Shown here one piece after another: positions 1 to 64,000 of a stretch of 64,000 bases of DNA. This DNA is from Anaerolineae bacterium (lineage in GTDB: Bacteria; Chloroflexota; Anaerolineae; B4-G1). Both the position numbers and the translations under genes were made by a program. The stretch lies in contig JBHIET010000002.1 in assembly GCA_046760785.1 (NCBI GenBank), forward strand, positions 17,052 to 81,051, read 5' to 3'. A model generated the notes under the pieces. The model was not told the DNA's origin, made no database searches, and saw nothing but the letters and a program-made list of their open reading frames with translations. Numbering within the stretch: position 1 is the first letter of the stretch; the number at the start of each line of letters is the position of its first letter.

Positions 1-3000
1 TCATCAGCCGCTGCCATATCTACGGCAACGGCGATGGTGTCCGCGTCGTGGATGGCGGCCTGACGCTGGAGCGCACGTGGGTCTACTCCAACACCGGCGA
101 CGGCGTGCAGGTGGAGGGCGGCGCTTATGCGCTGGATAACAACGTCATCGCTCACAACGCGGGGGCCGGCCTGCAGACGGCCAGTAGCAGCGGCGCTCTG
201 CGCCACAACACCTTCGCCCGCAACGGTGTTGCCGGCGCGGTCATCAGCAGCACGGCCCGCTTCACCAACACGATTTTCTACAGCCACACCACGGCCATCA
301 GCGTAGCAGCGGGCAGCACGGCTTACCTCTCGCACACGCTGTGGTACAGCTACACCAACCTCAGCGCCGGCCCGGGCACCCTCATCAGCAGCACCGGCGT
401 CTACAGCGCCCCGGCGTTCTATGATCCAGACGCGCTGGACTATCACATCCGGGTCGGTTCGGGCGCGATCAACGCCGGATTAGATACCGGGTTGAATGAG
501 GACATTGACGGGGACCCCCGGCCTCTCCTGGGCTTTGCCGACCTCGGCGCCGACGAGTTTGCGCTGGCGATCAGCAAGTGGGTGACCCCCAGCGCTGCCC
601 CCGGCGAGGTCATCACCTACGTCATCACACTGGAGGGGGAGGAGAGCGGCCTGGTGCTCACCGACACGCTTCACAGCCACCTGAGTTACACCGGCACGGT
701 GGCCTGTACGGTGGGGAGCTGCGGCTACCTGGCCGCGACCCGGGCCATCACCTGGACGGGCAGCATCTCGACCGCGCAACCGGCCTATATCACCTACACG
801 GCGCAGATCACCACCTGGCTGGCGGCCGGCGAGGAGGTGGTCAACGACGCCTGGGTGCAGACTGGTGGCGAGGTGCTCCACGTCCCCGAGGTGAGGACGA
901 CCATCCTGCCCATCACCGGCACCCGCTACGTGGCCCCGGCCGGCGAGGACGCGCAGAACAACTGCCGCATGGATTGGAAGCCGTGTGCCACGGTGCAGCA
1001 GGCGGTGGATCAGGCACTGGCGGGCGATACGGTGAAGGTGGCGCAGGGCACGTACACCGGCAGCGGCGCTAACGTGGTCTCCATCACCGAGTCCCTCACC
1101 TTGCAGGGCGGCTACACCACGACCAACTGGCTGGAGAGTGATCCCGTGGCTCGTCCCACCATTCTGGATGGAGAGGGCAGCCGGCGGGTCGTGCACATCA
1201 CCGGCCCGGTGACGGTGACGCTGGACGGGTTCCGTTTGATCAACGGCTTTGTCAACAACGGCGACGGCTCCGGTCTTTACGTTTACACGGCCACGGTCAC
1301 GCTGGCCAACGGCCGGGTGTACGGCAACCGCACGGACGGAGTTGGCAACGATGGCGGCGGTATCTACCAGGAGGGCGGCTCCCTCACCATCACCGCCACC
1401 CAGGTCTACAGCAATACCTCGGACGATGGCGATGGCGGTGGCCTCTACTATCGGGACGGCGAGTTCGCCTTGGTCGGTAGCCGGGTGTACAGCAACACCG
1501 CCGGCAGCGGCGGTGGTGGTCTCTACCTGCGCAGCGCCGACGTGACCCTCAGCGGCAACTACATCTACACCAACACGGCCACCGGTCTGGGTGGTGGGCT
1601 GTACGTCACCGGTCCTACCGCCCTCGACCTGACCAACAACGTCATCGCTGCCAACCAGGCGGGTTCGGGCGGTGGCGGCCTGTACTGCGATGGCGGCGGC
1701 AGCGGCTACCTGCGCCACACCACCATCGCCGAGAACGGTGTAGAAGGGTTGCGGGTCGGCGATTTCACCCTGGCGCTCACCAACACCATCTTGGTCAGTC
1801 ACACGGTGGGCATCACGACCTCGGCTGCCGGAGCAAGCGTCACCGCCAACTACACCCTGTGGGATGGCACCGGGGTCTATACCGACACCGCCGGCGGCGG
1901 CGCCATCACTACCGCCAATGACTTGACCGGCGCTCCGAAGTTCCTCGCTCCGGAGGCGCTGGATTACCACATCCGGGGCGACTCGGCGGCGTTGGACGCC
2001 GGCACCTGGGATGGCGTCGCCGAGGACATTGACGGCGACACCCGAACCGCCGCCCTGGTGGACGTCGGTGCCGACCAGTACCCGCTGCGGCTGGCCCGCT
2101 GGGTCAGCACCTCCTCCGCCGCCCCCTGTGAGGTGGTCACTCACACGCTGCGCCTTTCTAACCTGCGGGCCACTCCGTTGGCCGGCGTCGTGCTGGGCGA
2201 TCTGCTGGACGATGACGTGAGTTGGGCCGGCTTTGTCACGACCACTACAGGCAGCGCCGTCTACTCCTCCTCCCTACACACCGTCGGGTGGCTGGGCACC
2301 GTGCCCGCAGAGGGAGGGGAAGCGGTCTATATCACCTACACCGCCCGCATCACCCCCTACCTGACGAGCGGCACGCTGCTGACTCACGTGGCCGGTATCA
2401 GCGACCCCATCTCCATCTTTGGCACCCAGCCGATTACCGTGAGCGTGGCCACGTTGGAAGCCACGCTGGGCAAGAGCGCAGTGCTGACGGCTTCCCTCGG
2501 CCAGGTGGTGACCTACACAGTGGCCTTTACCGTCCCGGCAGGGCACGTGGCCCACGAGCCGACGGTGGTGGACGCGCTGCCGCGCCTGGTCACGGGAGGC
2601 GGTATCTCGACCACGCCGGCGCTGACCTACGTGGTGGGGAGTGGCAGCCCACCTCCAACTGCTCTCTCTGCCGACGGCACACTCACCTGGACGCTCTCGA
2701 CCGTCACCGCTACCTGTGACGCGGCCGAGGTGGTGACCGTCACCTTCGCCGCGCGGGTGCGCGGTCTGGCCGACAACGGCGACGGCGATTTGCTGACCAA
2801 CACAGTGACGCTCTCCTACACCGAGAGCTCGCCTACCGGCCCGGCCCACGTCCTGGTCAGGTCACACACGGCGACCCTCGTCGAGCCACAACCGGCCATC
2901 GTCAAGACGCTGCCTTTCACCACGAACCTCGGCTCCGGCGACTTGGTGACCGTTACCATCGTTGTCTCCAATACCGGCACGGGGGTTCTGTACGACCTAG

Positions 3001-4385
3001 TGGTGACTGACACACTGCCGGCTGCATTGGACTTTCGGAGCGCCACGCCCACCTACGTCCGCAACGGCGCGGCGATCACCTGGACGTTGGGCAGCCTGGG
3101 GGTGGATCAGCAACGGCTGTACACGATCACAGCCCGGGTCACGGAGACCGTAGGAGCCGGTGTACCGCTGACCAACACGGCCAGGGTGGAGGGCACTTCG
3201 CAACCCGGTGTGGTGGACGAGGAGCGGGCGTACTCAGACGGCGCTCTGGCCACGGCTACCACCGGCTATCCCGATCTACTCGTCAGCAAGAGCGGGCCGC
3301 CGGTGCGCTCCCCGCTTCAGACCATCGCTTACACTGTTGCCTACACCAACGTTGGCGTGGTACGGGCCGAGGGGGTGTGGATCACGGACACGCTGCCCAT
3401 CTCGCTGACTGGTGTGGTCTCTGCCACGTCGGCCGGGGCAGCGGTAGAGCACGTGGGGCAGGTCGTCACCTGGACGCTGACCGCCCCGGTGAGCCGGGGG
3501 GTGAGTGGCCGCATTTGGATCACAGCCACCGTCTCGCCGACGGTTCGTGAAGGGGATGTGCTGACCAACGTGGTATCCGTCGAGGTCGTCACGACGACGG
3601 AGCAGGTGTTGGGGAACAACAGCGGACTGGTTACGACTACCATCCAGATGCCGTCGCTGGTCATCACCAAGACGGCGCATCCCTCGCCGGTGAGACCAGG
3701 AAGCCTGCTGACCTACACCCTCACCATCTCCAATACCGGGTTGGGCGACGCGACCGGCCTGGTCGTCAGCGACACGGTGCCGCCGAACACCGCCTATCGG
3801 TGGTGCAGCGGCGGTGATACGTGCGCCCACAATGGCGATGTGGTCACCTGGACGTTGGCTTCTCTGGAGGCCGCTCAGCAGGCCCAGGTCTCCTTGACCG
3901 TGTTGGTGGATGATGATACCATCTCCGGCACGACCGTCCTGAACCAGGCGTATAGTGTTACCTGTGCTCAGGGGGTGATGGCTACCGGCGCGCCGTTGAG
4001 CACCACGGTGGCTCTGGTGAGGGGGGTGAGCCTGGAGCCTGCGACTCTTGGGGCTTCCGTCTCGCCTGGCGAAAGCGCCGTCTACACGCACACGCTGACC
4101 AATCTGGGCAACGCTGTGGCGACGTTCGATTTGGCAGTGAGCAGCCCGCCGCCGGGCTGGACTTTTAGTCTCGATCCGCCTGGGGCTATCGTGGACCTGG
4201 CTCCAGATAGCACGGCGTTCGTTGCGCTGACGGTGCAGGCTCCCTCCGGCGGTACCGGCCAGGCAGTGGCACTCATTACGGCCACCTGGCATGGCGCGCC
4301 GAGCGTATTTGCCACGGCGCAGGATACGACGACCATTGGCTATGCTTACATCTACCTGCCGCTGGCGCTGCGAAACTATCGCTGA
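1..4385 (+). CDS. Large secreted/cell-surface repeat protein with parallel beta-helix repeats and multiple DUF11-like repeats (5' partial). The reading frame is open to position 1, so the gene starts upstream of the window.
   Basis: Frame open upstream of the GTG at 48 and still encoding beta-helix-like repeats (CHIYGNGDGVRVVDGG). Two blocks of NosD/pectate-lyase-like PbH1 repeats (NNVIAHNAGAGLQ..., GDGSGLYVYTATVTLANG...). DIDGD motifs. Repeated TYTxxVSNTG.../LPxxL DUF11-like modules. C-terminal tail YIYLPLALRNYR. Confidence 0.75.
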   Translation, partial: ISRCHIYGNGDGVRVVDGGLTLERTWVYSNTGDGVQVEGGAYALDNNVIAHNAGAGLQTASSSGALRHNTFARNGVAGAVISSTARFTNTIFYSHTTAISVAAGSTAYLSHTLWYSYTNLSAGPGTLISSTGVYSAPAFYDPDALDYHIRVGSGAINAGLDTGLNEDIDGDPRPLLGFADLGADEFALAISKWVTPSAAPGEVITYVITLEGEESGLVLTDTLHSHLSYTGTVACTVGSCGYLAATRAITWTGSISTAQPAYITYTAQITTWLAAGEEVVNDAWVQTGGEVLHVPEVRTTILPITGTRYVAPAGEDAQNNCRMDWKPCATVQQAVDQALAGDTVKVAQGTYTGSGANVVSITESLTLQGGYTTTNWLESDPVARPTILDGEGSRRVVHITGPVTVTLDGFRLINGFVNNGDGSGLYVYTATVTLANGRVYGNRTDGVGNDGGGIYQEGGSLTITATQVYSNTSDDGDGGGLYYRDGEFALVGSRVYSNTAGSGGGGLYLRSADVTLSGNYIYTNTATGLGGGLYVTGPTALDLTNNVIAANQAGSGGGGLYCDGGGSGYLRHTTIAENGVEGLRVGDFTLALTNTILVSHTVGITTSAAGASVTANYTLWDGTGVYTDTAGGGAITTANDLTGAPKFLAPEALDYHIRGDSAALDAGTWDGVAEDIDGDTRTAALVDVGADQYPLRLARWVSTSSAAPCEVVTHTLRLSNLRATPLAGVVLGDLLDDDVSWAGFVTTTTGSAVYSSSLHTVGWLGTVPAEGGEAVYITYTARITPYLTSGTLLTHVAGISDPISIFGTQPITVSVATLEATLGKSAVLTASLGQVVTYTVAFTVPAGHVAHEPTVVDALPRLVTGGGISTTPALTYVVGSGSPPPTALSADGTLTWTLSTVTATCDAAEVVTVTFAARVRGLADNGDGDLLTNTVTLSYTESSPTGPAHVLVRSHTATLVEPQPAIVKTLPFTTNLGSGDLVTVTIVVSNTGTGVLYDLVVTDTLPAALDFRSATPTYVRNGAAITWTLGSLGVDQQRLYTITARVTETVGAGVPLTNTARVEGTSQPGVVDEERAYSDGALATATTGYPDLLVSKSGPPVRSPLQTIAYTVAYTNVGVVRAEGVWITDTLPISLTGVVSATSAGAAVEHVGQVVTWTLTAPVSRGVSGRIWITATVSPTVREGDVLTNVVSVEVVTTTEQVLGNNSGLVTTTIQMPSLVITKTAHPSPVRPGSLLTYTLTISNTGLGDATGLVVSDTVPPNTAYRWCSGGDTCAHNGDVVTWTLASLEAAQQAQVSLTVLVDDDTISGTTVLNQAYSVTCAQGVMATGAPLSTTVALVRGVSLEPATLGASVSPGESAVYTHTLTNLGNAVATFDLAVSSPPPGWTFSLDPPGAIVDLAPDSTAFVALTVQAPSGGTGQAVALITATWHGAPSVFATAQDTTTIGYAYIYLPLALRNYR

Positions 4386-4448
4386 CGGTAGGGGTTGGTT
4401 GGGTGCCCGGCACTTGTGCGCCGGCGAGCACAAGTGTCGGGCGTTTGA

Positions 4449-5957
4449 TTGTCAGGTGAGGGGACTCGTTGGCAAGACCACAATCGCTATGTGAGCACTT
4501 TGGGGCGTGAGTACATCGTGAGGCACCGTTTGCTTTCCCGGTGGGGTGTTGTGGCCATCACGCTGCTTGCGGCGGTCCTGCGACTGACTCACCTGGGCAG
4601 CAAAAGCTTTTGGTTCGACGAGTGCTTCACCTATACGGTAACTCTGGCATCTCTCAAGGACAGCCTTTCTGCCCTGCTGGTGGCCGGTATTTACTCTCCC
4701 CTCTATTTCTTGCTGTTGCGCCCGGTAACGGCGCTGGCGGGCACCAGTGAGTATGCCTTTCGATTCCTCTCTGCTGCCTTTGGCCTGCTCGCCGTGCCGG
4801 TCATCTATCGCCTGGGTCTTTGCTTGACGGGGAGGGCCACGGGTGTGGTGGCCGCTCTTTTGCTGGCCCTCTGTCCGTTTCACATCTGGTACTCGCAGGA
4901 TGCGCGGACGTACGCACCGATGCTTTTCTTTGGCTTGCTGGCGATGGAGCGTTTTATCCTGCTGCTGCGCGGCCGGCGCAAGTGGGGCTCCTTTGCTCTG
5001 TGTAGCGCCCTGGCCTACCCGATGCATTATATTGCTTTTTCTCTGTTGTACGTTCAGTTGGTATATCTGGTGCCCCGTCTGCGCCAGACCAGGTTGGTAC
5101 GCCGTTGGTTCCTGGCACAGGTAGTGGCGGGAATGCCGCTGCTCCCTTGGTTGGTGCTCTACCTGGTGCGTGGGGTCCGGCCCGCCGGTTTGAGCTGGAT
5201 TCCCCGGCCCGGCCCTCTGGCTCCGCTCTATACTTTGTGGAACATGACTACGGGGGACGCGGAGACGTTCACGCTGCCGGTGGTGGTGCTGGCGCTGGGT
5301 GTGGGGGTGGTTTTCTGGCGTGGCCTGTTGTCCTGGGATCGGGCGCGCAGGTTGCTCGCTTGGTGGTTGGCGCTGCCAGTGGGGTTTCTGTTCCTCCTTT
5401 CGCTGCGGCGTCCCTTTTATGTGGACCGGTATCTCATGGCCAGCCTGCCGGCCTATTTGTTGCTTCTGGCACTGGGGATCGTGACCTGGCGTAAGGTGAC
5501 GTACCGGCTGTTGGCGGGGGCGGTCGTGGTGCTGGCATTGGGGTGGGGGACGTGCCGGTTGTACACTGACCCGTATTTTGCAAAGGAGGATTGGCGAGGC
5601 GCGGCTCTCGCCGTCGAGTCGGAGCTGGAGCGAGGGGACATCGTGGTGCTGGAGGATCCGGAGGCGTTGCTGGGGACGTCGGTTTACCGCACGCGGGAGT
5701 GGCCATACGTGGTTCTGGAGTCGGGGCGAGAGCGCGAGATGCTGGAGCAGGCGATGGCCCGGCACAGCCGGGCCTGGCTGGTGTGGCGCAGTCCCTACGA
5801 GTCCAACCATCGTCTGTCCAAGTCCGCCCCCTTTGACCTGTTTGCCGTGGCGCCCCCGTCAGTCCGGGCCTGGCTGGAAGCCCATCGGGATCGAGTGGGG
5901 CTCGACCTGCGGTTGCCGGGCCTGAGCGTGGTGCGGGTGGATGGAGGGGAACGATGA
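4449..5957 (+). CDS. Polytopic membrane glycosyltransferase, GT-C fold, ArnT/PMT-like (GT39/GT83-type). Start uncertain: TTG at 4449 or GTG at 4518.
   Basis: N-terminal TM followed by the LTHLGSKSFWFDE motif, the W-x-DE signature of ArnT/PMT-family lipid-linked sugar transferases. Many TM segments. Soluble C-terminal domain. Confidence 0.65.
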   Translation: MSGEGTRWQDHNRYVSTLGREYIVRHRLLSRWGVVAITLLAAVLRLTHLGSKSFWFDECFTYTVTLASLKDSLSALLVAGIYSPLYFLLLRPVTALAGTSEYAFRFLSAAFGLLAVPVIYRLGLCLTGRATGVVAALLLALCPFHIWYSQDARTYAPMLFFGLLAMERFILLLRGRRKWGSFALCSALAYPMHYIAFSLLYVQLVYLVPRLRQTRLVRRWFLAQVVAGMPLLPWLVLYLVRGVRPAGLSWIPRPGPLAPLYTLWNMTTGDAETFTLPVVVLALGVGVVFWRGLLSWDRARRLLAWWLALPVGFLFLLSLRRPFYVDRYLMASLPAYLLLLALGIVTWRKVTYRLLAGAVVVLALGWGTCRLYTDPYFAKEDWRGAALAVESELERGDIVVLEDPEALLGTSVYRTREWPYVVLESGREREMLEQAMARHSRAWLVWRSPYESNHRLSKSAPFDLFAVAPPSVRAWLEAHRDRVGLDLRLPGLSVVRVDGGER

Positions 5958-7093
5958 AAGGGCTGCGACCGATTCTCCTGCTTTTTCTGGCCTTTCGTCT
6001 GAGCCTGCTGGCCTTCTGGCCGGCCGATCAACTGGCCCGCTGGTCAGATTACGACTATTACTACGAGATCGCCGGTTGGGTGGAGCAGGGCCGGCTACCC
6101 TATCTCCACTACTGGGTCGAGTACCCGCCGCTGTTTCCTTACCTTTCGGTCCTGCTGTATCTGCTCGCGCCGCACTATGCGGCCTACGTGACCGGGCTGG
6201 CATTGGTGCAACTGGGTTTTGAGGCTGGCTCTTTGGTGCTGCTCTACCGGTTGGCCCGGCGGGTGGTGGGGGAGGAGCGGGCCGGCCGGGTGGCGTGGAC
6301 GTACGCACTGCTGTTCGCGCCGCTGGCGACCTGGTGGCTGAGTTTCGATGCCATCTCTATCTTCTTCCTGCTGCTGGCGGTCGAGCGGTGGCTGGCGGGC
6401 CGCCGGGTGCAGTCGGCGCTGGCGGTGGGTGCAGGCGGGCTGGTGAAGTGGTTGCCGTTGCTCTTCCTCCCTGTGGTTACCCGTTTCCGCCGGAGCTGGC
6501 GGGAGGCGGCAGGCTACGCGGCGGTAGCGCTGACCGTCGTCGGCTTGGTGCTGGGTTTGCTGGCCCTCCTCAGCCCGACGTACACCCTCGCCTCGCTCCG
6601 CTCGCTGGGGAGTCGTGCTTCCTGGCAGACGGTGTGGGCTTTGCTGGACGGGAACCTGGGGACAGGGGCCTACCAGGCCAGCCGCCTCGACCCCGCTGCT
6701 GCGACCCTCTCGCAGGGCAACCCGGCCCGCGTGCCGACGTGGCTTACCTTGCTCCTCTTCGGGGCGCTGTACCTGTGGCTGTGGTGGCGGACGCCTGGCA
6801 GGAAGGAACCCCGGTGCGTGCTCCGCTTCACTGCGCTGACCGTGCTGGTTTTCTTCCTCTGGTCACGGGGCTGGAGCCCCCAGTGGCTGGGGACGTTGGT
6901 GCCGCTGGTGTTGCTATCGCTTCCTCTGGAGCGGGCCACATTGTACCTGGTGGTGCTGACGTTCGTCAACATCGCCGAGTGGCCGGTGTTGCTTGGGCGG
7001 GGGATGAACGGGTGGCTGTGGGTGACGATCCCATTGCGCACTGGCCTTTTCCTCCTGCTGGCTGTAGAATTGTGGCAAAAGCTGCGAGAGTGA
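5954..7093 (+). CDS. Polytopic membrane protein, DUF2029/GT87-like putative glycosyltransferase
   Basis: ATG overlaps the upstream stop (ATGA). Motif DYDYYYEIAGW...LPY...WVEYPPLFPY resembles the D/Y..YPP signature of GT87/DUF2029 mannosyltransferase-like proteins. About 10 TM helices. Confidence 0.5.
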   Translation: MKGLRPILLLFLAFRLSLLAFWPADQLARWSDYDYYYEIAGWVEQGRLPYLHYWVEYPPLFPYLSVLLYLLAPHYAAYVTGLALVQLGFEAGSLVLLYRLARRVVGEERAGRVAWTYALLFAPLATWWLSFDAISIFFLLLAVERWLAGRRVQSALAVGAGGLVKWLPLLFLPVVTRFRRSWREAAGYAAVALTVVGLVLGLLALLSPTYTLASLRSLGSRASWQTVWALLDGNLGTGAYQASRLDPAAATLSQGNPARVPTWLTLLLFGALYLWLWWRTPGRKEPRCVLRFTALTVLVFFLWSRGWSPQWLGTLVPLVLLSLPLERATLYLVVLTFVNIAEWPVLLGRGMNGWLWVTIPLRTGLFLLLAVELWQKLRE

Positions 7094-7097
7094 GCCG

Positions 7098-8225
7098 TTG
7101 GTGAGCCATCCGATGAAAAAGGCAAAGCGTGCCGCTGTTTATACCGTGAAGCTTATGGCGTTGCCTGTGTTCCTGCTGGGTGGGATCGAGCTGGCGCTGC
7201 GGCTTTTCCTGGGGATGCCGGAGGGGCAGTTCTGCGCTTTGTTTCCGGGGCCTAACGGCCTCTACCCGCCCAACCGCCGCATGGTGGTGGACTTTGGCGT
7301 GGTGCCCTACGTCGTCGAGACCAACTCACTGGGCTTTCGCGGGCCGGAGATCAGTGTGCAAAAGCCGCCGGGCGTGTTTCGTATCGCCGCGTTGGGCGAC
7401 TCGATGACGGATGGCTTCTTTGTGGACAACGACGCCACCTTCCCTTATCTGCTCCAGCAGAACCTGGAGGCAGGGGGTTGGACCGTCGAGGTGGTCAACG
7501 CGGCCCACGGTGGCGGCACGATCGACACCCAGTACGCGATGCTCGAAGCGCACGTGCTACCGCTCGACCCGGACCTGGTGATTCTCACCTGGACGCCCAA
7601 CGACATCGGCGACCTGATGACCGGAACGCCCACTCAAATGCCGGGGCAGGGTTTCACCTCGGGACCTCGGGCGGCGCTAGGGTGGCTGGCCTGCCACTCG
7701 GCCATCAGCGAGGGGCTGCTGGATGTGTACTTTCGTAGCCTTTCGGACAAGTACCGCTGGTTGACCCGCCAGAGCGGCGAGATCATCCTCGACGATCGGC
7801 GTTACCAGGTCCCCGGCAGCACCGACTTTGCCCGGAACGCGCAGTACACGCTGGCCGGTGACGCGGAGGCGGACGGGCAGATTCTCGTCGAGCCGTTCAC
7901 CCCGGCCACAGAAGCGGCGATTCAGACCTATCTGGAGTGGTTGGGCCGTATGGAGCGGGTGCTGCGCGAGCGCGGGATTCGGTTCGTGTTCGTCTACCTC
8001 CCGGCCTACTCGCAGGTGTACCTGCCGGGCAGCTCGATGCGCATACGAGATATCCTGCGCGACGAGTGCGCGCGACTGGAGGTGCCCTTTCTCGATCTGA
8101 CGCCCGTGTTCCAGGAGAGAGGCCAGGAGCGGGCATTGGATATGGCTCCCCTGGATTACCACCTCAGTCCCTATGGCAATCAGGTTGTGGCCGATGCACT
8201 GGCCGATTTCCTGTCGGCAAAGTGA
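7098..8225 (+). CDS. SGNH/GDSL-family hydrolase with N-terminal membrane anchor (possible ATG start at 7113)
   Basis: Block I motif IAALGDSMTDG (GDS-x). N-terminal hydrophobic segment. Embedded in the glycosyltransferase array, so possible O-acyl modification. Confidence 0.7.
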   Translation: MVSHPMKKAKRAAVYTVKLMALPVFLLGGIELALRLFLGMPEGQFCALFPGPNGLYPPNRRMVVDFGVVPYVVETNSLGFRGPEISVQKPPGVFRIAALGDSMTDGFFVDNDATFPYLLQQNLEAGGWTVEVVNAAHGGGTIDTQYAMLEAHVLPLDPDLVILTWTPNDIGDLMTGTPTQMPGQGFTSGPRAALGWLACHSAISEGLLDVYFRSLSDKYRWLTRQSGEIILDDRRYQVPGSTDFARNAQYTLAGDAEADGQILVEPFTPATEAAIQTYLEWLGRMERVLRERGIRFVFVYLPAYSQVYLPGSSMRIRDILRDECARLEVPFLDLTPVFQERGQERALDMAPLDYHLSPYGNQVVADALADFLSAK

Positions 8226-9439
8226 TTCGGGCGGGTGAGATTTTCTGGAAAAGAGCGGTGTCCCGACGAGTGTCCTTGCTGATTCTGCTTGCGTTGGCTC
8301 TGTTTGCGCTGAACGCCTGGCTGGTGTACGCGCTCTTTACCTCGCGTGCCTCCATCGCCGTGTGGGATTTTCACCCCCGTTGGGTGGGGTTACGCGCGAT
8401 GTTGCGCGATGGGGCGGACCCGTACAGTGAGGAGGTGACGCTGGCGATCCAACGGCAGATGCTGGGCCGGCCCGCCCGCCCGGACGAGGATCAGGAGGCT
8501 TTTGCCTATCCGCTGCACGTGATGGTGCTCATCGGCCCACTGACCCTCTTGCCGTTGCCGGTGGCGCAGGCTTTGTGGTTTTCGCTGCTTGAGACCGGCC
8601 TGCTGCTCTTTATCTTTTTCGCGCCCCGTGCCGTCGGTTGGCGCCCTACTCCCCGGCTGCTGGCGTTGACTGCGCTCTTCACTCTGGGGCTGTATTCCAC
8701 CGTGTGGGCGCTGATTCTGGGGCAGACCTCTATCGTGGTGGCCGCCCTCATCGCGCTGGCGTGGTGGGGGCTGCGGGTCGGACGATGGGGGCTGGCCGGG
8801 GCCTGCCTGGCACTGGCGACGATCAAGCCCCAGATGACCTTTTTGCTGGTGCCGGGCCTGCTGGCCTGGGCGGTCTACCGGCGGCAACTGCGGCTGCTGG
8901 TCGTCTTCTCTGTGATCTTGGGCGGATTGGTCCTGCTGCCTGTCCCCTGGTTGCCGACCTGGCCGCTGGCGTGGTTGGCGGCGGCCGGTCGCTACGCCAG
9001 CTATACCGCTTTCGATCCACCTCTGGTGCTGCTGACGTGCTCCACCTGGTTAGCGGGCCTGGTCGCTGCCCTGCTGCTGGGCTGGACCGTGTACCGCTGG
9101 TGGCGTGCGGAGCGACGGAGAGATGCTTTTAATTGGGGACTGAGCATGCTCCTCGTCGTCAGCGGGTTGATCGCTCCACGCACCAGTCACGTCAATCAAC
9201 TGGTGTTGTTGTTGCCTCTCTTTTTCCTCTTCAAGCGGCTGTCAAAGGGGGGGATTGTCGCCGTCGTGGAAGCCGGGCTGCTGGCCGGGCCGTGGCTGCT
9301 GGACTGGGGGCTGGCTCCTCTCTTGGGTAGCTTGCAACACAGAGTGTGGCAGAACCAGTTCATCAGCCCCATCTTGCCGGTTGGATTGGCCCTGGCGTTG
9401 GTGTGCTTCAGTCCGTGGTCAGCGCGGGGAATGGATTAA
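8222..9439 (+). CDS. Polytopic membrane protein, DUF2029/GT87-like putative glycosyltransferase
   Basis: GTG start overlapping the upstream stop (GTGA). DF..W..LRAML.DGADPYS...FAYPLH pattern similar to the 5954 paralog. About 10 TM segments. Confidence 0.5.
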   Translation: MIRAGEIFWKRAVSRRVSLLILLALALFALNAWLVYALFTSRASIAVWDFHPRWVGLRAMLRDGADPYSEEVTLAIQRQMLGRPARPDEDQEAFAYPLHVMVLIGPLTLLPLPVAQALWFSLLETGLLLFIFFAPRAVGWRPTPRLLALTALFTLGLYSTVWALILGQTSIVVAALIALAWWGLRVGRWGLAGACLALATIKPQMTFLLVPGLLAWAVYRRQLRLLVVFSVILGGLVLLPVPWLPTWPLAWLAAAGRYASYTAFDPPLVLLTCSTWLAGLVAALLLGWTVYRWWRAERRRDAFNWGLSMLLVVSGLIAPRTSHVNQLVLLLPLFFLFKRLSKGGIVAVVEAGLLAGPWLLDWGLAPLLGSLQHRVWQNQFISPILPVGLALALVCFSPWSARGMD

Positions 9440-11922
9440 TGGGCTACTGCTGTTATTCTCTGAAGCGCCTCAACCTTGTCGTGACCATCGCGGTCGTTCT
9501 GGTTCAAACGGTAGGGGCCTACTTTTTCGGCAGCGGTTTCGACTTCGCTCTCTTCCGTGAGGCGACGTTGGACCACAACCCTTATGTCTGGCTCCCAGCG
9601 TATGGGTACTGGTTGCTCCGGCCGATTATGCTGCTTCCTTCTCGTCTTTCCCTGATCATAATAGTTCTTATCTCCTCTAGCTTGATGGCTTACACCGGGT
9701 ACAAGCTCACTGGAAGTGGGCTTCCGGCTTTACTCTCTTCAGCAGGTTTCCTCTCGGCGGAGACGGGTCAGATAGACGGCTTCGTCGCGTTGGGGCTGGT
9801 CTTGGGAGTCTTGGCCTGCGAACGACGGAAGCCTCACTTGCTGGGGGGCGCGCTTCTGTTGATGTCCCTGAAGCCGCACATTACCCTGGTCGCGGCCGTG
9901 TGGCTGATTGTGTACCTGCGCGATTGGCGCACGCTCCTGATCCCGGCGGGCGTATTCTTGCTCTCTCTGCTCACGGATGGGTTGTGGCCACTGGGTTTGC
10001 TCCAATCCCCGCCTCACGTTACCATGGTACCGCATAACATCTCGCTGTGGAGGCTCTGCGGCCCGTCTCTTCTTCCTTTGCTGGCCTTGCCTTTTCTGTT
10101 CGGTAGGCGCGATCCCCGGCGCGCGGTGACGCTGGCCGTCGCTGCGTCTGCTCTGGCGATGCCTTACTACAATTTCTACAGCCTGGACGTACTCTTCGGT
10201 GTGGGCGTTTCTCCCTGGCTGGTCCCTCTGACCTATATCCCGTTCCTGCCCTGGCCGGCGCAGTGGGAAGCCTGGCACGTCCTCGTATTGGCGTTCGTCC
10301 CGGCCCTGGGGCTGATCCTGCTGCTGGTGCGGCAGCGCTCTGGGTGGCGACGCTCTCGGTGGCTTCGGAGTTGGTACCGGCCGCTGCTGATCCTGCTGAC
10401 AGCGTTTCTGGCGCGGACGATCCACCTGCAGGGCCGCGCACTCTGGTACGACGAGTCCTTCGCCGCCCTGTACGCCTCTTTGAGTCCCGGCCAGATGATC
10501 TACGGCACGGTGGCGCCGGTGGCAGGGGCCGGCGCGGCCGACGTCCATCCCCTGCTCTACTACTTCCTGCTCCATGGCTGGATGGGGTTGGTGGGCCACT
10601 CTCCCCTGGCGCTGCGTTTCCTCTCTGTGGCTTTGGGCATGATCGCCGTGGCCCTGCTCTGGCGGCTGGCGGCCTGGTGCTTTGGTCGTCGGACGGGTTT
10701 GGTGGTGGGGTTGCTGGCGGCGGTGAACCCCTTCCACGTGGCCTACTCTCAGGAGGCACGGATGTACGGGTTGCTGGGCCTGGCGGCAGTGACAGCGGCT
10801 TGGGGGTTGCTGCGAGCACTGGAGGGCGCAGAGGAGCAAGGGACAACACGCAACACGCAACACGCAACACGCGACACGTTTCACGTTCTTGGTCATTGGT
10901 CATTGTTCATTGTGGGAGCTGCCCTCACCCTCTACGCCCACAACCTGGGTGCCTTTGTCCTGCTGGCTTTCCATCTGTTGGTCGTCGTCCGCCGCCGCTG
11001 GTGGCGTCGCCTGCCGGCCCTGGCCCTGGCCGACCTGGCCGCGCTGGCCCTCTTCGGTCCTTGGCTGGTGCTGGTGTTGCCGGGGCAGGTGGGTTTTGTG
11101 GGAAGAGGGTATTGGCTGACGCCGCCGGGCGTTGAGGAGGCGGTTCGTGCCATCATGCTCCCGCTCCTCACCTTCTACGAGCCTGCGCCGCTATGGCTCC
11201 TGGGGTTGAGCCTCTTCACAGGCGTGTTGCTCCTGACCCTGCTGATCCTGCGGCTCTGGCGGACCCGCTCGCGGGCCGGTTGGTTCCTCTTGCTGTGCTG
11301 GGTGCCGATCTTGCTCATCCTGCTCGCCTCCCTCTGGCGACCGGTCTACCTGGAGCGGGCACTGTTGCCCTCGGAGCTCTTTTATCTGGTGTCGGTGGGA
11401 TGGCTCCTGGCGCGGGGAGGGCTGCCGCGTCTCTTGCGCCTGGCGCTCGCGCTGCTGCTGGCGCTGGCGACACTGGGAGCGCTGGGGGTTCACTATACCT
11501 ACGCTCGTTTCCCCCGCCCCCCATTCGCCCGGCTGACCGCCTTTCTGCGGGAGAGAGTGACTCACGGGGAGGTGGTGGTCCACGACAACAAACTCACCTT
11601 CTTCCCGGCTCACTATTATGACCCCGCGCTGCCCCAAACTTTCTGCCCCGATCTGCCCGGCAGCGGCTCGAACACGCTGGCGCTGCCCACCCAAGAGGCA
11701 TTGGGGCTCTTTGCCACCCCCATCAGCCAGACGGTGGCCAGCGGGGTGACGGGGGTGTGGTACGTGGCCTTTGACCGCACCTGGGAGGAGTATCGCGTCC
11801 TGGGCTACGCCGACGCGCCCAACCGGACCTGGCTGCGTGCCCGCTGCCACCGGGAGGGGGAGGTGCACACGATCGCCGATCTGGAGATCTACCACTTTGC
11901 GAATTGTGAGGCAGAGCCGTGA
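9439..11922 (+). CDS. Two-domain polytopic membrane glycosyltransferase: N-terminal DUF2029-like domain fused to a C-terminal ArnT/PMT-like GT-C domain
   Basis: ATG at 9439 overlaps the upstream TAA by 1 nt (TAATG). First ~300 aa carry DFALFREATLDHNPYVW (DUF2029-like). Second half carries RTIHLQGRALWYDESFAALY (W-x-DE ArnT/PMT motif). Contains an in-frame heptamer repeat tract at 10844-10913. Confidence 0.6.
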   Translation: MGYCCYSLKRLNLVVTIAVVLVQTVGAYFFGSGFDFALFREATLDHNPYVWLPAYGYWLLRPIMLLPSRLSLIIIVLISSSLMAYTGYKLTGSGLPALLSSAGFLSAETGQIDGFVALGLVLGVLACERRKPHLLGGALLLMSLKPHITLVAAVWLIVYLRDWRTLLIPAGVFLLSLLTDGLWPLGLLQSPPHVTMVPHNISLWRLCGPSLLPLLALPFLFGRRDPRRAVTLAVAASALAMPYYNFYSLDVLFGVGVSPWLVPLTYIPFLPWPAQWEAWHVLVLAFVPALGLILLLVRQRSGWRRSRWLRSWYRPLLILLTAFLARTIHLQGRALWYDESFAALYASLSPGQMIYGTVAPVAGAGAADVHPLLYYFLLHGWMGLVGHSPLALRFLSVALGMIAVALLWRLAAWCFGRRTGLVVGLLAAVNPFHVAYSQEARMYGLLGLAAVTAAWGLLRALEGAEEQGTTRNTQHATRDTFHVLGHWSLFIVGAALTLYAHNLGAFVLLAFHLLVVVRRRWWRRLPALALADLAALALFGPWLVLVLPGQVGFVGRGYWLTPPGVEEAVRAIMLPLLTFYEPAPLWLLGLSLFTGVLLLTLLILRLWRTRSRAGWFLLLCWVPILLILLASLWRPVYLERALLPSELFYLVSVGWLLARGGLPRLLRLALALLLALATLGALGVHYTYARFPRPPFARLTAFLRERVTHGEVVVHDNKLTFFPAHYYDPALPQTFCPDLPGSGSNTLALPTQEALGLFATPISQTVASGVTGVWYVAFDRTWEEYRVLGYADAPNRTWLRARCHREGEVHTIADLEIYHFANCEAEP
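10844..10913. repeat. Ten-unit heptanucleotide tandem repeat tract (CAACACG x4, CGACACG, TTTCACG, then TCATTGG/TCATTGT units) lying in-frame inside the GT-C gene
   Basis: Read directly: caacacg caacacg caacacg caacacg cgacacg tttcacg ttcttgg tcattgg tcattgt tcattgt. Encodes the low-complexity peptide TTRNTQHATRDTFHVLGHWSLFIV between TM segments. Confidence 0.8.
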
Positions 11923-13574
11923 GTTGGGAAGTCTCGTGGAAGGAATACCGCTGGGCGGCGGCGGTCGCCTTGGTGGTGGTGGCTCTCTCTACCATCCCGT
12001 ATGCCGCCGGTTACCTGGCCCAGACTCCTGACCTGCGCTTTGCCGGAGCCGTTTTCGATCTGGAGGATTATCACAGCCACCTGGCCAAGATGTGGCAGGG
12101 ATACTGGGGGGAGTGGCGCTACCGGCTGCTCTTTACCTCCGAGGAGCACGAGGGTGCGTATCTGCAGACGTTCTACGTGGCGTTGGGCCATTGTGCACGA
12201 CTGCTGGGATTGGGCCTGCCGCTCACCTACCACCTGGCACGGGTTGTGGCGGGCGTGGTGCTCCTGCTGACCGTCTACCGCTTCGTCGCGCTCTTCACCG
12301 CCGGGGAGGTGCGGAGCGTTGCCTTCCTGCTGGCGGCCACCTCTTCCGGCCTGGGATGGCTGGTCGAGGGGCTGTGCCCCACGCCGCCGGGTGGGATCTC
12401 CCCCATTGATTTCTGGCTCATTGACGCCTACACCTTCTTTTCCCTGTTCACCTTTCCCCATTTCTCCGCTGCCGTCGCGCTCTTACTTTCGCTGTACGGG
12501 ATGCTGCTGCGGTTGGCGGAAGGTGTGTCGCCTGGAAGCGTGCCACGTTTGCGAGATGTGGTGGCAGTGATTCTCCTATCCTGGGGATTGGGCCTCGTCC
12601 ACCCCTATGCCCTGCTCCTGGCCGACCTGGTTCCGGCGCTCTATCTGATCTGGCGCACCGTCGTGGAACGACGATTGCCCCTGCGCCTGCTGCTCGCCCT
12701 GGTTGCGATGGGACTGGCCCAGGCACCGCTCCTGCTGTACGACTACCGCGTCTTTGCCACCTCACCTGTCTTTGGTGCCTGGTCTGCTCAGAACCTCACC
12801 CTCTCTCCGCCTCCTCTGCACTACCTCCTGGGTTACGGCGTCGTGGCGCTGCTGGCAGCGTGGGGAGTTCGTTCGGCCCTCCGGGCTTCCCGACGCGTTC
12901 CGTTCCTGCTTCTGTGGGTTGTTGTCGCCTTCTCTCTGGCGTACTTTCCCTGGGGGTTGCAGCGCCGCTTCGTCGAGGGCCTCCACGCGGGGTTGTGCGT
13001 GCTGGCGGGGTACGGACTGGTGGAGGGGCTGCTGCCCGTGTTGGCCCGACCACTGGGGCGGCTGGCCCGTCTCCTGCACTACAGTCCCCGGCGGCTGCGC
13101 TGGTTGGCGCGGGGGCTGGTCCTGGCGCTGGCCGCTCTCTCCAATCTCTACCTGATCGCCACCTACACGCTGGCGGCAGCGGCCTGGCACCCGGACCTGT
13201 TTCACTCTGCCGATCAAGTCGCAGCCGGGGAGTGGCTAGCGGCCAACACCGAATGGCAGGAGACGGTGCTGGCTGCTTATGAAACCGGCAATTGGCTCGC
13301 CGGGACCATCGGTCGCCGGGTAGTGCTGGGCCACTGGGCGGAGACGATGGATTGTGAGGCGAAGCGGGAGCAGGTGGCAGCCTTCTACTCGGAGGGCGCG
13401 TCTGAGGCGGAGCGGCGCGGGTTGTTGGAGCGATGGAACGTGCACTACGTCTACCTTGGCCCGGAGGAGCGGGCGCTGGGTGGGTTCGATCCAGCAATGA
13501 CCTCATACCTGAAGCTGGTGTTCCAGCAGGGGGATGCATCGGTCTACCGGGTGACGCTGGAGGGGGCACCGTGA
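11919..13574 (+). CDS. Polytopic membrane protein of the same array (GT-C-like, family not recognised)
   Basis: GTG start overlapping the upstream stop (GTGA). At least 12 predicted TM helices. Soluble C-terminal ~120 aa domain. Positioned between ArnT-like paralogs. Confidence 0.45.
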   Translation: MSWEVSWKEYRWAAAVALVVVALSTIPYAAGYLAQTPDLRFAGAVFDLEDYHSHLAKMWQGYWGEWRYRLLFTSEEHEGAYLQTFYVALGHCARLLGLGLPLTYHLARVVAGVVLLLTVYRFVALFTAGEVRSVAFLLAATSSGLGWLVEGLCPTPPGGISPIDFWLIDAYTFFSLFTFPHFSAAVALLLSLYGMLLRLAEGVSPGSVPRLRDVVAVILLSWGLGLVHPYALLLADLVPALYLIWRTVVERRLPLRLLLALVAMGLAQAPLLLYDYRVFATSPVFGAWSAQNLTLSPPPLHYLLGYGVVALLAAWGVRSALRASRRVPFLLLWVVVAFSLAYFPWGLQRRFVEGLHAGLCVLAGYGLVEGLLPVLARPLGRLARLLHYSPRRLRWLARGLVLALAALSNLYLIATYTLAAAAWHPDLFHSADQVAAGEWLAANTEWQETVLAAYETGNWLAGTIGRRVVLGHWAETMDCEAKREQVAAFYSEGASEAERRGLLERWNVHYVYLGPEERALGGFDPAMTSYLKLVFQQGDASVYRVTLEGAP

Positions 13575-15250
13575 ACCGAGTTCGGCGAGACCTGGCGGCG
13601 CTGTTCGTTCTCTCCCTGACGGTGCGGCTGGCCGTAGCCGCCCTCATCCCCCGGCCCGGTTACATGGACGCGGCCTACTACGCCGCCGGAGCGGTGCATC
13701 TTGCCGGGGGGGGAGGGGTGAATGATCCTTTCCTCTGGAACTATTTGGATGACCCCACGGGCATTCCTCACCCCGGGTTCCTCTACTGGATGCCGCTCCC
13801 CTCTCTCCTGGCGGCTCCCTTTGCCTCTCTCTTCCCGGGCTCCTTCTTTGCCCTCCAGCTTCCCTTTGCGCTTCTCTCCGCCCTGCTCCCCCTCGTCGCC
13901 TACGGGCTGGCCTGGGAAGTCGCCGGTCGGCACCGTGCGGCCTGGCTGGCGTCGCTCCTTACGCTCTTCAGCGGCTTCTTCTTCCCCTACTGGACCCTCC
14001 CGGAGACGTTTGCTCCGTTTGCCCTTTTCGGCAGCTTGGCGCTGTGGCTCGCCGGAAGATGGCGGCTGACTACTGACCACTGGCTACTGACTACTGACTA
14101 CTGGCTACTGACTACTGGCTACTGGCTACTGACTGGGTTGCTGGTCGGCCTGGCTCACCTCACCCGCGCCGATGGCATCCTGTTGTTGCCCGTGGTCGCC
14201 CTTGTCCCTCTGGCCTTCGCTCAACCACACAACGCCCAGCACGCAACACGCGCTGTCCTGAGCTTGTCGAAGGGCAATACGCAATACGTAACACGTTCGT
14301 TCATTGTTCATTGTTCATTGATCCTCCTCGGCTATCTCCTTGCGATGGCTCCCTGGTTCCTCCGCAACCTCTCCCTCATCGGCACCCCTCTCTCTCCGGC
14401 CGGCACCAAGACCCTCTGGCTGCGCACCTACGACGACATTTTCTGCTATGGCTGTGCTCTCTCCCCCCGCTCTTACCTGGCCTGGGGGTGGGGGAACATC
14501 TGGCACTCCAAATTGTGGGCGCTGGGGGTGAACCTGGAGCGGTTCCTGGCGGAGGACTGCCTGGTCTTCCTGCTGCCTTTCGTTCTCGTTGGCCTGTACC
14601 GCTTGCGCCATCGCCTCTCTTTCACCCTTGCCCTCATCTACTTTTTCCTCATTTACTTCCTCCATTCCCTGGCCTTTACTTTTCCCGGCCCTCGCGGCGG
14701 CTTCTTCCACGCCAGCGCTCCTGCCTTGCCCTTCCTCTTTGCCGCCGCTGCGGAGGGATTGGAGGCAACGCTGGGCTGGGCGGCCCGGCACCGGAGCTGG
14801 AAGCGGGGGCAGGCCCAGCTGATCTTTGGCACAGCGACGGTGGTGGCGGCGGTGATCCTGAGCGGCTACGCGACGGCGGGTAAACTGCTCGCCTGGCGGA
14901 GCGCTGACCAGGCTTATCTGGAGATTGATGTGTGGCTGGATGGGCACGACGTGCCGGATAGTACAATGGTCATGGTTGGCAACCCCCCTGCTTTTTGGTA
15001 TCATACTCGTAGACCGGCCGTGGTTGTGCCCAACGGTGATTCCGACGCGTTATTGGAGGTCTGCGCCCGTTACCGGGCGGATTACGTCGTGTTGGACGAG
15101 AACAGGCCGGGGGCGTTGGCCGGGGTGTATGAGGGTGCGAGAGTGACAGGGTTGCGGTTGATGGCGACATTCGACGGCGCGCGGGTCAGACTCTACCGCC
15201 GGGTAGAGGGGCCGGAGGGAGGATGTTTCGGCGTTTTCGACGCTTTCTGA
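13571..15250 (+). CDS. Polytopic membrane glycosyltransferase, ArnT/PMT-like GT-C fold
   Basis: GTG start overlapping the upstream stop (GTGA). N-terminal TM then YMDAAYYAAGAVHL loop typical of ArnT/PMT-like enzymes. Many TM segments. C-terminal soluble domain. Carries two in-frame repeat insertions. Confidence 0.6.
   Translation: MNRVRRDLAALFVLSLTVRLAVAALIPRPGYMDAAYYAAGAVHLAGGGGVNDPFLWNYLDDPTGIPHPGFLYWMPLPSLLAAPFASLFPGSFFALQLPFALLSALLPLVAYGLAWEVAGRHRAAWLASLLTLFSGFFFPYWTLPETFAPFALFGSLALWLAGRWRLTTDHWLLTTDYWLLTTGYWLLTGLLVGLAHLTRADGILLLPVVALVPLAFAQPHNAQHATRAVLSLSKGNTQYVTRSFIVHCSLILLGYLLAMAPWFLRNLSLIGTPLSPAGTKTLWLRTYDDIFCYGCALSPRSYLAWGWGNIWHSKLWALGVNLERFLAEDCLVFLLPFVLVGLYRLRHRLSFTLALIYFFLIYFLHSLAFTFPGPRGGFFHASAPALPFLFAAAAEGLEATLGWAARHRSWKRGQAQLIFGTATVVAAVILSGYATAGKLLAWRSADQAYLEIDVWLDGHDVPDSTMVMVGNPPAFWYHTRRPAVVVPNGDSDALLEVCARYRADYVVLDENRPGALAGVYEGARVTGLRLMATFDGARVRLYRRVEGPEGGCFGVFDAF
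14064..14133. repeat. Ten-unit heptanucleotide tandem repeat (TACTGAC/TACTGGC) in-frame inside the GT-C gene
   Basis: ggctgac tactgac cactggc tactgac tactgac tactggc tactgac tactggc tactggc tactgac. Encodes RLTTDHWLLTTDYWLLTTGYWLLTG. Confidence 0.85.
14226..14320. repeat. Composite repeat element: CACGCAA-type heptamers + 24-nt core CTGTCCTGAGCTTGTCGAAGGGCA + CAATACG/TAACACG heptamers + GTTCATT x3, in-frame in the coding sequence
   Basis: Same unit types as 10844-10913, with an added core at 14253-14275. On the + strand it encodes AVLSLSKG. Its complement encodes ALRQAQDSA (LRQAQD-type repeat peptide). Confidence 0.8.
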
Positions 15251-16638
15251 CGCTGTTGGCTATCGGCGATGTGTTACTCACCCTGGCGGCCCTGGCGTTG
15301 GCCGCCTTCTTGCGCCACGCCCTGCCGTGGGGCAAACCACTGGGGGCGTCAGAGTACCCTCTCGTGGCACCGGTCGTCTACGGCGTGGTGGCCCTGGTCT
15401 GGCCGGTGGCTTTCCAGATGCTCAAGGTCTATGACTCGCACCTGGCCACCAGTGCCCGCGGCCAGATTCGACGGATCACTCCGGCTGTCCCGATCTCGGT
15501 CTTTGTGTTGGGAGGCTTCCTGTATTTTACCTACCGCGAGGTGCCACGCCTGCTGGTGGTCTACTTCGCCGGGCTGGATTGGCTCCTGCTCGCTTCGATG
15601 CGCGTCGTGGCGGTGGCGTTGCTGCGCACCCTCCGGGACGTGCGGCGCACGGCCGGGCGCGTCCTGATCGTCGGAGCAGGCGAGACGGCTGTGGAAGTGG
15701 CCGAGATCATCAACCGTGAACTGTCCCCGGCCTATCACGTCGTCGGGCTCGTCGCCGACGATGAAGACGATGAGTCGGAACAGGCTGGCCGCTGGCCCAT
15801 TCTCGGACGGATCGCCGAGACGGGCGTCGTTGCCTGGCAAAAGGGATGCGACGAGATCATCATCGCCCTGCCCTCCGAGCGTCACGAGGACATTGATGCC
15901 ATCGTCTACGAATTGCAGGAACAGCCGGTGCACATTTACATCGTCCCGGACCTCTTTCGCCTGGCGCTGGTGCGCGCCCGTGCCGAGACCCTCTTTGGTG
16001 TGCCGCTGGTGGGGCTGCGCGAGCCGGTGATTGATGGGGTGGATTGGGCGATCAAGCGCACCTTCGATCTGCTGCTGACGCTGGTGGCGCTTCCCCTCGC
16101 CCTGCCGGTGATGGCGCTCGTCGCGCTGGCGATCAAACTGGATGATGGAGGGCCGGTTCTCTTCCAGCAAGAACGTATCGGAGAAAATGGACGTCGTTTT
16201 CGTATGCTCAAATTCCGCACCATGGTGCCGGGGGCCGAAAGGTTGCAGGCCCAGGTGACCCGGCTGGATGAGAAGGGCAGTCCGGTATACAAAGTATCTC
16301 ACGACCCGCGCGTCACCAGAGTGGGGCGTTTCTTGCGCCGCTGGAGCCTCGACGAGCTTCCCCAACTCTTCAACGTCTTGCGCGGGGAGATGAGCCTGGT
16401 GGGGCCGCGCCCGGAGCAGGTCTTCGTCGTCGAGCAGTATGAGCCGTGGCAGCGGCAACGGTTAGCCGTGCCACCGGGGATGACCGGCTGGTGGCAGGTC
16501 AGCGGCCGCAGTGACCTGCCCATGCACCTGAACACGCAATATGACCTGTTCTACATCCGCAACTACTCGCTGTGGCTCGACCTCAAGATTCTGTGGTTGA
16601 CGGTTTGGGCTGTGTTGCGGGGGGAAGGGGCGTATTGA
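15223..16638 (+). CDS. Polyprenyl-phosphate sugar-1-phosphate transferase (WbaP/WcaJ-like initiating bacterial sugar transferase)
   Basis: N-terminal TM segments. Central Rossmann-like region. C-terminal Bac_transf-type block [13 protein letters not shown]...[16 protein letters not shown]...LWLDLKILW. Good RBS GGAGGGAGG before the ATG at 15223. Confidence 0.85.
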
Positions 16639-16640
16639 GG

Positions 16641-17756
16641 ATGCAAAAGGTCTTGCTGGTCTTTGGTACCCGACCAGAGGCGATCAAAATGGCCCCGGTG
16701 GTTAGGGAGCTAAGCAGATACCCCACCGAGTTCAAGGTCAAAATTTGCCTTACCGCTCAACATCGCGAGATGCTGGATCAGGTTTTGACCCTTTTTGATA
16801 TTGAGGCTGATTACGACCTGAACATTATGCGGGATAGGCAGACTCTCTCGCGGGTCACGGCCGAGGTCCTGACAGGGGTAGAGGAGGTGATAAAGACAGA
16901 GAACCCAGGCTGGGTCCTGGTGCAGGGCGATACGACCACAGCGATGGCCGCCGCTCTGGCGGCGTTTTATCAAAAAGTCCGGGTGGCCCACATAGAGGCT
17001 GGGCTGAGGACCTGGAACAAAGCTCAGCCCTATCCAGAAGAGATCAACCGCGTGATCGCCGACGTGGTCTGCGACCTACACTTTGCCCCGACGGAAGCGG
17101 CCAGGTGGAACCTGCTGTGCGAAGGGATCGGCGCGGGAAGCATCTTTGTCACGGGCAACACAGTCATTGACGCGCTGTTGGAGACTGTGGAGAGGGAGTA
17201 CGACCTGGAGAGTGGGCCTTTGCGGAACATCCCGCCGGACAGGAGAATCATCCTCGTTACTGCCCACCGGCGGGAGAACTTTGGGCCGCCCCTGGTCAAT
17301 ATCTGCCGCGCCCTCCAGAAAATCGCTCGACGATATGAGTCCGACGTACACCTGGTCTATCCCGTGCACCTTAACCCCAATGTACAGGGGGTGGTCTATC
17401 CCATTTTGGAGGGGGTAGCCAACATCTCTCTGCTGAAGCCGCTGGACTACCTGTCCTTTGTCCACTTGATGAACAGAGCCTATCTCGTCCTGACCGATTC
17501 GGGCGGCTTGCAGGAGGAGGCACCCAGCTTGGGCAAGCCGGTGCTGGTTCTGCGTGAGGTCACAGAGCGGCCGGAGGCGGTGGAGGCGGGAACGGTCAGG
17601 GTCGTGGGGACGGATGAGGAGCGGATCATGGCGGAGGTAGTGCGGTTGCTGGAAGATGCTGGAGCCTACCGCCGGATGGCCCAGGCAGCAAATCCGTATG
17701 GCGATGGCCACGCCGCCGCCCGTATCGTGAACACGTTGTTGTCGCTGCGGGAGTGA
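16641..17756 (+). CDS. wecB: UDP-N-acetylglucosamine 2-epimerase (non-hydrolysing)
   Basis: MQKVLLVFGTRPEAIKMAPV N-terminus, HIEAGLRT, and DSGGLQEEAPSLGKPVLVLR are diagnostic of WecB/MnaA. The six-frame ORF extends to 16572, but the ATG at 16641 fits the family N-terminus. Confidence 0.9.
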   Translation: MQKVLLVFGTRPEAIKMAPVVRELSRYPTEFKVKICLTAQHREMLDQVLTLFDIEADYDLNIMRDRQTLSRVTAEVLTGVEEVIKTENPGWVLVQGDTTTAMAAALAAFYQKVRVAHIEAGLRTWNKAQPYPEEINRVIADVVCDLHFAPTEAARWNLLCEGIGAGSIFVTGNTVIDALLETVEREYDLESGPLRNIPPDRRIILVTAHRRENFGPPLVNICRALQKIARRYESDVHLVYPVHLNPNVQGVVYPILEGVANISLLKPLDYLSFVHLMNRAYLVLTDSGGLQEEAPSLGKPVLVLREVTERPEAVEAGTVRVVGTDEERIMAEVVRLLEDAGAYRRMAQAANPYGDGHAAARIVNTLLSLRE

Positions 17757-17763
17757 AGATAGG

Positions 17764-19221
17764 GTGGGGTCGGCGGTCGCAGAAGAAGCCTTTCTCAAGA
17801 GCAAGTCGGCCGAGGGGTTTGCCATCATTGCACTGTTGGGCATTGTGCGGTTCGTGGTGGCGTCTGGCAACTATTTTGTCCTGGGGCACCTGCTGTCGCC
17901 GGACGTTTTTGGGACGTATGCATTTTGCGTCGTCGTGGTGGGCTTTGCCGCGTTGCTCACGACGGTTGAGGGGCGGCGCAGCGTTATCACCGCCACCGAG
18001 AAAGTTGATGAGGTTTTTACGCACGCGCTGGGCATCGAGCTGGCACTGGCTGTTCTGGTCATGGCCGTCATCGTGGTGGGCTCGCCGTCCATTCTGTGGC
18101 TTCTGAACCGCCCGGAGATTCCCCCGGCTTACCTGCAACTGTTGTCACTTCAACTGCTCATCACTCCCTTCGAGCTGCCGCTGGCGCTGTTGGAGCGCAG
18201 ATTGGCCTTTCGCATCATAGGTGTGATCGAGTTTGTGTCCATCCTGGCAAACTGTGTCATCAGCATTGGGTTGGCCTGGCGGGGCTGGGGTGTGTGGAGT
18301 CTTGTGGTTTCGACGGTGGTCAGCGGGTGGGTGCGTGTCCTCCTGGGCTGGCTCATCGTCCGTCCCCGGTTGGTGCGGAGGTTGGATGGGCATGTCGCTC
18401 GGCAGGTGGTCGGCTATGGCTTGCCGCTCACCTTGTCCAACATGATCGGCCACTGGTACTGGAATGTGGATGACTTGATCGTGGGGTATCTGCTGGGCAC
18501 GGTGGAGCTGGGATACTACTGGTTGGCGTTCAAGATCCCGCACTATATGCTGCAACTCGCGGATACCGTCTCAAAGGTGACTTTTCCGGTCTATGCGCGT
18601 ATGCCGGGTGATGAGGGATTGGAGCGCGCGTTCAATTGGGTGACCAAGCTGTCGGCGGCGCTGCTGCTCTTGCCCGCCGTGTTGGCGCTGCCTTACGGCG
18701 AGTTTATCATCGTGACGGCTTTCGGCGAGCAGTGGATGCCCGCCGTGTTGACGTTCCAGATATACATGTCGCTGGTGGCATTTCGCGGCACGCTCCGGCA
18801 CTGGGCCGACGTGGCAATGGTGAAAGGGTACAACCGTGTGGTGTTGCATGTTACGGCCTCGGTCGGCGTTTTGTTACCCGTACTCGGATACCTGGTCACC
18901 CTGCGCTACGGTATTGCGGGGATGGCGGCCGCAGTAGCTCTGTCCCTGATCGTCACCTCCCCTTTGTACCTCTTGCGCATGCACCGCTGGTTGGGTGTGC
19001 GTTATCTCCGTATCCTCTGGCCGGAGGTGGTCACCGGAGTGATCGTGGCGCTCTTGGGCATCTTGGTGCACAGGCTGCTCCCTGATCGTTTCATCGTCAA
19101 TGTGCTGGCGCTGGCGATGCTGTGCGGTGCGTACGTGGGGGTGCTTTTGGTGTTGGATCGGCCTATTGTGAGCCTGATCGGCTCTGAGGTTCGATCCCGG
19201 CTGGTGCGGAGACCGGTGTGA
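17764..19221 (+). CDS. Oligosaccharide flippase (Wzx/MOP superfamily polysaccharide biosynthesis protein)
   Basis: About 12-14 TM helices with the typical Wzx layout. GTG start. Confidence 0.75.
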   Translation: MGSAVAEEAFLKSKSAEGFAIIALLGIVRFVVASGNYFVLGHLLSPDVFGTYAFCVVVVGFAALLTTVEGRRSVITATEKVDEVFTHALGIELALAVLVMAVIVVGSPSILWLLNRPEIPPAYLQLLSLQLLITPFELPLALLERRLAFRIIGVIEFVSILANCVISIGLAWRGWGVWSLVVSTVVSGWVRVLLGWLIVRPRLVRRLDGHVARQVVGYGLPLTLSNMIGHWYWNVDDLIVGYLLGTVELGYYWLAFKIPHYMLQLADTVSKVTFPVYARMPGDEGLERAFNWVTKLSAALLLLPAVLALPYGEFIIVTAFGEQWMPAVLTFQIYMSLVAFRGTLRHWADVAMVKGYNRVVLHVTASVGVLLPVLGYLVTLRYGIAGMAAAVALSLIVTSPLYLLRMHRWLGVRYLRILWPEVVTGVIVALLGILVHRLLPDRFIVNVLALAMLCGAYVGVLLVLDRPIVSLIGSEVRSRLVRRPV

Positions 19222-19222
19222 T

Positions 19223-20308
19223 ATGACCCACACCTATACGCTGTACGATACTCCTGAGATTGTGGCAACGATTGAGGCGGACCTGGCCTTTATCCTGAGC
19301 GAGATTCGGGCCGTCGTGCCGGATATGGTGGCTCTGATTCTGGCGGGGGGGTTTGGCAGGGGAGAGGGGAGTGTGATTGCGCAAGATGGCCGCGTTGTCC
19401 CGGTTAATGATTACGATGTGCATGTGATCACGCACAGTCGCAACCCAGGAGTGGACTGGGCAGGGTTGGAGCAACGCCTGGCGGCGCACATCGGCGTGCG
19501 CTGGGTGGATATCGAGTACACGCCACGGCGCAAGCTGCGCCGGCTCAGGGGGCAACAGTATGGGTTCGATCTCAAGTACGGTGGGCGGGTGCTCTGGGGG
19601 GAGCCAAACATCTTGGAGGAGATCCCGCCTTTTACCGCGCGTGAGATTCGACCCCGGGAAGTGGAGAAGCTATTCTTCACACGCTTGTGGTGCTTTTTGG
19701 GGCCGGTCGTGCTGGACGCGCGGACGGACGCTTTCTCCTTCCCGGACTGTTTCTTTGCCACGGCACAGCTTTCCAAAGCGGTTGTGGCCTGTGTGGAGGC
19801 GTTGCTGATCGCGCGCGGGGTCTACTGTGTGCGCTGTGCCGAAAAGATGGCCCGGCTACAGGCACACGCGCCCGAAAAAAGCGCCCTGCTATCCCTGGCC
19901 GAGTGGGCGATTGCGTTCAAGCTGGACCCAGGCACACCTGCCCCTGAGGCTGACGATCTGGCGGCACTGTACGATCGAGCACGGGATGTATACCTGGATG
20001 TGTTTGGTGAGCTGTTGGGGGGGTTATATGGACGCAGATGGCAGGGCTGGGCGAGCCTGACACGGTTGTATCACCCTCCCCTGGGGCGGCGTGCTCAGTT
20101 GCGCCGGATGGTACACTTTGTGCGGCATGGCCGGTTTCCGGTTGACGTTGAGCGTGAAAAGCAGATGGCGCGGCTGTTTCTCGTTTATTCGTGGAACCAA
20201 AGTGTGGAGTACAATCGCCGGGCGAAGGAGCACCTGGTGCGTGCGGCCCTTTTTGACGCCGCTTCTCCGCCGGACTGGGAAGCGCTGCGAAAGGTGGCCG
20301 TGAGTTGA
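19223..20308 (+). CDS. Hypothetical protein with N-terminal polymerase-beta-like nucleotidyltransferase fold
   Basis: GGFGRGEGS-x12-DYDVHV matches the hG[GS]-x(9-13)-Dh[DE]h NTase signature. ~250 aa helical C-terminal region. Translationally coupled to its neighbours. Confidence 0.45.
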   Translation: MTHTYTLYDTPEIVATIEADLAFILSEIRAVVPDMVALILAGGFGRGEGSVIAQDGRVVPVNDYDVHVITHSRNPGVDWAGLEQRLAAHIGVRWVDIEYTPRRKLRRLRGQQYGFDLKYGGRVLWGEPNILEEIPPFTAREIRPREVEKLFFTRLWCFLGPVVLDARTDAFSFPDCFFATAQLSKAVVACVEALLIARGVYCVRCAEKMARLQAHAPEKSALLSLAEWAIAFKLDPGTPAPEADDLAALYDRARDVYLDVFGELLGGLYGRRWQGWASLTRLYHPPLGRRAQLRRMVHFVRHGRFPVDVEREKQMARLFLVYSWNQSVEYNRRAKEHLVRAALFDAASPPDWEALRKVAVS

Positions 20309-21540
20309 TGGCTCCCCCAACCTTTCTCGTCTTGCTGGACGCCCTGCGGTGGGACTATGTGTGCGTCCAGGATTCACCCACATTGGTGCAACTGGCCAAC
20401 GCTGGAATCTGGGCACGCAAGGTGCGTCCCTCGTTTGGGTTCTGCGAGATTTCAGAGTGCGTGACGGGCACGCGCCCCAACGTGAACGGTAACTTTGCGG
20501 CCTTCGCCTACGGTCCACAAGCCTCCCCCTATCGTAGGTGGCGTGGGATGTTGCGGCTGCTGGGCTTTGTGGACCGTCTGCCGCGCGGGCAAATGCGGGC
20601 GCGCCAGGTGTTGGAGTGGTGGTTCGCGGTGTGCGGCGTGCCACACCCGACCTACCGTATCCCGCTCCCGTGGCTCTCGTATTTTGTACCAACGGAGGGA
20701 GCACGTCTGCACACCCAGGCGGGTGCGTTTGCTGTCGAGTCTGTGTACGACGTGATGGCGCGGGCCGGACGCGCGGTGTACGACGAGACGTTCGTCCGGC
20801 ACAACCGCGCCGCTGGCTCTGACGTGGATCGGGTGGAGCGGCTGCTGCGCCATTGTGCGGAGTCGTACGATTTGTTTATGATTTACCTGGGAGAGGCCGA
20901 TGGCGCTGGGCACGACTTTGGGCCTGATTCGCCACAGCGGCGCGAGACGGTGAAGCGGCTGGATGCGCTGATTGCGCGGCTCGTGGAGCGCGTCGCTCAG
21001 GTGTACGGCGAGGCGGCGAACCTTGTGGTGCTGGGCGACCACGGGATGGTGCCCGTCGCGCACACGGTGGACGTCTGGAGTTCTGTCGGCGCCCTGGGGC
21101 TGGAGTTTGGCCGCGACTATGTGATGTTCCTGGATTCTACCCTGGCGCGCTTCTGGCCCTTGTCGGAACGTGGGCGCGCTGGACTGAGGCAGTTGTTGGC
21201 CCAGCGGGAATTTGCAACCCTGGGCGAGTTGTTGACGCCGGAGCGGGCAGAGGAGCTGCACGTTCCTCCACCCGACTCAAAGTACGGGGAGATCATCTGG
21301 CTGGCGCACGCAAACACGATGATCTTTCCCGACTTTTTCAACCGCGTTGTGTCGTTGGGGATGCACGGGTACGAGACCTCACTGGATGAGCAGAAGGGGT
21401 TCGCCGTGGTCGTGGGGCCGGATGTGGGCGCGGCGGTGTTGGAAGAGGTGGAACTCGTGGACATCTGCCCGACGCTCTGTGACTTGTTGAGCATCGAATA
21501 CCCTCGGCAGAATCAGGGCATCAGCCTGCTTGGTCGGTAA
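20305..21540 (+). CDS. Alkaline-phosphatase-superfamily enzyme (type I phosphodiesterase/nucleotide pyrophosphatase-like)
   Basis: LLDALRWDY metal-site motif near the N-terminus. ...DGAGHDFG.... C-terminal VVLGDHGM metal-binding motif. Confidence 0.7.
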   Translation: MMAPPTFLVLLDALRWDYVCVQDSPTLVQLANAGIWARKVRPSFGFCEISECVTGTRPNVNGNFAAFAYGPQASPYRRWRGMLRLLGFVDRLPRGQMRARQVLEWWFAVCGVPHPTYRIPLPWLSYFVPTEGARLHTQAGAFAVESVYDVMARAGRAVYDETFVRHNRAAGSDVDRVERLLRHCAESYDLFMIYLGEADGAGHDFGPDSPQRRETVKRLDALIARLVERVAQVYGEAANLVVLGDHGMVPVAHTVDVWSSVGALGLEFGRDYVMFLDSTLARFWPLSERGRAGLRQLLAQREFATLGELLTPERAEELHVPPPDSKYGEIIWLAHANTMIFPDFFNRVVSLGMHGYETSLDEQKGFAVVVGPDVGAAVLEEVELVDICPTLCDLLSIEYPRQNQGISLLGR

Positions 21541-22525
21541 GCGAGGCGCGACGTTGGATGTTTCGGTCATCATTCGGGCCAAGAATGAGGCACTGTGGCT
21601 AGGCACGGTGTTGCGGTCTGTCCGTGCGCAATCCGGTGGGCATCAGGTCGAGATCATTCTGGTGGACTCTGGCTCGACCGACCAAACGGTGAACATTGGG
21701 ATGTGCTATGGGTGCCGTGTGATCCACATTCGGCCAGATGAGTTCACCTGGGGGCGTGCGCTCAACCTGGGGGCGGCCGCCGCAACAGGGGAGGTGCTGG
21801 TGCTGCTATCGGCCCACGCCGTGCCCGTGGGGACGGCGTGGTTGGAGCAGTTACTTGCCCCTTTGCAGGCTCCACCTGTGGCGGCTGTGATGGGGCGGCA
21901 GATACCGATTCCCGGCCTGGACCCTTTCGAAGAGATCGAGTTAGAGTTGTGGTTTCCACCGTTGGAAGCGCCGAAACAGGTGTCAAGCATTTCGTCTGCC
22001 TCTGCTGCTATCCGTCGCAACGTCTGGCAAGAGATCAGGTTTGACGAAACGTTGTCGTTGGACGAGGATGGGGAGTGGGCGCGTGCTGCGATGGCCTGTG
22101 GGCATCAGATCATGTATGCGCCGCACAGCGTGGTTTGGCATAGCCATCCGGCGTGTGTGGACACGGTCTACCGGCGCTGGTTCTGGCGTAGCTATGTGAT
22201 ACACTCGAGAGCGGGTGAGAAGCCGTCGTCGGCGCGCCACCTTGCCAGGTTCGTGAAGCGGGACGTGCGTTACTTTCTCACGCATCGCTGCTTCTCCTAC
22301 CTGGGATGGATTCCGGTGTACGAGTTCGTGCGTCAGGGCGGCTTCTGGGCCGGGCGGCGAGCCGCGCTGAGCAGGGCGCGTGCCGGATCTGACGAGCCGT
22401 GGGGATACTGTGCCCTGACCATTCCCCAGGCGATGCTGAGGTTGGAGCCGGCGTTCGCCCGCATCCGGCGCATCACACCGAAGGATGCCGTGCGGATGCT
22501 GGAGCGACAGATTGAGGAAGGTTAA
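21530..22525 (+). CDS. Family 2 glycosyltransferase (start uncertain: TTG at 21530 or 21554)
   Basis: VSVIIRAKNEALWLGTVLRSV...VEIILVDSGSTD GT-A N-terminal signature. DxD-like LDEDGEW. Confidence 0.8.
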   Translation: MVGKRGATLDVSVIIRAKNEALWLGTVLRSVRAQSGGHQVEIILVDSGSTDQTVNIGMCYGCRVIHIRPDEFTWGRALNLGAAAATGEVLVLLSAHAVPVGTAWLEQLLAPLQAPPVAAVMGRQIPIPGLDPFEEIELELWFPPLEAPKQVSSISSASAAIRRNVWQEIRFDETLSLDEDGEWARAAMACGHQIMYAPHSVVWHSHPACVDTVYRRWFWRSYVIHSRAGEKPSSARHLARFVKRDVRYFLTHRCFSYLGWIPVYEFVRQGGFWAGRRAALSRARAGSDEPWGYCALTIPQAMLRLEPAFARIRRITPKDAVRMLERQIEEG

Positions 22526-22538
22526 GGAGCGAGCAACC

Positions 22539-23462
22539 GTGTCTATGCCAAGCGTAGTGCTGCTGATTTTGACCTGGAACGGCAAGCAAGATACGTTGGA
22601 GTGTCTTGACTCTCTGGATAAGCTTGAGTATCCCGGCTTCTGGGTGCTGGTGGTGGATAATGCCTCCACCGATGGAACGGTGGCAGCGGTGCGGGAGCGC
22701 TTTCCGGAGGTGAAGCTGCTTGTCAACGAGCGTAACCTGGGATACGCCGGGGGCAACAATGTCGGCATTCGCGCCGCGTTGGAGACGGACGTGGACTATG
22801 TTTTCATCTTGAACAACGATATTGTTTTTGAGGACGCCGATTGTCTGCTCCGTCTGGTCGAGGCGGCGGAGGTGCATCCCACCGGCGGGCTGTTTGGCCC
22901 CAAGACGTACAGGTATGGCGAGGATAACCTGCTCGATTTCATCGGTGGTACCTACAGTATGTACACGGGCTTGGCCCCCAGCGTCGGTGTTGACGAATAT
23001 GACCGGGGCCAGTACGAGACGATGCGGGTCTATCCGTTCGTGAACGGGCACGCTGTGTTGGTCAAGCGGGCGGTGTTCGAGACGGTAGGGCTGTTCGACG
23101 AGACATACTTTGGGTATTACGAAGAGACGGATTTTTGCCACCGCGCCCGGATGGCGGGTTTTGATTCCATCTATGTGCCCCAGGCACGTATATGGCACAA
23201 GGTCAGTCGTGCTCCTATGGGCGAATTGCGTGAGTACCTGATGTATCGCAATCAAATCCTGTTTGTGCGCAAGCACGCGACTCGGTTAGAGAAGGTCGTT
23301 TTTTCCCTGCACTATGCGCTGTTGCAAATGCCGCGATTTGTGGCGGGAAATGTGTTGCGGGGACGGTGGAGGCGCTTGCGGAACTATGTTCGAGCGGTAG
23401 GGTGGAACCTGGGGGTGTGCGGTGATGGGGACTTGCTTGTGGGGGTGGGTGGCGGAGAGTAA
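22539..23462 (+). CDS. Family 2 glycosyltransferase
   Basis: PSVVLLILTWNGKQDTLECLDSL...VLVVDNASTDGT. FILNNDIVFEDADCLLRL. RBS AAGGAG upstream of the GTG at 22539. Confidence 0.8.
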   Translation: MSMPSVVLLILTWNGKQDTLECLDSLDKLEYPGFWVLVVDNASTDGTVAAVRERFPEVKLLVNERNLGYAGGNNVGIRAALETDVDYVFILNNDIVFEDADCLLRLVEAAEVHPTGGLFGPKTYRYGEDNLLDFIGGTYSMYTGLAPSVGVDEYDRGQYETMRVYPFVNGHAVLVKRAVFETVGLFDETYFGYYEETDFCHRARMAGFDSIYVPQARIWHKVSRAPMGELREYLMYRNQILFVRKHATRLEKVVFSLHYALLQMPRFVAGNVLRGRWRRLRNYVRAVGWNLGVCGDGDLLVGVGGGE

Positions 23463-23489
23463 GTCGAGTTTGGGGGTGGAGGAGGACAT

Positions 23490-24185
23490 TTGGCAAACGT
23501 AGAATCTCGGATCCGCGAGCGCTTTGACGATGTCTCGCAGGATCGGGAGACCTTTCCGGCCCACGTTGAGCCGGATGATTTTGAGTGGCTGGCGGTAAAG
23601 CGGGCGCTTGGCCTTTCGACAGGGGCAAAGGTGCTGGACGCCGGGTGTGGGCGGGGGCGCTTTAGTCGAGCGTTGGCTGGTGAGGGGGCGCGGGTGGTGG
23701 GGGTGGACCTTTCGCACCGCTTGACGCGCGCGGCGGCGCAATTGGGCGGGGATTTTTGCCAGGCGAGCGTCACCAGGTTGCCGTTTGCGGCGGAAAGCTT
23801 CGACGCGGTCGTGTGCGTGGAGGTGCTCGAGCACGTGCCCGATGTCCCGACCGCGCTGGCAGAGATGGCGCGCGTCTTGTGCCGAGGGGGCAAAGCCGTC
23901 GTCGTGGATAAGAGCCTCTGCTCTCTGCATCCCCGCTTCTTGTTGCCCTCGGCCCTGGTCAAGTTTGTGATGGAGCGTGCCAACCGTTGGATGTATCCCA
24001 GTGGCTTTGAGTTTGCCGAGATTTGGTTTGTGCCCCGCGTTCTGTCTCGCCAACTGAGGATGCACTTCTCAGGCGTCGAGGTGTGCTATTTGCATTACAC
24101 CTATCGCAAGTGGCGCGCCAGAGGCTGGATCACGCGCCTTCTGCCGTTCTTGAGTATGTACGTGGCGTGGGTGGCGGAGAAGTGA
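23490..24185 (+). CDS. Class I SAM-dependent methyltransferase
   Basis: VLDAGCGRGRFSRALAGEGARVVGVDLS motif I/II. TTG start with GGAGGAGG RBS. Confidence 0.8.
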   Translation: MANVESRIRERFDDVSQDRETFPAHVEPDDFEWLAVKRALGLSTGAKVLDAGCGRGRFSRALAGEGARVVGVDLSHRLTRAAAQLGGDFCQASVTRLPFAAESFDAVVCVEVLEHVPDVPTALAEMARVLCRGGKAVVVDKSLCSLHPRFLLPSALVKFVMERANRWMYPSGFEFAEIWFVPRVLSRQLRMHFSGVEVCYLHYTYRKWRARGWITRLLPFLSMYVAWVAEK

Positions 24186-25360
24186 GCGAGGCCCGGTCCC
24201 TTTTCGAGGTGTGCTCGCACTGGCTGGCGCGATCGGGGATCGTCGCGCCCAACGGCGGTGTCTACGACGGGTACGACACGGCGCGGCGCGTATATCCTCG
24301 CCTGTATAGCGAGATCACCGGCTATGCGGTGAGCGTGTTCCTGCGTCTGGCGGCCTGGACAGGGGAGGCCGCTCATCTCGAAAGGGCGCGGCGTAGTGGA
24401 GATTATCTGTGCAAACTGCAACGGCGGTCCGGAGAACTGGGCGAGGGGGCGGTGGCTCACTGTGTTCCGCACGGTAGTACCCGTCCCTGTGATGAGAGTT
24501 TTACGTTTGACGCGGGGATGATCCTTCAGGGGTTGTGTGAATTGGCGGCCTGTGAAGGGGATGCGCGCTACGTGCAAGCAGCGCACGACGCGGCAAGGTG
24601 GTTGTTAGGGTTCCAGGAGAAGGATGGTGGGTTTCGCGCCCGTCGCAGGTTAGGTGGGGGGGATCGTTACCAGGTGCCTACGTTTGAAAGTGACTATGGG
24701 TGCCTGCACGTCAAGCTGGCAGTCGGACTGTTGCGCGCGGCGGACCTCACGGGGGATGGGAGCTTTGCAGCGGCAGCCCGACTGGTGTGTGAGTGGGGAC
24801 TGGGACTGCAGGCGCCCGATGGCGCGTTTTGGGCCAATGTGCGGCGCACCCACGTCTTTGCGCACGCGCACTGTTACGCCACAGAGGGGTTGCTTTTCGC
24901 GGCCCATCGTCTGCGAGAGCCCCGCTACGCCAGGGCTGCTGAGAAGGCCGGCCGCTGGTTGTTGCAGGCCCAGGATGATCAAGGAGCTTTGCGCCAGTAC
25001 TACAAAGGGCATCCGCGTGGCCCACTCCGCTGGCGGGTCGAGTGCTTGGCTCCGGCACTGGTCAGCGACGCCACTGCCCAGGCTGTTCGCATCTGGCGTA
25101 CCCTCGATGCACAAACCGGCGATCCGGCCTTTCGTGAGGGGGCTGAACGAGCACTACGTTACTTGCAGTCGGTACAGATCAAACGCCCGGATGAGCCTCG
25201 GATAAATGGTGCGCTCTGGTATCGTATACGCCCTGTGGCAAGGACACGCTGGCACGGGCCGATGGTATACTCCTGGCCGGTGATGTTTGCGCTGGCAGCC
25301 AGCCGCTACGCCTCCGATGTGGCTCTGGATGAGACGGCGATGTGTGAGGCGTTGTTCTGA
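24182..25360 (+). CDS. alpha/alpha-toroid (six-hairpin) repeat protein, possibly glycoside-hydrolase- or epimerase-like
   Basis: GTG start overlapping the upstream stop (GTGA). Repeated helical hairpin pattern (DAGMILQGLCELAA..., DAARWLLGFQEKDGGF, ATEGLLFAAHRL..., AGRWLLQAQDDQGAL). Family not resolved. Confidence 0.4.
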   Translation: MSEARSLFEVCSHWLARSGIVAPNGGVYDGYDTARRVYPRLYSEITGYAVSVFLRLAAWTGEAAHLERARRSGDYLCKLQRRSGELGEGAVAHCVPHGSTRPCDESFTFDAGMILQGLCELAACEGDARYVQAAHDAARWLLGFQEKDGGFRARRRLGGGDRYQVPTFESDYGCLHVKLAVGLLRAADLTGDGSFAAAARLVCEWGLGLQAPDGAFWANVRRTHVFAHAHCYATEGLLFAAHRLREPRYARAAEKAGRWLLQAQDDQGALRQYYKGHPRGPLRWRVECLAPALVSDATAQAVRIWRTLDAQTGDPAFREGAERALRYLQSVQIKRPDEPRINGALWYRIRPVARTRWHGPMVYSWPVMFALAASRYASDVALDETAMCEALF

Positions 25361-26511
25361 TGGCTCATCGCATTCTTTTCCTGCCGCACTTTCCGGGACT
25401 GAACGTGCGCGTGCGCTCGTACGAACTGGCCAGGTGTCTGGCGGACGCACACACGATCCACTATCTGTGTTGGCCCGTCTTACGGGCGCGGGCGGAGCTG
25501 CTACGGGCGTGGCACGGCGTGCGCTGTTGGGCCCGTCCGCTGCGCGTGCGGGCCCTGGGGAGTGGTGTACACGAACTGCGCGCCTCGCGCTTGCTACTCA
25601 AAGGCTCACTGGCCCAGGCGTACAATCGGTACCAGTTGGCGCGTTGGATCGCGGAACTGGACATAGACGTGGTCGTGAGTGCGGATTTTCGGTACACGCC
25701 GTTTCCTCATTGGTTCAAGGGGAGGGTGGTGTACGTCTATGATATGGTTGACGCCTTCTGGGATGAGCGGCGGCACGAGGCGGCGCACATCCGGAAGTTT
25801 GTGGGCGGGGAGTTGGCAAAGGCCGACGTGGTGACCGTTTGCTCGCGCCGGTTGGCCGAGAATGTGCGCCGGCTGTGGGGACGGGAGGTCGAGGTGTTGC
25901 CCAACGGGGCAGACTTGGCGGAATTACGCGCGGTTGCACCGGAAGATGTGACTCGTCTGCGTGCGTCGCTAGGTTTGGAAGGGCGTTGGGTCATCGGATC
26001 TATCGGCAACCACGGCCCCTGGTCGGGGTTGGAGTTGCTGCTTGGAGCGTTCCAGCGGATTAGAGCGCGTATGCCTGAGGTAGCCTTGCTGATTGTGGGA
26101 CCGGGTTCGGAAGTGGATCGGCTATCGCCCCGCTACGAGCGCGACCCTGACGTGTGCTTCACCGGGCCGCGTCCTCCGGAGGAGATGCCGCTTTTTTTCA
26201 ACGCATTGGACGTCGGTACGTTGCCCTTTGAGGTGAGTGAGTTTACCCACAGCGCCCTGCCCCTCAAGGTGATCGAGTACTCGGCCTGCAACAAGCCCGT
26301 TGTCTCGACCCCTTTGCGCGGCGTCATGGATTTGGCGTTCCCGAACATCCGGCTGGCGGAGTCCGACGTGGAAGCCTGGGCCGCTGCGTTGCTGGCCGCG
26401 CGGACGCACAGTTGGGATCGGCACGACCTGGCGTGTAGCGTCGAGGCTTATGACTGGCATGCCATCGCCGGACGGTTGCTGGATGCCATCGAGAGCCGAG
26501 GTATCCTGTGA
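25360..26511 (+). CDS. Family 4 (GT-B) glycosyltransferase
   Basis: ATG overlaps the upstream TGA (TGATG). C-terminal E-x7-E-like block LPFEVSEFTHSALPLKVIEYSACNKPVV. Confidence 0.8.
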   Translation: MAHRILFLPHFPGLNVRVRSYELARCLADAHTIHYLCWPVLRARAELLRAWHGVRCWARPLRVRALGSGVHELRASRLLLKGSLAQAYNRYQLARWIAELDIDVVVSADFRYTPFPHWFKGRVVYVYDMVDAFWDERRHEAAHIRKFVGGELAKADVVTVCSRRLAENVRRLWGREVEVLPNGADLAELRAVAPEDVTRLRASLGLEGRWVIGSIGNHGPWSGLELLLGAFQRIRARMPEVALLIVGPGSEVDRLSPRYERDPDVCFTGPRPPEEMPLFFNALDVGTLPFEVSEFTHSALPLKVIEYSACNKPVVSTPLRGVMDLAFPNIRLAESDVEAWAAALLAARTHSWDRHDLACSVEAYDWHAIAGRLLDAIESRGIL

Positions 26512-26618
26512 GAGTCGCTCGAAATGGCCGCTATGTCTTCAAAGCGGTGCGGTTTGCCTGGGGGCGATAATGGGTCGGGTGGGGCGAGTTTTCCTAGAAT
26601 AAGTTGATGGAGTAGCTT

Positions 26619-27743
26619 GTGCCGCAACGTCGTCTGAGCATTCTACAGGTCACGCGCCAGTTTTATCCTTCCGTTGCCGGCGTCGAGGTCGTGGTGGAAA
26701 ACCTGGGCCGCGAACTCATACGTTTGGGACACCGCTGTGAAGTCGTGACCTTGAACCACCTGTTCTATGCTTCCGACCGTCGCTTGCCGGCGGAAGAGAA
26801 TCGGCTAGGTATCCTGGTGCGTCGCATTCCATATTGGGGTGGGCGGCGCTTTTTCGTAGCGCCGTCGGTTCTGCATTGGTTGCGCGACTTTGATGTAGTA
26901 CATGTGCACAATACTGACTTCTTCTGCGATTTTCTGGCCCGTACGCGATTTCTACACCACAAACCGTTGCTACTGACGACGCACGGCGGTTTTTTTCATA
27001 CCTCGAGTGCAGCGTGGTTAAAACGGCTTTACTTTGGGACCATCACACGCGGGTCGCTGCGTCGTTTTGACGTAGTAACTGCCGTCAGTGAGTCCGATCG
27101 GCAGCTCTTTGTTTCCGTTTGTGATCGGGTCCGTGTCATACACGATGGTGTGGATTTTCCAACCTATAGTGCTGTCGAGAAACGTATTGAACCAGGGCTG
27201 TTGGTGTATGTAGGAAGGTTGGCCAGCAACAAGCGAGTAGACGCGCTGCTGAAAGCTTGTGCGCTGGTGTACGAACGAATGCCGCACGTACGTCTGGTTC
27301 TCATTGGGATGGATTTCGAGGATGTGCGGCCAAAACTAGAAGCCCTGGCCGGCCAGTTGGGTGTCCAAAGCATGGTTCAGTTTCTGGGGTCGGTGCCGGG
27401 AAGCGTGCTACGGGAGAATCTGGCGCGGGCGAATCTTTTTGTGTCTGCTTCTGAGTACGAGTCTTTCGGCTTGTCGGTGGTCGAGGCAATGGCGACCGGC
27501 ACGGTTCCCGTTGTGAATCGCTTGCCCCCGTTTGAGCAATTTATCGAGCCTGGGCAGAATGGATGGTTCTGCGACTTTTCTCGCCCAGGCGAGGCCGCGC
27601 GAGTACTCGTCAAGGCGTTGTGCTGTCCGATGGGAAGGTTGGAGCTGATGGGGCGTCGTGCCCGTGCGGTCGCCGAACAGTATGACTGGGCGCACATTGT
27701 GGAGGAATGGGAGAGCCTATACTACCGCGTATTGGGCGTGTGA
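26619..27743 (+). CDS. Family 4 (GT-B) glycosyltransferase
   Basis: LSILQVTRQFYPSVAGVEVVV. C-terminal ASEYESFGLSVVEAMATGTVPVV...GQNGWFC. GTG start with GGAG RBS. Confidence 0.85.
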   Translation: MPQRRLSILQVTRQFYPSVAGVEVVVENLGRELIRLGHRCEVVTLNHLFYASDRRLPAEENRLGILVRRIPYWGGRRFFVAPSVLHWLRDFDVVHVHNTDFFCDFLARTRFLHHKPLLLTTHGGFFHTSSAAWLKRLYFGTITRGSLRRFDVVTAVSESDRQLFVSVCDRVRVIHDGVDFPTYSAVEKRIEPGLLVYVGRLASNKRVDALLKACALVYERMPHVRLVLIGMDFEDVRPKLEALAGQLGVQSMVQFLGSVPGSVLRENLARANLFVSASEYESFGLSVVEAMATGTVPVVNRLPPFEQFIEPGQNGWFCDFSRPGEAARVLVKALCCPMGRLELMGRRARAVAEQYDWAHIVEEWESLYYRVLGV

Positions 27744-27852
27744 ACCGGTTCGGTCCGCTCCTCGAATCCAATGACAGCTCCGCCAGCCATGGGGATCGGC
27801 ACACAGGGAGTAGGCTTGTGAGACAGCATACCTCCCGTGAGAATGGAGTAGC

Positions 27853-28647
27853 GTGATGTCCGATGTTTGGGGTAGGGTGAGCTTGCTGGGTATCCCCATT
27901 GACGCGCTCACGGTCTCACAGCTCCATGACGAAATCACCGGGATCATAGAGGCGGGGCAGAAGGCGCTCATACTGAACGTGAACGTCCACTGTATGAACT
28001 TGGCCTATGAGCGTCCCTGGCTGCGTGGCATGCTGAACCGCGCCCGTATTGTCTTCTGCGACGGGGCCGGGGTGATGCTGGGAGCGCGGCTACTGGGGGA
28101 GCACATCCCGGAGCGGATCACTTACGCCGACTGGCTTTGGCAATTGGCAGAACTCGCCAGCGTCAGGGGATACACGATGTTCTTCTTGGGCGCGAAAGAA
28201 GGGGTCGCACGGCTGGCTGCCCAGAATCTGACAGCCCGTTTCCCCAATCTGAAAGTGGTCGGTACGCATCACGGCTACTTTACCAGGACCGGGTCGGAGA
28301 ATAGGCGAGTGGTTGAGTTGATAAACTCCCTGCGCCCCAACATCCTGATTGTTGCTTTCGGTATGCCTCTCCAGGAGAAATGGCTCAATGAGAACTGGGA
28401 GAAGATAGAGGCCAACGTTTTCCTGACAGGTGGAGCCTGCTTTGATTATGCGGCTGGGATGGTGCCTCGCGGCCCGCGCTGGATACTTGACCATGGCCTG
28501 GAATGGTTGTATCGTCTATGGAGCGATCCGCGCCGACTGTGGCGCCGTTACGTTATCGGCAACCCGCTCTTTGTTTTGCGTGTGCTGAAACAAAGAATTG
28601 CCCGACATTCTGCTCGACAGATTGACAAAATGCACGAAATGTTATAA
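27853..28647 (+). CDS. WecG/TagA/CpsF-family (GT26) glycosyltransferase, likely ManNAc(A) transferase partnering wecB
   Basis: LLGIPIDALT...ALILNVNVHCMNLA...IVFCDGAGVMLGARLLG....FGMPLQEKW are canonical GT26 blocks. Confidence 0.8.
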   Translation: MMSDVWGRVSLLGIPIDALTVSQLHDEITGIIEAGQKALILNVNVHCMNLAYERPWLRGMLNRARIVFCDGAGVMLGARLLGEHIPERITYADWLWQLAELASVRGYTMFFLGAKEGVARLAAQNLTARFPNLKVVGTHHGYFTRTGSENRRVVELINSLRPNILIVAFGMPLQEKWLNENWEKIEANVFLTGGACFDYAAGMVPRGPRWILDHGLEWLYRLWSDPRRLWRRYVIGNPLFVLRVLKQRIARHSARQIDKMHEML

Positions 28648-28650
28648 AAT
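28622..28650 (+). promoter_or_regulatory. sigma70-like promoter (TTGACA-N15/17-TATAAA/TAAAAT) for the toxin-antitoxin pair; it overlaps the last codons of the GT26 gene
   Basis: attgacaaaatgcacgaaatgttataaaatg, read directly. RBS GGAGGTGAG follows. Confidence 0.5.
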
Positions 28651-28682
28651 GCTCTAAAGTCTCAGTGGCCAGGAGGTGAGAG

Positions 28683-29054
28683 ATGGTAACAAAATCGTCT
28701 ACGGTGACAATGAAAAAGGCGGCTCAGGTGCTCGGTATCCATCAGGAGACCATCCGCAACTGGGAGAAGCGGGGGTTAATCCGACTGGTGCGTTTGCCAG
28801 GCAGTGGCTATCGTCGCGTGCCACGCGCGGAGATTGAGCGACTCTTGTCTCAGATGGCTGCTCCCTCTGATCCGTTCTGGGATGGCCAAACCGCTCGGGC
28901 TGTTGCTCGGGCGCAGGGTGTCCGACCGGTGCAATCTATTGATGACCTGTGGGCCGATTTCTGGCCGGAGGACGAATCGGTGGAGGAGTTTCGGGAAACA
29001 ATCCACGCATGGCGTCAGCGTGACTTGGAGATGGAGCGGGAACCGTCGTCATGA
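28683..29054 (+). CDS. Antitoxin-like DNA-binding protein (MerR/excisionase-type HTH) cognate to the downstream PIN toxin
   Basis: AAQVLGIHQETIRNWEKRGLIRLVRLPGSGYRRVPRAEIERLL is an HTH_17/excisionase-family helix-turn-helix. Stop overlaps the PIN gene start (ATGA). Confidence 0.6.
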   Translation: MVTKSSTVTMKKAAQVLGIHQETIRNWEKRGLIRLVRLPGSGYRRVPRAEIERLLSQMAAPSDPFWDGQTARAVARAQGVRPVQSIDDLWADFWPEDESVEEFRETIHAWRQRDLEMEREPSS

Positions 29055-29446
29055 TGCTGTTAGACACTGATGTGGTTTCGTTCCTGTTCAAGCGCGACAC
29101 TCATATTGCCCAGTATCTTCACTTCTTGGAAGGTGAGATGCTCTCCATCTCCTTTATGACCCTGGCGGAACTGTACCAGTGGGCTTATATCAGAAATTGG
29201 GGACAGCCACGCATAGAACGACTGGGGACTTGGCTGCGTCGCTTTGCCGTGTTGCCGTATGACGCACAGGTCTGTCAACAGTGGGCAGCCGTGCGCGTCG
29301 AGCGGCGCAGACAAGGACGCCCGATTTCCGTCCAGAATGCGTGGGTGGCTGCGTGCGCACTGCGGTACGGCTGTTCACTGCTGACCCACAACGCGGCTGA
29401 TTTTGCTGACATCACCGGCCTGGTCGTCACAGCCGTGGATGCTTAA
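29051..29446 (+). CDS. vapC: PIN-domain ribonuclease toxin (VapC family)
   Basis: MMLLDTDVVSF (Asp in beta1). ...LAELYQ. C-terminal NAWVAACALRYGCSLLTHNAADF (PIN acidic residues). 131 aa. Confidence 0.8.
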   Translation: MMLLDTDVVSFLFKRDTHIAQYLHFLEGEMLSISFMTLAELYQWAYIRNWGQPRIERLGTWLRRFAVLPYDAQVCQQWAAVRVERRRQGRPISVQNAWVAACALRYGCSLLTHNAADFADITGLVVTAVDA

Positions 29447-29485
29447 CTTTGGACATTCTCCATCCTGCGTGTGCTGAGACAACGA

Positions 29486-29513
29486 ATTGACGAGGCACTT
29501 GAAGTGTTATAAA
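29486..29513 (+). promoter_or_regulatory. Second copy of the promoter module (TTGACG-N16-TATAAA), embedded in a degenerate duplicate of the GT26 3' end
   Basis: gcgtgtgctgagacaacgaattgacgaggcacttgaagtgttataaaatgg parallels 28578-28651. Confidence 0.45.
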
Positions 29514-29530
29514 ATGGCACAAATTAGCGG

Positions 29531-29926
29531 GTGAGCAGATTTCCGCTGACAGTAGCTCATCCTGACGGCACAACTTGCGAGGAGTACCTCGTCAAGTGCG
29601 ACAATGAGACCTCCCTACCTTTGCCACCTCGGCTTTTGCGGAACTTGCTAGAACTGGCTCGCAAGTACCAGGACGATGGATTGACTCTGTTGGTCTTCGG
29701 GTCCTTTGCCAGAGGTGACCAGCGCCCGACGTCAGACCTGGATCTGGGGGTGGAGTGGCATGGGAAGCGCAGGCCAGAGATCTTCCTTCGCCTATACTGG
29801 GACGTGCAAGAGCTACCAACGATCCGGAAAATCGAGTTGGTTGACTTTGAGCAAACCGATTCGGACTTTAGGCGCGTGGCTGGATTAGACAAGATCTATC
29901 TGGTCGAGAGGAGGGGAGCGCAATGA
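29531..29926 (+). CDS. Minimal nucleotidyltransferase (MNT/MntA-like, pol-beta superfamily), apparently orphan (no HEPN partner found)
   Basis: LLVFGSFARGDQRPTSDLDLGV = GS-x10-DLD NTase signature. 131 aa. Confidence 0.65.
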   Translation: MSRFPLTVAHPDGTTCEEYLVKCDNETSLPLPPRLLRNLLELARKYQDDGLTLLVFGSFARGDQRPTSDLDLGVEWHGKRRPEIFLRLYWDVQELPTIRKIELVDFEQTDSDFRRVAGLDKIYLVERRGAQ

Positions 29927-29940
29927 TGGAGATATGAAAA

Positions 29941-30288
29941 TTGCCATCTCCTACCCCCCCCCTGCAGGGTCCGGGCAGCCCTATGCTGACCCAGAATCGC
30001 CAGTTCCAGTGGTACCACGTTAACATGCACTACGGCTACCTTGGCCAATCCGACCTGCTGGAGCTGATGAAGCGGGCGGGCTTCCGCAAACTAAAGATGG
30101 AGCTGGAGTCGGCCAGCCAGTCCACCCTCGACCGGTTGAACAAAGGCATCACCGTCGAGCAGAGCGTCGAGGACTCGCGGCTCATCGACTACCTGCGGCG
30201 CGGGGCCAGGGCGGTGGTCGGCCACCTGCGCGATTTCCTGAGCGGTCATGGATGGCAGGGCGGGACAGGCGGGGAAGCTGGGCGATGA
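29941..30288 (+). pseudogene. Fragment of a radical SAM (B12-binding-type) enzyme gene lacking the CxxxCxxC region
   Basis: GYLGQSDLLELMKRAGFRKLKMELESASQSTLDRLNKGITVEQ resembles the ...G.ESGSQ..LD.LNKG.TVEQ block of radical SAM cores. No upstream Cys triad. 115 aa only. Confidence 0.4.
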
Positions 30289-32747
30289 GCGATCTCCGTG
30301 GTACGACGAGGGCACGCTGGCGCTACCTGGCCCAGGAATCGGCGCTGATTCTGTTGATGGGCTATGTCCTGCTGCTGGGAGGGACGTTTAACGGCCTGGT
30401 GCTCTATCGCCTCAATCTCATCAATGCGTTACTCATCGCCATTGTGGGCGCGTTGTGGCTGGGTTGGCGTCTCTGGCGACGATGCCCCCTCCCGCGCACC
30501 CACCTCGACTACCCGCTGCTGGCACTGTTGGCGGCCTACTTCCTTGCCACTGCTTTTTCGATAGACCCACGTCGCAGCATTGGCTTCACCTTGCAGATGG
30601 TGCTCTACGCGCTGATCTTCTATTTACTGGTCGACCTACGCCGGTCGGGGTGGCCAACAGCACTGTTTGTCAAGATACTACTCATCCTCAGTGGATTCAT
30701 CCTGTTCTTCGGCGTTTGGGAATTGGTGCGCTGGTATGGCGAGTGGCTCTCCATCGCCGGCTGGGCTAACCCCATCCCTCCGGCCACCATTCGTATCCGT
30801 GCCTTTCTGGGACACCCCAATTTCGTGGCCGCGTTCCTCAACCTGCTGCTCCCGCTGGCTATCGTGCGTACGCTCCGACAAGGGTGGAGCACGCGCATCC
30901 TGCCAGGGTTCTGGACTTTGGTTGCGCTGGTGTTGATCTTCTTTACTTCCTCACGGGGGGGCTGGCTGGGGACGGTGGCGGCGCTGGGCAGCCTGGGGTT
31001 CCTTTTGTTCCTGGGTCATCGCTCACTTGCCTACCGCGCCTGGAGTCGGCTGTGTCGCCATCCCTGGTGGCTTGCGGCACTGGTGATTACGTTGCTGCTG
31101 CTGAGCCTGTTGCTGGGGGCGCTGGTCGTGCGGCAGGCTCAACACCCCTCCCACGGCGGCGGGTTCGGATCTCGACAGTGGATCTGGTCGGCCGCCTGGC
31201 AAGCGTTCCGGGGCGACCCACTGACCGGCAGCGGCCCTTTCACCTTTGGTTCGGTCATGACGCGACTCTACTCCATCCCGCCCCAGATGCTTCTGGCTCA
31301 CGCTCACAATTACATCTTCAATACCGCCGCTGAGATTGGGTTGCCTGGGCTGGTGGCGCTGATCTGGCTAGCAGTTTCGCTGGCCCGCGTCGTACTGTAT
31401 CGTTGGCACGCACTCCCCTCCGGACACCGCCTCGCTGTGAGTGGATCCATCGCCGCGCTCGTCGGCTGCGCAGTGCACAGCATGTTTGACACCCCACAGA
31501 CCATGCCCACCATCTGCGTGGTGATCGCGGTGGTGCTGGCGCTACTGGTGGCTGGAGAGCGTCCCATTGCGCGTTTACCTCGGAGTGTTGGCAATGCGGC
31601 GCTGCTCGTCGCTTGGCTGGTCGTCACACTGGGTGGCTGTTGGGCGTTGCGTGCCTACGCTCCTTTCTCTCGCGGGGTGCTGGCGGCCAACCTGGGTGAT
31701 TGGGAGACAGCGACAGTGGAACTAGACCGCGCTGCCAACCTTGATCCGCTCAATGCCTTCTTTCATCTCCAGGCTGGCTACGCCTGCGGGCGCGTGGGTT
31801 TGGAGACCGGTGATCGAGAAGCCCTGGGGCAAGCTCTTACTCACTATGAAGCTGGTGTGGCGTTGGAACCCGACTTCTGTACCAACTGGGCCAACCTGGG
31901 TGTATTGCGTTGGGCTGCTGGTGATGAGTCCGGGGCTATCGAGGCACTGGAGAGAGCAGTAGCGCTAGCTCCCAACGAGCCCGCCTTTCGGCTCACGCTG
32001 GGCCGTTTCTACGAGGCCACGGGGTGCGAAGCAGATGCCCGCGCGATGTATGAAGCGGCGCTGAAATCCCGTCCCTTCTGGGCATACTCTCACTTCTTCC
32101 GCGCCACTCCCCTCCGCGCTGAGCTGCGCGATGAGTGGCTGGACCGGCATCCCCGCGCACTCCTCCCACAGGAGCCGGAGCTGGCTGCCGGTTGGGAGGC
32201 ACTGGCTGCTGGGGCGCCTGCAGAGGCACAGAACCATTTCGAGCGCGCCCTGGGCCTTAACTCCCCCGACGCCTACCGTGGGCTGGGGCTGGCTTATTTG
32301 GCCCAAGGTGAGTTCGCGCTGGCCGAACAGATGCTGCGCACGGCTCGCTTTATCCCTTCTTCCTTTCCCTGGGATAGTAGTCGCATTGGGATTGCTCTGG
32401 GTCAATTGGCTGTCGCCAGAGGTGACTGTGCTCAGGCGGTCGTCGAATACGAACAGGCGCTTGACGAACTGCGCCAAGTGACCTCCTTCGGGCCTGGTCG
32501 TATGGACACTGCCGACTATGGCTGGTACATCTTTAACCGCGAGAGTATCATGCCCGACTTGCTGCCGGGGGTGGAGTACATTCGTTTCACGGATGATACC
32601 GTTGATGCCCTGCTGGAACTGGGTGCTTGCTACGAGACCTTGGGCGACACGGAGGCGGCTGCGCGGGTCTATGCTGAGGCCCTGAAGGCTGCCCCCGACT
32701 GCGATGCTGCCCACGAGAGGCTGATCGGATTAGGAAGAGCGCCATAG
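30285..32747 (+). CDS. O-antigen ligase/polymerase-like (Wzy_C) polytopic membrane protein fused to a C-terminal TPR-repeat domain
   Basis: About 12 TM segments. FFTSSRGGWLG (Wzy_C/O-antigen ligase loop motif). The C-terminal ~330 aa are TPR-like (AYACGRVGLE..., ALGLNSPDAYRGLGLAYLAQGEF...). Confidence 0.7.
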   Translation: MSDLRGTTRARWRYLAQESALILLMGYVLLLGGTFNGLVLYRLNLINALLIAIVGALWLGWRLWRRCPLPRTHLDYPLLALLAAYFLATAFSIDPRRSIGFTLQMVLYALIFYLLVDLRRSGWPTALFVKILLILSGFILFFGVWELVRWYGEWLSIAGWANPIPPATIRIRAFLGHPNFVAAFLNLLLPLAIVRTLRQGWSTRILPGFWTLVALVLIFFTSSRGGWLGTVAALGSLGFLLFLGHRSLAYRAWSRLCRHPWWLAALVITLLLLSLLLGALVVRQAQHPSHGGGFGSRQWIWSAAWQAFRGDPLTGSGPFTFGSVMTRLYSIPPQMLLAHAHNYIFNTAAEIGLPGLVALIWLAVSLARVVLYRWHALPSGHRLAVSGSIAALVGCAVHSMFDTPQTMPTICVVIAVVLALLVAGERPIARLPRSVGNAALLVAWLVVTLGGCWALRAYAPFSRGVLAANLGDWETATVELDRAANLDPLNAFFHLQAGYACGRVGLETGDREALGQALTHYEAGVALEPDFCTNWANLGVLRWAAGDESGAIEALERAVALAPNEPAFRLTLGRFYEATGCEADARAMYEAALKSRPFWAYSHFFRATPLRAELRDEWLDRHPRALLPQEPELAAGWEALAAGAPAEAQNHFERALGLNSPDAYRGLGLAYLAQGEFALAEQMLRTARFIPSSFPWDSSRIGIALGQLAVARGDCAQAVVEYEQALDELRQVTSFGPGRMDTADYGWYIFNRESIMPDLLPGVEYIRFTDDTVDALLELGACYETLGDTEAAARVYAEALKAAPDCDAAHERLIGLGRAP

Positions 32748-32940
32748 GAGAAAAACGAATGCTGGGAGTTTGTTTCAGGAGAGGGTGGCTGAGTGATAGG
32801 GACGCTGGGCGGCGGATGGCATAGCTCTTCAATATGCATCCAGTTGTGCTCCTTGCCTGTTGTGTGGTATACTTTATAAGGATAGTGAGGCAGGTATCCA
32901 AATAGAAAATAACTGGGGGGGCGTCGTGGGCAGGATTGAA

Positions 32941-33612
32941 GTGATGATCGTGGATGATCATCCGGTCTTTCGTCAGGGGCTACGGAACGTCTTGACCTCC
33001 CATGAGGATCTGCGCATCGTGGGTGAGGCAGCCGATGGCGGCGAGGCGATTGAGTTGGCACAGGAACTGCTTCCGGACGTGGTGCTGATGGACATCAATT
33101 TGCCGACCCTCAATGGCTTGCAGGCAACGCGCAAACTCAAGGCACTCTGTCCCCAGATCAACGTGATTATGCTTACCGCCTATGATGATGAGGAGCAGGT
33201 TTACCACGCTATCCGGGCTGGAGCGTCGGCCTACCATGCCAAAGACGTCAGCCCTGAGCGACTGGTTGATGTCATCCGATACGTGAGTCAGGGGCAATAC
33301 GTCATCGGTGGCGCGGTACTGGATGAGGATGGCATTGGCGATTGGCTCCTGGAGGAATTTCGACGCTTCGGCGGTGGGAGGGACGAGGAAGTGGTTCAGT
33401 TTCTTTCACCGCTCTCCCCCCGCGAGATGGAGATTCTGGAGTGGGTCGTCCGTGGTATGAGTAACAAGGAAATTGCCTATCATTTGGGGATCAGCCACCA
33501 GACGGTCAAGAATCACATGACCGCTATCTTGAGTAAGCTAAGGGTGGCGGACCGGACACAGGCCGCGGTCTACGCTCTCCGACATGGTTGGGTGCCCTTA
33601 CGTGAAAGCTAG
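32941..33612 (+). CDS. Response regulator, NarL/FixJ (LuxR-type HTH) family, DegU-like
   Basis: MIVDDHPVFRQGL...VVLMDINLP...NVIMLTAYDDE receiver domain. C-terminal SPREMEILEWVVRGMSNKEIAYHLGISHQTVKNHM LuxR HTH. Possible extended -10 promoter TGTGGTATACT at ~32868-32880. Confidence 0.85.
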   Translation: MMIVDDHPVFRQGLRNVLTSHEDLRIVGEAADGGEAIELAQELLPDVVLMDINLPTLNGLQATRKLKALCPQINVIMLTAYDDEEQVYHAIRAGASAYHAKDVSPERLVDVIRYVSQGQYVIGGAVLDEDGIGDWLLEEFRRFGGGRDEEVVQFLSPLSPREMEILEWVVRGMSNKEIAYHLGISHQTVKNHMTAILSKLRVADRTQAAVYALRHGWVPLRES

Positions 33613-33678
33613 AGATGACCCCGGCACTCCTCAGTCGGTGCCACGGGCGATGCATCGGGCACAGTTAGGAGTAGATAG

Positions 33679-34728
33679 ATGGCTGTTACAACAGAAACCG
33701 GAGATAGATCGTTTGAACAGCTCCTGGAGGAGTACAGTAGAGATTACGATCAAGTCCAACGTGAACTCAAGGAGATTGATCTGCTGATCCAACAGACGAC
33801 CGCCGAAGTAGAACGTCTGGCACAGCGCAACACGCAAGCTACCAACCGGCTGCGGCAGGTCGAAACGACACTGGATACCGTGCCTCGAGAGGATATCCGG
33901 GAGGCGTATATGACTGTCCTGGATACACGGCAAAGACTCTTTACCATGCGAGGCCAATTGGAGAAGCTGCAGAGCGACCAACGTAACTTGGCGCGTTGCC
34001 TCGATCTACTTCGCAGTATACTCGAGATCACTCGCTCGGCTGAATATGAGTCTCCCGCCTCGGAGGAGGGGGAACCTACACAGCCACTCGTTGTCCGCAT
34101 CATTGAGGCCCAGGAACGGGAGCGGTATCGGCTTAGCCAGCAGATGCACGACGGGCCGGCCCAATCTTTGACCAATCTGATCCTCCAGGCCGAGATCTGC
34201 GAGCGGCTTTCTGATAGCGACCCTGAGCGAGCGCGGGCCGAACTGGTCAACCTGAAGAATGACGTGGCAGCGACTTTCCAAAAGGTCAAAGGATTCATCC
34301 TGAACCTGCGGCCGATGATGTTAGATGATTTAGGGTTGGTTCCTACCCTTCGACGTTATGTAGACAGTTTCTCCGACAATAGTGCGGTTCCCACCCACCT
34401 GACGATTACAGGCAAGGAGCGACGACTGGCAGCGCATAAGGAAGTGACTGTCTTCCGGCTCATTCAGGATCTGCTCAACAATGCAGTCGAGTACAGTCGT
34501 GCCAGCAGTGTTCAAATTAACCTGGATGTGGGAGATGACTTTGTCCGTGTATCCGTCGAGGATAACGGCAGCGGTTTTGAACTCACCGACATGCTCAGTT
34601 CGCCGGATGAGGACCGGCTGGGTCTGGCAACGATGCGTGAGCGAGTGGAGATGTTGGGCGGACAGATCCAATTCGATAGCAGCCTAGGACGGGGGACAAA
34701 GGTGAGTTTTGAATTGCCCGTCTCCTGA
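33679..34728 (+). CDS. Cytoplasmic sensor histidine kinase, DegS/NarX-like (HisKA_3 + HATPase_c), no TM segments
   Basis: N-terminal coiled coil. ERERYRLSQQMHDGPAQSLTNLILQAE (HisKA_3 H-box). C-terminal N/G boxes (DNGSGF, GLATMRERVEMLGG). Confidence 0.85.
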   Translation: MAVTTETGDRSFEQLLEEYSRDYDQVQRELKEIDLLIQQTTAEVERLAQRNTQATNRLRQVETTLDTVPREDIREAYMTVLDTRQRLFTMRGQLEKLQSDQRNLARCLDLLRSILEITRSAEYESPASEEGEPTQPLVVRIIEAQERERYRLSQQMHDGPAQSLTNLILQAEICERLSDSDPERARAELVNLKNDVAATFQKVKGFILNLRPMMLDDLGLVPTLRRYVDSFSDNSAVPTHLTITGKERRLAAHKEVTVFRLIQDLLNNAVEYSRASSVQINLDVGDDFVRVSVEDNGSGFELTDMLSSPDEDRLGLATMRERVEMLGGQIQFDSSLGRGTKVSFELPVS

Positions 34729-34760
34729 GGAGGGTACATAGAATTAGTACAAAGTTCCTA

Positions 34761-34789
34761 TTGCCATGTCAGCGTGAATTCAGTATAAT
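34761..34789 (+). promoter_or_regulatory. sigma70-type promoter TTGCCA-N17-TATAAT upstream of the flp pilin gene
   Basis: ttgccatgtcagcgtgaattcagtataat, read directly. ~55 nt leader. RBS GGGAGGTGAG. Confidence 0.6.
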
Positions 34790-34844
34790 GAGGCTAGTTT
34801 GGGATTCGATTCCGCTAAATCTTTAATGAAGGGAGGTGAGTGAG

Positions 34845-34991
34845 GTGCTTTTTCTACCGCGTGAAGAAGGCCAGGGGTTGGTTGAGTATGCGTTGATTCT
34901 CGTTTTGGTAGCCATTGTAGTGATCGTGATCCTGGCAATCCTGGGCCCGAGCATCGGCAATATCTTCAGCAACATCGTGAACGCCATCTAG
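34845..34991 (+). CDS. flp: Flp-family type IVb pilin (48 aa; absent from the six-frame ORF list because it is under 60 aa)
   Basis: GTG start after the GGGAGGTGAG RBS. MLFLPREEGQG|LVEYALILVLVAIVVIVILAILGPSIGNIFSNIVNAI. The G|xVEYAL Flp motif is followed by a hydrophobic helix. Confidence 0.85.
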   Translation: MLFLPREEGQGLVEYALILVLVAIVVIVILAILGPSIGNIFSNIVNAI

Positions 34992-35014
34992 TTGAACGAT
35001 CACTGGAGCAACGC

Positions 35015-35047
35015 AAATGGACCATACTGCCGAGCAGAGCCTCGCCC
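35015..35047 (+). terminator. Intrinsic terminator after flp (11-bp GC stem, 4-nt loop, weak U tail)
   Basis: cagagcctcgc ccac gcgaggctctg ttcgtat. Confidence 0.5.
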
Positions 35048-35637
35048 ACGCGAGGCTCTGTTCGTATGGCCAGAGTGAACTGCACTCTTGGCAGTAGTAT
35101 CATATAGCGAGCGTATCACGCTGGGGACAAGAACGAACGGGAAACAGGGCTGCCGAGCTCGTTATCCGCCTTTCTTTGATAGGCAAGCACACATATAATA
35201 GAACGCCGTTTTGTCGCTGGAACCAAGCCCCCATAGATGAGATTTTCGGCTAGCAGAGCCTGGATGGGGGTATATGGCAGCCCTGGCGGAACCACGCTGT
35301 TTTCCTCTTGCCCCTGACATATTACGCTCCCCGGGATTTCGTAGCAGAATGGAGCCCCAAAACGCTTAGAGAAGAGGACACGCTTAACGGCATGTCATCA
35401 GTAGGGTTGATGGATCAGTCCAACGCCGTAGAGAGCCTCTGAAGAGCTTTAGAGGGCCTCAGGACTGTTACGTTTTCCTTCCCCACATAACTTGCGGAGA
35501 ATCGCTCATTTGAGGTATAATCATAATAGTGCGCGGTGCTTGGTTGTTGCTGTCCGGCACCGGCGAAGATGGGCGGGGCTGGCTAGGATTTACAGAAATG
35601 GCCTCGTGGGAGGCGCTTTGGCTGTAGGTTAAGGAGG

Positions 35638-38600
35638 GTGGTGATGAAAAAGCTAAGAGGACAGGGAATTGTCGAGTTTGCGCTGATCCTTCCGGTTCTA
35701 TTGCTCACCATACTTGGTATTGTCGAGGCTGCATTGGTTATCCAAGGCTACCTGGCTGTGCAGCACGCTGCGCGAGAGGCCGCGCGCTTTGCTGTCTCTT
35801 ATCAGCCGGTTCAGGGAGCCTGTTTGGATCAGGATGGAGACGGCGTGATTGAGGATGGCTACGAACCCTGGGACCCGGATGACCGGGCTCCGTATCCCTA
35901 CTGCCCGCTTGACCATGCGGCGTACCCGCAAGAATCTGACCAGCACTACTATGACCGGCGTGTGGAGCTTATCAAACTGGTGGCCCGCAACGCCGCGGCT
36001 GGGCTGCGCGTCAACGATGACCGCTTAGGTGACACGGAGCAGAAGTTCAGTATGTACGAGGACGAGCCGCGCTTCTTCGGAGTCCACGTGTGGGGCTACC
36101 CTTCGTTTGAGACCGACTGCAACGATCCAGTCGTGGCGGAGACCGAATGCCTTGATCACCCTGGATTAGAGGGATTGCCGGTGCGGGTCGTAGTTGTCCA
36201 CAACGTCGAAATCGTGGATCCGTTCTACCGGGTCGTGGCTGAGTACGTCCCGGTGCGGGGCGATGCACAGATGATCAACGAGGGCATCCAGGTCGGGTTC
36301 GGCGACGTACCACCGCCTTACTTTGAGACGAACCCCGATCTCGGAGAGCCGGATCCGTATGGCGATTATGACGATGATGGCGTTCCCAATGGAGTGGACA
36401 ACTGCCCCGACGTGTATAATCCAGGCCAGGAGGATTCCGACGGCGACGGAATAGGGGATGCGTGCGACTATGGTGGTCCCGGCGAGACGACACCGACGCC
36501 TGGGTACCCCAGCTTCTACGTCGAACTGAGTCCGGAACAAGCAACCAACGCCATGCCCGGCGATCGTGCTCACGAGTTTTTAGCGACAGTGACCGATGAT
36601 TGGGACCAGAGGGTGCAGGGAGCGCGGGTCAGTTTTGCCATAGGCGATACAGACGAGGGGGGGTTCAGTTACTCCGGTGGTGGCGCCAGATACGCCGAAT
36701 CGTGGACCAACGGTCTGGGGCAGGCCTTTATTACGCTTTACGGGAACGAGCCCGGGACGGCGAACCTCCGTGCCTGGTTGGATTATGATGGCGATGATAC
36801 GTGGGACCCCAACGAGCCTAGCGACACGGCGACCAAGGAGTGGACTGTCTCCGGGCCGTACATCACCGTCTCGAGCCACGACGTTATTGGCCTGGATTCC
36901 ATCCTGATTAACGTTATGGATCACGACCCGATCAGCAATCCCCACCGCTTGATGTGGTGCGTCATCTCTGGCACCAATACCTCGACCGCCGTGCGGCAAA
37001 CGCTCGACGTGGACGCTAACGGAGATGCGACTGACCTGGCCTTTACCGTACCGGATGGCAGCGAGGGGTTTTACAGGATAGAATCTCACTCCAACGGCGG
37101 TGGTTGTGGTGCGGACGATCTGGTCGCCTACTCGGCGGACATTCGCGCCAGGGTAGCTCTTCCCGATCTGCGCGTCGTTTCCATAGACATGCCGGATATG
37201 CTCTGTCCGAAGACCCAGTTCCCGATCACGGTTACCATCGAGAACGATTCCCCCGGCGGAACTGGTCAGACCTTCGATGTGGACTTCTACGTGGATCCTG
37301 CGAGTACGCCACCACGAAGCCCCCTGGGGCAGGTCAAGCGGTGGGTGGAAGGCCTCGGCCCCAACGAGACCACTGTGATGAACGTGGTGATGTGGGTGGA
37401 ATCCGCCGGCACGCACGAAATCTGGGTCCGGGTGGACACCTCCGACTACGTCGAGGAGGAGAACGAGGATACCGACAACGACGAGTACGTCTCCTTCGTC
37501 ACCGGGGGCTCCGGCCCCTCTGCTCCTCCTGGTATCACGCTGTGCGAGATTGACGGAGAGGCGGTGATCCCTGCTATCTGGCCTGACGCAAGCAACGAGG
37601 ATGGCTACTGGCTGACCGGTGCGTCCTCTGATGATACCGGCTGGCGCAACCCGAGTTCCAACGTGGCCGACGGTGGCAACGGCTTTGAGAGCAACCCGGG
37701 TGGTGCCTATGCCGACGGCGGCGGTTATGCCGCCAACTACAATGGTCGCAATCAGGGTCATCGTTACTACGACTATAGTTTCGGTATCCCATCCGGTGCA
37801 ACCATTCAGGGTATCAGGGTGCGCCTGGATGGGGCGGTTGACTCGACCGGCGGTTGGTGGGGTACTTGTAATAGCCGCTATGAGGTGCAACTATCCTGGG
37901 ATGGCGGAAGCAGTTGGACCAGTGCCCAATCAACTTCAAGCCTGAGAACCTGGTGGAATACATTCTACGTGGGTGGTCAGAGTGATCTCTGGGGGCATAC
38001 TTGGACTACGGATGAGCTTTCAAGTGCGAATTTCCGTGCTCGAATCACCTCCAGAGCTTCGTGTTGGGGGTGGGCGGACCCCGACAACAGAGACTTTTAT
38101 CTCGACTGGGTGCCGGTACGGGTGTGGTACGCTGCGTCCGCCGAGACTTATACAAAGACGTGGCAGGTATCTTCGTACAGCGGTGTGCCCACAATGCTGG
38201 GCCTCGACGACGAAGGGCACAACTTCGACCACTGGTACGACTTCGATGACCCGCCTACTGACGATAAAGACCCGCCGGTCCTCAAGTACAGCGTGTACTT
38301 CGAGAATCCCGGCAATTACCAGGTGTGGGTGCGCGGACGGCCCTGTGCCGAATCTGGCCGCGGCTGCACGCAGGGTTACTCCAGCAACAACTCCACCTGG
38401 GTCTCGTTCGATGGCAAGCCCAATAACGACAACTACCGCATCACCACCTGGGGCCAGGGCGGTTTGGCCTGGCAGAGTGGGGCCACGCTGAACGTCGGCA
38501 GCGCCGGCGTCCACGAGATCCAGGTGCGCATGCGGGAGGATGGCTTCGAGTGGGCCAAACTGGTGCTGACCAGCGGCACTCCGCCTGGAGGAAGCGATGA

Positions 38601-39546
38601 CCCGGCTGCCACCGAGTGTGGTGGATGTCCGGAGGGAACCGATCCCCCGCCCTGGGATGAGACGGGCAAACCGCCTGGTATGGTCGAGTGCCAGCAGTTG
38701 TTCCACGAGGGAGACTTTGAGGGCAGCTTCAGCGAGATATACACCTACTGGCACGCCGGTGAAGAGGATGATGCCTACCACATTGGGCCGGACGAGTACT
38801 ACAATGGCACCCTCTCTATGCGGCTGCACGCCGCACTGGGTTCTCTTCCTTACTGTCCACCTTTTTCCCCGTGGCTATATCAGACGGTGCAGATTCCGAG
38901 CGAGGTCTACACACTGACGACCATGGTTGTGCGGGGACAGCGGTTCGTGGGAGAAGGGAAGTCGGGTTGTTGTACTGGTTCTACCGACGCCGCCGACGTA
39001 TTGTCCCTGCACATGAGGGATGCCAGTGGCACCCAGTATCTGGGCGACCCTGTGGAGATCGTCAACGGAGGTGCGGCGGGGGCGTGGGCGCCTTTCGAGA
39101 TAGACGTGTCGGACGCGATCAGTATTGCCGAGAACCCTGGCGTGGATGTGCAGGTCTTTTTCACCGCCACGCACGATAGTGACGCCGACTGTACGTATTT
39201 CTACCTGGACGCGCTGCAATGTGAGGTGTGCACCGAATGGCCTATTCCTGATGATGTGCCCGGTACGGCCTCCATCGGCGGAGACGCGCGGGTGCTGTCG
39301 GGTGGCACTCCCCAGAGCCTTCCGGGCGTGGACGTGTGGGCCTATGGTGAGGGTGAGGATGGATCCCATTATCAATATCATACCTACACCATTCACGATG
39401 GCAGCTACCATTTCTACAACATCGAGCCGGGCACCTATACCATCTACGCGGAAACCTGGGTTGGGGACGTGCTCCGTACTTCGACGACGATGGTGACGGT
39501 GGGAGTTAATGAGCGCAACTACAACGTGGGTCTGTTCCTGATGTAG
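35638..39546 (+). CDS. Giant TadE-like pseudopilin fused to a ~1250-aa adhesin-like extension (thrombospondin type-3 Ca-binding repeats, Ig-like and carboxypeptidase-regulatory-like beta-sandwich domains)
   Basis: N-terminus MKKLRGQG|IVEFALILPVLLLTILGIVEAALVIQGYLAVQHAAREAARFAV is a TadE/TadG-type class III signal + pseudopilin domain. DDDGVPNGVDNCPDVYNPGQEDSDGDGIGDACD is a TSP3-like repeat. C-terminal YHTYTIHDGSYHFYNIEPGTYTIYAETWVGDV is CarbopepD_reg-like. RBS AAGGAGGGTGGTG. Confidence 0.75.
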   Translation: MVMKKLRGQGIVEFALILPVLLLTILGIVEAALVIQGYLAVQHAAREAARFAVSYQPVQGACLDQDGDGVIEDGYEPWDPDDRAPYPYCPLDHAAYPQESDQHYYDRRVELIKLVARNAAAGLRVNDDRLGDTEQKFSMYEDEPRFFGVHVWGYPSFETDCNDPVVAETECLDHPGLEGLPVRVVVVHNVEIVDPFYRVVAEYVPVRGDAQMINEGIQVGFGDVPPPYFETNPDLGEPDPYGDYDDDGVPNGVDNCPDVYNPGQEDSDGDGIGDACDYGGPGETTPTPGYPSFYVELSPEQATNAMPGDRAHEFLATVTDDWDQRVQGARVSFAIGDTDEGGFSYSGGGARYAESWTNGLGQAFITLYGNEPGTANLRAWLDYDGDDTWDPNEPSDTATKEWTVSGPYITVSSHDVIGLDSILINVMDHDPISNPHRLMWCVISGTNTSTAVRQTLDVDANGDATDLAFTVPDGSEGFYRIESHSNGGGCGADDLVAYSADIRARVALPDLRVVSIDMPDMLCPKTQFPITVTIENDSPGGTGQTFDVDFYVDPASTPPRSPLGQVKRWVEGLGPNETTVMNVVMWVESAGTHEIWVRVDTSDYVEEENEDTDNDEYVSFVTGGSGPSAPPGITLCEIDGEAVIPAIWPDASNEDGYWLTGASSDDTGWRNPSSNVADGGNGFESNPGGAYADGGGYAANYNGRNQGHRYYDYSFGIPSGATIQGIRVRLDGAVDSTGGWWGTCNSRYEVQLSWDGGSSWTSAQSTSSLRTWWNTFYVGGQSDLWGHTWTTDELSSANFRARITSRASCWGWADPDNRDFYLDWVPVRVWYAASAETYTKTWQVSSYSGVPTMLGLDDEGHNFDHWYDFDDPPTDDKDPPVLKYSVYFENPGNYQVWVRGRPCAESGRGCTQGYSSNNSTWVSFDGKPNNDNYRITTWGQGGLAWQSGATLNVGSAGVHEIQVRMREDGFEWAKLVLTSGTPPGGSDDPAATECGGCPEGTDPPPWDETGKPPGMVECQQLFHEGDFEGSFSEIYTYWHAGEEDDAYHIGPDEYYNGTLSMRLHAALGSLPYCPPFSPWLYQTVQIPSEVYTLTTMVVRGQRFVGEGKSGCCTGSTDAADVLSLHMRDASGTQYLGDPVEIVNGGAAGAWAPFEIDVSDAISIAENPGVDVQVFFTATHDSDADCTYFYLDALQCEVCTEWPIPDDVPGTASIGGDARVLSGGTPQSLPGVDVWAYGEGEDGSHYQYHTYTIHDGSYHFYNIEPGTYTIYAETWVGDVLRTSTTMVTVGVNERNYNVGLFLM

Positions 39547-39587
39547 TAAGACCCTAGGAGTCTCGGTAGCACTGGGGAGGTGGGGTA

Positions 39588-41051
39588 TTGGCGAAATGGA
39601 GGATGAATTATTTGACGAAGTTGAGGGGGCGCAGGCAGGGCGCAATGGCCGTGCTGGCGGGCGGGCTGGCGGCGGCCCTGACGGCAATGTTGATGGCCGT
39701 GGCGCTGGCCGCACCCCGGATGGACTTCAACCATAGTTATCTCAACCTGTCGGATACGGAGACGAGCTCGGTCCGCCCGGACCTGGCAGTGAGCCCCGAC
39801 GGCAACCGGGCGGCTGTGGTCTGGACAGAGGCGCCCACTGTCACCGACATGGCCGACGTTTATCTGCGCGTTTTCTCGTTCGGCAATTGGGGGGGCAAGG
39901 TCGTTGTCTTCTCCTACTCTGGAGAACCTGATGCCCCCTGTGCCTATAATGCGGCTGTGGCGGCCACAAATAGCCAGGCCCGCGTGGTTTACGTCTTGTT
40001 TGGCAAGTGTGGCGATATGGCCGCCGGGGCGGAGGTGCGCTATGCTACGTGCTCCCTACCCAGCGGGCCGTGCACCGATAGAGGAACAGTGGTTTCTGTT
40101 TCCGCGCCCCAAAGAATCCTCTGGGTGGACCTGGCATTGGACACAGGCGGGAATCCCCACGTGGTGTGGGCCCAGTACGCCAATGAGACCGCTCCTGGCA
40201 AGATCAAGTATCGAGCTTACGATGGCACCAGTTGGGGTGGCATAGAAGACGTTGGGGGAGGGGGAGAGGACGGCTACATGCCTGCCATTGCCTGGGCTAA
40301 CGGCTATGCCCACGTGGTCTGGCGGGAAGGGCAAATGGGAGGGCCTTACGATCCTGCCTACGTCAAGTATAGGGGGAATTCGGGTTCAGGGTGGAGTGGG
40401 TCTGATTTCAGCCAGCCAGGGTTCGATTTAGGTAATCCTGACGTGGCGGCCTGGGGAAGCAGGGTATTCGTCGTGTGGGACCAGTGTTGCGAATACACAA
40501 ACCCCTCTCCCACTTATTTGCCTTGTGAAAAGTACTACCTGGTGTACCGGCGCTCAAACGAAAATGGCACGAACTGGCCTTACAATCCACGCGAGGTGGG
40601 TACAGACTACACGGCTCTTAATGTGAAGTACTATTCTGTTGACGATACGATTGATTGGTGGGGGAAGCAGTATTTGTCATTCCTCCGCCCGTCCATTGCG
40701 CTGAACGACGAAGGCTGGCCCGCCGTCGCGTGGCACGCGGATGCCAGCCCAACCCCGGGGGATCGGGAGGTATACACTGTTCGCTATACTTATTCCACCG
40801 GGGTTAAGCCTAGTGACGGGGTGACCTGGACCAGCACGATCACTGTGGGCCAGTTCCGTATGCTGGGTTCTGCCGCGATCGGCGTGGCAGGGGGGGAAGG
40901 CGGAGGGCAGCAACTGCACGTCGCTGAGATGCAACCGTTCCTGGATAAGACGTGGGGAGACGTCTACCACGACTACTACGACTACTACACAGGTGGAGGG
41001 GGGCCGCGCTTCAAATACATCTATCTGCCGTTGGTGTTCAGGAACCATTAG
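39588..41051 (+). CDS. Secreted beta-propeller repeat protein (sialidase/BNR-like blades) with signal peptide and conserved C-terminal tail
   Basis: RRQGAMAVLAGGLAAALTAMLMAVALAAP signal peptide. Repeated blade-like strands (AAVVWTE, HVVWAQY, HVVWREG, VFVVWDQ, AVAWHAD). C-terminus KYIYLPLVFRNH. Confidence 0.55.
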   Translation: MAKWRMNYLTKLRGRRQGAMAVLAGGLAAALTAMLMAVALAAPRMDFNHSYLNLSDTETSSVRPDLAVSPDGNRAAVVWTEAPTVTDMADVYLRVFSFGNWGGKVVVFSYSGEPDAPCAYNAAVAATNSQARVVYVLFGKCGDMAAGAEVRYATCSLPSGPCTDRGTVVSVSAPQRILWVDLALDTGGNPHVVWAQYANETAPGKIKYRAYDGTSWGGIEDVGGGGEDGYMPAIAWANGYAHVVWREGQMGGPYDPAYVKYRGNSGSGWSGSDFSQPGFDLGNPDVAAWGSRVFVVWDQCCEYTNPSPTYLPCEKYYLVYRRSNENGTNWPYNPREVGTDYTALNVKYYSVDDTIDWWGKQYLSFLRPSIALNDEGWPAVAWHADASPTPGDREVYTVRYTYSTGVKPSDGVTWTSTITVGQFRMLGSAAIGVAGGEGGGQQLHVAEMQPFLDKTWGDVYHDYYDYYTGGGGPRFKYIYLPLVFRNH

Positions 41052-41123
41052 CTGCGGCGAATTCACTCATGATCTGTAACTGCTTAGGCTCATGCTATAC
41101 TATGTGTCCAGGCCACTTCACAC

Positions 41124-41171
41124 GTCATTCCGAGGAGCGAGGCGACGCGCCCTTCGGGCGCTCGTAATGAC
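41124..41171. repeat. Imperfect palindromic element GTCATTCCGAGGAGCGAGGCGACGCGCCCTTCGGGCGCTCGTAATGAC with a perfect inner GC hairpin
   Basis: Outer arms gtcatt/aatgac and cgag/ctcg. Inner gcgccc-ttcg-gggcgc. Lies downstream of the 39588 gene. No U tract. Confidence 0.4.
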
Positions 41172-41215
41172 GCCGGCTGAGTAGCAACCAATCTTGACAG
41201 AGTGCACGGGGGGCG

Positions 41216-41827
41216 ATGACTAAGGGTTCTGGCAGGCGCTGGATGTTGTTGCTGGGGGTAGGCCTGATCCTGCTGGTGGTGGTGGGGTTGTTGTTCTACG
41301 GCCAGTTGGCCGGGCCAGCCGCCTTTTCATCGGTGACGGGGTTGGCCAGCTATGGAGTCACCGCTCGCCAGGCACTCGCTCCCGCGGCCGAGTTCGCGGC
41401 GCAGTGGCGGGAGGATGCGCAGTTGGCTGTTGCTTCCTGTCATCGGCGGGCGGTGGGGAGGCAGCCGGAGGCCGAAATTGAGTGGGCCTTTCAATTCTTC
41501 TCGCCCGCTACCCAGCGTCTGGCCCTTGTCACGGTGGCCGGTGGGAAGGCGCGTATGGTGCGGGAGGGTCTGAGCCCCTACGTGGTACCCACGTTTTCCA
41601 CCGAGGAATGGCTGGTGGATAGCGACCAGGCGCTGCAGGTGTGGTGGGATAGGGGAGGGAGCACCGTGTTGGAGCAGCGTCCGGATACGGACCTGGCGAT
41701 GGAGTTGCGTGTGTCGGACGAGGGGGGCGAGTATCCGGTCTGGATCGTGGCCGGGCTGGTTGAAGGCGCGGAGAACGCCTTCATCGTCAGGGTGAATGCC
41801 ACCAATGGGGCATTGGTGGAGCCGTGA
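41216..41827 (+). CDS. Membrane-anchored hypothetical protein of the Tad locus
   Basis: N-terminal TM (WMLLLGVGLILLVVVGLLFY), then a ~170-aa soluble domain. No recognisable family. Confidence 0.45.
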   Translation: MTKGSGRRWMLLLGVGLILLVVVGLLFYGQLAGPAAFSSVTGLASYGVTARQALAPAAEFAAQWREDAQLAVASCHRRAVGRQPEAEIEWAFQFFSPATQRLALVTVAGGKARMVREGLSPYVVPTFSTEEWLVDSDQALQVWWDRGGSTVLEQRPDTDLAMELRVSDEGGEYPVWIVAGLVEGAENAFIVRVNATNGALVEP

Positions 41828-41895
41828 TGAGGGATGATGGGGGAACTGTCGCAGAAGGTGATTTTCTATCGGCAGTGAGTGTGGGGAGGTGTTGG

Positions 41896-42573
41896 ATGAA
41901 CGAGTGGAGAGCCAAACGTGGTCAGGGGTTGGTGGAGTTCGCTATCATGCTCCCTATCCTCTTGCTCCTGCTGGTCGGCCTTGCGGAGTTGGGATTTGCG
42001 CTGCGGGACTATCTCGTCGTCGTCAACGCGGACCGTGAGGGCTGCCGTTTTGCAGCCCGGGGCCGCTTCAGCGATGAGCACGTCGTCGAGCGGGTGGTCA
42101 GCGCTGGCGGGGTTGTCCGCCGGGCCGGCCTCGACGTGCCGTTCCTGCGCACGCACGGTACGGAACCAAACATGGGCGTGATCATCACTCACATCGTGAT
42201 GAGCCCTACCGGTGAGATCATCTCGTACACCACGGCATATTCCGGCGTGGTGTCGAGTGGGGGGACGAGTGTGCGCCCCGTCAATCCCTACTCGGACACG
42301 CTGGTTTCGCGCGCTGAGATTCGCGATGCCCAGGGTGCTACCACGCAGGACATCGCTACACTGCGCGCGGCGGGGGGGTTTATGCAAATGGAAAGGCACC
42401 GCATCGTTGTGGTGGAGGTCTTCTTCGTTCACCACCCGCTGTGGGGGAGTATGCTCAACCACCTGAGCTTCGGAGCTGTGCCTGGTGATCCTTGGAATAT
42501 GTACGCTATGACGGAGATGCGGGTGGTCACGGATCGGGAAGGGGGGACGCGCAGCTCTTTGAATATGCGGTGA
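41896..42573 (+). CDS. tadE: TadE-like pseudopilin
   Basis: MNEWRAKRGQG|LVEFAIMLPILLLLLVGLAELGFALRDYLVVVNADREGCRFAARG. RBS GGGGAGGTG 5 nt upstream of the ATG at 41896. The six-frame ORF extends to 41824. Confidence 0.8.
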   Translation: MNEWRAKRGQGLVEFAIMLPILLLLLVGLAELGFALRDYLVVVNADREGCRFAARGRFSDEHVVERVVSAGGVVRRAGLDVPFLRTHGTEPNMGVIITHIVMSPTGEIISYTTAYSGVVSSGGTSVRPVNPYSDTLVSRAEIRDAQGATTQDIATLRAAGGFMQMERHRIVVVEVFFVHHPLWGSMLNHLSFGAVPGDPWNMYAMTEMRVVTDREGGTRSSLNMR

Positions 42574-42802
42574 CGTGTGGTGAAGCATGCAAGAGTATTA
42601 CGCAAAAGCGACACATTGGCTCCCAAAAGCTCCGAGCCCTCATCGCCGGGGGCGGGTTTGCAGGACGAATCTCGCCTGTGATGCCCCCGAGACGGGGGCT
42701 GTGAGCAGGGAAGTGTGACTTTTGCCCCAATACGTAGGGTGGACGATCCCACGGGGTCTGTGGTGTTCTGGGTATGAGGCGGGGTGAGACTGGAGGTGAG
42801 TG

Positions 42803-45049
42803 ATGAGGAAAACAATTGCGCGGTGGTGGCAGAGACTGCGGGCTGGCGGGATGGTGCTGCACGAGCGCCAGCAGGGACAGACCTTGATTCTTATCGTTTT
42901 TGCCTTCATCGGTATCCTGGCTTTCATCGGCCTGGGTGTTGACCTGGCGAACGTTTACACCGAGCGCGTGAAAGTGGCGCGGGCCGCCGACGCGGCCGCT
43001 CTGGCGGCGGCTGCGGAACTGCCCCTGGAGGATGCAGCGAAGGAGTGCGCCCTGGCCTACTTGCAGGAGAACGGGTATGATCATACCATCACGGGCACGG
43101 TGCGGTTGCTGGTTGATGGTGTGCAGGTCTCTGGTCCGCCGGAGGCGGACGCCATGACCACGATTTGGATTGATACCGCCTATGCGCGGAAGCCGCCGAG
43201 CTACCTTGAAGATACACCGGATCGCATCAAGGTGCGGGTCAAGCGGGAGGTTTTTATGATGTTTATGCAGTTCGTCGGCTTCACGCACTTCCCGGTTGAG
43301 GCCACCGCCGAGGCGGAGAACATCACCAGCATTGATACCGTCATCGTCTACGATAAGTCCGGCTCGATGGAGTTTGACACACTGTGCTACGGCTGCTGGG
43401 AACCGGTTGCGGGTCAGATGTACCCTGGCGGCGACATCTATCCGCTGCACTGGTCTGAGATCACTACTATGACCGCGGACCACTGCGCAGGCTGGAATAC
43501 TGAGACCCAAACCTACGACTGTGGCAATTACACCAGCTACGACTCCACCTACGACCACAATAACTGCAACTATCGCCATCACACGCAAACCAGCAGATAC
43601 TGGATCGTCATCGAAGCCGAGGAGTACTCGCGGCTCAGCGTGGATTACCACAGATACGCCTACACGCCCGGCAAGACCTACTGGGTCGTGCAACACAACG
43701 GGCATGGTGCCTTATATGGCCGCCCCGGAGCTGTCCACGGCGCTTATCTCACGCACCATCCCTACTACGTCTTCGACGAGGGGGACAGGGAGGTTGACCT
43801 GGGTGTGTCCTGCGTCCAGAGCGCTGTAGAGGATGGGGTCTGCAAGTACGGGGTGCCAGGTGGGCCCTTCAAAGCCCCACGGGCTGATTACGACTTCTAC
43901 GCACCCGGATCGGGTACCCATACCTACTATTTCTGGATTCGGGGCCAGGGTGGCCAGACGACCGATGACGATCACATTTTCTGGGGTGTGGATAAGCCGG
44001 ATCCACCTGGGTCGGTGGGCGTAGCGGACTGGTTTTCCAGGGATACCGGCATCAACTACGATGGCGCCGATTCGGGCGAGTGGGAGTGGCGCAAACTTGG
44101 GCAGGCTTCGCTCTCGCAGGGCACCCATACGCTGAACCTGTGGGCCGGTGGGGCCGGTTTCGACGTGGACCGCATCGTCATCTCGACGTACGACAGTGGT
44201 AGTACCCCGCCATGGGACATACAAGACATACCCCCGAATAACGGGCGCACTGACTGGGCCTGTGCTCCGTGCGACCCGCGCTTCGCCGGGCGGCCGGGTG
44301 GGCAGACCCCGCCTGCAGGCCCCTATCGCCCTGACTGCGCCATAGACCTGCGGAGCGATGACATCTACGACGACGAGCAGCCCATCCGGGCCGCGTTGGA
44401 GGCGGCCAAGAACTTCGTCGCCCGGCTGAATCCCCGCTTCGACCAGATCGGCTACGTGCGGTATTCCGGCAGCGTGGAGATCGCGAATGAACTGGAATGT
44501 TTGCGGCACCGGGGCCCGGAGGATGTTGAAGGCAACCCTGCCTGTAACCCGGATTGGAGCGATCCCGGTGGGGAGCCTCCCCGTGACCCTGACTGTGGCT
44601 GTTTCGCGGGGGTGATCACCGATACGGTGCTCTACGAACTGGACGTCACTCGCGCCGGCGGCAGCACGAACATCGCTGGCGGGATCGAGCAAGGCATTGA
44701 TGTGCTGAGCACGGGTGGAAGCCACTACGGGCGTCCGGGGGCGGCCCACGTCATGGTACTGATGACCGACGGGGAGGCTAATGTGCGACCCAACAACTAT
44801 TGTGACGACGAGGACCTGTGGCCTGAAGGGGGAGGGGCCAAGGACTGTGTGGTGTACTACGCCCAGGAAGCCCGCGATAACGCCATCGTCATCTACACCA
44901 TCAGCCTGGGCTGGTCGGCAGACCGGGAGCTGATGGGCTACGTGGCCGATCTCACCGGCGGGGAACACTTCTTTGCCCCCTCGCCCGACAAGCTGGATCC
45001 GATCTTCGACGACCTGTTTGAACGCATCTTCCTGCGGCTGGTCCACTAG
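42803..45049 (+). CDS. TadG-like pilus-associated protein with C-terminal von Willebrand factor A domain
   Basis: N-terminus ...QGQTLILIVFAFIGILAFIGLGVDLANVYTERVKVARAADAAALAAA (Tad/TadG N-domain). VIVYDKSGSM (MIDAS DxSxS) and LMTDGEAN (vWA). RBS GGAGGTGAG. Confidence 0.8.
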   Translation: MRKTIARWWQRLRAGGMVLHERQQGQTLILIVFAFIGILAFIGLGVDLANVYTERVKVARAADAAALAAAAELPLEDAAKECALAYLQENGYDHTITGTVRLLVDGVQVSGPPEADAMTTIWIDTAYARKPPSYLEDTPDRIKVRVKREVFMMFMQFVGFTHFPVEATAEAENITSIDTVIVYDKSGSMEFDTLCYGCWEPVAGQMYPGGDIYPLHWSEITTMTADHCAGWNTETQTYDCGNYTSYDSTYDHNNCNYRHHTQTSRYWIVIEAEEYSRLSVDYHRYAYTPGKTYWVVQHNGHGALYGRPGAVHGAYLTHHPYYVFDEGDREVDLGVSCVQSAVEDGVCKYGVPGGPFKAPRADYDFYAPGSGTHTYYFWIRGQGGQTTDDDHIFWGVDKPDPPGSVGVADWFSRDTGINYDGADSGEWEWRKLGQASLSQGTHTLNLWAGGAGFDVDRIVISTYDSGSTPPWDIQDIPPNNGRTDWACAPCDPRFAGRPGGQTPPAGPYRPDCAIDLRSDDIYDDEQPIRAALEAAKNFVARLNPRFDQIGYVRYSGSVEIANELECLRHRGPEDVEGNPACNPDWSDPGGEPPRDPDCGCFAGVITDTVLYELDVTRAGGSTNIAGGIEQGIDVLSTGGSHYGRPGAAHVMVLMTDGEANVRPNNYCDDEDLWPEGGGAKDCVVYYAQEARDNAIVIYTISLGWSADRELMGYVADLTGGEHFFAPSPDKLDPIFDDLFERIFLRLVH

Positions 45050-45134
45050 GCGGGCCCAGATCGCGGGCGTGGTTTCCCGTGTGAGGGGTGCGGCCTTGGC
45101 GTTGATGTGGCGCAAAAGCTAGTTTGAGGGAGAG

Positions 45135-45180
45135 CAGAGTCTCGGGCCGGCAGAAAGCCCGGGACTCTGTTTGGGTTGCT
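45135..45180 (+). terminator. Intrinsic terminator after the TadG-vWA gene
   Basis: cagagtctcgggc cggcagaaa gcccgggactctg tttgggttg. Confidence 0.55.
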
Positions 45181-45251
45181 CAAGAGAGCACGTGGGGCGA
45201 ACGGCGTCTTTACACGCTCGAAAAGCGGGCTATTGCTTCGCGTCGCAATGC

Positions 45252-45280
45252 TTGACATTCTGGCGATAAACCGGTATTAT
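45252..45280 (+). promoter_or_regulatory. sigma70-type promoter TTGACA-N17-TATTAT for the cpaB-tadZ-cpaF-tadBC operon
   Basis: cttgacattctggcgataaaccggtattat, read directly. Confidence 0.55.
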
Positions 45281-45345
45281 TAAGTCAGCGGCTAGCAGTC
45301 AGCCACAATGCGACCAACAGCTAATGGCTGGGAAAGGGAGACAAC

Positions 45346-46428
45346 ATGCGTGGCGGTCGAATGTTGATCATCATAGGGTTTGTCGTGCTGTTAGGGGCGG
45401 TGGTGGTGGGCGTCATTATGTGGTGGAACAGGAGGACGCCGACACCTTCTGCCCCGGAAGAAGTTGGCACGGTCGTGCCCTACGTAACACCGGAACAAAT
45501 GGCGGGAATTGTCGTGGCAGCCCAGAATCTTCCACGAGGTACCCGTATCACGAGTGATACGGTACAGATAGAGCCCTGGCCGACAGAGTCGGTTCCCGAG
45601 GGGGCGCTGAACGATGCTGGGGAAGCGCTTGGTCGCATCGCTCGCGTGGACATTGTGCGCAATATGCCGATTTTGGAGGGTATGCTCACCGAGGTGCCCG
45701 GCGACCTAGGCGCTATGGGGTCAGACGCGGCGCTGCAGATCCCCCCTGGGAAGGTGGCCTATGCGTTGCCGGTGGCGCGTTGGTCCAGCGTGGCCTGGGC
45801 CATTCAGCCTGGTGACCACGTGGATGTGCTCATCTCGCTGTTGCTCGTGGACCTCGACGAGGAGTTCCAATCTATCCTGCCCAGCAATGCTTCTTGCATG
45901 GAACCTCCAGAGGGGGAGGGTTGCCAGAGTGGAGTATTGGGACGGATGGAGGTGCTGGCCAACGGCTGGGTGGTCGGCGTAGGGCCAAGCGAGGCCCAGC
46001 GACCGCGCATGGTGACCCAATTGACGGTTCAAGACGCGGAGGTGCTCCGCGTGGGTGACTGGCCCATGGAGGGAGAGGAAGCTCCACCACCTGCCGAGGT
46101 GGAGGAGCCGGTGGAAGGGGAGGCCCCGCCGCCTGAACCTCAGCGTGCTGCGATCGAGCCGCTGACGCTGATCGTCACGCCGCAGGACGCGATGGTGCTC
46201 AAGTATGCCGAAGAAACCGGTGCCAGTATGGATCTGGTGCTACGCTCGGCTGGTGACCGCGATAAAGGCCTGGTCACCACCGAGTCAGTCACGCTGCAGT
46301 ATATCTTCGATCGCTTTAGCATCGAACTGCCGCCCAAGTTGCCCTACGGCGTCGAGCCTCGGCTTCAAGAGCTGCGACGAGGTCCGGCGGGTGAAGCGGG
46401 AAGTGGGGGTGGATCTGAGGGATACTAG
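45346..46428 (+). CDS. cpaB: Flp pilus assembly protein CpaB/RcpC (SAF domain)
   Basis: N-terminal TM MLIIIGFVVLLGAVVVGVIMWW, then the SAF-like block IVVAAQNLPRGTRITSDTVQIEPWP. RBS GGAAAGGGAG. Confidence 0.8.
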   Translation: MRGGRMLIIIGFVVLLGAVVVGVIMWWNRRTPTPSAPEEVGTVVPYVTPEQMAGIVVAAQNLPRGTRITSDTVQIEPWPTESVPEGALNDAGEALGRIARVDIVRNMPILEGMLTEVPGDLGAMGSDAALQIPPGKVAYALPVARWSSVAWAIQPGDHVDVLISLLLVDLDEEFQSILPSNASCMEPPEGEGCQSGVLGRMEVLANGWVVGVGPSEAQRPRMVTQLTVQDAEVLRVGDWPMEGEEAPPPAEVEEPVEGEAPPPEPQRAAIEPLTLIVTPQDAMVLKYAEETGASMDLVLRSAGDRDKGLVTTESVTLQYIFDRFSIELPPKLPYGVEPRLQELRRGPAGEAGSGGGSEGY

Positions 46429-46511
46429 CGTCAATATTCTGGAGGGTCGCCAGGGGGGCAGGAGATTTTCTTCTCTTTTTTCATATGGGGCAGAGGGATT
46501 GAACGGGTGGA

Positions 46512-47855
46512 ATGAACAAGGTGGAACGGCCAAAAGAGCGGATCCGGGTACTGCTTGTTGACGATATCGCGGAAACGAGGGAGAACTTGCGCAAGCTGCT
46601 CTCCTTCGATACTGGCATAGAGATCGTCGGTGCAGCGGCCTCGGGTCAAGAGGGTATCGAACTCGCCAAGCAATTCCAGCCACATATCGTCCTGATGGAT
46701 ATAAATATGCCTGGTATGGATGGCATCACTGCTACGGAGATGCTCCTGCGGGAGGTGCCGACAGCCCAGGTGGTTATGCTCTCCGTCCAGGGCGAGACCG
46801 ACTACGTGCGCCAGGCGATGTTGGCTGGTGCGAGAGATTTTCTCACCAAGCCGCCCAGTGGCGATGAATTGATGAGCACCATCCGTCGGGTCTATGAGAA
46901 GGGTAAGGCCCGGATGGAGATGATGGCGCCTGTGTCGCCGACCATTCCTACAGCAGTTTCGGCCGGGGCAGGAGAGGGGCGGCGCGAAGGGAGAGTAATC
47001 GCCGTCTTCGGTCCCAAGGGTGGTGTGGGGTGTACAACCATAGCGGTCAATCTGGCGATCGCGTTGCAGCAGATAGTTGGCAGCAGCCAGAAGGTCGCAC
47101 TGGTGGATACCAGTCTCCAGTTCGGGGATGTCGGGGTGATGCTCAACCTGCAGGCCAGCAGGAGCATCGCAGACCTAGCGCCTCAGATCGAGGATCTGGA
47201 CAGTGATATGTTGGGCAGCGTGCTGTCCTCTCATAGTTCAGGGATCAAGGCATTGCTGGCCCCGCCGCACCCAGAAGCAGCAGAAGGTCTGCTGATTGGT
47301 ACGTCATCGAATGAGGGATCAGGAGGTGGCTCGAAGCTTGGAAAGATCCTGGGGCTGATGCGAAAAGAGTTCGATATTATCGTCGTGGATACGTGGACTT
47401 GGGTGGATGAAACGACCCTGACTGTTTTTGATGTCGCTTCGCTGATTGTGCTCGTCGTGATGCCTAGCATTCCGTCCATCAAGAATGCTCGTCTCTTTCT
47501 TGAAATAGCGTCCAAGCTTGACTACTCGGCGGATGGTATCGCCTTGGTCGTCAATGGTGTCAGCCGGCGCATGCGTATACGGATAGACCAGATTGAACAT
47601 GCATTGATACCTGTCGCAACTCAGGTTCCCCTAGACGAGCAGGCCGTAGTAGCGGCGGCCAACCAAGGTGTGCCGTTGATCGTGCGCGACCGAAACCGAC
47701 CTATCTCCCAGAGCATTCTGCATCTTGCCGAATATGTTCGGGATAAGCTGTCAGAAGTTGGGGAGGAAGGAGCCCGGGAAGAAACATCACCGGTGGTGAT
47801 GGGAATAGGGGGTACGGGTCTGTTGCGCTTAAGACAAGTCTTTGAACAAGGATGA
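46512..47855 (+). CDS. tadZ: TadZ/CpaE-like ParA/MinD-family ATPase with N-terminal receiver (REC) domain
   Basis: RIRVLLVDDIAETRENLRKLL...IVLMDINMPGMDG (REC with phospho-acceptor Asp). RVIAVFGPKGGVGCTTIAVNLAIAL (deviant Walker A). Confidence 0.85.
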   Translation: MNKVERPKERIRVLLVDDIAETRENLRKLLSFDTGIEIVGAAASGQEGIELAKQFQPHIVLMDINMPGMDGITATEMLLREVPTAQVVMLSVQGETDYVRQAMLAGARDFLTKPPSGDELMSTIRRVYEKGKARMEMMAPVSPTIPTAVSAGAGEGRREGRVIAVFGPKGGVGCTTIAVNLAIALQQIVGSSQKVALVDTSLQFGDVGVMLNLQASRSIADLAPQIEDLDSDMLGSVLSSHSSGIKALLAPPHPEAAEGLLIGTSSNEGSGGGSKLGKILGLMRKEFDIIVVDTWTWVDETTLTVFDVASLIVLVVMPSIPSIKNARLFLEIASKLDYSADGIALVVNGVSRRMRIRIDQIEHALIPVATQVPLDEQAVVAAANQGVPLIVRDRNRPISQSILHLAEYVRDKLSEVGEEGAREETSPVVMGIGGTGLLRLRQVFEQG

Positions 47856-47923
47856 GACAGTCTGCCGCGCATTTGGTGATGTAGGGCGTGTATGGAGCGT
47901 GGCTCTGTTAGAGAGGTGGAGAA

Positions 47924-49297
47924 ATGTCATTGTTGAGGCGGATTGAGCAGGGACAACAAACGGTCACACAACAGCCTTCACAGAGGAGCGAGTTGCGAGT
48001 GCGGCGACGACCAGCCTCTCCTGCTCGTGATGCCTACATGGACCTTAAGACGCGCATCCAGAACAAATTGATCGCCGAGCTGGATCCAACGATGGATGTC
48101 ACCAAGACGGATGAGGTGCGTCGCACGATCGAGGAGATGTACAACAACATCCTGGCTGAGGAGAAGATTCCTCTCAGCCGGTCAGAGCGCCAGCGGCTGT
48201 TTGAGTTAATCGTCGCGGAGATACTGGGCCTGGGGCCACTGGAGCCATTCTTGGCTGACCCCACTATCACCGAGGTCATGGTGAACGGCGCTAAGAATAT
48301 CTACATCGAGCGCGATGGGAAAGTACAGCGCACAAATGCTGTCTTCGAATCCGACGAGCACCTGATGCGCATCATCGAACGCATCGTCGCGCCCTTGGGG
48401 CGGCGCATTGACGAGAGTTCGCCCTACGTGGATGCGCGCTTGCCGGACGGCTCCCGTGTGAACGCTGTGATTCCACCAATTTCCCTGATCGGGCCGGTGC
48501 TGACAATCCGCAAGTTCTTCAAGATTCCGCTCACGGTCGAACGATTGATCGAGTTGGGGACCGTGACCCCGGAGGCGATGGAGCTTTTGAAGGCTGCCGT
48601 GGTAGCGAAACTGAACATAACAATCTCAGGAGGCACCGGCTCCGGCAAGACAACCTTTTTGAATATTCTTTCCGGCTATATCCCCAATGATGAACGTATT
48701 CTCACCATTGAGAACGCCGCCGAGCTGCAACTGCGCCAGGAACACGTCGTGACGCTGGAGTCGCGCCCGCCCAATATCGAAGGCCGGGGCGAGATCACTA
48801 TTCGAGACCTGGTGATCAACAGTTTGCGCATGCGCCCGGATCGGATCATCGTGGGTGAGTGCCGGGGTGCTGAGGCTTTTGACATGCTGCAGGCGATGAA
48901 CACAGGTCACGAGGGCAGCTTGACTACAATCCATGCCAACAATCCCCGCGAGGCGCTGGCTCGCCTGGAGAATATGATTCTGATGGCGGGTATGGAACTG
49001 CCCCACAGAGCTATCCGCGAGCAGATCGCCGCCGCACTGGACGCGATTATCCAACTGGAGCGTATGCGGGATGGGAGCCGCAAGGTCGTCGCTATCACCG
49101 AGGTGCAGGGTATGGAGGGGGACGTGATCACGATGTCTGAAGTATTCAAGTTTGAGCAGGCCGGTTACGAGGACGGTCGGATTATTGGCGCGTTGCGTCC
49201 CACAGGATTGCGTCCCAGGTTTATGGAGAAGATCGAGGCGTCTGGCATCCACTTGCCACCCGGCATTTTTGGCTTGGGGCAACAGATGCGGTACTAG
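47924..49297 (+). CDS. cpaF: Tad secretion ATPase CpaF/TadA (VirB11/GspE family)
   Basis: [18 protein letters not shown] Walker [46 protein letters not shown]. Confidence 0.9.
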
Positions 49298-49372
49298 GTT
49301 CATCCGAAGCCTCCGATCCCCAGGGCATTAGAGTAAGAGTCGCACGTCAGGTGAAGTGGGGGAGGGAAAGCG

Positions 49373-50311
49373 ATGACGGGGTTGATCATAGCGCTTATAG
49401 TGGTTGGTCTGGGCATAGTGGTGGGTGGGCTCGTCATTTCTCGCCGGTCCAGCCGTCTCATCGAGGAGCGGTTGGGCATCGCTGAGGAGGTGGTGGCGGC
49501 TGAGGCACCAGGGCTCCGCAAGTCCCCTGTGGGAGATGTGCTGAATCGCGCATTGGCCCGCCGAGGGTTGGGCGCCAACCTGGCGACACAACTGGCGCGG
49601 GCAGACCTGAAAATCACTGTAGGGGAATTCATGGCGGCGACCGTCATCCTTGTCTTGGTGGGCGCAGGATTAGTCTACTTTCTGACTGGAGACTTGGTGG
49701 CCGCTGCTGGGGCCTGTCTGCTTGGCTTTTTCGCCCCCCGCCTGTACATCGGAGTGGTGCGTGGGCGACGGTTGAAGGCGTTCAACGATCAACTTGGCGA
49801 TTCCATCAACCTGCTCGTCAATTCTCTCCGTGCCGGCTATAGCATCTTACAGGCTATGGAGGCGGTGGCACAAGAGATGGGCCCGCCGGTCTCTACCGAG
49901 TTTGGCAGGGTGGTTCAAGAGGTGCAACTCGGCATGACGCTGGAGCAAGCGCTGAGCCACATGTTGCGCCGTATCACCAGCGACGATCTGGATATGATGG
50001 TCACGGCCATCAATGTACAGCGCGAAGTGGGTGGTAACCTGGCCGAGGTGCTGGATGCGATCAGTCATACAATCCGGGAACGCATTCGGATTAAGGGCGA
50101 GATCCGCGCCCTTTCAGCCCAGAGCCGCTGGTCGGGTTATATCGTCAGCCTTGTTCCGGTCGTTCTGGCAATAGCTATGTATTTCATCAACCGCGAGTTC
50201 ATGACGCTGTTGTTCACCGAGCGTTGTGGATGGATCATGATCGGCGTAGCAATATTGGGGATTATATTGGGTTACGTAGTCATCAATAGGATCGTGCAGA
50301 TTGACGTGTAG
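49373..50311 (+). CDS. tadB: TadB (GspF-like platform protein)
   Basis: N-terminal TM, T2SSF-like cytoplasmic domain (LVNSLRAGYSILQAMEAVAQE), C-terminal TMs. Confidence 0.8.
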   Translation: MTGLIIALIVVGLGIVVGGLVISRRSSRLIEERLGIAEEVVAAEAPGLRKSPVGDVLNRALARRGLGANLATQLARADLKITVGEFMAATVILVLVGAGLVYFLTGDLVAAAGACLLGFFAPRLYIGVVRGRRLKAFNDQLGDSINLLVNSLRAGYSILQAMEAVAQEMGPPVSTEFGRVVQEVQLGMTLEQALSHMLRRITSDDLDMMVTAINVQREVGGNLAEVLDAISHTIRERIRIKGEIRALSAQSRWSGYIVSLVPVVLAIAMYFINREFMTLLFTERCGWIMIGVAILGIILGYVVINRIVQIDV

Positions 50312-50325
50312 TGAGGTGTGGGCAG

Positions 50326-51276
50326 ATGATATATATCCTGGTTTTGTTTGTGCTGGCCGGCTTGGTTCTGCTCGTCGTTGGCCTGGTTGGGTCACGGAAA
50401 CCCATCACTATTGAGGACCGCCTCGCAGAGTACGGTACGCTAGAGCAACCACTTACCTTGGAGGAGATCGAACTGTCTCAGCCGTTCTTCGAGCGAGTTC
50501 TATTGCCCTTGGTGAGGGGGCTGGCGCAGTTCGTGATGCGCTTCACGCCACGGCGGAGTATGGAGGCAACTCAGCACTCACTTGACTTGGCGGGCAATCC
50601 CTACGGCTGGGGGCCCACCGAGTTTATGGGAATTCGCCTGCTAGCCACACTCCTGTTGGGAGGGCTTGGTTTTGTCTTGTTCATAACGGCGGGTTACCTG
50701 CCCTTAATGCGGCGTATTATGATGGCTGGAGGCGCGGTCGGGCTGGGTTATTACCTGCCGGTACTGTGGCTGAAGTCGAAGACCAGCAGGCGAAAACAGT
50801 CCATCCTCAAATCCTTGCCCGATGCATTGGACTTGCTGACGATTTGTGTGGAAGCAGGGCTGGGCTTTGATTCTGCTTTGAGCAGAGTAATTGACAAGTG
50901 GGACAATGATCTGAGTCAGGCGTTTGCGCGGGTGCTCCAAGAGATCCAGTTGGGTAAACTACGCCGCGAGGCGCTGCGTGACATGGCGGACCGTATGGAT
51001 GTCCCAGACGTGTCAACTTTTGTGGCGGCCATCGTTCAGGCAGAGCAGTTGGGTGTCAGTATCGCTAGGGTGTTGCGCATTCAGTCGGATCAGATGCGTA
51101 TGCGGCGGCGTCAGCGGGCTGAAGAATTGGCCCGCTCAGCAGGTATCAAGATGATGCCTGCGATTGCTTTTCTGATCTTTCCGGCTATTTTCATCGTCTT
51201 ACTGGGGCCTGCTGCCCTCCAACTGATGACACGGGCAAATCCCTTCACGGGTGGCATCGGTGGTGGTTTTCCTTAA
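50326..51276 (+). CDS. tadC: TadC (GspF-like platform protein)
   Basis: MIYILVLFVLAGLVLLVVGL TM. T2SSF domain (LPDALDLLTICVEAGLGFDSAL). ATG at 50326 with GAGGTG RBS. The six-frame ORF starts at 50311. Confidence 0.8.
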   Translation: MIYILVLFVLAGLVLLVVGLVGSRKPITIEDRLAEYGTLEQPLTLEEIELSQPFFERVLLPLVRGLAQFVMRFTPRRSMEATQHSLDLAGNPYGWGPTEFMGIRLLATLLLGGLGFVLFITAGYLPLMRRIMMAGGAVGLGYYLPVLWLKSKTSRRKQSILKSLPDALDLLTICVEAGLGFDSALSRVIDKWDNDLSQAFARVLQEIQLGKLRREALRDMADRMDVPDVSTFVAAIVQAEQLGVSIARVLRIQSDQMRMRRRQRAEELARSAGIKMMPAIAFLIFPAIFIVLLGPAALQLMTRANPFTGGIGGGFP

Positions 51277-51284
51277 AAGCGGGG

Positions 51285-52019
51285 ATGGACGTTGTCCCCG
51301 AAGTAATCGTGCGCTCGTCGGTTTTGCTGGCAGGTCGTGATTTCTGGAGATGGTTTCTTGATCTCCTTTACCCCCCGCGTTGTGTTGGTTGTCGTCGGGT
51401 GGGCACGTGGCTGTGTACTGAGTGCCTGGATCAGATTCCTCGCGTTGAACCCCCTTTTTGCGCCCGCTGTGGGGACATGGTGGTAGCCGATGGTCTCTGT
51501 GCGCGTTGCCGGACTGCCCCTTTGCAGATTGAACGCATACGCTCCGTCGTCTATTTTGAAGGTGTGCTCCGTGAAGCGATGCATCGGCTCAAATACCGTG
51601 GTCGTACTGTGCTGGCCGAGCCCCTGGGTGGGTTGATGGCGGCGTATTGGACACAACACCCAATGTCGGCTGACCTCGTTGTGCCTGTGCCGCTGCACCC
51701 TGCTCGCCTGCGCGAACGGGGGTATAATCAGGCGGCGCTGTTGGCCCGTGAGATGGCGCGTCGGACGGGGCTGGTGGTGGAAGAGCAGGCGCTGATACGG
51801 CAACGTGCGACGGCCCCGCAGGTTGAACTCAATGCCAGGCAGCGAAAGGAGAACGTGCGCGACGCCTTCCGTTGCTCAGGCAACTCATTGGCCGGCAAGC
51901 GCGTATTGCTGATTGACGACGTTTGTACCACAGGCGCCACACTGGAAGCCTGCGCCGTAGCCCTGTACGCAGGAGGGGCGCGTGATGTGCAGGCTCTGAC
52001 GTTGGCCCGTGCACGTTAG
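51285..52019 (+). CDS. ComF-family protein (phosphoribosyltransferase-type, ComFC-like)
   Basis: N-terminal double Cys pairs (CVGCRRVGTWLCTEC...CARCG...CARC). C-terminal PRTase motif VLLIDDVCTTGATL. Confidence 0.8.
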   Translation: MDVVPEVIVRSSVLLAGRDFWRWFLDLLYPPRCVGCRRVGTWLCTECLDQIPRVEPPFCARCGDMVVADGLCARCRTAPLQIERIRSVVYFEGVLREAMHRLKYRGRTVLAEPLGGLMAAYWTQHPMSADLVVPVPLHPARLRERGYNQAALLAREMARRTGLVVEEQALIRQRATAPQVELNARQRKENVRDAFRCSGNSLAGKRVLLIDDVCTTGATLEACAVALYAGGARDVQALTLARAR

Positions 52020-52093
52020 CAGAAGCCTGGTTGGTCGTTTCGCCGTCAGGAGTCTGCTGACATCAACAACTTGTTGTCAAGGGAGGAAATCCT

Positions 52094-52630
52094 ATGGGAG
52101 TGTCTATCTTTGCCCGAAACATGGAACTGACTCCACGACTGAGGGAGCGCGTGGAGCAGAAGGTTGGAAAACTGGATCGCTACCTGCCCTCAATTGACGA
52201 AACGCGGGTGGATTTGAAGGTAGAGAACACACGCAGCAATGCCCATCGCCAGGTAGCACAGTTGACAGTGCGGGTGCGAGGTACGATTCTGCGGGCAGAA
52301 GAGCGTACCAATGATATGTTCGCTTCGATTGACGCAGTTGTGGACAAAATGTACCGCCAGATCGCGCGTTACAAGGGCAAGCGTCAGGATAGATGGCACA
52401 CGGTCATTGAGGGACTACCTGTAGAGGAGTCTGTGGAGCGGCCTGTGGGTGAGATTGTCCGCGTCAAGCGCTTTGAAGTGTTGCCTATGTCGCGGGAGGA
52501 GGCGATTGAGCAAATGGAGCTGCTGGGTCATCACTTCTACGTCTTTCTGGACGCGGATGAGGATGCCATAAACGTATTGTACAAGCGGGATGATGGCAAT
52601 TATGGTCTGTTGCAGCCGGAATTCGGCTGA
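52094..52630 (+). CDS. hpf: Ribosome hibernation-promoting factor, long form (HPF/YfiA with C-terminal dimerisation domain)
   Basis: MGVSIFARNMELTPRLRERVEQKVGKLDRYLP matches the HPF N-terminus. C-terminal VKRFEVLPMSREEAIEQMELLGHHFYVF. RBS AGGGAGGAAA. Confidence 0.85.
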   Translation: MGVSIFARNMELTPRLRERVEQKVGKLDRYLPSIDETRVDLKVENTRSNAHRQVAQLTVRVRGTILRAEERTNDMFASIDAVVDKMYRQIARYKGKRQDRWHTVIEGLPVEESVERPVGEIVRVKRFEVLPMSREEAIEQMELLGHHFYVFLDADEDAINVLYKRDDGNYGLLQPEFG

Positions 52631-52728
52631 GTGGGGGGAAATATTCGGAGTACTTGCTCAAAACCAGGTTCCAAAATGTAGGAGGCGTCCCCAGACGCCG
52701 AGGTTGGGTTCTGAGGGACTCTCCTTAC

Positions 52729-52750
52729 AGAAAACCGCTGGTTTTTTCGA
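52729..52750 (+). terminator. Weak intrinsic terminator candidate after hpf
   Basis: cagaaaacc gct ggttttttcg (6-bp stem, T tract). Confidence 0.35.
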
Positions 52751-52813
52751 TATGCCTGTGCGGAGGGGTTCGGTGTCAACCGGGCCCCTTTATGATGAAT
52801 AGGAGGAGCCCGG

Positions 52814-53935
52814 TTGACGGAGAAGGTGACGCTACTCCTCTTGGTCGGGGGGTGGGGGCAGAGCGAGGTGGAACAGGCCCTGGATGGGGCTCACCGAGCG
52901 GCGGCGCGCGATTTGTTGGAGATGTTGCTGCGCACGGGTATGATTGGCCGGGCCGTGGTCGTTACTGGCGATCCTGTGTGGGGCGATACGCTCGCCGATT
53001 TGCCCGTTGAGGTGGATCTCGATCCGCCGGGGGAGCCCTTTCACTTCGGGCGGCGACTGGCCAGGTTGATCGAGCGATATGATGCACAGCATGTGCTCTA
53101 CAGCGGAGGCGCTTCGGCTCCTCTGCTGGGCGTTGAGCAGTGGGGCGAGGTGCTGGCCCACTTGGGGGGGGCAGAGCGGCTGGTGGTCACCAATAACTTG
53201 CACTCCTGCGATTGGGTGGGGTTTGCTCCTGCGGTCGAGATGGCTCCACTGATCGCGCAGCAAGCGAGTGACAACGCGGTAGCCTGGGCGCTGGCCCACG
53301 AGAGGGGGCTGCCAGTCGAATCGTTGCCCCCGTCGGCTGCAACGCGCTTCGATCTCGATACGCCGGTGGACCTACTGATCATGCAGCGCCATCCAGATGT
53401 TAGACCGTGTCTGCGCCGTTTCCTCGACGGGTTGGGCTGGGAAGCACCACAGTTGGACGGAGTGCTGGCCGCGATGTCCCATGAAGGTGGAAGCCTGGCA
53501 GTCGTGGGTCGGGCGTCGTCGTTGGCTTGGGAGGCCTTGGAGCAGGCGACCCGTTGTTGGGTGCGGGTCTTCGTCGAAGAGCGAGGGATGAGAGCCAGCG
53601 GCCGGCAGGAGCGGGGGGAGGTGCGCTCGCTGCTGGCTGACTATCTAGGTTTGGTGGGTGTCGAGGGCTTCTTTGATGAGCTGGCGGAACTGGTTGACGG
53701 GGTGCTGTTCGATGCTCGCGTGATTCTGGCGGCGCGGGGACTGTGGCCCTCAACGCCCGATCGTTTCAACTCCGATCTGCACCGGTGGGATAGGGTGAGG
53801 GAGCCTTTCTTGCGCCGTTTCACCCGGGTAGCGGCTGAGGCACGGGTGCCGGTGGTGCTGGGTGGACACTCGGTGGTGGCTGGAGGGCTGATGGCATTGG
53901 TCGAATCGTTCGAGGCTGGTCGGCAGGAGGTGTGA
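52814..53935 (+). CDS. Hypothetical protein (possible NTP-transferase-like fold, not resolved)
   Basis: LLLVGGWGQS....AVVVTGDP is faintly MobA/CofC-like. No confident motif. Confidence 0.35.
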   Translation: MTEKVTLLLLVGGWGQSEVEQALDGAHRAAARDLLEMLLRTGMIGRAVVVTGDPVWGDTLADLPVEVDLDPPGEPFHFGRRLARLIERYDAQHVLYSGGASAPLLGVEQWGEVLAHLGGAERLVVTNNLHSCDWVGFAPAVEMAPLIAQQASDNAVAWALAHERGLPVESLPPSAATRFDLDTPVDLLIMQRHPDVRPCLRRFLDGLGWEAPQLDGVLAAMSHEGGSLAVVGRASSLAWEALEQATRCWVRVFVEERGMRASGRQERGEVRSLLADYLGLVGVEGFFDELAELVDGVLFDARVILAARGLWPSTPDRFNSDLHRWDRVREPFLRRFTRVAAEARVPVVLGGHSVVAGGLMALVESFEAGRQEV

Positions 53936-54411
53936 TGCCGACAGTGCTTTTCATTTGCACGGGGAATCTCTGCCGTTCCCCGATGGCAGCGGCTTTGTTG
54001 CAGGCACGGCTGGCCCGCGACGATGCAGGGCGGGATTGGCAGGTGGGGTCGGCTGGTACTTGGACGACCGATGGACGGCCGGCGAGCGCACATGCCATCG
54101 CAGAAATGGCTCAGCGTGGGATTGACCTGCGTGCCCATCGCTCGCGCAACGTCACTCGTAACATGATGGCCGAGGCCGATCTGGTCTTGGCGATGGCACG
54201 CTACCACGTCGAGGCGCTAGGAGCAGCTTTCCCCGAGTACGTTCACAAGGTATATCTGCTCAGCCAGATGGTGGGGCAGATGTACGACGTCTACGACCCG
54301 TACGGGGGTACAAGGCAGGAGTATGCGTACATTGCCAGGGAGTTGGAGCAGTTGATTGAGGACGGCTACGAGTGCATCGTGTCGTTGATCGAAGGGGCGT
54401 CTGAGGGCTGA
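53932..54411 (+). CDS. Low-molecular-weight protein-tyrosine phosphatase
   Basis: VLFICTGNLCRSPMAAALL (C-x5-R P-loop). DVYDPYGG (DP general-acid loop). Confidence 0.85.
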   Translation: MMPTVLFICTGNLCRSPMAAALLQARLARDDAGRDWQVGSAGTWTTDGRPASAHAIAEMAQRGIDLRAHRSRNVTRNMMAEADLVLAMARYHVEALGAAFPEYVHKVYLLSQMVGQMYDVYDPYGGTRQEYAYIARELEQLIEDGYECIVSLIEGASEG

Positions 54412-54725
54412 AAGTCGCCCAGATACTTCACCCAGTGCAGTTCTTCCTTTACCGCATTGTAGAGCCGACGGTCGGCAGTCCAGAACTCGCAGTCGAACAT
54501 CTCGGCCAGGGCCAGGTAGTGGGCGTCATACGCTGTGGGGCAGTTGAAGCGGGTGGCCGGTTCCCAGGCCTGGCGATGCAATCCATCCGGGTATATCAAC
54601 TTGACATCGGTCTCCAAAGCCTCCCTCAGAACTGCGTCTCCTTCCTGCGGTTTGATGAGTTCCCGATTGACAATCTCGCCCCACCGTCTCTTGGCCTCGG
54701 TTATGCTGATGGTTGTAGTGTCCAT
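54366..54725 (-). CDS. Short PIN-domain-like protein (VapC-like), solitary, convergently overlapping the LMW-PTP 3' end
   Basis: C-terminal CPTAYDAHYLALAEMFDCEFWTADRRL is a PIN C-terminal signature. N-terminal MDTT... RBS GAGAGG upstream. No antitoxin ORF in the 46-nt gap to proS. Confidence 0.4.
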   Translation of the reverse strand: MDTTTISITEAKRRWGEIVNRELIKPQEGDAVLREALETDVKLIYPDGLHRQAWEPATRFNCPTAYDAHYLALAEMFDCEFWTADRRLYNAVKEELHWVKYLGDFQPSDAPSINDTMHS

Positions 54726-54771
54726 CCTTAATACCTCTCATTGGGCTTATTGGTCATTTTGACCATTAAAA

Positions 54772-56577
54772 CTATTTTAGCATGTCCTGTTGGGCCTGGC
54801 AAGGCCAGTCTGCGATCATCCGCCACATCTCTTCCACCAGGCTCTCCGGCGGCGCCACGCGCCGCCTGTCCTGAGCATTGTCGAAGGGCTCCTCTGCCCA
54901 GCGTGCCTTCAGTTCGACTCCGCCCGCCTTCAGGCTGCGCCTGCTTACTGTCACCCGCGCCGGGCAGCCGATCAGGTCCGCATCGGTGAACTTGACCCCG
55001 GCGCTTTCCCTCCGGTCATCGTACAACACCTCAAAGCCAGCTTTCTGTAGTTGGCCGTAAACCTCCTCAGCCTGGGTTCGCACCGCTTCGTCGGTGCCCA
55101 CCGTCAGCAGGTGGACGTCGAACGGAGCGAGAGCGGGCGGCCAGACGATGCCGTGTTCGTCGTGGTGGGTCTCGATGACCGCCGCCATTAGCCGTCCCAC
55201 GCCGATGCCGTAGGAGCCCATCACGATGGGGCGCTCGTGCCCCTCTGTATCCAAGTAGGTCGCGCCCACTGCCTCCGAGTAGCGTGTGCCCAGTTTGAAG
55301 CAATGGCCCAGTTCGATGGTCGTTTCCATCACCAGCGCTCCATCACAGTGGGGACAGAGGTGGTCAGCCTGTGCTTGCGCGATGTCGGCCAGGAGGGTGG
55401 CGGCGAAGTCGCGGGGGTAGTTGACGCCGGTGAGGTGATACCCAGGCCGGTTCGCCCCGGCGATGAAGTTGTTTCCCACCCCAATGGAAGGGTCGGCCAC
55501 GACCAGCACGCCTGGCCCATTGCGGGTCTCCCGCACCTGCAATCCCACCGGCGAGGCGTAGCCTGGCTCGGCTCCGGCAGCGCGAATCTCCTCGTCGGTC
55601 GCGGGCCGCAATTCCCCGCTGCCCAGCAGATTTCCTAGCTTCGTCTCATTCACTTCCAGGTCTCCCCGGATGACGACGAATACCAGTTCCTGAGTCTCTC
55701 GCAGGTTCCCAACCTGCGGGAGGCTGAGTGTGTAGAAGACGGCTTTGAGCGTCTGGCTGGTCGGCACACCCACGAACGCTGCCACGTCCGCAATCGTCTC
55801 GCAGTCAGGCGTGGCCAGTTTGGCGACCGGCTGCAGGGGCGCGGCCTCCGCTTCAGGCAGCGCGAACTCGGCCCGTTCGGTGTTGGCAGCGTAGCCACAG
55901 GTCGGGCAGCGGATGATAGTGTCCTCTCCGTCGGGATGGAGCAGCATAAACTCGTGCGAGTCGGCGCCACCCATCATGCCTGGGTCGGCCTCGACGGCGA
56001 TGGGATTGAGATCGCAGCGGGCGAAGATGCGCTGGTAGGCCGCGAGTATGCGGGGGTAGAAGGCGTCCAGGCCGTCATCATCGGTGTCGAGGCTGTAGGC
56101 GTCCTTCATACGGAATTCGCGTACGCGCAAGAGTCCCCCGCGCGGGCGGGGCTCGTCCCGCACTTTGGTCTGGATATGGTAGATGGCTCGTGGTAGGTCG
56201 CGATAGGATAGTACCTCTCGCCGTGCCAGTTCTGCGACTACCTCCTCGTGGGTCATCGCCAGGGCGTAGTCACGGCCGTTCCTGTCTCGAACTCGCACCA
56301 ACGCTGGCCCCACGCTATCCCATCGCCCCGTCGCTTTCCAGAGATCAGCCGGGTGCATGACGGGCATCAGCATCTCCTGCGCGCCGATCCCGTCCATCTC
56401 CTCGCGGAGGATAGCCTCGATTTTGCGCGCCACCCGCCAGCCCAGTGGCAGGTAGCTGTATAGGCCGGCGCCCAGGAAGCGTACCAGTCCAGTGCGTAGC
56501 GCCAGCTGGTGACTGGTCAATTCGGCATCGGACGGGTTCTCCCGTAGCGTGTGTCCAAAGAGCTGTGACATTCTCAT
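54772..56577 (-). CDS. proS: Prolyl-tRNA synthetase (bacterial type with INS editing domain), carrying a repeat-derived C-terminal extension
   Basis: MRMSQLFGHTLRENPSDAELTSHQLALRTGLVRFLGAGLYSYLPLGW..., class II motifs, INS domain. The final ~40 aa (AEEPFDNAQDRRRVAPPESLVEEMWRM...) overlap the core CTGTCCTGAGCATTGTCGAAGGGC at 54866-54889. Confidence 0.95.
   Translation of the reverse strand: MRMSQLFGHTLRENPSDAELTSHQLALRTGLVRFLGAGLYSYLPLGWRVARKIEAILREEMDGIGAQEMLMPVMHPADLWKATGRWDSVGPALVRVRDRNGRDYALAMTHEEVVAELARREVLSYRDLPRAIYHIQTKVRDEPRPRGGLLRVREFRMKDAYSLDTDDDGLDAFYPRILAAYQRIFARCDLNPIAVEADPGMMGGADSHEFMLLHPDGEDTIIRCPTCGYAANTERAEFALPEAEAAPLQPVAKLATPDCETIADVAAFVGVPTSQTLKAVFYTLSLPQVGNLRETQELVFVVIRGDLEVNETKLGNLLGSGELRPATDEEIRAAGAEPGYASPVGLQVRETRNGPGVLVVADPSIGVGNNFIAGANRPGYHLTGVNYPRDFAATLLADIAQAQADHLCPHCDGALVMETTIELGHCFKLGTRYSEAVGATYLDTEGHERPIVMGSYGIGVGRLMAAVIETHHDEHGIVWPPALAPFDVHLLTVGTDEAVRTQAEEVYGQLQKAGFEVLYDDRRESAGVKFTDADLIGCPARVTVSRRSLKAGGVELKARWAEEPFDNAQDRRRVAPPESLVEEMWRMIADWPCQAQQDMLK
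54866..54889. repeat. Second copy of the 24-nt core (CTGTCCTGAGCaTTGTCGAAGGGC) seen in 14253-14275, here inside the proS 3' end
   Basis: Direct comparison: 22/24 identical to 14253-14276. On the proS coding strand it yields PFDNAQDRR (FDKLRAG/LRQAQD-type repeat peptide). Confidence 0.75.
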
Positions 56578-56602
56578 CGCTTGACCTCCTCGAGGTAGGA
56601 GC

Positions 56603-56642
56603 GCAAAAAACAGAGCCAGCCTCCCGGGGTCGGAAGGCTGGC
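56603..56642 (-). terminator. Intrinsic terminator (8-bp GC stem + U6 tract) inside the ~278-nt ilvD-proS spacer, 25-70 nt upstream of the proS start; possible leader attenuator/T-box terminator
   Basis: Minus strand reads GCCAGCCUUCCGACCCCGGGAGGCUGGCUCUGUUUUUUGCG. The proS ATG is at 56577. Confidence 0.55.
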
Positions 56643-56855
56643 AAATCAGGCAAAAGGGCTGGCGATGCCTAGGCAGCGCTAACCGAACCCTCGAAACGGG
56701 TACGGCTGCGGGCTGCTAGGGGCGGGAAGTATGTAACCCATCATCGCATCGTCCTCAACCGAATAATATTTTAGCACAGGACGAGGTATCTGTCAATGGA
56801 CTTACATCTGGCGGGATTTCTGCGCCCCCGCGCTTCAAGTGATGAGATGCCAACC

Positions 56856-58511
56856 TCACTTCAAGATAGCTCCCTCACTGGCCGAGGAGACCATCGCCGC
56901 GTAGCGGCTCAGGTAACCCTTGGTCACTTTTGGTGCTGGTGGCTTCCAACCCTGCCGTCGCCGGGCCATCTCCTCCTCGGAGACGTGGAGCGTCAGCCGT
57001 TTATTAGGGATGTCCAACTCGATCTCGTCTCCCTCTTGCACCAGCCCAATTGGTCCACCGGCGGTCGCTTCCGGGGAGATGTGGCAGACGGCAGCCCCAC
57101 GCGTCGCGCCGGAGAAACGACCATCAGTCAGGAGAGCCACCTTGTCGTCCAACTCCATTCCAGCCAGGGCGGAGGTGGGCATCAGCATCTCTCGCATGCC
57201 TGGCCCGCCCCGAGGCCCCTCGTAGCGGATGACGACCACGTCACTCGCCTGGATGCGCCCGCCCAGGATGGCATCAAGTGCCGACTCCTCGTTCTCGAAG
57301 ACGCGAGCCGAGCCACAGTGCTGCATCATCTCCAACCGGACGGCCCCCGCCTTGACCACCGCCCCGTCGGGGGCCAGGTTGCCCCACAGGATGGCGATTC
57401 CGCCGTCGGGCCGGTGGGGGTCGTCTGCCGGGCGGATGACGTCGGAAAGGCGGCGTGCCTTCTTCAGGTTCTCGGCCACCGTCCTCCCGGTCACCGTCCG
57501 CGCCTCGCCCTGCAGCAGGCCGTGGCGCAGCAGTTCCGCCATCACTGCTGGCATCCCTCCCGCCTCGTCCAGGTCCTGCATGTGATGGGGGCCGGAGGGG
57601 CTAAGTTTGACTAGGTAAGGGGTCCGGCTGCTCACCGCGTTGAACTTCTCCAGGGGGAGAGAGACGCCTGCCTCGTGGGCGATGGCCGGCAGGTGTAGCA
57701 CGGTGTTGGTCGAGCCGCCGATTGCCATATCCACGGCGATACCGTTCTCAAAAGCGGCCTCGGTCATAATGTCGCGGGGTAGAATATCCTCGCGGACCAA
57801 GTGCATAATCTGCCTCCCTGCCTGCTTGGCCAGCCGGAGGCGAGCCCCTGTGACCGCCGGGATGGTCCCGTTGCCTGGCAGCCCCATGCCCAGTGCCTCG
57901 GTCAGGCAGTTCATCGAGTTGGCAGTAAAGAGACCGGCGCAGGAGCCGCAGCCGGGGCAGGCCGCCAGCTCCAGTGCCTCCAACTCTTCCTCACTCATCC
58001 GCCCCGCTTTGACCTCTCCCACTGCCTCAAACATCGTTTTGACGTCCACATTCTGGCCCTGGTAGCGACCCGCCAGCATCGGCCCGCCGCTGACAAAGAT
58101 AGCAGGGATGTTGAGTCGGGCAGCGGCCATCAGCATGCCAGGCACGATTTTATCGCAGTTTGGAATGAGCACCAGGCCGTCAAACCTGTGAGCCGTAGCC
58201 ATGATCTCGACGGAATCGGCGATGAGCTCCCGGCTGGGCAGGGAGTAGCGCATTCCCGGATGGCCCATAGCGATGCCGTCACACACGCCGATGGTGTTGA
58301 ACTCCAGCGGCGTGCCTCTGGCCATTCGCACGCCCGCCTTTACTGCCTCGGCCACCTTGTCCAGGTGGGCGTGGCCGGGCACAATCTCGTTGTAGGAGTT
58401 GACCACCCCAATCAGAGGACGGTCCAGTTCCTCGGGCGTCAACCCGGTGGCGTAAAAGAGGCTCCGGTGAGGAGCCCGCTCAAATCCTCGTTTTGCTAGA
58501 TCGCTACGCAT
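56856..58511 (-). CDS. ilvD: Dihydroxy-acid dehydratase
   Basis: [24 protein letters not shown]..., [17 protein letters not shown] Fe-S motif. RBS GAGGAAGG. Confidence 0.95.
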
Positions 58512-59059
58512 AATCCTTCCTCACGTGGTCGAAGATGGTTTGTGAATGAGCCGAACGACCCCGCCGTCGCCTACGGCCCACAGGTTGTCGTCGCGGTCGA
58601 AGGCTGGATCGCGCACATAGTTCGCCTTGGTGTACGAGGTCCAGCCAGGGCGCAGTTCGGTATCCTTTACGCCAACACGTCCCCCTGCGAGGACACGCCG
58701 CTTGTAGGGGAGGTACTTGCGGCTATGATACACTCTATTGGCCTGGTTGGCAAATAGCAGATCGGGGTCTACGCTTCAGAAATGACAGGGGCTGAACTAA
58801 CGCAGTACCGCGAAAGTTGCTATGTGACCAGGAAGCGAGCGCCGGTTGAGCAGGCTTGGAGCGCGGCGGCTTGGGTTGAGCTTGTCGAAACCAGCCGTAT
58901 CGAAACCAAGCGGGTTGGCCGCAGAGCCGCTTACATCCTTGGTTTCGATACGCCTCCGGCTACTCAGCCCAAGTCGCTACTCAACCGGCGGATGCTCGCT
59001 ATGTCGCCCAGGCTGAAATGCTGCTTGAGACAGTGATGCCCCAAGATATTGAGGAGATC

Positions 59060-60274
59060 TTATGGCCCTATGTGTACCATCTCATCCAATCTGCGGATAA
59101 ATTCTATCGTCCGGACGGGGTCTGGCCTCTGAACAGGAGGTTTTGGCCTCTGGACAGGTTCTGGCCCTCCGACCGGTTCCGACTTTCGGGCAGGTTTGGA
59201 TTGCTTTTCGACTCTTTCGGCGATCAGCTCTCCCATCTTTCTTGTCCCAACCATTGTGCTTTCCTCCTCATAGATATCTCTGGTGCGGTAGCCTTCCTCC
59301 AGCACCATCTGTACTGCGTCTTCGATAGCTTGCGCTTCTTCCTCCAACTCCAGCGAGTAGCGGAGCAGCATCGCCGCGCTGAGGATGGTGGCGATGGGGT
59401 TGACCACGTTCTGGCCGGTGTATTTGGGGGCTGAACCGTGGATGGGCTCGAACAGGCCGGGCTTGTGCGCGCCGATGGCTCCCGAAGGCAGCATACCCAT
59501 AGACCCGGCGATCGTGGATGCCTCGTCGGTCAGGATGTCGCCGAACATGTTGCCGGTGACGATGACGTCAAATAGGTTGGGGTAGCGCACCAGCCGCATG
59601 GCCGCGATGTCCACGTACATGGATTCGAACTCCACGTCGCGGTAATCTTCAGCCACACGACTGGCCGTCTCGCGCCACAGGCGGGAGCTTTCCAGTACGT
59701 TGGCCTTGTCCACCGAGGTCACCTTCTTGCGCCGCCTGCGCGCCAGGTCGAAAGCGACGCGCACGATGCGCTCGATCTCGGGCACGGTATAGAACATGGT
59801 GTCGTAGGCCGCCGGAACGCCGTTCGTACTCTCGCGGCCCCGTTCGCCAAAGTAGATTCCACCCGTCAGTTCGCGCACCACCAGCAAATCCACGTCAGCG
59901 ATGACCTCAGGCTTGAGGGTCGAGGCGTGGAGCAGTTGCTTGTACAGTTTCACCGGCCGCAGGTTGGCAAAGACGCTCAGTCCTTTGCGCAGGGCCAGGA
60001 GTCCCTGTTCCGGGTGCACCGGCAACCGCGGATCGTCGTACTTGGGGTCGCCTACCGCGCCCAGCAGGACAGCATCGCTTTCCCGGCAGAGCGCCAGCGT
60101 CTCAGCCGGCAACGGCTCCCCCGTTGCGTCAATGGCAACTCCCCCGACCAGGGCCTCCTCGAACTCAAAGGTGTGGCCGTAGACCTCGGCTACCCGACGC
60201 AGGACCTTCACCGCCTCGGCAACGACCTCCGGGCTGATGCCATCTCCAGGTAGTGTGACAATTCTCGCTTCCAT
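59060..60274 (-). CDS. leuB: 3-isopropylmalate dehydrogenase with ~45-aa Pro-rich C-terminal extension
   Basis: VVRELTGGIYFG, NLFGDILTDEAS(M) signature. The canonical end near GELIAERV is followed by EKQSKPARKSEPVGGPEPVQRPKPPVQRPDPV..., encoded by imperfect ~18-nt tandem repeats at 59120-59200. Confidence 0.9.
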   Translation of the reverse strand: MEARIVTLPGDGISPEVVAEAVKVLRRVAEVYGHTFEFEEALVGGVAIDATGEPLPAETLALCRESDAVLLGAVGDPKYDDPRLPVHPEQGLLALRKGLSVFANLRPVKLYKQLLHASTLKPEVIADVDLLVVRELTGGIYFGERGRESTNGVPAAYDTMFYTVPEIERIVRVAFDLARRRRKKVTSVDKANVLESSRLWRETASRVAEDYRDVEFESMYVDIAAMRLVRYPNLFDVIVTGNMFGDILTDEASTIAGSMGMLPSGAIGAHKPGLFEPIHGSAPKYTGQNVVNPIATILSAAMLLRYSLELEEEAQAIEDAVQMVLEEGYRTRDIYEEESTMVGTRKMGELIAERVEKQSKPARKSEPVGGPEPVQRPKPPVQRPDPVRTIEFIRRLDEMVHIGP

Positions 60275-60328
60275 GAATTCTCCTCAGTCCTTGATAGGTG
60301 CAACGCACTTCCGAGGTGCGTCGCACCT

Positions 60329-61912
60329 CTATCTGGCCACCATCAGGCCATACTCAACCGCATCCGCCAGGGCGATCCAACTCGCTTCGATGATATTGGT
60401 GGAGGCCCCCACAGTGCTCCAGCGATGCGTCTCGTTCTGCATATCAATCAGCACACGGGTGGTCGCCGCTGTCCCATGATCCCCGTCCAGAATGTGCACT
60501 TTGTAATCGGCCAGGTTGAATTCGGCCAGGTGGGGATACACCGGCACCAACGCCTTGCGCAGGGCCACGTCCAGGGCATTCACCGGTCCGTTGCCCTCGG
60601 CCGCCGTGTGGAAGACCTGGTTGCCCACGCGCACCTTGATGCTCGCCTCGGCAAAGACTCCCCGCCCCTCCCGGTGTTCGGCGACGACCATGAAGTCCAG
60701 CATCTCGAAGGGAGGACGATACTCCGGTCGGGAGCGGTGCAGCAGCAGTTCCACCGAGGCCTCGGCCCCCTCGAAGGTAAAGCCCTGGTACTCTAATCGC
60801 TTGATCGTCTGGAGCACCCCCGGCAGATCCTCGATCTCCCGGTGCGCGATGCCCATCTCCTCCGCCTTGCTGAGCAGGTTCCCCCGGCCCGAAAGTTCTG
60901 AGACGAGAGTGCGCGACCGATTGCCCACCAGGGCGGGGTCAACGTGCTGGTAACTCTGTGGGTTGCACCGCATGGCCGCCACGTGGATGCCTCCCTTATG
61001 GGCGAAGGCGCTCCGGCCCACGTAGGCCGCCTGACGGTGAAGAGGCTGATTCGCAGTGGAGGCTACCGCGCGGGCGACCCGTGTTATGTGGGTCAGCCGG
61101 CCTGCGGGCAGGGCTGCCACTCCCATCTTCAACTCCAGGTCAGGGATCACAGTACAGAGGTTAGCGTTGCCACACCGTTCGCCGTAGCCGTTTATCGTCC
61201 CCTGCACGTGGGTGGCGCCGGCCCGGATGGCCGCCAGACTGTTCGCCACGGCCATTCCCCCATCGTTATGGGCGTGGATGCCCAGGGTGACGTCGGGGAA
61301 GGCCGATTGAACCTCCCGGAAGATGCTTTCGATCTCCCACGGCAGTGAGCCGCCGTTGGTATCGCACAGCACGAGCGTGTCTGCGCCTCCCTCGGCGGCG
61401 GCCTGAAGCGTGGCCAGGGCATAGCGGGAATCAGCCTCATAGCCATCGAAGAAGTGTTCCGCGTCGTAGATGACCTCTCGGAGAAAGTGGGTTTTTTCCG
61501 AAAAACCCGCTTTCTTCAAGCAGGCTACACTCTCCCGGATGATGCGCAGGTTCTCCTCCGGCGTGGTGCGTAGGACGTCGCGCACGTGGAGTGTCCAACT
61601 CTTGCCCACGACGGTGACCACCGGTGTCTCCGCCTCCAGCAGGGCCTGGATGTTGGCATCGGCCTGGGGCTGGCTCCCCACCCGGCACGTACTGCCGAAG
61701 GCGGCGATCCGAATCTGCCCCAGGCTCAGTTCCCGTACCCGCCGGAAGTACTCGACGTCTTTGGGATTGGAGCCTGGCCAGCCGCCCTCGACGTAGTGCA
61801 CCCCCAGCCTATCGAGCAGGCGAGTGATCTTCAACTTGTCATCTACTGAGAGGGAAATGCCCTCCCCCTGCGTGCCATCGCGCAACGTCGTGTCGTAGAG
61901 CACCACATCCAT
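60329..61912 (-). CDS. leuA: 2-isopropylmalate synthase / (R)-citramalate synthase family (LeuA/CimA, long form with LeuA_dimer domain)
   Basis: VVLYDTTLRDGTQGEGISLS, HAHNDGGMAVANSLAAIRAGATHVQGT, C-terminal regulatory domain. In a leu operon. Confidence 0.85.
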   Translation of the reverse strand: MDVVLYDTTLRDGTQGEGISLSVDDKLKITRLLDRLGVHYVEGGWPGSNPKDVEYFRRVRELSLGQIRIAAFGSTCRVGSQPQADANIQALLEAETPVVTVVGKSWTLHVRDVLRTTPEENLRIIRESVACLKKAGFSEKTHFLREVIYDAEHFFDGYEADSRYALATLQAAAEGGADTLVLCDTNGGSLPWEIESIFREVQSAFPDVTLGIHAHNDGGMAVANSLAAIRAGATHVQGTINGYGERCGNANLCTVIPDLELKMGVAALPAGRLTHITRVARAVASTANQPLHRQAAYVGRSAFAHKGGIHVAAMRCNPQSYQHVDPALVGNRSRTLVSELSGRGNLLSKAEEMGIAHREIEDLPGVLQTIKRLEYQGFTFEGAEASVELLLHRSRPEYRPPFEMLDFMVVAEHREGRGVFAEASIKVRVGNQVFHTAAEGNGPVNALDVALRKALVPVYPHLAEFNLADYKVHILDGDHGTAATTRVLIDMQNETHRWSTVGASTNIIEASWIALADAVEYGLMVAR

Positions 61913-61924
61913 AGGTCTCCTTCA

Positions 61925-62847
61925 TCAACCTACCGGCGTCAGCCAGCCGAAACGATCAGGCACGCGACCCTCCACGATGTTGAAGAATGCTTCTGCGAGA
62001 CGGGTCGTAATCGGCCCCCGCTTGCCGCTGCCCACCGCGATGCCATCCACCGAGCGGATCGGAGTGATCTCGGCGGCGGTGCCGCAGAAGAAAATCTCGT
62101 CGGCCAGATAGAGCATTTCACGGGGAATCATCTCCTCGCGCACCTCGAGGTCCATCTCGCCAGCCAGCGTGATGACACATTGCCGGGTGATGCCATCGAG
62201 GATCGAATTAGCCAATGGTGGAGTGAACAGTCGCCCGTGCCGCACGAGGAAGATATTCTCACCACTTCCTTCGCTCACGTAGCCGTTGACGTCGAGAGCG
62301 ACCCCTTCGGCGTAGCCGTGCTCCAGGGCTTCCATGATGAGGAGCTGGGAGTTGATGTACTGCCCGCCGATCTTGGCCGCTGCCGGGTAGGTGTCAGGAG
62401 CCATCCGCCGCCACGAACTCACTCCCACGTCCACACCCTCTAAGGCAGCCTCTCCCAGCAACTTGCCCCATTCTACCGTGATGATGCTCACGTGCGTTGG
62501 ACACGACCGTCCGTCCAGGTGGAAGGAGCCGCTCCACCCTCTAAAGACGACCGGTCGGATATAGCAGGCCGTGTGTCCGTTGGCCCGGATGGTGTCTAGG
62601 ACCGCCTGGTGGATTTCCTGGCGGGTGTAGGGGAGCCCCAGCCGATAAATCTTGCACGAGTCCCACATCCGGTCGAGGTGTTCTTTCAGACGGAAGACGG
62701 CCGGGCCGTCGGGCAGCGCGTAAGCACGAATGCCCTCGAAAACGCTGGAGCCGTAGTGAAGGGCGTGTGCGGCCACGTGTACCGTCGCTTGATCCCAGTC
62801 CACCAGTTGGCCGTCGAGCCAGATTTTGTCCGCTTTGCGCATCATAG
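61925..62847 (-). CDS. ilvE: Branched-chain amino acid aminotransferase
   Basis: MMRKADKIWLDGQLVDWDQATVHV matches the IlvE N-terminus. Perfect RBS AGAAGGAGA 8 nt upstream of the ATG at 62847. The six-frame ORF extends to a GTG at 62872 inside the heptamer tract. Confidence 0.9.
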
Positions 62848-62866
62848 ATTTGTGTCTCCTTCTAGG

Positions 62867-62894
62867 TTTCACGTTTCACGCTTCACGTTTGCCC
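62867..62894. repeat. Heptanucleotide tandem tract (TTTCACG TTTCACG CTTCACG TTTGCCC) at the leuD-ilvE junction; it encodes the last codons and stop of leuD
   Basis: On the minus strand, gca aac gtg aag cgt gaa acg tga = ANVKRET* of LeuD, built from CGTGAAA-type units. Same unit type as 10879-10885. Confidence 0.75.
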
Positions 62895-63384
62895 CTGCCA
62901 CTCTCTGCCGCGTATAGGGTACCAACCCTCCAGCCCTGACGATCTCCATGACGAAAGCGGGCATCGGCGTCGTCCGGTAGACCCGGCCGGTACGTTCGTT
63001 AGTGATCGTGCCAGCCCTCAGATCCATTGTCAACGGATCGCCCTTCTCCGTCCCCTCCACCGCCTCCGGACACTCCAAGATGGGCAGGCCGACGTTGATA
63101 CTGTTCCGGTAGAAGATGCGGGCGAAGCTCTTGGCGACGACGCAGCAGACGCCAGCCCCCTTGATCGCCAGCGGCGCGTGCTCCCGCGACGACCCGCAGC
63201 CGAAGTTCTCCCCGGCGACGATGACGTCCCCCGGTTGCACCGCACCGGCAAACTCTGGGGCGATGTCCTCCATGCAATGCTGCGCCAATTCCTCCGGCGT
63301 GGAAACGTTCAGGTAGCGGGCTGGAATGATGGCGTCGGTATCCACGTTGTCGCCGTACTTCCAGACCGTGCCTCTAATCTTCAT
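62869..63384 (-). CDS. leuD: 3-isopropylmalate dehydratase small subunit
   Basis: MKIRGTVWKYGDNVDTDAIIPARYL... canonical LeuD. Confidence 0.9.
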   Translation of the reverse strand: MKIRGTVWKYGDNVDTDAIIPARYLNVSTPEELAQHCMEDIAPEFAGAVQPGDVIVAGENFGCGSSREHAPLAIKGAGVCCVVAKSFARIFYRNSINVGLPILECPEAVEGTEKGDPLTMDLRAGTITNERTGRVYRTTPMPAFVMEIVRAGGLVPYTRQRVAGANVKRET

Positions 63385-63409
63385 AGTCCGACTCTGCTGC
63401 GTTGTTATG

Positions 63410-63444
63410 CAATACGCGATACGAAATACGTATTGCGTATTTCG
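63410..63444. repeat. Heptamer-based palindromic element (CAATACG CGATACG AAATACG TATTGCG TATTTCG) forming a 9-bp stem/5-nt loop hairpin in the 67-nt leuC-leuD spacer
   Basis: cgaaatacg tattg cgtatttcg is a perfect inverted repeat. Shares the GCAATACGC(A/G)ATACG string with 14275-14289. Confidence 0.7.
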
Positions 63445-63451
63445 TGCTCCG

Positions 63452-64000
63452 TTATACTACCTCTCCTGGATGCACGATCCGTCCCGCCACCGCGCTCGCC
63501 GCCGTGACGGCCGGCCCGGCCAGATAGACCTCGCTCTCCGGGTGACCCATCCGCCCGCGGAAGTTGCGGTTGGTCGTGCTCACCGCTCGCTCGCCGGCGG
63601 CCAACACGCCCATGTGACCGCCCAGGCAGGGGCCACAGGTTGGCGTGCTGACCGCCGCGCCCGCTTCGATGAATGTCTCGATCAGCCCCTCACGCAGCGC
63701 GTCCAGGTAGACCTGCTGGCTGCCGGGGATGACGATGCAGCGCACGTCGGGGTGAACCCGGCGGCCGCGCAGCACTTCAGCGGCAACGCGCAGGTCTTCC
63801 AGGCGGCCGTTGGTGCAGGAGCCGATGACAGCCTGGTCAATGCACACGTCGCTGGCCTGGCGCACCGGTCGGGCGTTCTCCGGCAGGTGAGGGAACGCCA
63901 CCTGCGGCTCGATCTGGCTCACGTCAATCTCGACGACCCGGGCATAAGCCGCATCGCTGTTGGCCTGGTAGACGCAATAGGGACGCGAGGCGCGACCGTT
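63452..64000 (-). CDS. leuC: 3-isopropylmalate dehydratase large subunit (C-terminal part; gene continues beyond the window end)
   Basis: ...[57 protein letters not shown] aconitase-family C-terminus. Frame open to 64000. Confidence 0.85.

What the first reader, a model, noticed from the sequence alone, without database searches (positions are those of the whole stretch)
4338..4385. Shared C-terminal tail YIYLPL-x2-RN-x on two unrelated large secreted proteins: candidate sorting/anchoring tag
The DUF11/beta-helix protein ends …IGYAYIYLPLALRNYR*. The beta-propeller protein 37 kb away ends …RFKYIYLPLVFRNH* (41019-41051). The preceding domains are unrelated. Identical spacing of Y-I-Y-L-P-L-(A/V)-(L/F)-R-N-(Y/H) at the extreme C-terminus of two signal-peptide proteins looks like a short C-terminal recognition motif. 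It differs from LPXTG, PEP-CTERM and GlyGly-CTERM in having no following TM helix or basic tail. The vWA-TadG protein ends with a weaker relative (…IFLRLVH).
Basis: seen in the sequence. Interest (0 to 1): 0.6.

Follow-up and report, generated by a model that had tools for sequence, protein, structure and literature searches.

The report
YLP-box C-terminal tag on secreted proteins
Two unrelated large secreted proteins of an Anaerolineae (Chloroflexota) genome end in the same ~10-residue tail, which is a real, lineage-wide C-terminal tag that NCBI already catalogues as the "YLP-box putative sorting motif", although no one has yet shown what reads it or what it does.

Summary
The ORF ending at 4385 finishes GYAYIYLPLALRNYR*, and the ORF ending at 41051 finishes RFKYIYLPLVFRNH*.

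The tail is not chance, not a DNA repeat and not the last strand of a shared domain:
- It is kept in about 70 of 75 homologues of the propeller protein. Where extra PKD domains are appended, it moves to the new C-terminus.
- A DNA-pattern scan of species genomes found YIYLPLV[LM]RN plus 0-5 residues plus stop at the ends of long ORFs, almost only in Anaerolineae/Thermoflexia/Chloroflexota contigs.
- Its codons vary synonymously.
- It follows at least 20 different Pfam domain types.
- Most complete carriers have Sec signal peptides.
- AlphaFold2 leaves it unstructured in both window proteins.

NCBIfam already holds two tiny models for it, NF050076 and NF053834 ("YLP-box putative sorting motif", "ultrashort_CTERM"). 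Protein 2 passes NF053834. Protein 1 has an LPLALR variant and matches neither. No paper, reader enzyme or mechanism was found.

Best reading: a C-terminal surface-sorting or retention tag without a transmembrane helix, read as a linear peptide outside the membrane. The claimed "weaker relative" on TadG is rejected. Protein 1's signal peptide cannot be checked because its 5' end lies outside the window.

The parts
4338..4385 (+). YLP-box tail of protein 1 (GYAYIYLPLALRNYR plus TGA). The core Y-L-P-L-A-L-R is at 4353-4373.
   Evidence: AF2 gives pLDDT below 50 and no secondary structure for the last 11 residues. The same LPLALR variant occurs in homologues P0076 and P0091. No NCBIfam hit at E<=10.
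3..4385 (+). Protein 1: a large surface-adhesin-like protein cut off at its 5' end by the window start. It has beta-helix regions, DUF11/DUF7507/DUF7927 isopeptide-type Ig repeats and a NEW3-like Ig domain, then the tail.
   Evidence: AF2 models the last 260 aa as two confident Ig-like domains ending 13 residues before the stop.
41007..41051 (+). YLP-box tail of protein 2 (RFKYIYLPLVFRNH plus TAG). The core Y-L-P-L-V-F-R is at 41022-41042.
   Evidence: NF053834 ultrashort_CTERM scores 13.8 bits against a cut-off of 10 on the 30-aa tail. AF2 residues 465-479 have pLDDT below 50.
39612..41051 (+). Protein 2: an exported sialidase-like beta-propeller. It equals P0001, NCBI 'hypothetical protein ACE5OS_00560, Anaerolineae bacterium', 479 aa with a non-ATG start at 39612. 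It is a conserved member of the Tad pilus locus.
   Evidence: AF2 mean pLDDT is 83, with the propeller at residues 40-458. Foldseek top hits are sialidase/pseudaminidase propellers at TM about 0.45. Synteny.
39612..39716 (+). N-terminal signal peptide or signal anchor of protein 2 (MTKLRGRRQGAMAVLAGGLAAALTAMLMAVALA|AP).
   Evidence: The sequence shows a basic n-region, a hydrophobic core and an A-L-A site. AF2 predicts a helix at residues 12-33. The cleavage site is inferred, not predicted by a dedicated tool.
34836..51276 (+). Context of protein 2, the Tad/Flp pilus locus: Flp pilin 34836-34991, giant TadE-like protein 35638-39546, protein 2, a 203-aa membrane protein 41216-41827, TadE 41824-42573, TadG/VWA 42800-45049, RcpC 45346-46428, TadZ-like 46512-47855, then ATPase and TadB/C by synteny.
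   Evidence: The same gene order occurs around homologues P0022 and P0053 in L001-L007.
4449..32747 (+). Context of protein 1: a cell-envelope glycan biosynthesis cluster immediately downstream. It holds GT-C PMT_2/GT87 enzymes, an SGNH protein, Bac_transf, a UDP-GlcNAc 2-epimerase, a flippase, GT2/GT4 enzymes, TagA/WecG and a Wzy_C+TPR protein. No link to the tail has been shown.

Best explanation
Both tails are instances of the YLP-box. This is an ultrashort C-terminal tag with consensus [VIL]-[YF]-[LM]-P-[LV]-[VIT]-[ML]-[RK], usually followed by 0-5 more residues. In this sub-lineage it reads YIYLPLV[LM]RNxx. It marks Sec-exported, multidomain surface proteins of Anaerolineae/Thermoflexia (Chloroflexota).

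Proposed mechanism:
1. The protein crosses the membrane through Sec, and its N-terminal signal peptide is removed.
2. The tail stays flexible and exposed just beyond the last folded domain.
3. A still unidentified extracytoplasmic reader recognises it as a linear peptide, not as a free C-terminus and not as a membrane span.
4. It either docks the tail non-covalently, or cleaves within LP-x-[V/T]|[L/M]-[R/K] and transfers the protein to an envelope acceptor, as sortase does.

Shown here: the motif, its modularity, its position, its taxonomic range, its exported carriers and its unstructured state. Inferred: the sorting or retention function, the existence of a reader, and cleavage.
For: 1. Conservation independent of the domain. 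About 70 of 75 homologues of protein 2, at 32-48% identity, keep the tail. In 15 homologues with appended PKD domains, the tail sits after the PKD domain.
2. Genome scan with TAYATCTAYYTNCCNYTNNNNNNNMGNAAY.
   - In Chloroflexota-labelled contigs, 45 of 55 matches have a stop 0-5 residues after the Asn, and 41 of these end long ORFs.
   - In other phyla 12 of 63 do, and only 2 of those end a long ORF (L053, L094).
   - The two codons the pattern left free encode V (43/46) and L/M (39/46).
3. Selection acts on the peptide. Leu is encoded by CTG/CTC/TTG/CTA/CTT and Arg by all six codons. The two window tails differ at synonymous sites.
4. Further, unseeded tails lie on neighbouring genes in L015, L046, L049, L053, L058, L081, L083, L105 (two) and L124.
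5. The preceding domains are diverse: DUF11, PKD, BACON_2, CARDB, FG-GAP, He_PIG, Big_5, TSP_3, Beta_helix, Peptidase_S8 and Dockerin. In total 53 Pfam families occur among 49 C-terminal segments.
6. 24 of 29 complete carriers have a classic n-h-AXA signal peptide, and none has a lipobox.
7. AF2 gives pLDDT below 50 and no secondary structure for the tail in both window proteins, next to confidently folded domains.
8. The tail occupies the slot used by other anchors.
   - Carriers hit the choice-of-anchor Q/D/T/V/U models and the myxosortase-, rhombosortase- and LPXTG-dependent peptidase models.
   - DUF11 homologues from other lineages end in PNTA or AHTG, then a transmembrane helix, then RRRR.
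   - Protein 2 weakly matches a lipoprotein family, NF053835.
9. NCBIfam curates the motif as 'YLP-box putative sorting motif': 27/49 segments hit NF050076 and 8/49 hit NF053834.
10. Tails never end before the R/K, but they tolerate 0-20 further residues or a whole extra domain. This fits a groove or active site reading an internal peptide.
Against: - No reader, protease or ligase was found. Neighbours of 56 carrier loci recur only as response regulators, ECF sigma factors, a secreted TPR protein, an MBL-fold protein and a small 100-aa protein. NCBIfam and Pfam scans of 33 ORFs, about two thirds of the window's likely genes, found no sortase-like or tag-associated family.
- No transmembrane helix holds the substrate at the membrane. 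A sortase-like step would therefore need another way to capture it.
- 8 of 55 strict matches are internal and followed by a folded domain. That is unusual for a sorting signal.
- There are no experimental data and no publication.
- Protein 1's tail falls below both NCBIfam models.
- The HMM scores are tiny, so single hits carry little weight on their own.
Confidence: 0.6

Rival explanations
1. The tail is a processing, quality-control or export-competence signal rather than an anchor. For example, it could be a site where a C-terminal propeptide or extra domain is trimmed, a degron for exported proteins that fail to fold, or a tag for a second export step through an outer sheath or S-layer.
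For: Internal copies followed by a 150-310 aa domain look like domain-junction or cleavage sites. R/K is always present, as expected for a P1 or P2' residue. The carriers have Sec signals, so any additional step would take place outside the membrane.
Against: The usual leaving group would be only 0-5 residues, which is hard to explain as a propeptide. The carriers are typical anchored adhesins and enzymes whose homologues elsewhere carry true anchors. No associated protease was found nearby.
Confidence: 0.2
2. The tail is a docking peptide specific to the Tad pilus machinery. It would attach accessory proteins to the pilus or to the giant TadE-like protein.
For: Protein 2 and its tail are conserved at a fixed position in the Tad locus in every context examined.
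Against: Most carriers, including protein 1 and dozens of loci from the genome scan, are not next to tad genes. Several tail genes sit in tandem without any pilus genes.
Confidence: 0.07
3. The tail is structural: the last beta-strand, or an edge-strand cap, of a shared C-terminal Ig-like domain.
For: Many carriers end in Ig-like domains, and the residues before the tail often look like a beta-strand.
Against: AF2 leaves the tail unmodelled in both proteins. It also follows beta-helix, TSP3, propeller and S8 peptidase ends. It relocates when PKD domains are appended. No Pfam domain model covers it.
Confidence: 0.05
4. The tail is chance similarity, or the by-product of a DNA-level element at gene ends such as a repeat, terminator or mobile-element scar.
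For: The motif is short. A terminator-like hairpin follows protein 1.
Against: The hairpin lies about 40 nt beyond the stop and outside the tail codons. Codons vary synonymously. There is strong positional and taxonomic enrichment.
Confidence: 0.01

Closest known systems
NCBIfam NF053834 (ultrashort_CTERM) and NF050076 (sort_motif_YLP), 'YLP-box putative sorting motif-containing protein'
   Same: It is the same motif in the same register, at the extreme C-terminus of exported Chloroflexota proteins. Protein 2 scores above the NF053834 cut-off. 27 of 49 and 8 of 49 related carriers hit the two models.
   Different: Protein 1's LPLALR variant matches neither model. The models are labelled 'putative'. 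No reader, mechanism or paper was found.
LPXTG cell-wall sorting signal and sortase (monoderm bacteria)
   Same: It is a C-terminal tag on Sec-exported adhesin-like proteins, including isopeptide-type DUF11/RrgB-like repeats. It has an L-P core, a beta-branched residue (V or T) two positions later, and then a basic residue. Homologous DUF11 proteins in other lineages carry sortase-type signals in the same slot.
   Different: There is no T-G and no transmembrane helix after the motif, and only one basic residue. Often just 0-5 residues follow. No sortase gene was seen in the DNA examined. Cleavage and transpeptidation are purely inferred.
Tripartite CTERM signals read by intramembrane enzymes: PEP-CTERM/exosortase, PGF-CTERM/archaeosortase, GlyGly-CTERM/rhombosortase, MYXO-CTERM/myxosortase
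   Same: It is a lineage-restricted C-terminal tag found on many unrelated exported proteins per genome. Carriers hit 'choice-of-anchor' families defined by such tags.
   Different: Those signals need a hydrophobic span of about 20 residues plus an Arg-rich cluster (established knowledge; Haft preprint 10.1101/2023.06.07.544157). Here the hydrophobic run is at most 9 residues, so an intramembrane enzyme cannot be reading a membrane-embedded substrate.
Type IX secretion C-terminal domain and the PorU sortase
   Same: It is a C-terminal signal without a transmembrane helix, processed outside the cytoplasmic membrane, and it leads to surface attachment.
   Different: The T9SS C-terminal domain is a folded beta-sandwich of about 80 residues in diderm Bacteroidota. 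The YLP-box is about 10 unstructured residues in Chloroflexota.

Membership tests
YLP-box putative sorting motif (NCBIfam NF053834 / NF050076) | HMM score at or above the curated cut-off (10 bits for NF053834, 15 bits for NF050076): protein 2 | tested here: met
   NF053834 scores 13.8 bits (E 0.045) on the last 30 aa and 12.7 bits on the last 50 aa. It is not reported when the full-length protein is scanned at E<=1. NF050076 gives no hit.
YLP-box putative sorting motif (NCBIfam NF053834 / NF050076) | HMM score at or above the curated cut-off: protein 1 | tested here: not met
   Neither model hits at E<=10 on the last 30 or 50 aa. By eye the tail has Y-L-P-L-A-L-R in register, with Ala in place of the consensus Val/Ile. 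A home-made tail HMM ranks it second in the window at 5.3 bits. Homologues P0076 and P0091 share the LPLALR variant. It is filed as a divergent member on the basis of the motif, not the model.
YLP-box putative sorting motif (NCBIfam NF053834 / NF050076) | Motif lies at the extreme C-terminus | tested here: met
   3 residues follow the Arg in protein 1 and 2 residues in protein 2. The modal value in relatives is 2.
YLP-box putative sorting motif (NCBIfam NF053834 / NF050076) | Carrier is exported (N-terminal signal peptide) | tested here: inconclusive
   Protein 2 has a basic n-region, a hydrophobic helix at residues 12-33 and an A-L-A site, judged by a heuristic only. Protein 1's N-terminus lies outside the window. 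24 of 29 complete carriers elsewhere have such signals.
LPXTG / sortase sorting signal | LPXTG-type pentapeptide | tested here: not met
   The tails read LPLAL and LPLVF, with no Thr-Gly.
LPXTG / sortase sorting signal | Hydrophobic membrane-spanning segment and a cluster of basic residues after the motif | tested here: not met
   Only 5-6 residues follow the Pro before the stop. The hydrophobic run is at most 9 residues.
PEP-CTERM / GlyGly-CTERM / MYXO-CTERM class | Signature motif, then a transmembrane helix, then an Arg-rich tail, with a matching NCBIfam CTERM model | tested here: not met
   No such model hit either window protein at E<=1, or their 30- and 50-residue tails at E<=10, or ranked among the 25 families most often matched by the 49 carrier segments at E<=1. 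There is no transmembrane helix.
T9SS C-terminal domain | Folded beta-sandwich C-terminal domain of about 80 residues | tested here: not met
   AF2 leaves the last 11-15 residues unstructured. The preceding domains are a propeller or Ig domains of other families.
Outer-membrane beta-signal | Terminal aromatic residue closing a beta-barrel | tested here: not met
   The last residues are R and H. The carriers are propeller and Ig folds, not barrels.

The most novel reading that the evidence does not exclude
The YLP-box defines a surface-sorting pathway of a new mechanistic type in Chloroflexota. In this reading, an extracytoplasmic enzyme or receptor reads a 7-10-residue peptide that has no transmembrane helix. 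Candidates include a divergent sortase-like transpeptidase cutting LP-x-[V/T]|, a secreted TPR reader, or a Wzy_C/PglL-like ligase.
Probability: 0.35. Interest if true: 0.75.

Novelty: new member of a known kind. Interest (0 to 1): 0.45.

Why it matters
Chloroflexota are abundant in sediments, sludge and hot springs, and their cell envelope is poorly understood. A tag shared by dozens of giant adhesins and enzymes per genome is the best available handle on how these filaments display surface proteins.

All characterised prokaryotic C-terminal sorting signals of this size class rely on a membrane span. A functional tag of about 10 residues without one would imply a different capture mechanism. 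It could also become a compact display or ligation tag for engineering.

The motif is already catalogued by NCBI, so the value here is not discovery. This work adds evidence on modularity, positional tolerance, the unstructured state, the link to the Tad locus, and the LPLALR variant that the curated models miss.

Tried and rejected
- Exact-product look-ups for protein 2 failed with three alternative starts, including P0001 itself.
- A protein search with the tail alone was impossible: the minimum query is 40 aa and max_evalue is capped at 10.
- The first DNA pattern had only 13 fixed bases, so the Ile codon was fixed to ATC. This biases the scan toward GC-rich genomes.
- Literature searches for YLPLV-type strings, 'YLP-box', 'ultrashort CTERM' and Chloroflexota sorting signals returned nothing relevant. 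The Haft myxosortase preprint does not mention the motif.
- All ORFs in 56 carrier blocks were clustered to look for a recurrent neighbour enzyme. The only recurrent neighbours were LuxR-type response regulators, ECF sigma factors, a secreted TPR protein with an MBL-fold gene (3 loci, possibly a single synteny), and a 100-aa cytoplasmic protein. No candidate protease or sortase appeared.
- The 203-aa membrane protein next to protein 2 was checked as a possible sortase. It has no TLxTC-type motif and no family hit.
- The TadG '...IFLRLVH' tail was rejected as a relative of the motif.
- The idea that the tail is terminator-encoded was rejected.
- The Wzy_C+TPR protein (30252-32747) was considered as a reader by analogy with PglL/PilO and with TPR peptide receptors. 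There is no evidence beyond proximity, so this is left as speculation.
Full report
**1. The observation**

The + strand ORF that runs off the 5' end of the window and stops at 4383-4385 ends ...TTTIGYAYIYLPLALRNYR*. The ORF stopping at 41049-41051 ends ...GGGGPRFKYIYLPLVFRNH*.

- Protein 1 contains right-handed beta-helix regions and DUF11/DUF7507/DUF7927 isopeptide-type Ig repeats.
- Protein 2 has no Pfam hit. AlphaFold2 models it as a confident beta-propeller, mean pLDDT 83, residues 40-458. Its nearest solved folds are sialidase/pseudaminidase propellers at TM about 0.45.

Several window-level checks support the observation:
- No other long ORF in any frame has LP[LIVMA]xx[RK] in its last 15 residues.
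- With [YF][LM]P[LVI]xx[RK], ORFs of at least 200 aa give 3 internal matches (in TadC-like, GT87 and one other ORF) and 2 C-terminal matches. The internal rate predicts 0.055 C-terminal matches.
- A 9-column HMM built from tails of other proteins ranks these two C-termini first and second among 554 window ORFs.

**2. It is a conserved, modular tag**

Protein 2 equals P0001, an NCBI 'hypothetical protein' of an Anaerolineae MAG. Of its 75 homologues (32-48% identity), about 70 end in x-[YF]-[LM]-P-[LV]-[VIT]-[ML]-[RK] followed by a few residues.

In 15 homologues that have gained PKD domains after the propeller, the tail sits after the PKD domains. Examples are ...ETIYSVYLPLVMKEGL and ...EVIYGVYLPLVMR.

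In the family alignment the Pro is invariant and the Leu before it nearly so, while the linker varies.

Over 79 tails from two searches (selected by a regex that fixes the Pro and the R/K):
- Tyr or Phe precedes [LM]-P in 71 of 79.
- R (66) or K (13) closes the core.
- 0-20 residues follow, with a mode of 2.
- Asn after the Arg occurs in only 12 of 79. The 'RN' of the window is therefore a sub-lineage habit.

**3. Distribution**

My own calculation for equal base frequencies expects about 70 chance matches in 596 Gb.

| Contig label | Matches | Stop 0-5 residues after Asn | Of those, ending a long ORF |
|---|---|---|---|
| Anaerolineae, Anaerolineales, Thermoflexia/Thermoflexales, Chloroflexota | 55 | 45 | 41 (up to more than 2,400 aa within the block) |
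| All other labels | 63 | 12 | 2 (L053 and L094, high-GC contigs that look like mis-binned or unlabelled Chloroflexota) |

Further points from the scan:
- The two codons the pattern left free encode Val in 43/46 and Leu/Met in 39/46 of the Chloroflexota C-terminal cases.
- Synonymous codons vary freely: five Leu codons and six Arg codons. The conservation is therefore at the peptide level, not the DNA level.
- Several MAGs gave 2-3 hits each, even with this narrow pattern and the truncated output.
- A relaxed search of the same blocks found additional, unseeded tails on neighbouring genes in L015, L046, L049, L053, L058, L081, L083, L105 (two) and L124.

**4. What the carriers are**

The last 260 residues of 49 non-redundant carriers match 53 different Pfam families. 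These include DUF11 (10), PKD (10), BACON_2 (5) and CARDB (3), plus FG-GAP, He_PIG, Big_5, TSP_3, Beta_helix, Cadherin, Peptidase_S8 and Dockerin. The residues just before the tail are the ends of quite different folds, for example ...D[IV]GA[YD]E of beta-helices...DWLDPHY of TSP3-like repeats, and Ig strands.

Of 29 complete carrier ORFs, 24 begin with a classic Sec signal: a basic n-region, a hydrophobic core and an AXA site. None has a lipobox.

**5. The tail is not part of the fold**

In protein 2, AF2 gives pLDDT below 50 and no secondary structure for residues 465-479, and the last propeller strand ends at 458. In the last 260 residues of protein 1, two Ig-like domains are confident, the last strand ends at residue 247, and residues 250-260 (IYLPLALRNYR) have pLDDT below 50.

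Neither is met.

**6. It is already catalogued**

Scanning the 49 carrier segments against NCBIfam 20.0 gave two relevant models:

| Model | Name | Positions | Cut-off (bits) | Segments hit |
|---|---|---|---|---|
| NF050076.1 | sort_motif_YLP | 11 | 15 | 27 of 49 |
| NF053834.1 | ultrashort_CTERM | 10 | 10 | 8 of 49 |

Both are described as 'YLP-box putative sorting motif-containing protein'.

- Protein 2's tail scores 13.8 bits on NF053834. Protein 1's tail hits neither model at E<=10.
- Full-length scans missed both tails. This probably explains why NCBI calls P0001 'hypothetical'.
- I found no paper on the motif. The Haft preprint on new CTERM signals does not mention it.
- The kind is therefore known to curators, is labelled 'putative', and has no published mechanism or reader.

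**7. Evidence that the slot is an anchor slot**

- Carriers hit Haft's 'choice-of-anchor' Q, D, T, V and U models. They also hit peptidase models named for myxosortase, rhombosortase or LPXTG dependence.
- Homologues of protein 1's DUF11 region from other lineages, including a Limnocylindria MAG, end in classic tripartite signals. Examples are ...PNTAL...(transmembrane helix)...RRRR and ...AHTGE...(transmembrane helix)...RRR. Anaerolineae homologues end in YLP-boxes: AIYLPLALRNYR, VYIYLPLIVRRY, YVYLPLALR.
- Protein 2 contains a PDLAV motif and weakly matches 'PDIAV motif-containing lipoprotein' NF053835. Relatives elsewhere may therefore be anchored by an N-terminal lipid.

**8. Context in the window**

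Protein 2 is a fixed member of a Tad/Flp pilus locus. The gene order is:
1. LuxR-type regulator and histidine kinase.
2. 51-aa Flp pilin (34836-34991).
3. 1,302-aa TadE-like protein.
4. Protein 2.
5. 203-aa membrane protein.
6. TadE.
7. TadG/VWA.
8. RcpC.
9. TadZ-like protein.
10. ATPase.
11. TadB/C.

. The same order surrounds homologues P0022 and P0053 in seven metagenome loci.

Protein 1 is followed, after a terminator-like hairpin, by a long envelope-glycan cluster. The cluster includes TagA/WecG, a UDP-GlcNAc 2-epimerase, Bac_transf, GT-C enzymes and a Wzy_C+TPR protein.

None of the 33 window ORFs scanned with Pfam or NCBIfam resembles a sortase or carries a YLP-associated name. About a dozen likely genes, mainly at 54772-63922 on the minus strand, were not scanned.

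**9. Mechanism**

Shown here:
- The tag is exposed and flexible, about 10 residues long, and sits on Sec-exported surface-type proteins.
- It is under strong peptide-level selection across classes of Chloroflexota.
- It is independent of the preceding domain.
- It has no membrane span.
- It always includes the R/K, yet tolerates 0-20 extra residues.
- In 8 of 55 strict cases a whole extra domain follows it (L035, L043, L045, L058, L079, L099, L102, L111).

This tolerance argues against recognition of a free carboxylate at a fixed distance, as in PDZ, Tsp or PTS1-type readers. It favours a groove or active site reading an internal linear peptide.

Inferred: a reader outside the membrane retains these proteins at the surface. 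It could do so by non-covalent docking, or by cleavage within LP-x-[V/T]|[L/M]-[R/K] with transfer to an envelope acceptor. The L-P core, the beta-branched residue (sometimes Thr, as in LPLTMR and LPVTMR), and a minimal leaving group of two residues are compatible with a sortase-like reaction, but nothing here demonstrates one.

No recurrent neighbour enzyme was found. A secreted TPR protein of about 270 aa lies next to giant carriers in L028, L035 and L077, and the window has a Wzy_C+TPR protein. Both are only weak leads.

**10.

- The TadG ending ...ERIFLRLVH is conserved as such in TadG homologues (...ERIFLRLIH and ...QRIFLRLIQ) and lacks Y-L-P. It is not a relative of the motif.
- Protein 1's signal peptide cannot be verified within the window.

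**Verdict**

The finding is real and well supported, and its interpretation matches an existing NCBIfam entry. It is not a new kind of feature. The open and interesting question is what reads a sorting tag that has no membrane span.

Noticed in passing
window 34836-34991 (+): A 51-aa ORF, MSEVLFLPREEGQGLVEYALILVLVAIVV..., with a typical Flp-pilin G/xxxxEY processing motif. It corresponds to the 48-aa gene at the same position in L001-L007.
   Followed up: partly
window 35638-39546 (+): An unusually large (1,302 aa) TadE-like protein. A minor-pilin N-terminus is fused to TSP3-like, CARDB and GH115_C-like regions. Homologues of about 1,040 aa occupy the same position in L001-L007.
   Followed up: partly
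L035, L043, L045, L058, L079, L099, L102, L111 (motif positions): Perfect YIYLPLV[LMVT]RN boxes that are not terminal. They are followed by a further domain of 150-310 aa (CARDB-like, propeller-like or CBM-like) without a second box. The typical terminal extension RNY[PG]P reads straight on into the extra domain.
   Followed up: partly
P0092, P0094, P0108, P0101: DUF11 homologues of protein 1 from other lineages, including a Limnocylindria MAG, end in classic tripartite signals...PNTA... or ...AHTGE..., then a transmembrane helix, then RRRR. Different Chloroflexota classes therefore seem to use different anchors for the same adhesin type.
   Followed up: no
L028 4885-5703 (-), L035 3-812 (+), L077 1583-2473 (+): A secreted or lipoprotein-like TPR protein of about 270 aa lies directly beside giant YLP-box proteins in three MAGs. 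In two of them it is paired with an MBL-fold gene. It could be a conserved synteny or a candidate tail reader.
   Followed up: partly
window 4449-32747 (+): A long envelope-glycan cluster with the teichoic-acid-like pair TagA/WecG (27853-28647) and UDP-GlcNAc 2-epimerase (16572-17756). It also holds several GT-C (PMT_2/GT87) membrane glycosyltransferases and a Wzy_C+TPR protein (30252-32747). PMT_2-like genes also precede the Tad locus in L001/L002.
   Followed up: partly
window 39759-39773 (+) (protein 2 motif PDLAV): Protein 2 weakly matches NF053835 'PDIAV motif-containing lipoprotein' (35.7 bits, below the cut-off of 90). That accession is adjacent to NF053834 ultrashort_CTERM. The two models may stem from the same curated analysis of this propeller family.
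   Followed up: no
P0099, P0103: Two proteins with PD40-type domains end ...SYLPTIQRNLVITR and ...LYLPTIQRSYVITP. This may be a diverged YLP-box variant (LP-T-I-Q-R) with a longer extension.
   Followed up: no
window 4421-4440 (+): A terminator-like GC-rich hairpin with a weak T-run lies about 40 nt after protein 1's stop. It separates protein 1 from the glycan cluster.
   Followed up: partly
P0015, P0021, P0028, P0066-P0071: Some propeller homologues carry 13-20 extra, Arg/Lys-rich residues after the box, for example ...YLPFVAKAHHGATAALHATTSRRPGAR and ...FMPVIMRNAVGFSRNNLKDR. This resembles a basic tail without a membrane span.
   Followed up: no

Follow-up and report, generated by a model that had tools for sequence, protein, structure and literature searches.

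The DNA analysed here, a window of 64 kb from an Anaerolineae (Chloroflexota) MAG and not from an actinobacterium, carries an array of GT-C glycosyltransferase genes that is a conserved Chloroflexota gene block. The analysis shows directly which genes are present, what fold or family each enzyme has, and that catalytic-type residues and synteny are conserved. An extracytoplasmic pathway dependent on polyprenyl-phosphate sugars is the natural reading of the array. The best explanation we can offer, to which we give slightly less than an even chance, is that the array encodes an assembly line at the outer face of the cytoplasmic membrane, where a surface glycopolymer is built on a polyprenyl-PP primer, the product being a wall-linked, sheath or adhesive polysaccharide.

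Gene content and enzyme families

Eight co-directional ORFs (g1 to g8) lie within 4449-16638, on the + strand like all features described below. Six polytopic GT-C genes with seven GT-C modules occupy 4449-15250 and have one SGNH hydrolase gene among them. An earlier note had counted seven GT-C paralogs, a number that holds for modules but not for genes, since there are only six and g8 encodes a phosphoglycosyltransferase (Bac_transf). Its description of eight consecutive genes that overlap or abut was borne out by the junctions, which read ATGA with a 4-nt overlap at g1/g2, GTGA at g3/g4, g5/g6 and g6/g7, and TAATG with a 1-nt overlap at g4/g5, while g7 and g8 overlap by 28 nt and g2 and g3 are separated by a small gap of 4-19 nt set by start choice. 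Upstream of g2, g7 and g8 there are ribosome-binding sites of the GGAGG type. The stop/start codon overlaps are consistent with translational coupling of g1-g8, short of proving it. Logan assemblies made independently from five sequencing runs show the same gene order.

Pfam confirmed the two proposed kinds of GT-C enzyme, ArnT/PMT-like and DUF2029/GT87-like, and no array protein was classed as a transporter in the HMM classification. The g1 product (4449..5957, with a start at either 4449 TTG or 4491 GTG) is a PMT_2-type enzyme (36 bits; hhalign to the PMT_2 family, 100%). Two array core members are of the GT87/DUF2029 type: g2 (5954..7093; GT87, 36.5 bits), with conserved residues D32, E56 and P58P59 and orthologues in 29 loci, and g4 (8222..9439; GT87, 43.4 bits), with conserved D49-F50 and orthologues in 47 loci. 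The predicted fusion in a single 827-aa protein is found in g5 (9439..11922), where Pfam recognises GT87 in the N-terminal half (about residues 1-300; 32.8 bits) and the core PMT_2 enzyme in the C-terminal half (about residues 310-827; 38.3 bits), for which ArnT is the nearest solved structure. The N-terminal half passes as GT87 in Pfam, but its structural model is of low confidence (pLDDT <50). The fusion is lineage-specific: only this protein and an ENA protein with 86% identity to it have it, and the remaining homologues stand alone at 500-540 aa. The expected W-x-DE motifs are present in g1 (W55-F-D57-E58) and g5 (W336-Y-D338-E339) and conserved across each family, and acidic residues in the first outer loop are conserved in every GT-C family of the array.

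Another core member, g7 (13571..15250), is a divergent PMT_2-clan enzyme that scores 20 bits against PMT_2, under the Pfam cut-off of 26 bits, but aligns by hhalign to the PMT_2 family (97.3%) and to family c4 (99.5%), and it retains D33 and R199-A-D201-G. Both g5 and g7 contain in-frame heptanucleotide tandem repeats detected by TRF. Those of g5 (10844..10913) comprise CAACACG x5 and TTGGTCA/GTTCATT x3.4-4.3, and the closest relative of the window (locus L091, 82-86% identity) has other heptamers at the same site. Those of g7 (14066..14320) comprise CTGACTA x9.9, GCAATAC x2.1 and GTTCATT x3.1; L091 has ∼3 units where the window has ∼10, and g7 orthologues of seven species have repeats at the same loop.

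The remaining GT-C gene of the core, g6 (11919..13574), belongs to a large family that no Pfam model covers. Its AF2 model (pLDDT 92) resembles a GT-C_A enzyme with an AglB/ArnT-type outer domain, all of its strong PDB matches are GT-C enzymes, AftA, AftB, AftD, EmbA and PimE among them, and hhalign relates it to the PMT_2 family at 95.9%. On this modelled fold g6 can be classified as a GT-C enzyme and, with g7 placed by profile comparison, no paralog is left unclassified, as one had previously been. An assignment of g6 as an oligosaccharyltransferase was considered and rejected because the signature motifs failed: the WWDYG motif of STT3/AglB/PglB becomes x-x-E-T-G, with both Trp residues gone, outer loop 5 carries TLSP in place of TIxE/SVSE, and the fold scores alike for ArnT, AftA, ALG12 and PMT.

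The SGNH hydrolase inside the array was also confirmed. It is g3 (7098..8225; Lipase_GDSL_2, 56 bits; ALGX, 34 bits), a membrane-anchored SGNH/AlgX-like esterase or acyltransferase with one N-terminal TM segment. It is accessory, being present among the relatives in L017 only and missing in L091.

Conservation of the array and its giant neighbour

We compared 80 related genome loci, all from Chloroflexota, of which 36 have full flanks and 20 of those the five-gene core. The core order GT87-PMT_2-GT87-g6-g7 recurs among the 80 loci down to ∼30% identity. At least three GT-C families are present in 31/36 full-flank loci and at least five in 25/36, and individual arrays reach ∼9 families, including c4, c6, c10, c22 and c23. 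The recurrent partners of these arrays are PGT genes, Wzy_C-TPR genes, two-component regulators, and Tad pilin or large TadE/TadG pseudopilin genes.

Immediately 5' of the array, the window holds the C-terminal 1445 aa of a giant beta-helix/DUF11 surface protein (48..4385; DUF11, 150 bits; Beta_helix, 59 bits), whose full length in Logan contigs is 4812 aa. Pfam now names DUF11 'CLIPPER'. The earlier note had proposed a glycosylation pathway dedicated to this protein, and its 21.7% Ser+Thr content, the stop codon on the same strand 64 nt 5' of g1 and the adjacency of giant and array in L009 (whose g6 is 69% identical to that of the window) and L020 all favour the idea. We nevertheless regard it as very improbable, given that these two are the only loci among the 80 with an adjacent homologue (1/36 of those with full flanks), that L091 has small unrelated opposite-strand genes upstream and no giant, and that the other large ORFs near arrays encode cytoplasmic proteins (SecA, a STAND kinase, signalling proteins and UvrA). 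Neither overlap nor coupling links the giant gene to g1, and the gap contains a weak hairpin. The giant adjoins the array but is not among its conserved partners. Of the 20 full-flank loci with the core, 11 have a Tad pilin or pseudopilin gene no more than 10 kb away, in three or more different arrangements; a link to Tad-associated proteins, previously raised in parentheses, fits this synteny.

Glycan and Tad genes beside the array

Downstream of the GT-C genes, g8 (15223..16638) encodes a polyprenyl-phosphate phosphoglycosyltransferase, or PGT, the presumed primer-making enzyme (Bac_transf, 232 bits; TIGR03025 EPS_sugtrans, 449 bits against a cut-off of 296), with a weak match to HfsE. It is followed by a cytoplasmic glycan-building block (16641..28647), annotated by Pfam and NCBIfam, with a UDP-GlcNAc 2-epimerase (wecB, 505 bits), a Wzx flippase (MOP flippase, 126.5 bits), a phosphodiesterase-family protein, two GT2 and two GT4 enzymes, a methyltransferase, a WecG/TagA-family transferase (WecB/TagA/CpsF, 129 bits) and two unknown proteins. 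Next comes a Wzy_C (O-antigen ligase/polymerase-type) membrane protein with C-terminal TPR families (30252..32747; Wzy_C, 56 bits), 13 hydrophobic segments and a K/R-rich N-terminus, whose predicted topology puts the 363-aa TPR domain outside the membrane, beside the catalytic loop. The PGT, Wzx, epimerase, GT2, GT4, WecG/TagA and Wzy_C-TPR genes, overlooked in the earlier note, place the array in the context of a polyprenyl-PP-linked glycan pathway. PGT genes adjoin arrays in 11/80 loci and Wzy_C-TPR orthologues in 12/80, and one or the other lies within 10 kb in 12 of the 36 full-flank loci. In the window, the sugar/GT genes fall outside the conserved core and may be devoted to another polymer. 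A scan of the proteins in 15223-32747 revealed no chain-length regulator, LCP-type wall ligase or export component, and the 64-kb window has no recognisable polyprenyl-phosphate-sugar synthase or small GtrA-type flippase.

Were the PGT and Wzy_C-TPR protein part of a separate pathway, the GT87 and PMT_2-clan enzymes could extend a glycolipid, in place of a polyprenyl-PP-linked primer, into a membrane-anchored lipoglycan of the lipomannan/LAM kind. The PIG-V-like family c23 in relatives would suit such a product, as would a DPM1/Ppm-like polyprenyl-phosphate-sugar synthase adjoining the array in L007 and L037, which also counts in favour of the glycopolymer reading. We consider this unlikely, as the PGT and Wzy_C-TPR genes recur in the orientation of the array and at very short distances from it, and NCBIfam comparison recognised no PimA/PimB-type phosphatidylinositol-mannoside starter enzymes, the GT4 matches of the window being generic.

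A LuxR-type response regulator and a DegS-like histidine kinase (32860..34728; Pfam) lie between the glycan genes and a Flp pilin gene (34836..34991) with a G/LVEYAL processing motif. A Tad locus follows (35638..51276; Pfam), encoding a TadE-domain giant of 1302 aa, TadE, TadG-VWA, CpaB, CpaE, CpaF, TadB and TadC. The regulator/kinase pair is found directly 3' of the array in L014, L025, L028, L039, L047, L055, L067 and L007, and the arrays of class-A loci are followed by near-identical pilins. Class-B loci combine the PGT, Wzy_C-TPR, eight GT-C genes, regulators and TadE/TadG in a single co-directional cluster, with no cytoplasmic glycosyltransferases or Wzx within 10 kb.

The main rival to a surface glycopolymer is glycosylation of the Tad system itself, with the GT-C enzymes and the Wzy_C-TPR protein, as an O-oligosaccharyltransferase, acting on Flp pilins or on large pseudopilin-like TadE/TadG surface proteins; we judge it less probable, though clearly ahead of the giant and lipoglycan proposals. 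Besides the recurrent Tad synteny, it draws on the class-B clusters, which end in TadE, TadG and TadE on the same strand before a strand switch, on the Wzy_C-TPR gene just 5' of the RR-HK-flp genes in the window and L025, on the predicted outer position of the TPR domain, and on the three PT-rich linkers of one class-B TadE protein. Since TadE/TadG are the only class-B products that are neither enzymes nor regulators, a protein acceptor fits these clusters equally well. WsaP/WsaB systems build glycans on S-layer proteins. A Chloroflexota archaellin carries O-glycans whose attachment machinery is unknown (PMC12488501), and TfpW of Pseudomonas aeruginosa group IV strains, a GT-C enzyme encoded beside pilin genes, glycosylates a type IV-filament subunit outside the membrane (bioRxiv 10.1101/2020.04.19.049825). 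TfpW is, however, a single multifunctional enzyme acting on type IVa pilin, whereas the Tad (Flp) genes here lie beside a multi-enzyme array.

Several observations weigh against Tad glycosylation. About half of the core loci have no Tad gene within 10 kb, g6 lacks the OST motifs, the mature Flp is a hydrophobic peptide of ∼37 aa, and the candidate surface acceptors in the window have no S/T/P-rich linkers. Arrays with 5-9 GT-C families far exceed any pilin or protein O-glycosylation system that we know of. Such numbers fit a multi-linkage polysaccharide better than simple protein O-mannosylation, the actinobacterial frame suggested earlier, which is also unsupported in that the proteins match PMT_2 and not PMT/GT39 and Pfam finds no MIR domain in them.

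A possible route to a surface glycopolymer

One close likeness is to the mycobacterial and corynebacterial arabinogalactan and LM/LAM network (PimE, MptA-C, EmbA-C, AftA-D), in which a lipid-linked primer of cytoplasmic origin is elaborated outside the membrane by several different polytopic GT-C enzymes, GT87-family members included, with polyprenyl-phosphate sugars as donors. The Emb, Aft and Mpt enzymes each form one linkage on arabinogalactan and lipomannan. The Chloroflexota genes differ in forming one apparently coupled array with Tad linkage, in having a Bac_transf PGT and Wzy_C-TPR as partners in place of WecA/GlfT/LCP, and in that no GT53/GT85/GT89 assignment was obtained for the array proteins. 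Three-component systems (GtrA/GtrB/GtrC, ArnC/ArnT, CsbB/YfhO, and the polyprenyl-phosphoribose systems reviewed in PMC11194591) likewise use a GT-C transferase and a polyprenyl-monophosphate sugar to modify a finished or growing glycan at the outer face, but with one GT-C enzyme beside its synthase and flippase, compared to 6-9 GT-C genes here.

The PGT, Wzx, GT2/GT4 and Wzy_C-domain proteins recall Gram-positive Wzx/Wzy-dependent heteropolysaccharide loci, such as the tua teichuronic-acid operon of B. subtilis, and O-OTase systems (WsaP/WsaB, PglL, PilO), and in NCBIfam several window proteins match TuaB/C/H and EpsA/E best. Those loci lack an attached GT-C array, and the window has no chain-length regulator and a large outer TPR domain on Wzy_C. 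The Wzy_C domain does not discriminate among polymerase, ligase and O-oligosaccharyltransferase. In Caulobacter, the holdfast polysaccharide is functionally linked to Tad pili. Polysaccharide genes of the cyanobacterial hps locus are physically and functionally linked to pilus/pseudopilin genes in surface-attached or gliding bacteria (review PMC12288463). Both the holdfast and hps systems employ cytoplasmic GT2/GT4 enzymes and no GT-C array.

For the favoured assembly line we infer the donors, order of action, acceptor and product as follows. The g8 enzyme would load a sugar-phosphate onto polyprenyl phosphate, the epimerase, WecG/TagA, GT2, GT4 and methyltransferase of this genome would extend the primer in the cytoplasm, and Wzx would move it across the membrane. 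Outside, the six GT-C enzymes, whose seven modules are each of a different family, would draw on polyprenyl-monophosphate-sugar donors to add further sugars, each enzyme making a single type of linkage, g3 would attach or strip acyl groups, and Wzy_C-TPR would polymerise the product or ligate it to its final acceptor. Additional layers occur in Chloroflexota envelopes and are thought to consist of polysaccharide or protein (PMC13319060). Synthesis of the glycopolymer would go along with that of Tad pili and large pseudopilin-like TadE/TadG proteins, probably under shared regulation, and would serve adhesion or gliding.

Composition of the array and identity of its enzymes

Eight open reading frames lie in a row on the + strand between positions 4449 and 16638. 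By Pfam, g1 (4449-5957) belongs to PMT_2, g2 (5954-7093) and g4 (8222-9439) to GT87, g3 (7098-8225) is SGNH/AlgX-like, g5 (9439-11922) carries GT87 in its N-terminal half (g5N) and PMT_2 in its C-terminal half (g5C), g6 (11919-13574) has no match, g7 (13571-15250) matches PMT_2 below threshold, and g8 (15223-16638) is a Bac_transf phosphoglycosyltransferase (PGT), all on the + strand. The junction types claimed in an earlier note on this DNA are as described, with ATGA at g1/g2, GTGA at g3/g4, g5/g6 and g6/g7, and TAATG at g4/g5; g2 and g3 are separated by a few bases, and g7 and g8 overlap by 28 nt, with a GGAGGGAGG ribosome-binding site ahead. That note had also counted seven GT-C genes. Seven GT-C modules are indeed present, whereas the genes that carry them number six, and the eighth gene encodes the phosphoglycosyltransferase. 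g8 also scores 449 bits on TIGR03025 and is the initiating enzyme of polyprenyl-PP-linked glycans.

The gene encoding the giant, a DUF11/beta-helix surface protein, ends just upstream of g1. The orders giant-g1-g2-g3-g4-g5 and g5-g6-g7 were both recovered in independent Logan assemblies (five sequencing runs), which rules out a chimeric assembly. A promoter and terminator scan of positions 4200-17000 gave nothing above shuffled expectation and is uninformative on operon boundaries.

Each of g1, g2, g4, g5, g6, and g7 shows 8 to 15 hydrophobic segments by hydropathy, and all have acidic residues in the first outer loop (D57-E58 in g1, D32 in g2, D49 in g4, D338-E339 in g5C, D50 in g6, and D33 in g7). 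These residues are 85 to 100% conserved across 29 to 42 family members, D50 of g6 being invariant. The polytopic topology, the first-loop acid(s) and a GT-C fold together place the enzymes in the GT-C superfamily. GT-C enzymes are known, from ArnT, PMT, STT3, Emb/Aft, and PimE, to take sugars from lipid-phosphate-linked donors at the membrane's outer face (for a summary on bacterial glycans, see PMC11194591). By analogy, the array enzymes are predicted to use polyprenyl-phosphate-linked sugar donors outside the membrane.

Against PF09594 (GT87, gathering cut-off of 25 bits), g2 and g4 score 36.5 and 43.4 bits. The N-terminal half of g5 also passes at 32.8 bits, but its match spans only positions 7-145 of the 237-position profile and is without structural confirmation, since the g5 model is confident in the C-terminal half alone and has a pLDDT below 50 in the N-terminal half. 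In local profile-profile comparison, the two GT87 families matched one another at 85%, and g6 and g7 were connected to the PMT_2 family at 95.9% and 97.3%, respectively. The Pfam search of the window proteins returned PMT_2 (PF13231) matches and neither PF02366 (PMT) nor a MIR domain, so that a GT39 protein O-mannosyltransferase, marked by a PF02366 match together with MIR in outer loop 5, was rejected; NCBI nevertheless labels g5 a 'glycosyltransferase family 39 protein'. A GT83 ArnT was likewise set aside, as the array proteins have no NCBIfam ArnT match and the window no arn genes, the likeness being at the fold level only. Sequence searches of PDB chains with g4, g5, and g6 gave nothing useful.

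The AlphaFold2 model of g6 (30 homologues) is a helical bundle with a mean pLDDT of 92.3. All 28 of its Foldseek matches in the PDB at E<=1e-3 are GT-C enzymes, named as STT3/AglB/PglB, DPY19, AftA, ArnT, AftD, and ALG9. The family lacks a Pfam-A model and is large, with 3552 representatives at 50% identity matching it at E<=1e-30. The g6 protein is identical to one from an NCBI "Anaerolineae bacterium" MAG, and its named homologues are all from Anaerolineae or Chloroflexota, which leaves the actinobacterial frame proposed earlier without footing.

Oligosaccharyltransferases (STT3/AglB) top the g6 fold lists, the g6 family profile finds the AglB-S2 chain (3vu0) with an E value of 0.0025, and g6 has both the STT3/AglB/PglB-like overall fold and the homologous C-terminal globular domain. 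In the profile alignment, 'SWWDYGNW' of AglB-S2 lies opposite 'AAYETGNW' of g6, so that the acid, Gly, and Asn of the WWDYG region are kept and both Trp are lost; the family consensus at this position is a-l-E-T-G-N. STT3, AglB, and PglB carry a TIxE/SVSE motif in outer loop 5. The conserved stretch of this loop in g6 is Q291-N-L-T294-L-S296-P297-P298, with no Glu. With neither WWDYG nor TIxE/SVSE kept (loop 5 reads TLSPPP), the assignment of g6 as an oligosaccharyltransferase was rejected. We did not file g6 as such because of the lost motifs and because ArnT-type enzymes reportedly, according to the ArnT structure paper, have the same outer-domain architecture.

The 827-aa GT87-PMT_2 fusion in g5 is found only in the window and in one 86%-identical protein (P0122) from another sample. 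P0122 agrees in size with the 827-aa fusion gene carried by L091, the locus of the closest relative, where the fusion adjoins a g6 homologue. The remaining g5 homologues cover residues ∼310-827 only and are stand-alone proteins of 500 to 540 aa. The fusion is real, though recent.

Conservation and repeat variation across Chloroflexota

When a single genome from each GTDB species was scanned with the g6 profile, 80 loci were recovered, all in Chloroflexota, and the open reading frames of each were compared with the window proteins and clustered all-against-all. The order GT87(g2)-PMT_2(g5C)-GT87(g4)-g6-g7, a five-gene core, recurs down to ∼30% identity. Among the 36 loci with full flanks, 31 have at least three GT-C families, 25 have at least five, and 20 have the five-gene core; a PGT or Wzy_C-TPR gene lies within 10 kb in 12, and 1 has a homologue of the DUF11 giant. 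Further GT-C families occur in the relatives and not in the window. One, c4, directly follows g7 in 32 loci and aligns with g7 at 99.5% in hhalign; c10 is a PMT_2 protein of ∼680 aa, c22 is GT87, c23 is PIG-V-like, and the C-terminal domain of c6 resembles that of g6. Like the g6 family, c4 and c6 are unannotated.

In some Anaerolineales loci (L029, L030, and L033, at 10-19 kb), additional GT87 genes sit between two or three copies of g6, and arrays therefore grow by local duplication. More distant g6 and PMT_2 pairs, at 32 to 34% identity, occur in L041, L044, L048, L064, and L085. The other core genes are missing there, while an ABC ATPase and a DUF4340 protein are encoded nearby, a hint that these pairs form a subfamily of their own that works with other partners. 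In L091, the g1 orthologue (2017-3452) is split into open reading frames of 360 and 118 aa, owing to a frameshift or else to an error in sequencing, and the SGNH gene g3 is missing.

Two of the array genes contain in-frame heptanucleotide tandem repeats on the + strand, g5 at 10844-10913 and g7 at 14066-14134 and 14274-14320. Heptanucleotide repeats are also present in L016 (8922-8989 and 12102-12253), L017 (12176-12566), and L020 (4065-4131 and 7416-7584), as well as in L013, L014, L026, and L091. Of the 43 non-redundant period-7 arrays in the window and related loci, 11 fall in g7 orthologues (5.5% of the bases, an ∼4.7-fold enrichment) and 8 in g5C orthologues (7.9% of the bases), two of these 8 being in g5 of L091. 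The repeats occupy the same loops of the two GT-C families in at least seven species, with units that differ and copies that range from 3 to 23. The g7 gene of L017 is frameshifted exactly inside its repeats, and short-read contigs break at such repeats. In Haemophilus, simple-sequence repeats drive phase variation of glycosyltransferases (PMC2651432), and the repeat-bearing loops of g5 and g7 may be hypervariable or phase-variable.

Partner genes and the association with Tad loci

Downstream of g8, the window encodes a UDP-GlcNAc 2-epimerase (wecB, 505 bits), a Wzx flippase, an unknown protein, and a phosphodiesterase-family protein, followed by two GT2 enzymes, a methyltransferase, a second unknown protein, two GT4 enzymes, and a WecG/TagA-family transferase. 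A small insertion (28683-29926) separates the WecG gene from that of the Wzy_C-TPR protein; its open reading frames encode an HTH protein, a PIN-like protein overlapping it by 4 nt, and a nucleotidyltransferase-like product, and from reading the translations it looks like a toxin-antitoxin module.

The Wzy_C-TPR protein (30252-32747; 831 aa) has a Wzy_C domain (56 bits) and a C-terminal TPR domain. Hydropathy gives 13 membrane segments and the N terminus is K/R-rich, from which the Wzy_C loop and the TPR domain are predicted to lie outside. A sequence search found no solved homologue, the TPR part excepted, and a Wzy_C domain per se does not distinguish an O-oligosaccharyltransferase of the PglL/PilO/WsaB type, which acts on a protein acceptor, from a ligase or polymerase. 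The window thus holds a Wzx/Wzy-pathway set of initiating PGT, Wzx, cytoplasmic glycosyltransferases, and Wzy_C-domain protein; a scan of the proteins encoded at 15223-32747 found neither a chain-length regulator (Wzz/PCP) nor any tyrosine-kinase family.

Both GT2 enzymes, GT2a and GT2b, resemble cytoplasmic transferases. A DPM1/Ppm-like GT2 synthase adjoins the array in L007 and L037 only, which lends indirect support to the predicted use of polyprenyl-phosphate-linked donors, and the 64-kb window has no homologue of the L007 enzyme. Three-component Gtr-like systems differ in having an adjacent polyprenyl-phosphate-sugar synthase and a small flippase, a pairing not seen in the window. As no such synthase is in the window, the donor synthase would have to be encoded elsewhere.

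The array had been proposed to serve the DUF11 giant, a protein of 4812 aa. A giant homologue adjoins the array in only 2 of the 80 loci (L009 and L020), and upstream of the array in the closest relative, L091 (82-86% identity), which has the same g5 fusion, small opposite-strand genes take its place, making a dedicated link weak by the refutation criterion set in the earlier note. Large open reading frames near other arrays encode SecA, a STAND kinase, a GAF/HD signalling protein, and UvrA, which are not surface proteins. The link to Tad surface proteins, also raised in the earlier note, holds, Tad genes lying within 10 kb in 11 of the 20 full-flank loci with the five-gene core. In the window itself, the Wzy_C-TPR gene is directly followed by genes for a LuxR-type regulator, a DegS-like kinase, and a Flp pilin, and then by a complete Tad locus, one product of which (1302 aa) begins with a TadE pseudopilin segment.

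Two arrangements recur. In class A (L007, L014, L025, L028, L039, L047, L055, and L067), the LuxR/DegS pair known from the window comes after the array, with flp, cpaB, cpaE, cpaF, and tadB behind it. In class B (L052, L053, L056, L059, L060, L066, L070-72, L075, and L086), a co-directional cluster runs PGT-Wzy_C-TPR-c6-GT87-PMT_2-GT87-g6-g7-c4 and continues with a PspA-like protein, a GAF kinase, two OmpR regulators, TadE, a TadG-like protein, and TadE, after which the strand flips and unrelated genes begin. The 'CpaE' matches in class B were discarded as Tad evidence, being the receiver domain of the OmpR-type regulators.

Large proteins with TadE/TadG pseudopilin N termini are encoded in the window (35638-39546, 41824-42573, and 42800-45049), in L092 (10001-16208), and in L093 (10001-16501). 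These N termini are fused to CARDB, GH115_C-like, VWA, or PT-linker domains in proteins of 390 to 1302 aa, which suggests that Chloroflexota Tad minor pilins carry adhesin-like modules.

Product of the array and implications

The observation in the earlier note is largely correct and its interpretation partly supported: the array would assemble glycans on the outer face by means of GT-C enzymes, a known principle met here in a new phylum and with new partners. The block combines an initiating PGT, many GT-C families in fixed order, and a Wzy_C-type transferase/polymerase, joined in this genome by a Wzx flippase and cytoplasmic transferases, and it therefore fits an assembly line. The glycan would be primed on polyprenyl-PP inside the cell, elaborated outside with polyprenyl-P sugars, and finally polymerised or ligated to an acceptor.

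We tentatively favour a surface glycopolymer as the product, at somewhat short of an even chance, because a set of five to nine distinct GT-C enzymes is in keeping with a polysaccharide of many linkages, because the window block resembles teichuronic-acid/EPS loci, and because a linker scan found no S/T/P-rich linkers in the window's candidate acceptor proteins. The main rival, glycosylation of Tad pilins or TadE/TadG proteins, is rather unlikely by our estimate, and it draws on the recurrent Tad linkage of the arrays and above all on the class B clusters, whose only non-enzyme, non-regulatory products are TadE/TadG. A GT-C enzyme that glycosylates a pilin has a precedent in TfpW (bioRxiv 10.1101/2020.04.19.049825). 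More doubtful still is a Chloroflexota-wide machine in which 5 to 9 GT-C enzymes, the PGT, and Wzy_C-TPR would build complex glycans directly on Tad pilins or large TadE/TadG pseudopilin-tethered proteins, diversified by hypermutable heptanucleotide repeats in the g5 and g7 loops; if true, no assembly line for protein glycosylation with multiple GT-C enzymes would have preceded it, nor any pilus-linked one outside Proteobacteria.

Searches of open-access papers and bioRxiv, directed at the array in Chloroflexota or at Flp pilin glycosylation, yielded no prior description of the array. Tad pili occur in about one-third of Chloroflexota genomes, and in Litorilinea aerophila an archaellin carries O-glycans attached by enzymes yet to be named (PMC12488501). 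The envelope of this organism has several layers, the make-up of which is uncertain (PMC13319060). The results bring to notice a large unannotated GT-C family (that of g6, with >3500 clusters at 50% identity) and bear on the open questions of how multilayered, apparently monoderm Chloroflexota envelopes are built and how surface filaments are glycosylated (PMC13319060, PMC12488501). Should the product be a wall or sheath polymer, the array would be a Chloroflexota counterpart of mycobacterial arabinogalactan/LAM logic; should the acceptor be a pilus protein, it would be a new kind of protein-glycosylation system. The conserved compact block of PGT, Wzy_C-TPR, at least five GT-C enzymes, regulators, and Tad pilin or pseudopilin provides concrete candidates for the envelope and filament-glycan chemistry of Chloroflexota.

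Follow-up and report, generated by a model that had tools for sequence, protein, structure and literature searches.

The window (the whole 64-kb stretch of DNA analysed here, which comes from an uncultured Anaerolineae MAG) contains three adjacent plus-strand genes for polytopic membrane proteins, together with a series of heptanucleotide repeats (Table 1). The product of gene 1 is 100% identical to a protein recorded as 'glycosyltransferase family 39 protein [Anaerolineae bacterium]' (P0121) and matches two Pfam families, PMT_2 with 38.3 bits against a cutoff of 26.1 and GT87 with 32.8 bits. Gene 2 has no Pfam match. The product of gene 3 is 100% identical to P0001; its score against PMT_2 (20 bits) is under the cutoff, and PF13231 is present in many of its orthologs. 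No sequence-level PDB homologues were found for mapping the loops of these proteins, and hence a fold search was used. The AlphaFold2 model of gene 3 (pTM 0.75) matches the GT-C enzymes STT3, AglB, PglB, ArnT, DPY19, and AftA in a Foldseek search against the PDB, with E values of 1e-6 to 1e-4 for the first four and up to 6e-4 over all six, a probability of 1.00, and TM-scores of 0.3-0.43. The polytopic architecture and the structural match of the model to solved GT-C enzymes assign gene 3 to the GT-C fold. Gene 1 and gene 3 are paralogous GT-C membrane glycosyltransferases. The placement of the repeat tracts inside two glycosyltransferase ORFs, as given in the initial annotation, is confirmed by the PMT_2 match of gene 1 and the GT-C structural matches of gene 3.

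Table 1. Genes and heptamer features of the window.
Feature	Coordinates	Strand	Remarks
Gene 1, 827-aa polytopic membrane glycosyltransferase	9439-11922	+	N-terminal part GT87-like, joined to a PMT_2/GT39-like part
Polar heptamer block (CAACACG)4-CGACACG-TTTCACG	10844-10885	+	Encodes TRNTQHATRDTFH
Hydrophobic heptamer block TTCTTGG-TCATTGG-TCATTGT-TCATTGT	10886-10913	+	Encodes VLGHWSLFIV, leading into the membrane helix that follows
Gene 2, 551-aa polytopic membrane protein	11919-13574	+	ORF; carries no heptamer array in the window
Gene 3, 559-aa membrane glycosyltransferase with a modelled GT-C fold	13571-15250	+	'ArnT family' is the source annotation only
Gene 3 loop-1 array (CTGACTA/CTGACCA/CTGGCTA)x10, 21-nt superperiod	14066-14135	+	Encodes LTTDHWLLTTDYWLLTTGYWLLT
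Short CACG-type heptamer remnant (CCAGCAC GCAACAC GC)	14236-14251	+	Encodes QHATR
Unique 24-nt core GCTGTCCTGAGCTTGTCGAAGGGC	14252-14275	+	Encodes AVLSLSKG; breaks the heptamer region of gene 3
GCAATAC x2, then GTAACACGTTC	14274-14298	+	Degenerate CACG-type units of gene 3
(GTTCATT)x3.1	14299-14320	+	Encodes SFIVHCS, with which the following membrane helix begins
Sixth array (GTTTCAC)x3.6	62866-62890		Last codons and stop of a minus-strand leuD-like ORF; absent from the initial annotation

At period 7, TRF reports CAACACG x5.0 (10844-10878, 96% matches) and GTTCATT/TTGGTCA x3.4-4.3 (10885-10913) in gene 1; we take the unit TTGGTCA to be the Calothrix repeat STRR2. In gene 3 it reports CTGACTA x9.9 (14066-14134, 87% matches), GCAATAC x2.1 (14274-14288), and GTTCATT x3.1 (14299-14320, 100% matches). 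The first of these arrays is better fitted by period 21 (x3.3, 95% matches) than by period 7. Read in register, the gene 1 tract (10844-10913) is made of 10 heptamers of several kinds, in the order CAACACG x4, CGACACG, TTTCACG, TTCTTGG, TCATTGG, and TCATTGT x2. The earlier description of this tract as 10 units (70 nt) is arithmetically right, but the tract is not uniform; it is a composite with only four perfect units. The loop-1 tract of gene 3 (14066-14135) contains CTGACTA x4, CTGACCA x1, CTGGCTA x4, and a terminal CTGACTG, while the second loop carries a composite (14226-14320) of ~2 CACG-type units, the unique 24-nt core, GCAATAC x2, and GTTCATT x3.

The heptamer tracts are genuine and far above chance expectation. 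The window holds four runs of exact period 7 that are 20 nt or longer (29, 20, 20, and 22 nt), all within gene 1 and gene 3. No exact runs of the other periods from 4 to 12 were found in the 64-kb window at the equivalent threshold, and 100 first-order Markov simulations gave 0 such period-7 runs. Five of the six arrays are internal to ORFs, and the arrays touch three genes. The tracts are impure, with longest perfect 7-periodic runs of 29, 20, and 22 nt and at most four perfect units. Long, perfect tracts, which are a trait of contingency loci, are not seen in the window; some relatives reach 16 to at least 21 units.

Gene 1 and gene 3 are open across their tracts. The initial annotation held that a change of a single unit would frameshift both genes, and simulation bears this out: the gain or loss of one unit truncates the gene 1 protein at residues 557-567 of 827 and the gene 3 protein at residue 177, 247, or 439 of 559. 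Seven codons are as long as three heptamers, and a pure array therefore encodes the same cyclic 7-aa peptide in each of its three frames. In loop 1 of gene 3, all three units in codon phase 2 (14080, 14101, and 14122) are CTGGCTA and not CTGACTA. At this phase CTGGCTA gives TGG and avoids an in-frame TGA, and the use of the TGG variant in every phase-2 unit indicates long-term selection for an open frame.

In the AlphaFold2 model of gene 3, the polar repeat-coded parts (residues 162-174 and 216-235) are predicted as coil with low pLDDT and the hydrophobic parts as helix. The predicted helix from residue 175 follows the loop-1 coil, and helix 236-270 begins at (GTTCATT)x3.1. The repeat-bearing loops are rich in R, and counting helices from either terminus puts them on the cytoplasmic side; based on helix parity and the positive-inside rule, the loops are probably cytoplasmic. 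The gene 1 site and loop 1 of gene 3 appear to be homologous positions, directly before the G-x-x-L 'HLTRADG / YAHNLG' helix.

Both loops differ in length among 120 gene 3 orthologs (60-72% identity), where they contain the 7-aa periodic peptides WILDTRY, RMQDAGC, MENGEWR, RNTQHAT, VSRFTFH, HWSLVIG, and HCSLFIV. RNTQHATR-type peptides are found in orthologs at the position of the QHATR remnant. At the gene 1 site, ~40% of 119 orthologs have a minimal loop without an insert and the others carry inserts of 5-60 aa. The loops show no visible sequence conservation among the orthologs, and these alignments agree with the earlier view that the encoded peptides are non-conserved loops. The order of a polar block followed by a hydrophobic block recurs in gene 1, in loop 2 of gene 3, and in orthologs. 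The ORF directly upstream of gene 3 orthologs, which is the ortholog of gene 2, can also carry arrays (GAATGCG, ATGCGGA, and CAGATTG; seen in L013, L025, L028, L043, L045, and L057).

The sister contig L001 has 86% nucleotide identity to the window over gene 1. The polar block of gene 1 has the unit numbers (4,1,1) in the window and (1,1,4) in L001, where it reads (CAACACG)1-CGACACG-(TTTCACG)4, and the total length is equal; the hydrophobic block is identical. In loop 1 of gene 3, the 10 units of the window compare with 4 in L001, a difference of 42 nt, and the differences at both sites are multiples of three units. In loop 2, L001 has (TTTGACG/TTTCACG)x4 in place of (GTTCATT)x3.1. In clusters with at least 90% identity, the alleles step by 7 aa (545/552/538, 559/566, and 542/521/528). 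Loop comparisons of pairs with at least 98% identical flanks gave equal lengths in 258 of 266 cases and a difference of exactly 7 aa (21 nt) in the remaining 8. Unit counts, to which the initial annotation had pointed, do differ between sister lineages, both between the window and L001 and among close alleles.

Out-of-frame alleles are nearly absent among the relatives. In consensus assemblies, which mask minority length variants, the gene 3 tracts are out of frame in 1 of the 47 related loci that span the loops (33 of the 47 carry arrays), and the gene 1 site is out of frame in 0 of 21. At an OFF probability of 0.656, the chance of at most one OFF allele in 45 would be 1e-19, for loci that are not fully independent. 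ON and OFF lengths that are both common, another trait of contingency loci, are not found at the gene 1 or gene 3 tracts. Natural frameshifted alleles at such tracts do exist, in line with the initial annotation, and they are rare: one whose 16 units fall a single unit below the 21-nt pattern (L043/L185/L186), and one with two additional units (L065). Three independent assemblies contain the 16-unit allele in identical form, and 10 contigs carry a record of its C-terminal ORF. In this allele the TGA stop and a TTG start overlap and no membrane helix is lost, as would suit a clean split into two polypeptides. The allele may also be the collapse of a longer array, although an array with a 21-nt period would be expected to collapse by 21 nt, not 7. 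Several apparent broken alleles were rejected. P0322/L063 has a 100-N scaffold gap within the tract, P0278/L187 is a chimeric or rearranged contig, and the frameshift of L041 sits at residue 476/478, away from the tract.

Heptamer arrays are also widespread outside the window. In 729 kb of related contigs, 123 tandem arrays of at least three copies have period 7, compared with at most 29 for any other period, and period 7 exceeds each of the periods 6, 9, and 12 at least 4-fold. The period-7 arrays of these contigs use 44 different units. Polytopic membrane ORFs, which make up 42% of the sampled DNA, hold 78 of the 95 period-7 clusters (82%), and the ORFs concerned are mostly GT-C genes of one operon. 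(CAACACG)3 arrays are scattered through many Chloroflexota and other phyla, with several loci per genome in other Chloroflexota (e.g. OY969916.1 and DAOUMU01), and 85 of the 123 arrays in this cross-phylum sample lie near ORF ends or outside long ORFs. The over-representation of period 7, which is an STRR-like trait, is seen both in the window and in the related contigs. The dominance of period 7 and the scattered (CAACACG)3 arrays agree with reports that heptameric repeats are over-represented in bacteria (PMC4692102; PMC4679880). A predominantly intergenic location, also an STRR-like trait, is found neither in the window nor in the related contigs. A literature search on heptameric repeats in Chloroflexi or Anaerolineae gave no relevant results.

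Based on these observations, we propose as the probable explanation that slippage-prone heptamers are tolerated in the presumed cytoplasmic loops and kept open by purifying selection. The loops of gene 1, gene 3, and other GT-C genes of the operon would gather heptamer arrays of many unit sequences, which may grow and shrink by replication slippage. Only net changes of 21 nt would keep the downstream frame, and purifying selection on the enzymes would therefore filter the products of slippage and leave the in-frame variants. The same selection would fix unit variants that lack in-phase stop codons. The polar units (CAACACG, TTTCACG) would form a disordered linker and the hydrophobic units (TCATTGK, CTGGCTA) would lengthen the neighbouring membrane helix. 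The outcome would be loops that are hypervariable in length and sequence in genes that stay ON, with selectively neutral in-frame length variants and with frameshift alleles as occasional by-products.

Some observations run against this tolerance of padding in the loops. The triplet-compatible periods 6, 9, and 12 would be expected, yet period 7 leads. The concentration of the clusters in polytopic membrane ORFs recalls the gene-class bias of contingency loci, and the 16-unit allele is reproducible and has a counterpart in the L065 allele with its two added units.

The initial annotation read the tracts as phase-variation switches. Selection of the heptamers as ON/OFF switches of envelope glycosylation that work by slipped-strand mispairing, for example for phage escape, appears unlikely, although several observations would fit such switches. 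A one-unit change truncates both proteins, tract lengths vary between relatives, a non-triplet period is strongly preferred over in-frame periods, the arrays gather in several GT-C paralogs of one operon, and natural frameshift alleles occur (L043/L185/L186 and L065). NeuO shows that a glycan-modifying enzyme can phase-vary through a heptanucleotide repeat (PMC13001214), and the minority length variants masked in consensus assemblies leave room for low-level switching. On the other hand, NeuO is OFF in 65.6% of 64 genomes (PMC13001214), whereas 46 of the 47 gene 3 loci and all 21 gene 1 loci are in frame. Near-identical alleles nearly always share the tract length or else differ by 21 nt, the 21-nt superperiod favours in-frame slips, and stops are avoided through TGG. 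The window tracts are short and impure, and they lie mid-gene, away from the 5' end, in loops that are probably cytoplasmic; of the alleles that look broken, at least one (L063) is a scaffold gap. Phase variation is mechanically possible, but it is not supported as the role of the tracts.

The 7-aa steps that dominate the variation could also be adaptive in themselves, the number of heptad peptides modulating activity or interactions as reported for the poly-heptad N-terminus of NeuO, where earlier work cited in PMC13001214 found that a longer repeat raises catalytic activity. The recurrence of the polar-then-hydrophobic order in gene 1, loop 2 of gene 3, and orthologs would fit such in-frame tuning. 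We find it very doubtful, considering that many orthologs have no insert at the gene 1 site, that 44 unrelated unit sequences are in use, and that the loops are predicted to be disordered with low confidence and show no visible conservation. It is extremely improbable that the composites are a MITE-like element or small dispersed repeat inserted in frame by chance. The order CAACACG-TTTCACG-TCATTGK does recur in two genes and in unrelated genomes (L078, L083, L161, and L177), and the 24-nt core is missing from L001 and matches a 21-nt stretch of an unrelated contig (L111) exactly in reverse complement. However, there are no inverted repeats in or around the gene 1 or gene 3 region and no significant fold, the core occurs once in the window and in none of 62 related loci, with no repeated full-length copy, and 44 different units with varying counts are what slippage predicts. 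A mobile element was rejected on these grounds. A structured RNA or DNA element at 14220-14325 was likewise rejected with a fold z-score of -0.40, and no known RNA family matched in Rfam at E up to 1 between 9000 and 16000.

A bolder version of the switching idea, which we regard as quite unlikely, is that frameshift-prone heptamers have colonised an entire GT-C operon for envelope glycosylation across a wide clade of uncultured, free-living Anaerolineae and act as low-frequency switches. One-unit slips would turn the enzymes off or split them cleanly at a cytoplasmic loop and would create heritable, reversible surface-glycan diversity, for example against phage, in a bacterium that is not a pathogen. 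To our knowledge, hypermutable loci of the contingency type have been described almost exclusively in host-adapted pathogens; a contingency locus in environmental Chloroflexota, if true, would carry the idea over to the interplay of phages and bacteria in natural communities. The more modest reading, to which the evidence points, is that a clade-wide 7-nt mutational bias meets purifying selection, and the result would be heptad-periodic, length-hypervariable cytoplasmic loops in membrane enzymes. For metagenomics, heptamer tracts cause breaks or gaps in assemblies and divided gene calls, and in protein databases they yield low-complexity peptides such as RNTQHAT, VSRFTFH, and HWSLVIG.

The LOS/LPS glycosyltransferases of Haemophilus and Neisseria are tetranucleotide contingency loci in which a change in unit number within the ORF shifts the frame (reviewed in PMC2651432). 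The window genes resemble these loci in having repeats in glycosyltransferase ORFs where the gain or loss of a unit has this effect. On the other hand, the Haemophilus and Neisseria loci encode soluble GT-A/GT-B enzymes, their perfect tracts lie close to the 5' end, and their high rate of switching has been demonstrated. Heptamers are found with surface-protein genes in H. influenzae as well, as TGAAAGA in the hmw1A/hmw2A promoters, as AATTTTG within the ORF of hmw1A in strain PittAA, and as AACAACC in a HI1369 homologue, and the in-ORF examples show frameshifted alleles (PMC2651432). H. influenzae is a host-adapted pathogen whose perfect tracts are long (8-38 units) and often frameshifted, whereas the tracts of this environmental Chloroflexota organism are short, impure, and kept in frame.

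Heptanucleotides dispersed through bacterial genomes include three in Calothrix PCC 7601 (STRR), GGGAATC in Xanthomonas, GGGGA(T/C)T in Nostoc, and TAACTGA in Beggiatoaceae and cyanobacteria, and they have been ascribed to polymerase slippage (PMC4692102; PMC4679880). The arrays described here share with them the 7-nt unit and the large variation in length and sequence between close relatives (PMC4692102; PMC4679880), and (CAACACG)n arrays are scattered through Chloroflexota genomes in a similar way. Many loci per genome may be a further common trait, with arrays at three genes in the 64 kb covered here. The dispersed heptamers are mostly intergenic and scarce in coding regions (PMC4692102), in contrast to the arrays of the window and its relatives, most of which lie in frame inside membrane glycosyltransferase genes.

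NeuO, an O-acetyltransferase of E. coli K1 encoded by the CUS-3 prophage, has the heptanucleotide repeat 5'-AAGACTC-3' in its coding sequence, and single cultures contain variants of one unit more or less (PMC13001214). As in gene 1 and gene 3, the repeat lies within an ORF, and NeuO acts on a surface glycan, as the products of gene 1 and gene 3 may; the full-length protein is made only at a NeuO unit number divisible by 3, and the repeat is translated to heptad peptides (PMC13001214). NeuO has a perfect repeat of 3-53 units at the 5' end, whereas the window tracts are mid-gene and impure with at most 10 units, and ~98% of the related loci are in frame, unlike the mostly OFF neuO alleles. The novelty suggested in the initial annotation has to be corrected, given the in-ORF heptanucleotide phase variation of NeuO (PMC13001214) and of hmw1A and a HI1369 homologue (PMC2651432). 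Heptanucleotide switching inside genes is already known, and the case in the window is a variant in Anaerolineae GT-C genes.

Gene 1 is a 100% match to the 'glycosyltransferase family 39 protein' P0121 and gene 3 to the 'ArnT family glycosyltransferase' P0001, each from an Anaerolineae metagenome-assembled genome (MAG). The PMT_2 domain of gene 1 exceeds the Pfam cutoff and its N-terminal part is GT87-like. The PMT_2 resemblance of gene 3 is weak at the sequence level, and a sequence-level search for PDB relatives found none. An AlphaFold2 model of gene 3, based on an alignment of 54 orthologs (pTM 0.75), matches the GT-C glycosyltransferases STT3, AglB, PglB, ArnT, DPY19, and AftA in Foldseek, with E values of 1e-6 to 6e-4. 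Both genes belong to a series of polytopic membrane-protein genes (GT87, PMT-like, and unknowns) adjoined by a sugar-transferase gene, and this neighborhood has the appearance of an envelope-glycan operon. Gene 1 of the window and of its closest relatives (the syntenic sister contig L001 and contig L002) joins a ~300-aa GT87-like membrane part to PMT_2 in a fusion of 827 aa; the majority of gene-1 orthologs are ~510 aa and consist of PMT_2 alone.

The heptamer tracts reported in both genes by the initial annotation are confirmed. Exact runs of 20 nt or more occur four times at period 7 in the window (G+C ~62%), always within gene 1 or gene 3, and equivalent runs are absent at other periods from 4 to 12; 100 Markov simulations produced no such period-7 runs. 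None of the tracts is pure, and perfect units number four at most. The ten-unit length holds for each tract in register, but the gene-1 tract combines several unit types: CAACACG x4, CGACACG, TTTCACG, TTCTTGG, TCATTGG, and TCATTGT x2. The ten units at loop 1 of gene 3 comprise three variants, and a period of 21 nt fits this array better than a period of 7 (95% vs 87% matches). Both ORFs are open across the tracts, as had been stated, and the predicted disruption by single-unit changes is borne out in simulation, where +1 or -1 unit truncates either gene.

Two further elements were observed in the window. A 24-nt core, GCTGTCCTGAGCTTGTCGAAGGGC, splits the heptamer region at loop 2 of gene 3. 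Its reverse complement is matched exactly over 21 nt by an unrelated contig from Anaerolineales, and the core is probably a short repeat dispersed in Chloroflexota. The GTTTCAC array on the minus strand encodes the final five codons and TGA stop of a leuD-like ORF, and an ilvE-like ORF has its ribosome-binding site and start just downstream. A change in the unit number of this array would affect the C-terminal tail only.

Coordinates of features in the window and in related contigs (L-numbers); window arrays are from Tandem Repeats Finder
Feature	Position	Remark
Gene 1	9439-11922	(+)
GT87-like part of gene 1	9439-10390	
CAACACG x5	10844-10878	period 7
GTTCATT/TTGGTCA x3-4	10885-10913	period 7
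Gene 3	13571-15250	(+)
CTGACTA x9.9	14066-14134	period 7; loop 1
24-nt core	14252-14275	loop 2
GCAATAC x2	14274-14288	period 7; loop 2
GTTCATT x3.1	14299-14320	period 7; loop 2
GTTTCAC x3.6	62866-62890	absent from the initial annotation
leuD-like ORF	62869-63384	(-)
Gene 1 of sister contig	L001 4827-7310	
Match to 24-nt core	L111 4286-4306	reverse complement
16-unit array	L043 10689-10815	
Scaffold gap	L063 2841-2940	100 N
Unrelated gene	L187 1-330	minus strand, left of tract
Long in-frame PMT-like arrays	L025 3364-3479; L024 760-833; L045 123-195; L057 4413-4485	
CAACACG arrays between helices	L078 4117-4137; L088 7069-7089; L161 4747-4767	

The tracts had been proposed as phase-variation switches, and the reading frames of related loci argue against this proposal. 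A metagenome scan with gene 3 yielded 61 loci with flanks; since loci are detected via short peptide patterns flanking the loops, frameshifted alleles can be retrieved. Both gene-3 loops are covered in 47 loci; 33 of them contain a period-7 array and only L043 has a frame change at a tract, while the gene-1 site shows none in 21 loci. By comparison, the proven heptanucleotide switch of neuO is out of frame in 42 of 64 complete genomes (65.6%), and cells with one unit more or less occur within single cultures (PMC13001214). At p = 0.656, the probability of at most one OFF locus in 45 is 1e-19, the loci being partly interdependent.

The L043 array is found identically in three independent assemblies (L043, L185, and L186) and consists of 16 GTTT[C/G]AC units in a C-G-G (21-nt) pattern minus one unit. 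The missing unit results in an in-frame TGA overlapping a TTG start (TTGA), which splits the gene at the loop into ORFs of 248-270 aa and 323 aa with no membrane helix lost. The in-frame alleles P0020 and P0321 match the two ORFs at 99-100% identity, and the C-terminal ORF is present on 10 contigs. This allele may represent either a split gene that still functions or a pseudogene formed recently. Compared with the in-frame alleles P0071 and P0279, locus L065 has two additional TTCATTG units; its array is 63 nt, a length that sequencing reads should cross. Two other breaks were rejected as OFF alleles: L063 has a scaffold gap within an array of 21 or more units (MAG GCA_964385635.1), and in L187 the TTCATTG tract of the gene-3 ortholog is joined to unrelated DNA. 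The L187 junction, where an unrelated gene replaces the N-terminal half, is a chimeric assembly or a true rearrangement at the heptamer tract. Contigs L056-L059 end exactly at the two loops and L044, L046, and L051 begin there; in practice, long heptamer arrays fragment assemblies and split gene calls.

In an alignment of 120 gene-3 orthologs (60-72% identity), both loop positions are hypervariable in length. Many lineages have 7-aa periodic peptides at these positions, corresponding to three translated heptamers: WILDTRY, RMQDAGC, and MENGEWR at loop 1, and RNTQHAT (CAACACG), VSRFTFH (GTTTCAC), and HWSLVIG/HCSLFIV (CATTGGT/CATTGTT) at loop 2. The gene-1 loop is minimal (LLRALEEGR-LRWWALY) and insert-free in ~40% of 119 orthologs, and the others have inserts of 5-60 aa at precisely the same point. 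Hence the inserts are derived and patchy; that they are unconserved as protein agrees with the initial annotation. In L001, which is 86% identical to the window across gene 1 at the nucleotide level, the gene-1 tract is (CAACACG)1-CGACACG-(TTTCACG)4 instead of (CAACACG)4-CGACACG-(TTTCACG)1, with equal total length. Loop 1 of gene 3 has 10 units in the window vs 4 in L001 (42 nt apart). Loop 2 of L001 is missing a ~38-nt stretch containing the 24-nt core and has TTTGACG/TTTCACG units in place of GTTCATT. Unit counts do shift between close lineages, as the switch proposal anticipated for sister strains, but each net change between the window and L001 keeps the frame.

Full-length alleles that cluster at 90% protein identity or above also differ in 7-aa steps (545/552/538, 559/566, and 542/521/528). 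Allele pairs with flanks at least 98% identical have equal loop lengths in 258 of 266 comparisons and are exactly 7 aa apart in 8; at 90-98% identity, the differences are mostly 7, 14, or 21 aa. At loop 1 of gene 3, each of the three units starting at codon phase 2 is CTGGCTA (TGG), where CTGACTA would give an in-frame TGA. The 21-nt superperiod arises because the phase-2 units are the stop-avoiding variant. The same every-third-unit rule is seen in the GTTTGAC/GTTTCAC arrays of relatives, and the arrays have therefore long been translated as protein.

A census of arrays with at least three copies in 728,650 nt (the window and related contigs) gives 123 arrays of period 7 and at most 29 of any other period. 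The former make up 95 clusters with 44 distinct units. Gene-3 orthologs hold 55 clusters, gene-1 orthologs 13, and the rest are mostly in the operon's other GT-C/membrane genes (~750-aa PMT-like proteins, GT87, and gene-2 orthologs); polytopic membrane ORFs, 42% of the census DNA, contain 78 of the 95. The relatives' PMT-like proteins, encoded upstream in the same operon, carry long in-frame arrays (AATCCGC x16.6, CCAATCT x10.4, and CCATCCT x10.6); the neighboring GT-C genes of the window itself are array-free. Species-representative genomes, scanned for (CAACACG)3, gave at least 119 stretches. The matches listed include many Chloroflexota (Anaerolineae, Caldilineaceae, Chloroflexia, and Thermoflexia), some genomes with several loci, and also Verrucomicrobiota, Bacteroidota, Alcanivorax, and others. 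Among these listed matches, ~69% of the arrays are close to ORF ends or beyond long ORFs, and nine are inside polytopic membrane proteins, including Verrucomicrobiota PMT-like proteins. This wider distribution matches published statements that, among longer repeats, heptameric ones are the most over-represented in many bacteria, possibly owing to polymerase slippage geometry, and are usually intergenic (PMC4692102; PMC4679880). In L078 (Candidatus Aquidulcis), L088 (a Verrucomicrobiota PMT-like protein with a GLMSK motif), and L161, large polytopic proteins have CAACACG arrays between membrane helices, and in L078 and L161 these are followed by TTTCACG-like units. The loop-insertion pattern therefore recurs beyond Anaerolineae.

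The gene-3 model shows low-confidence coil where the repeats encode polar segments (162-174 and 216-235), and the hydrophobic repeat-coded segments (from 175 and from 236) begin the next helices. The C-terminal soluble domain of GT-C enzymes is extracytoplasmic. Helix parity, counted from this domain and from the R-rich N-terminus, together with the arginine content of the loops, suggests that both loops are cytoplasmic. Such loops would be invisible to phage and antibodies, which argues against an antigenic role of in-frame variants; that the length variation is itself adaptive ('tuning') appears improbable.

On balance, we lean toward slippage-prone repeats being tolerated in permissive loops and kept in frame by selection. 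Heptamer repeats would form easily in these genomes and, in essential or useful membrane enzymes, would survive in permissive loops alone and in frame alone. Three heptamers equal seven codons, so a pure array gives the identical cyclic heptad in every frame. The protein would stay intact after a net 21-nt change or compensating changes of adjacent arrays in one loop, in-phase stops would be eliminated by selection, and frameshift alleles would be sporadic by-products. A contingency locus would account for a non-triplet period favored in coding DNA, which is otherwise unexplained, for the bias of arrays to glycosyltransferase genes, and for the reproducible L043-type allele; set against the frame counts, we regard it as unlikely. 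An origin of the tracts from mobile elements is very improbable, as inverted repeats and full-length repeated copies are both absent.

The nearest known systems are neuO, the in-ORF heptanucleotide repeats of H. influenzae (PMC2651432), and the dispersed heptamer repeats of cyanobacteria, Xanthomonas, and Beggiatoaceae. Given the neuO and H. influenzae precedents, heptamer-based switching is not new in principle. A literature search found no report of heptamer repeats in Chloroflexi or Anaerolineae. As far as such searches show, what is new compared with these systems is that in-frame heptamer arrays occur clade-wide in several GT-C paralogs of Anaerolineae, at loops that are probably cytoplasmic.
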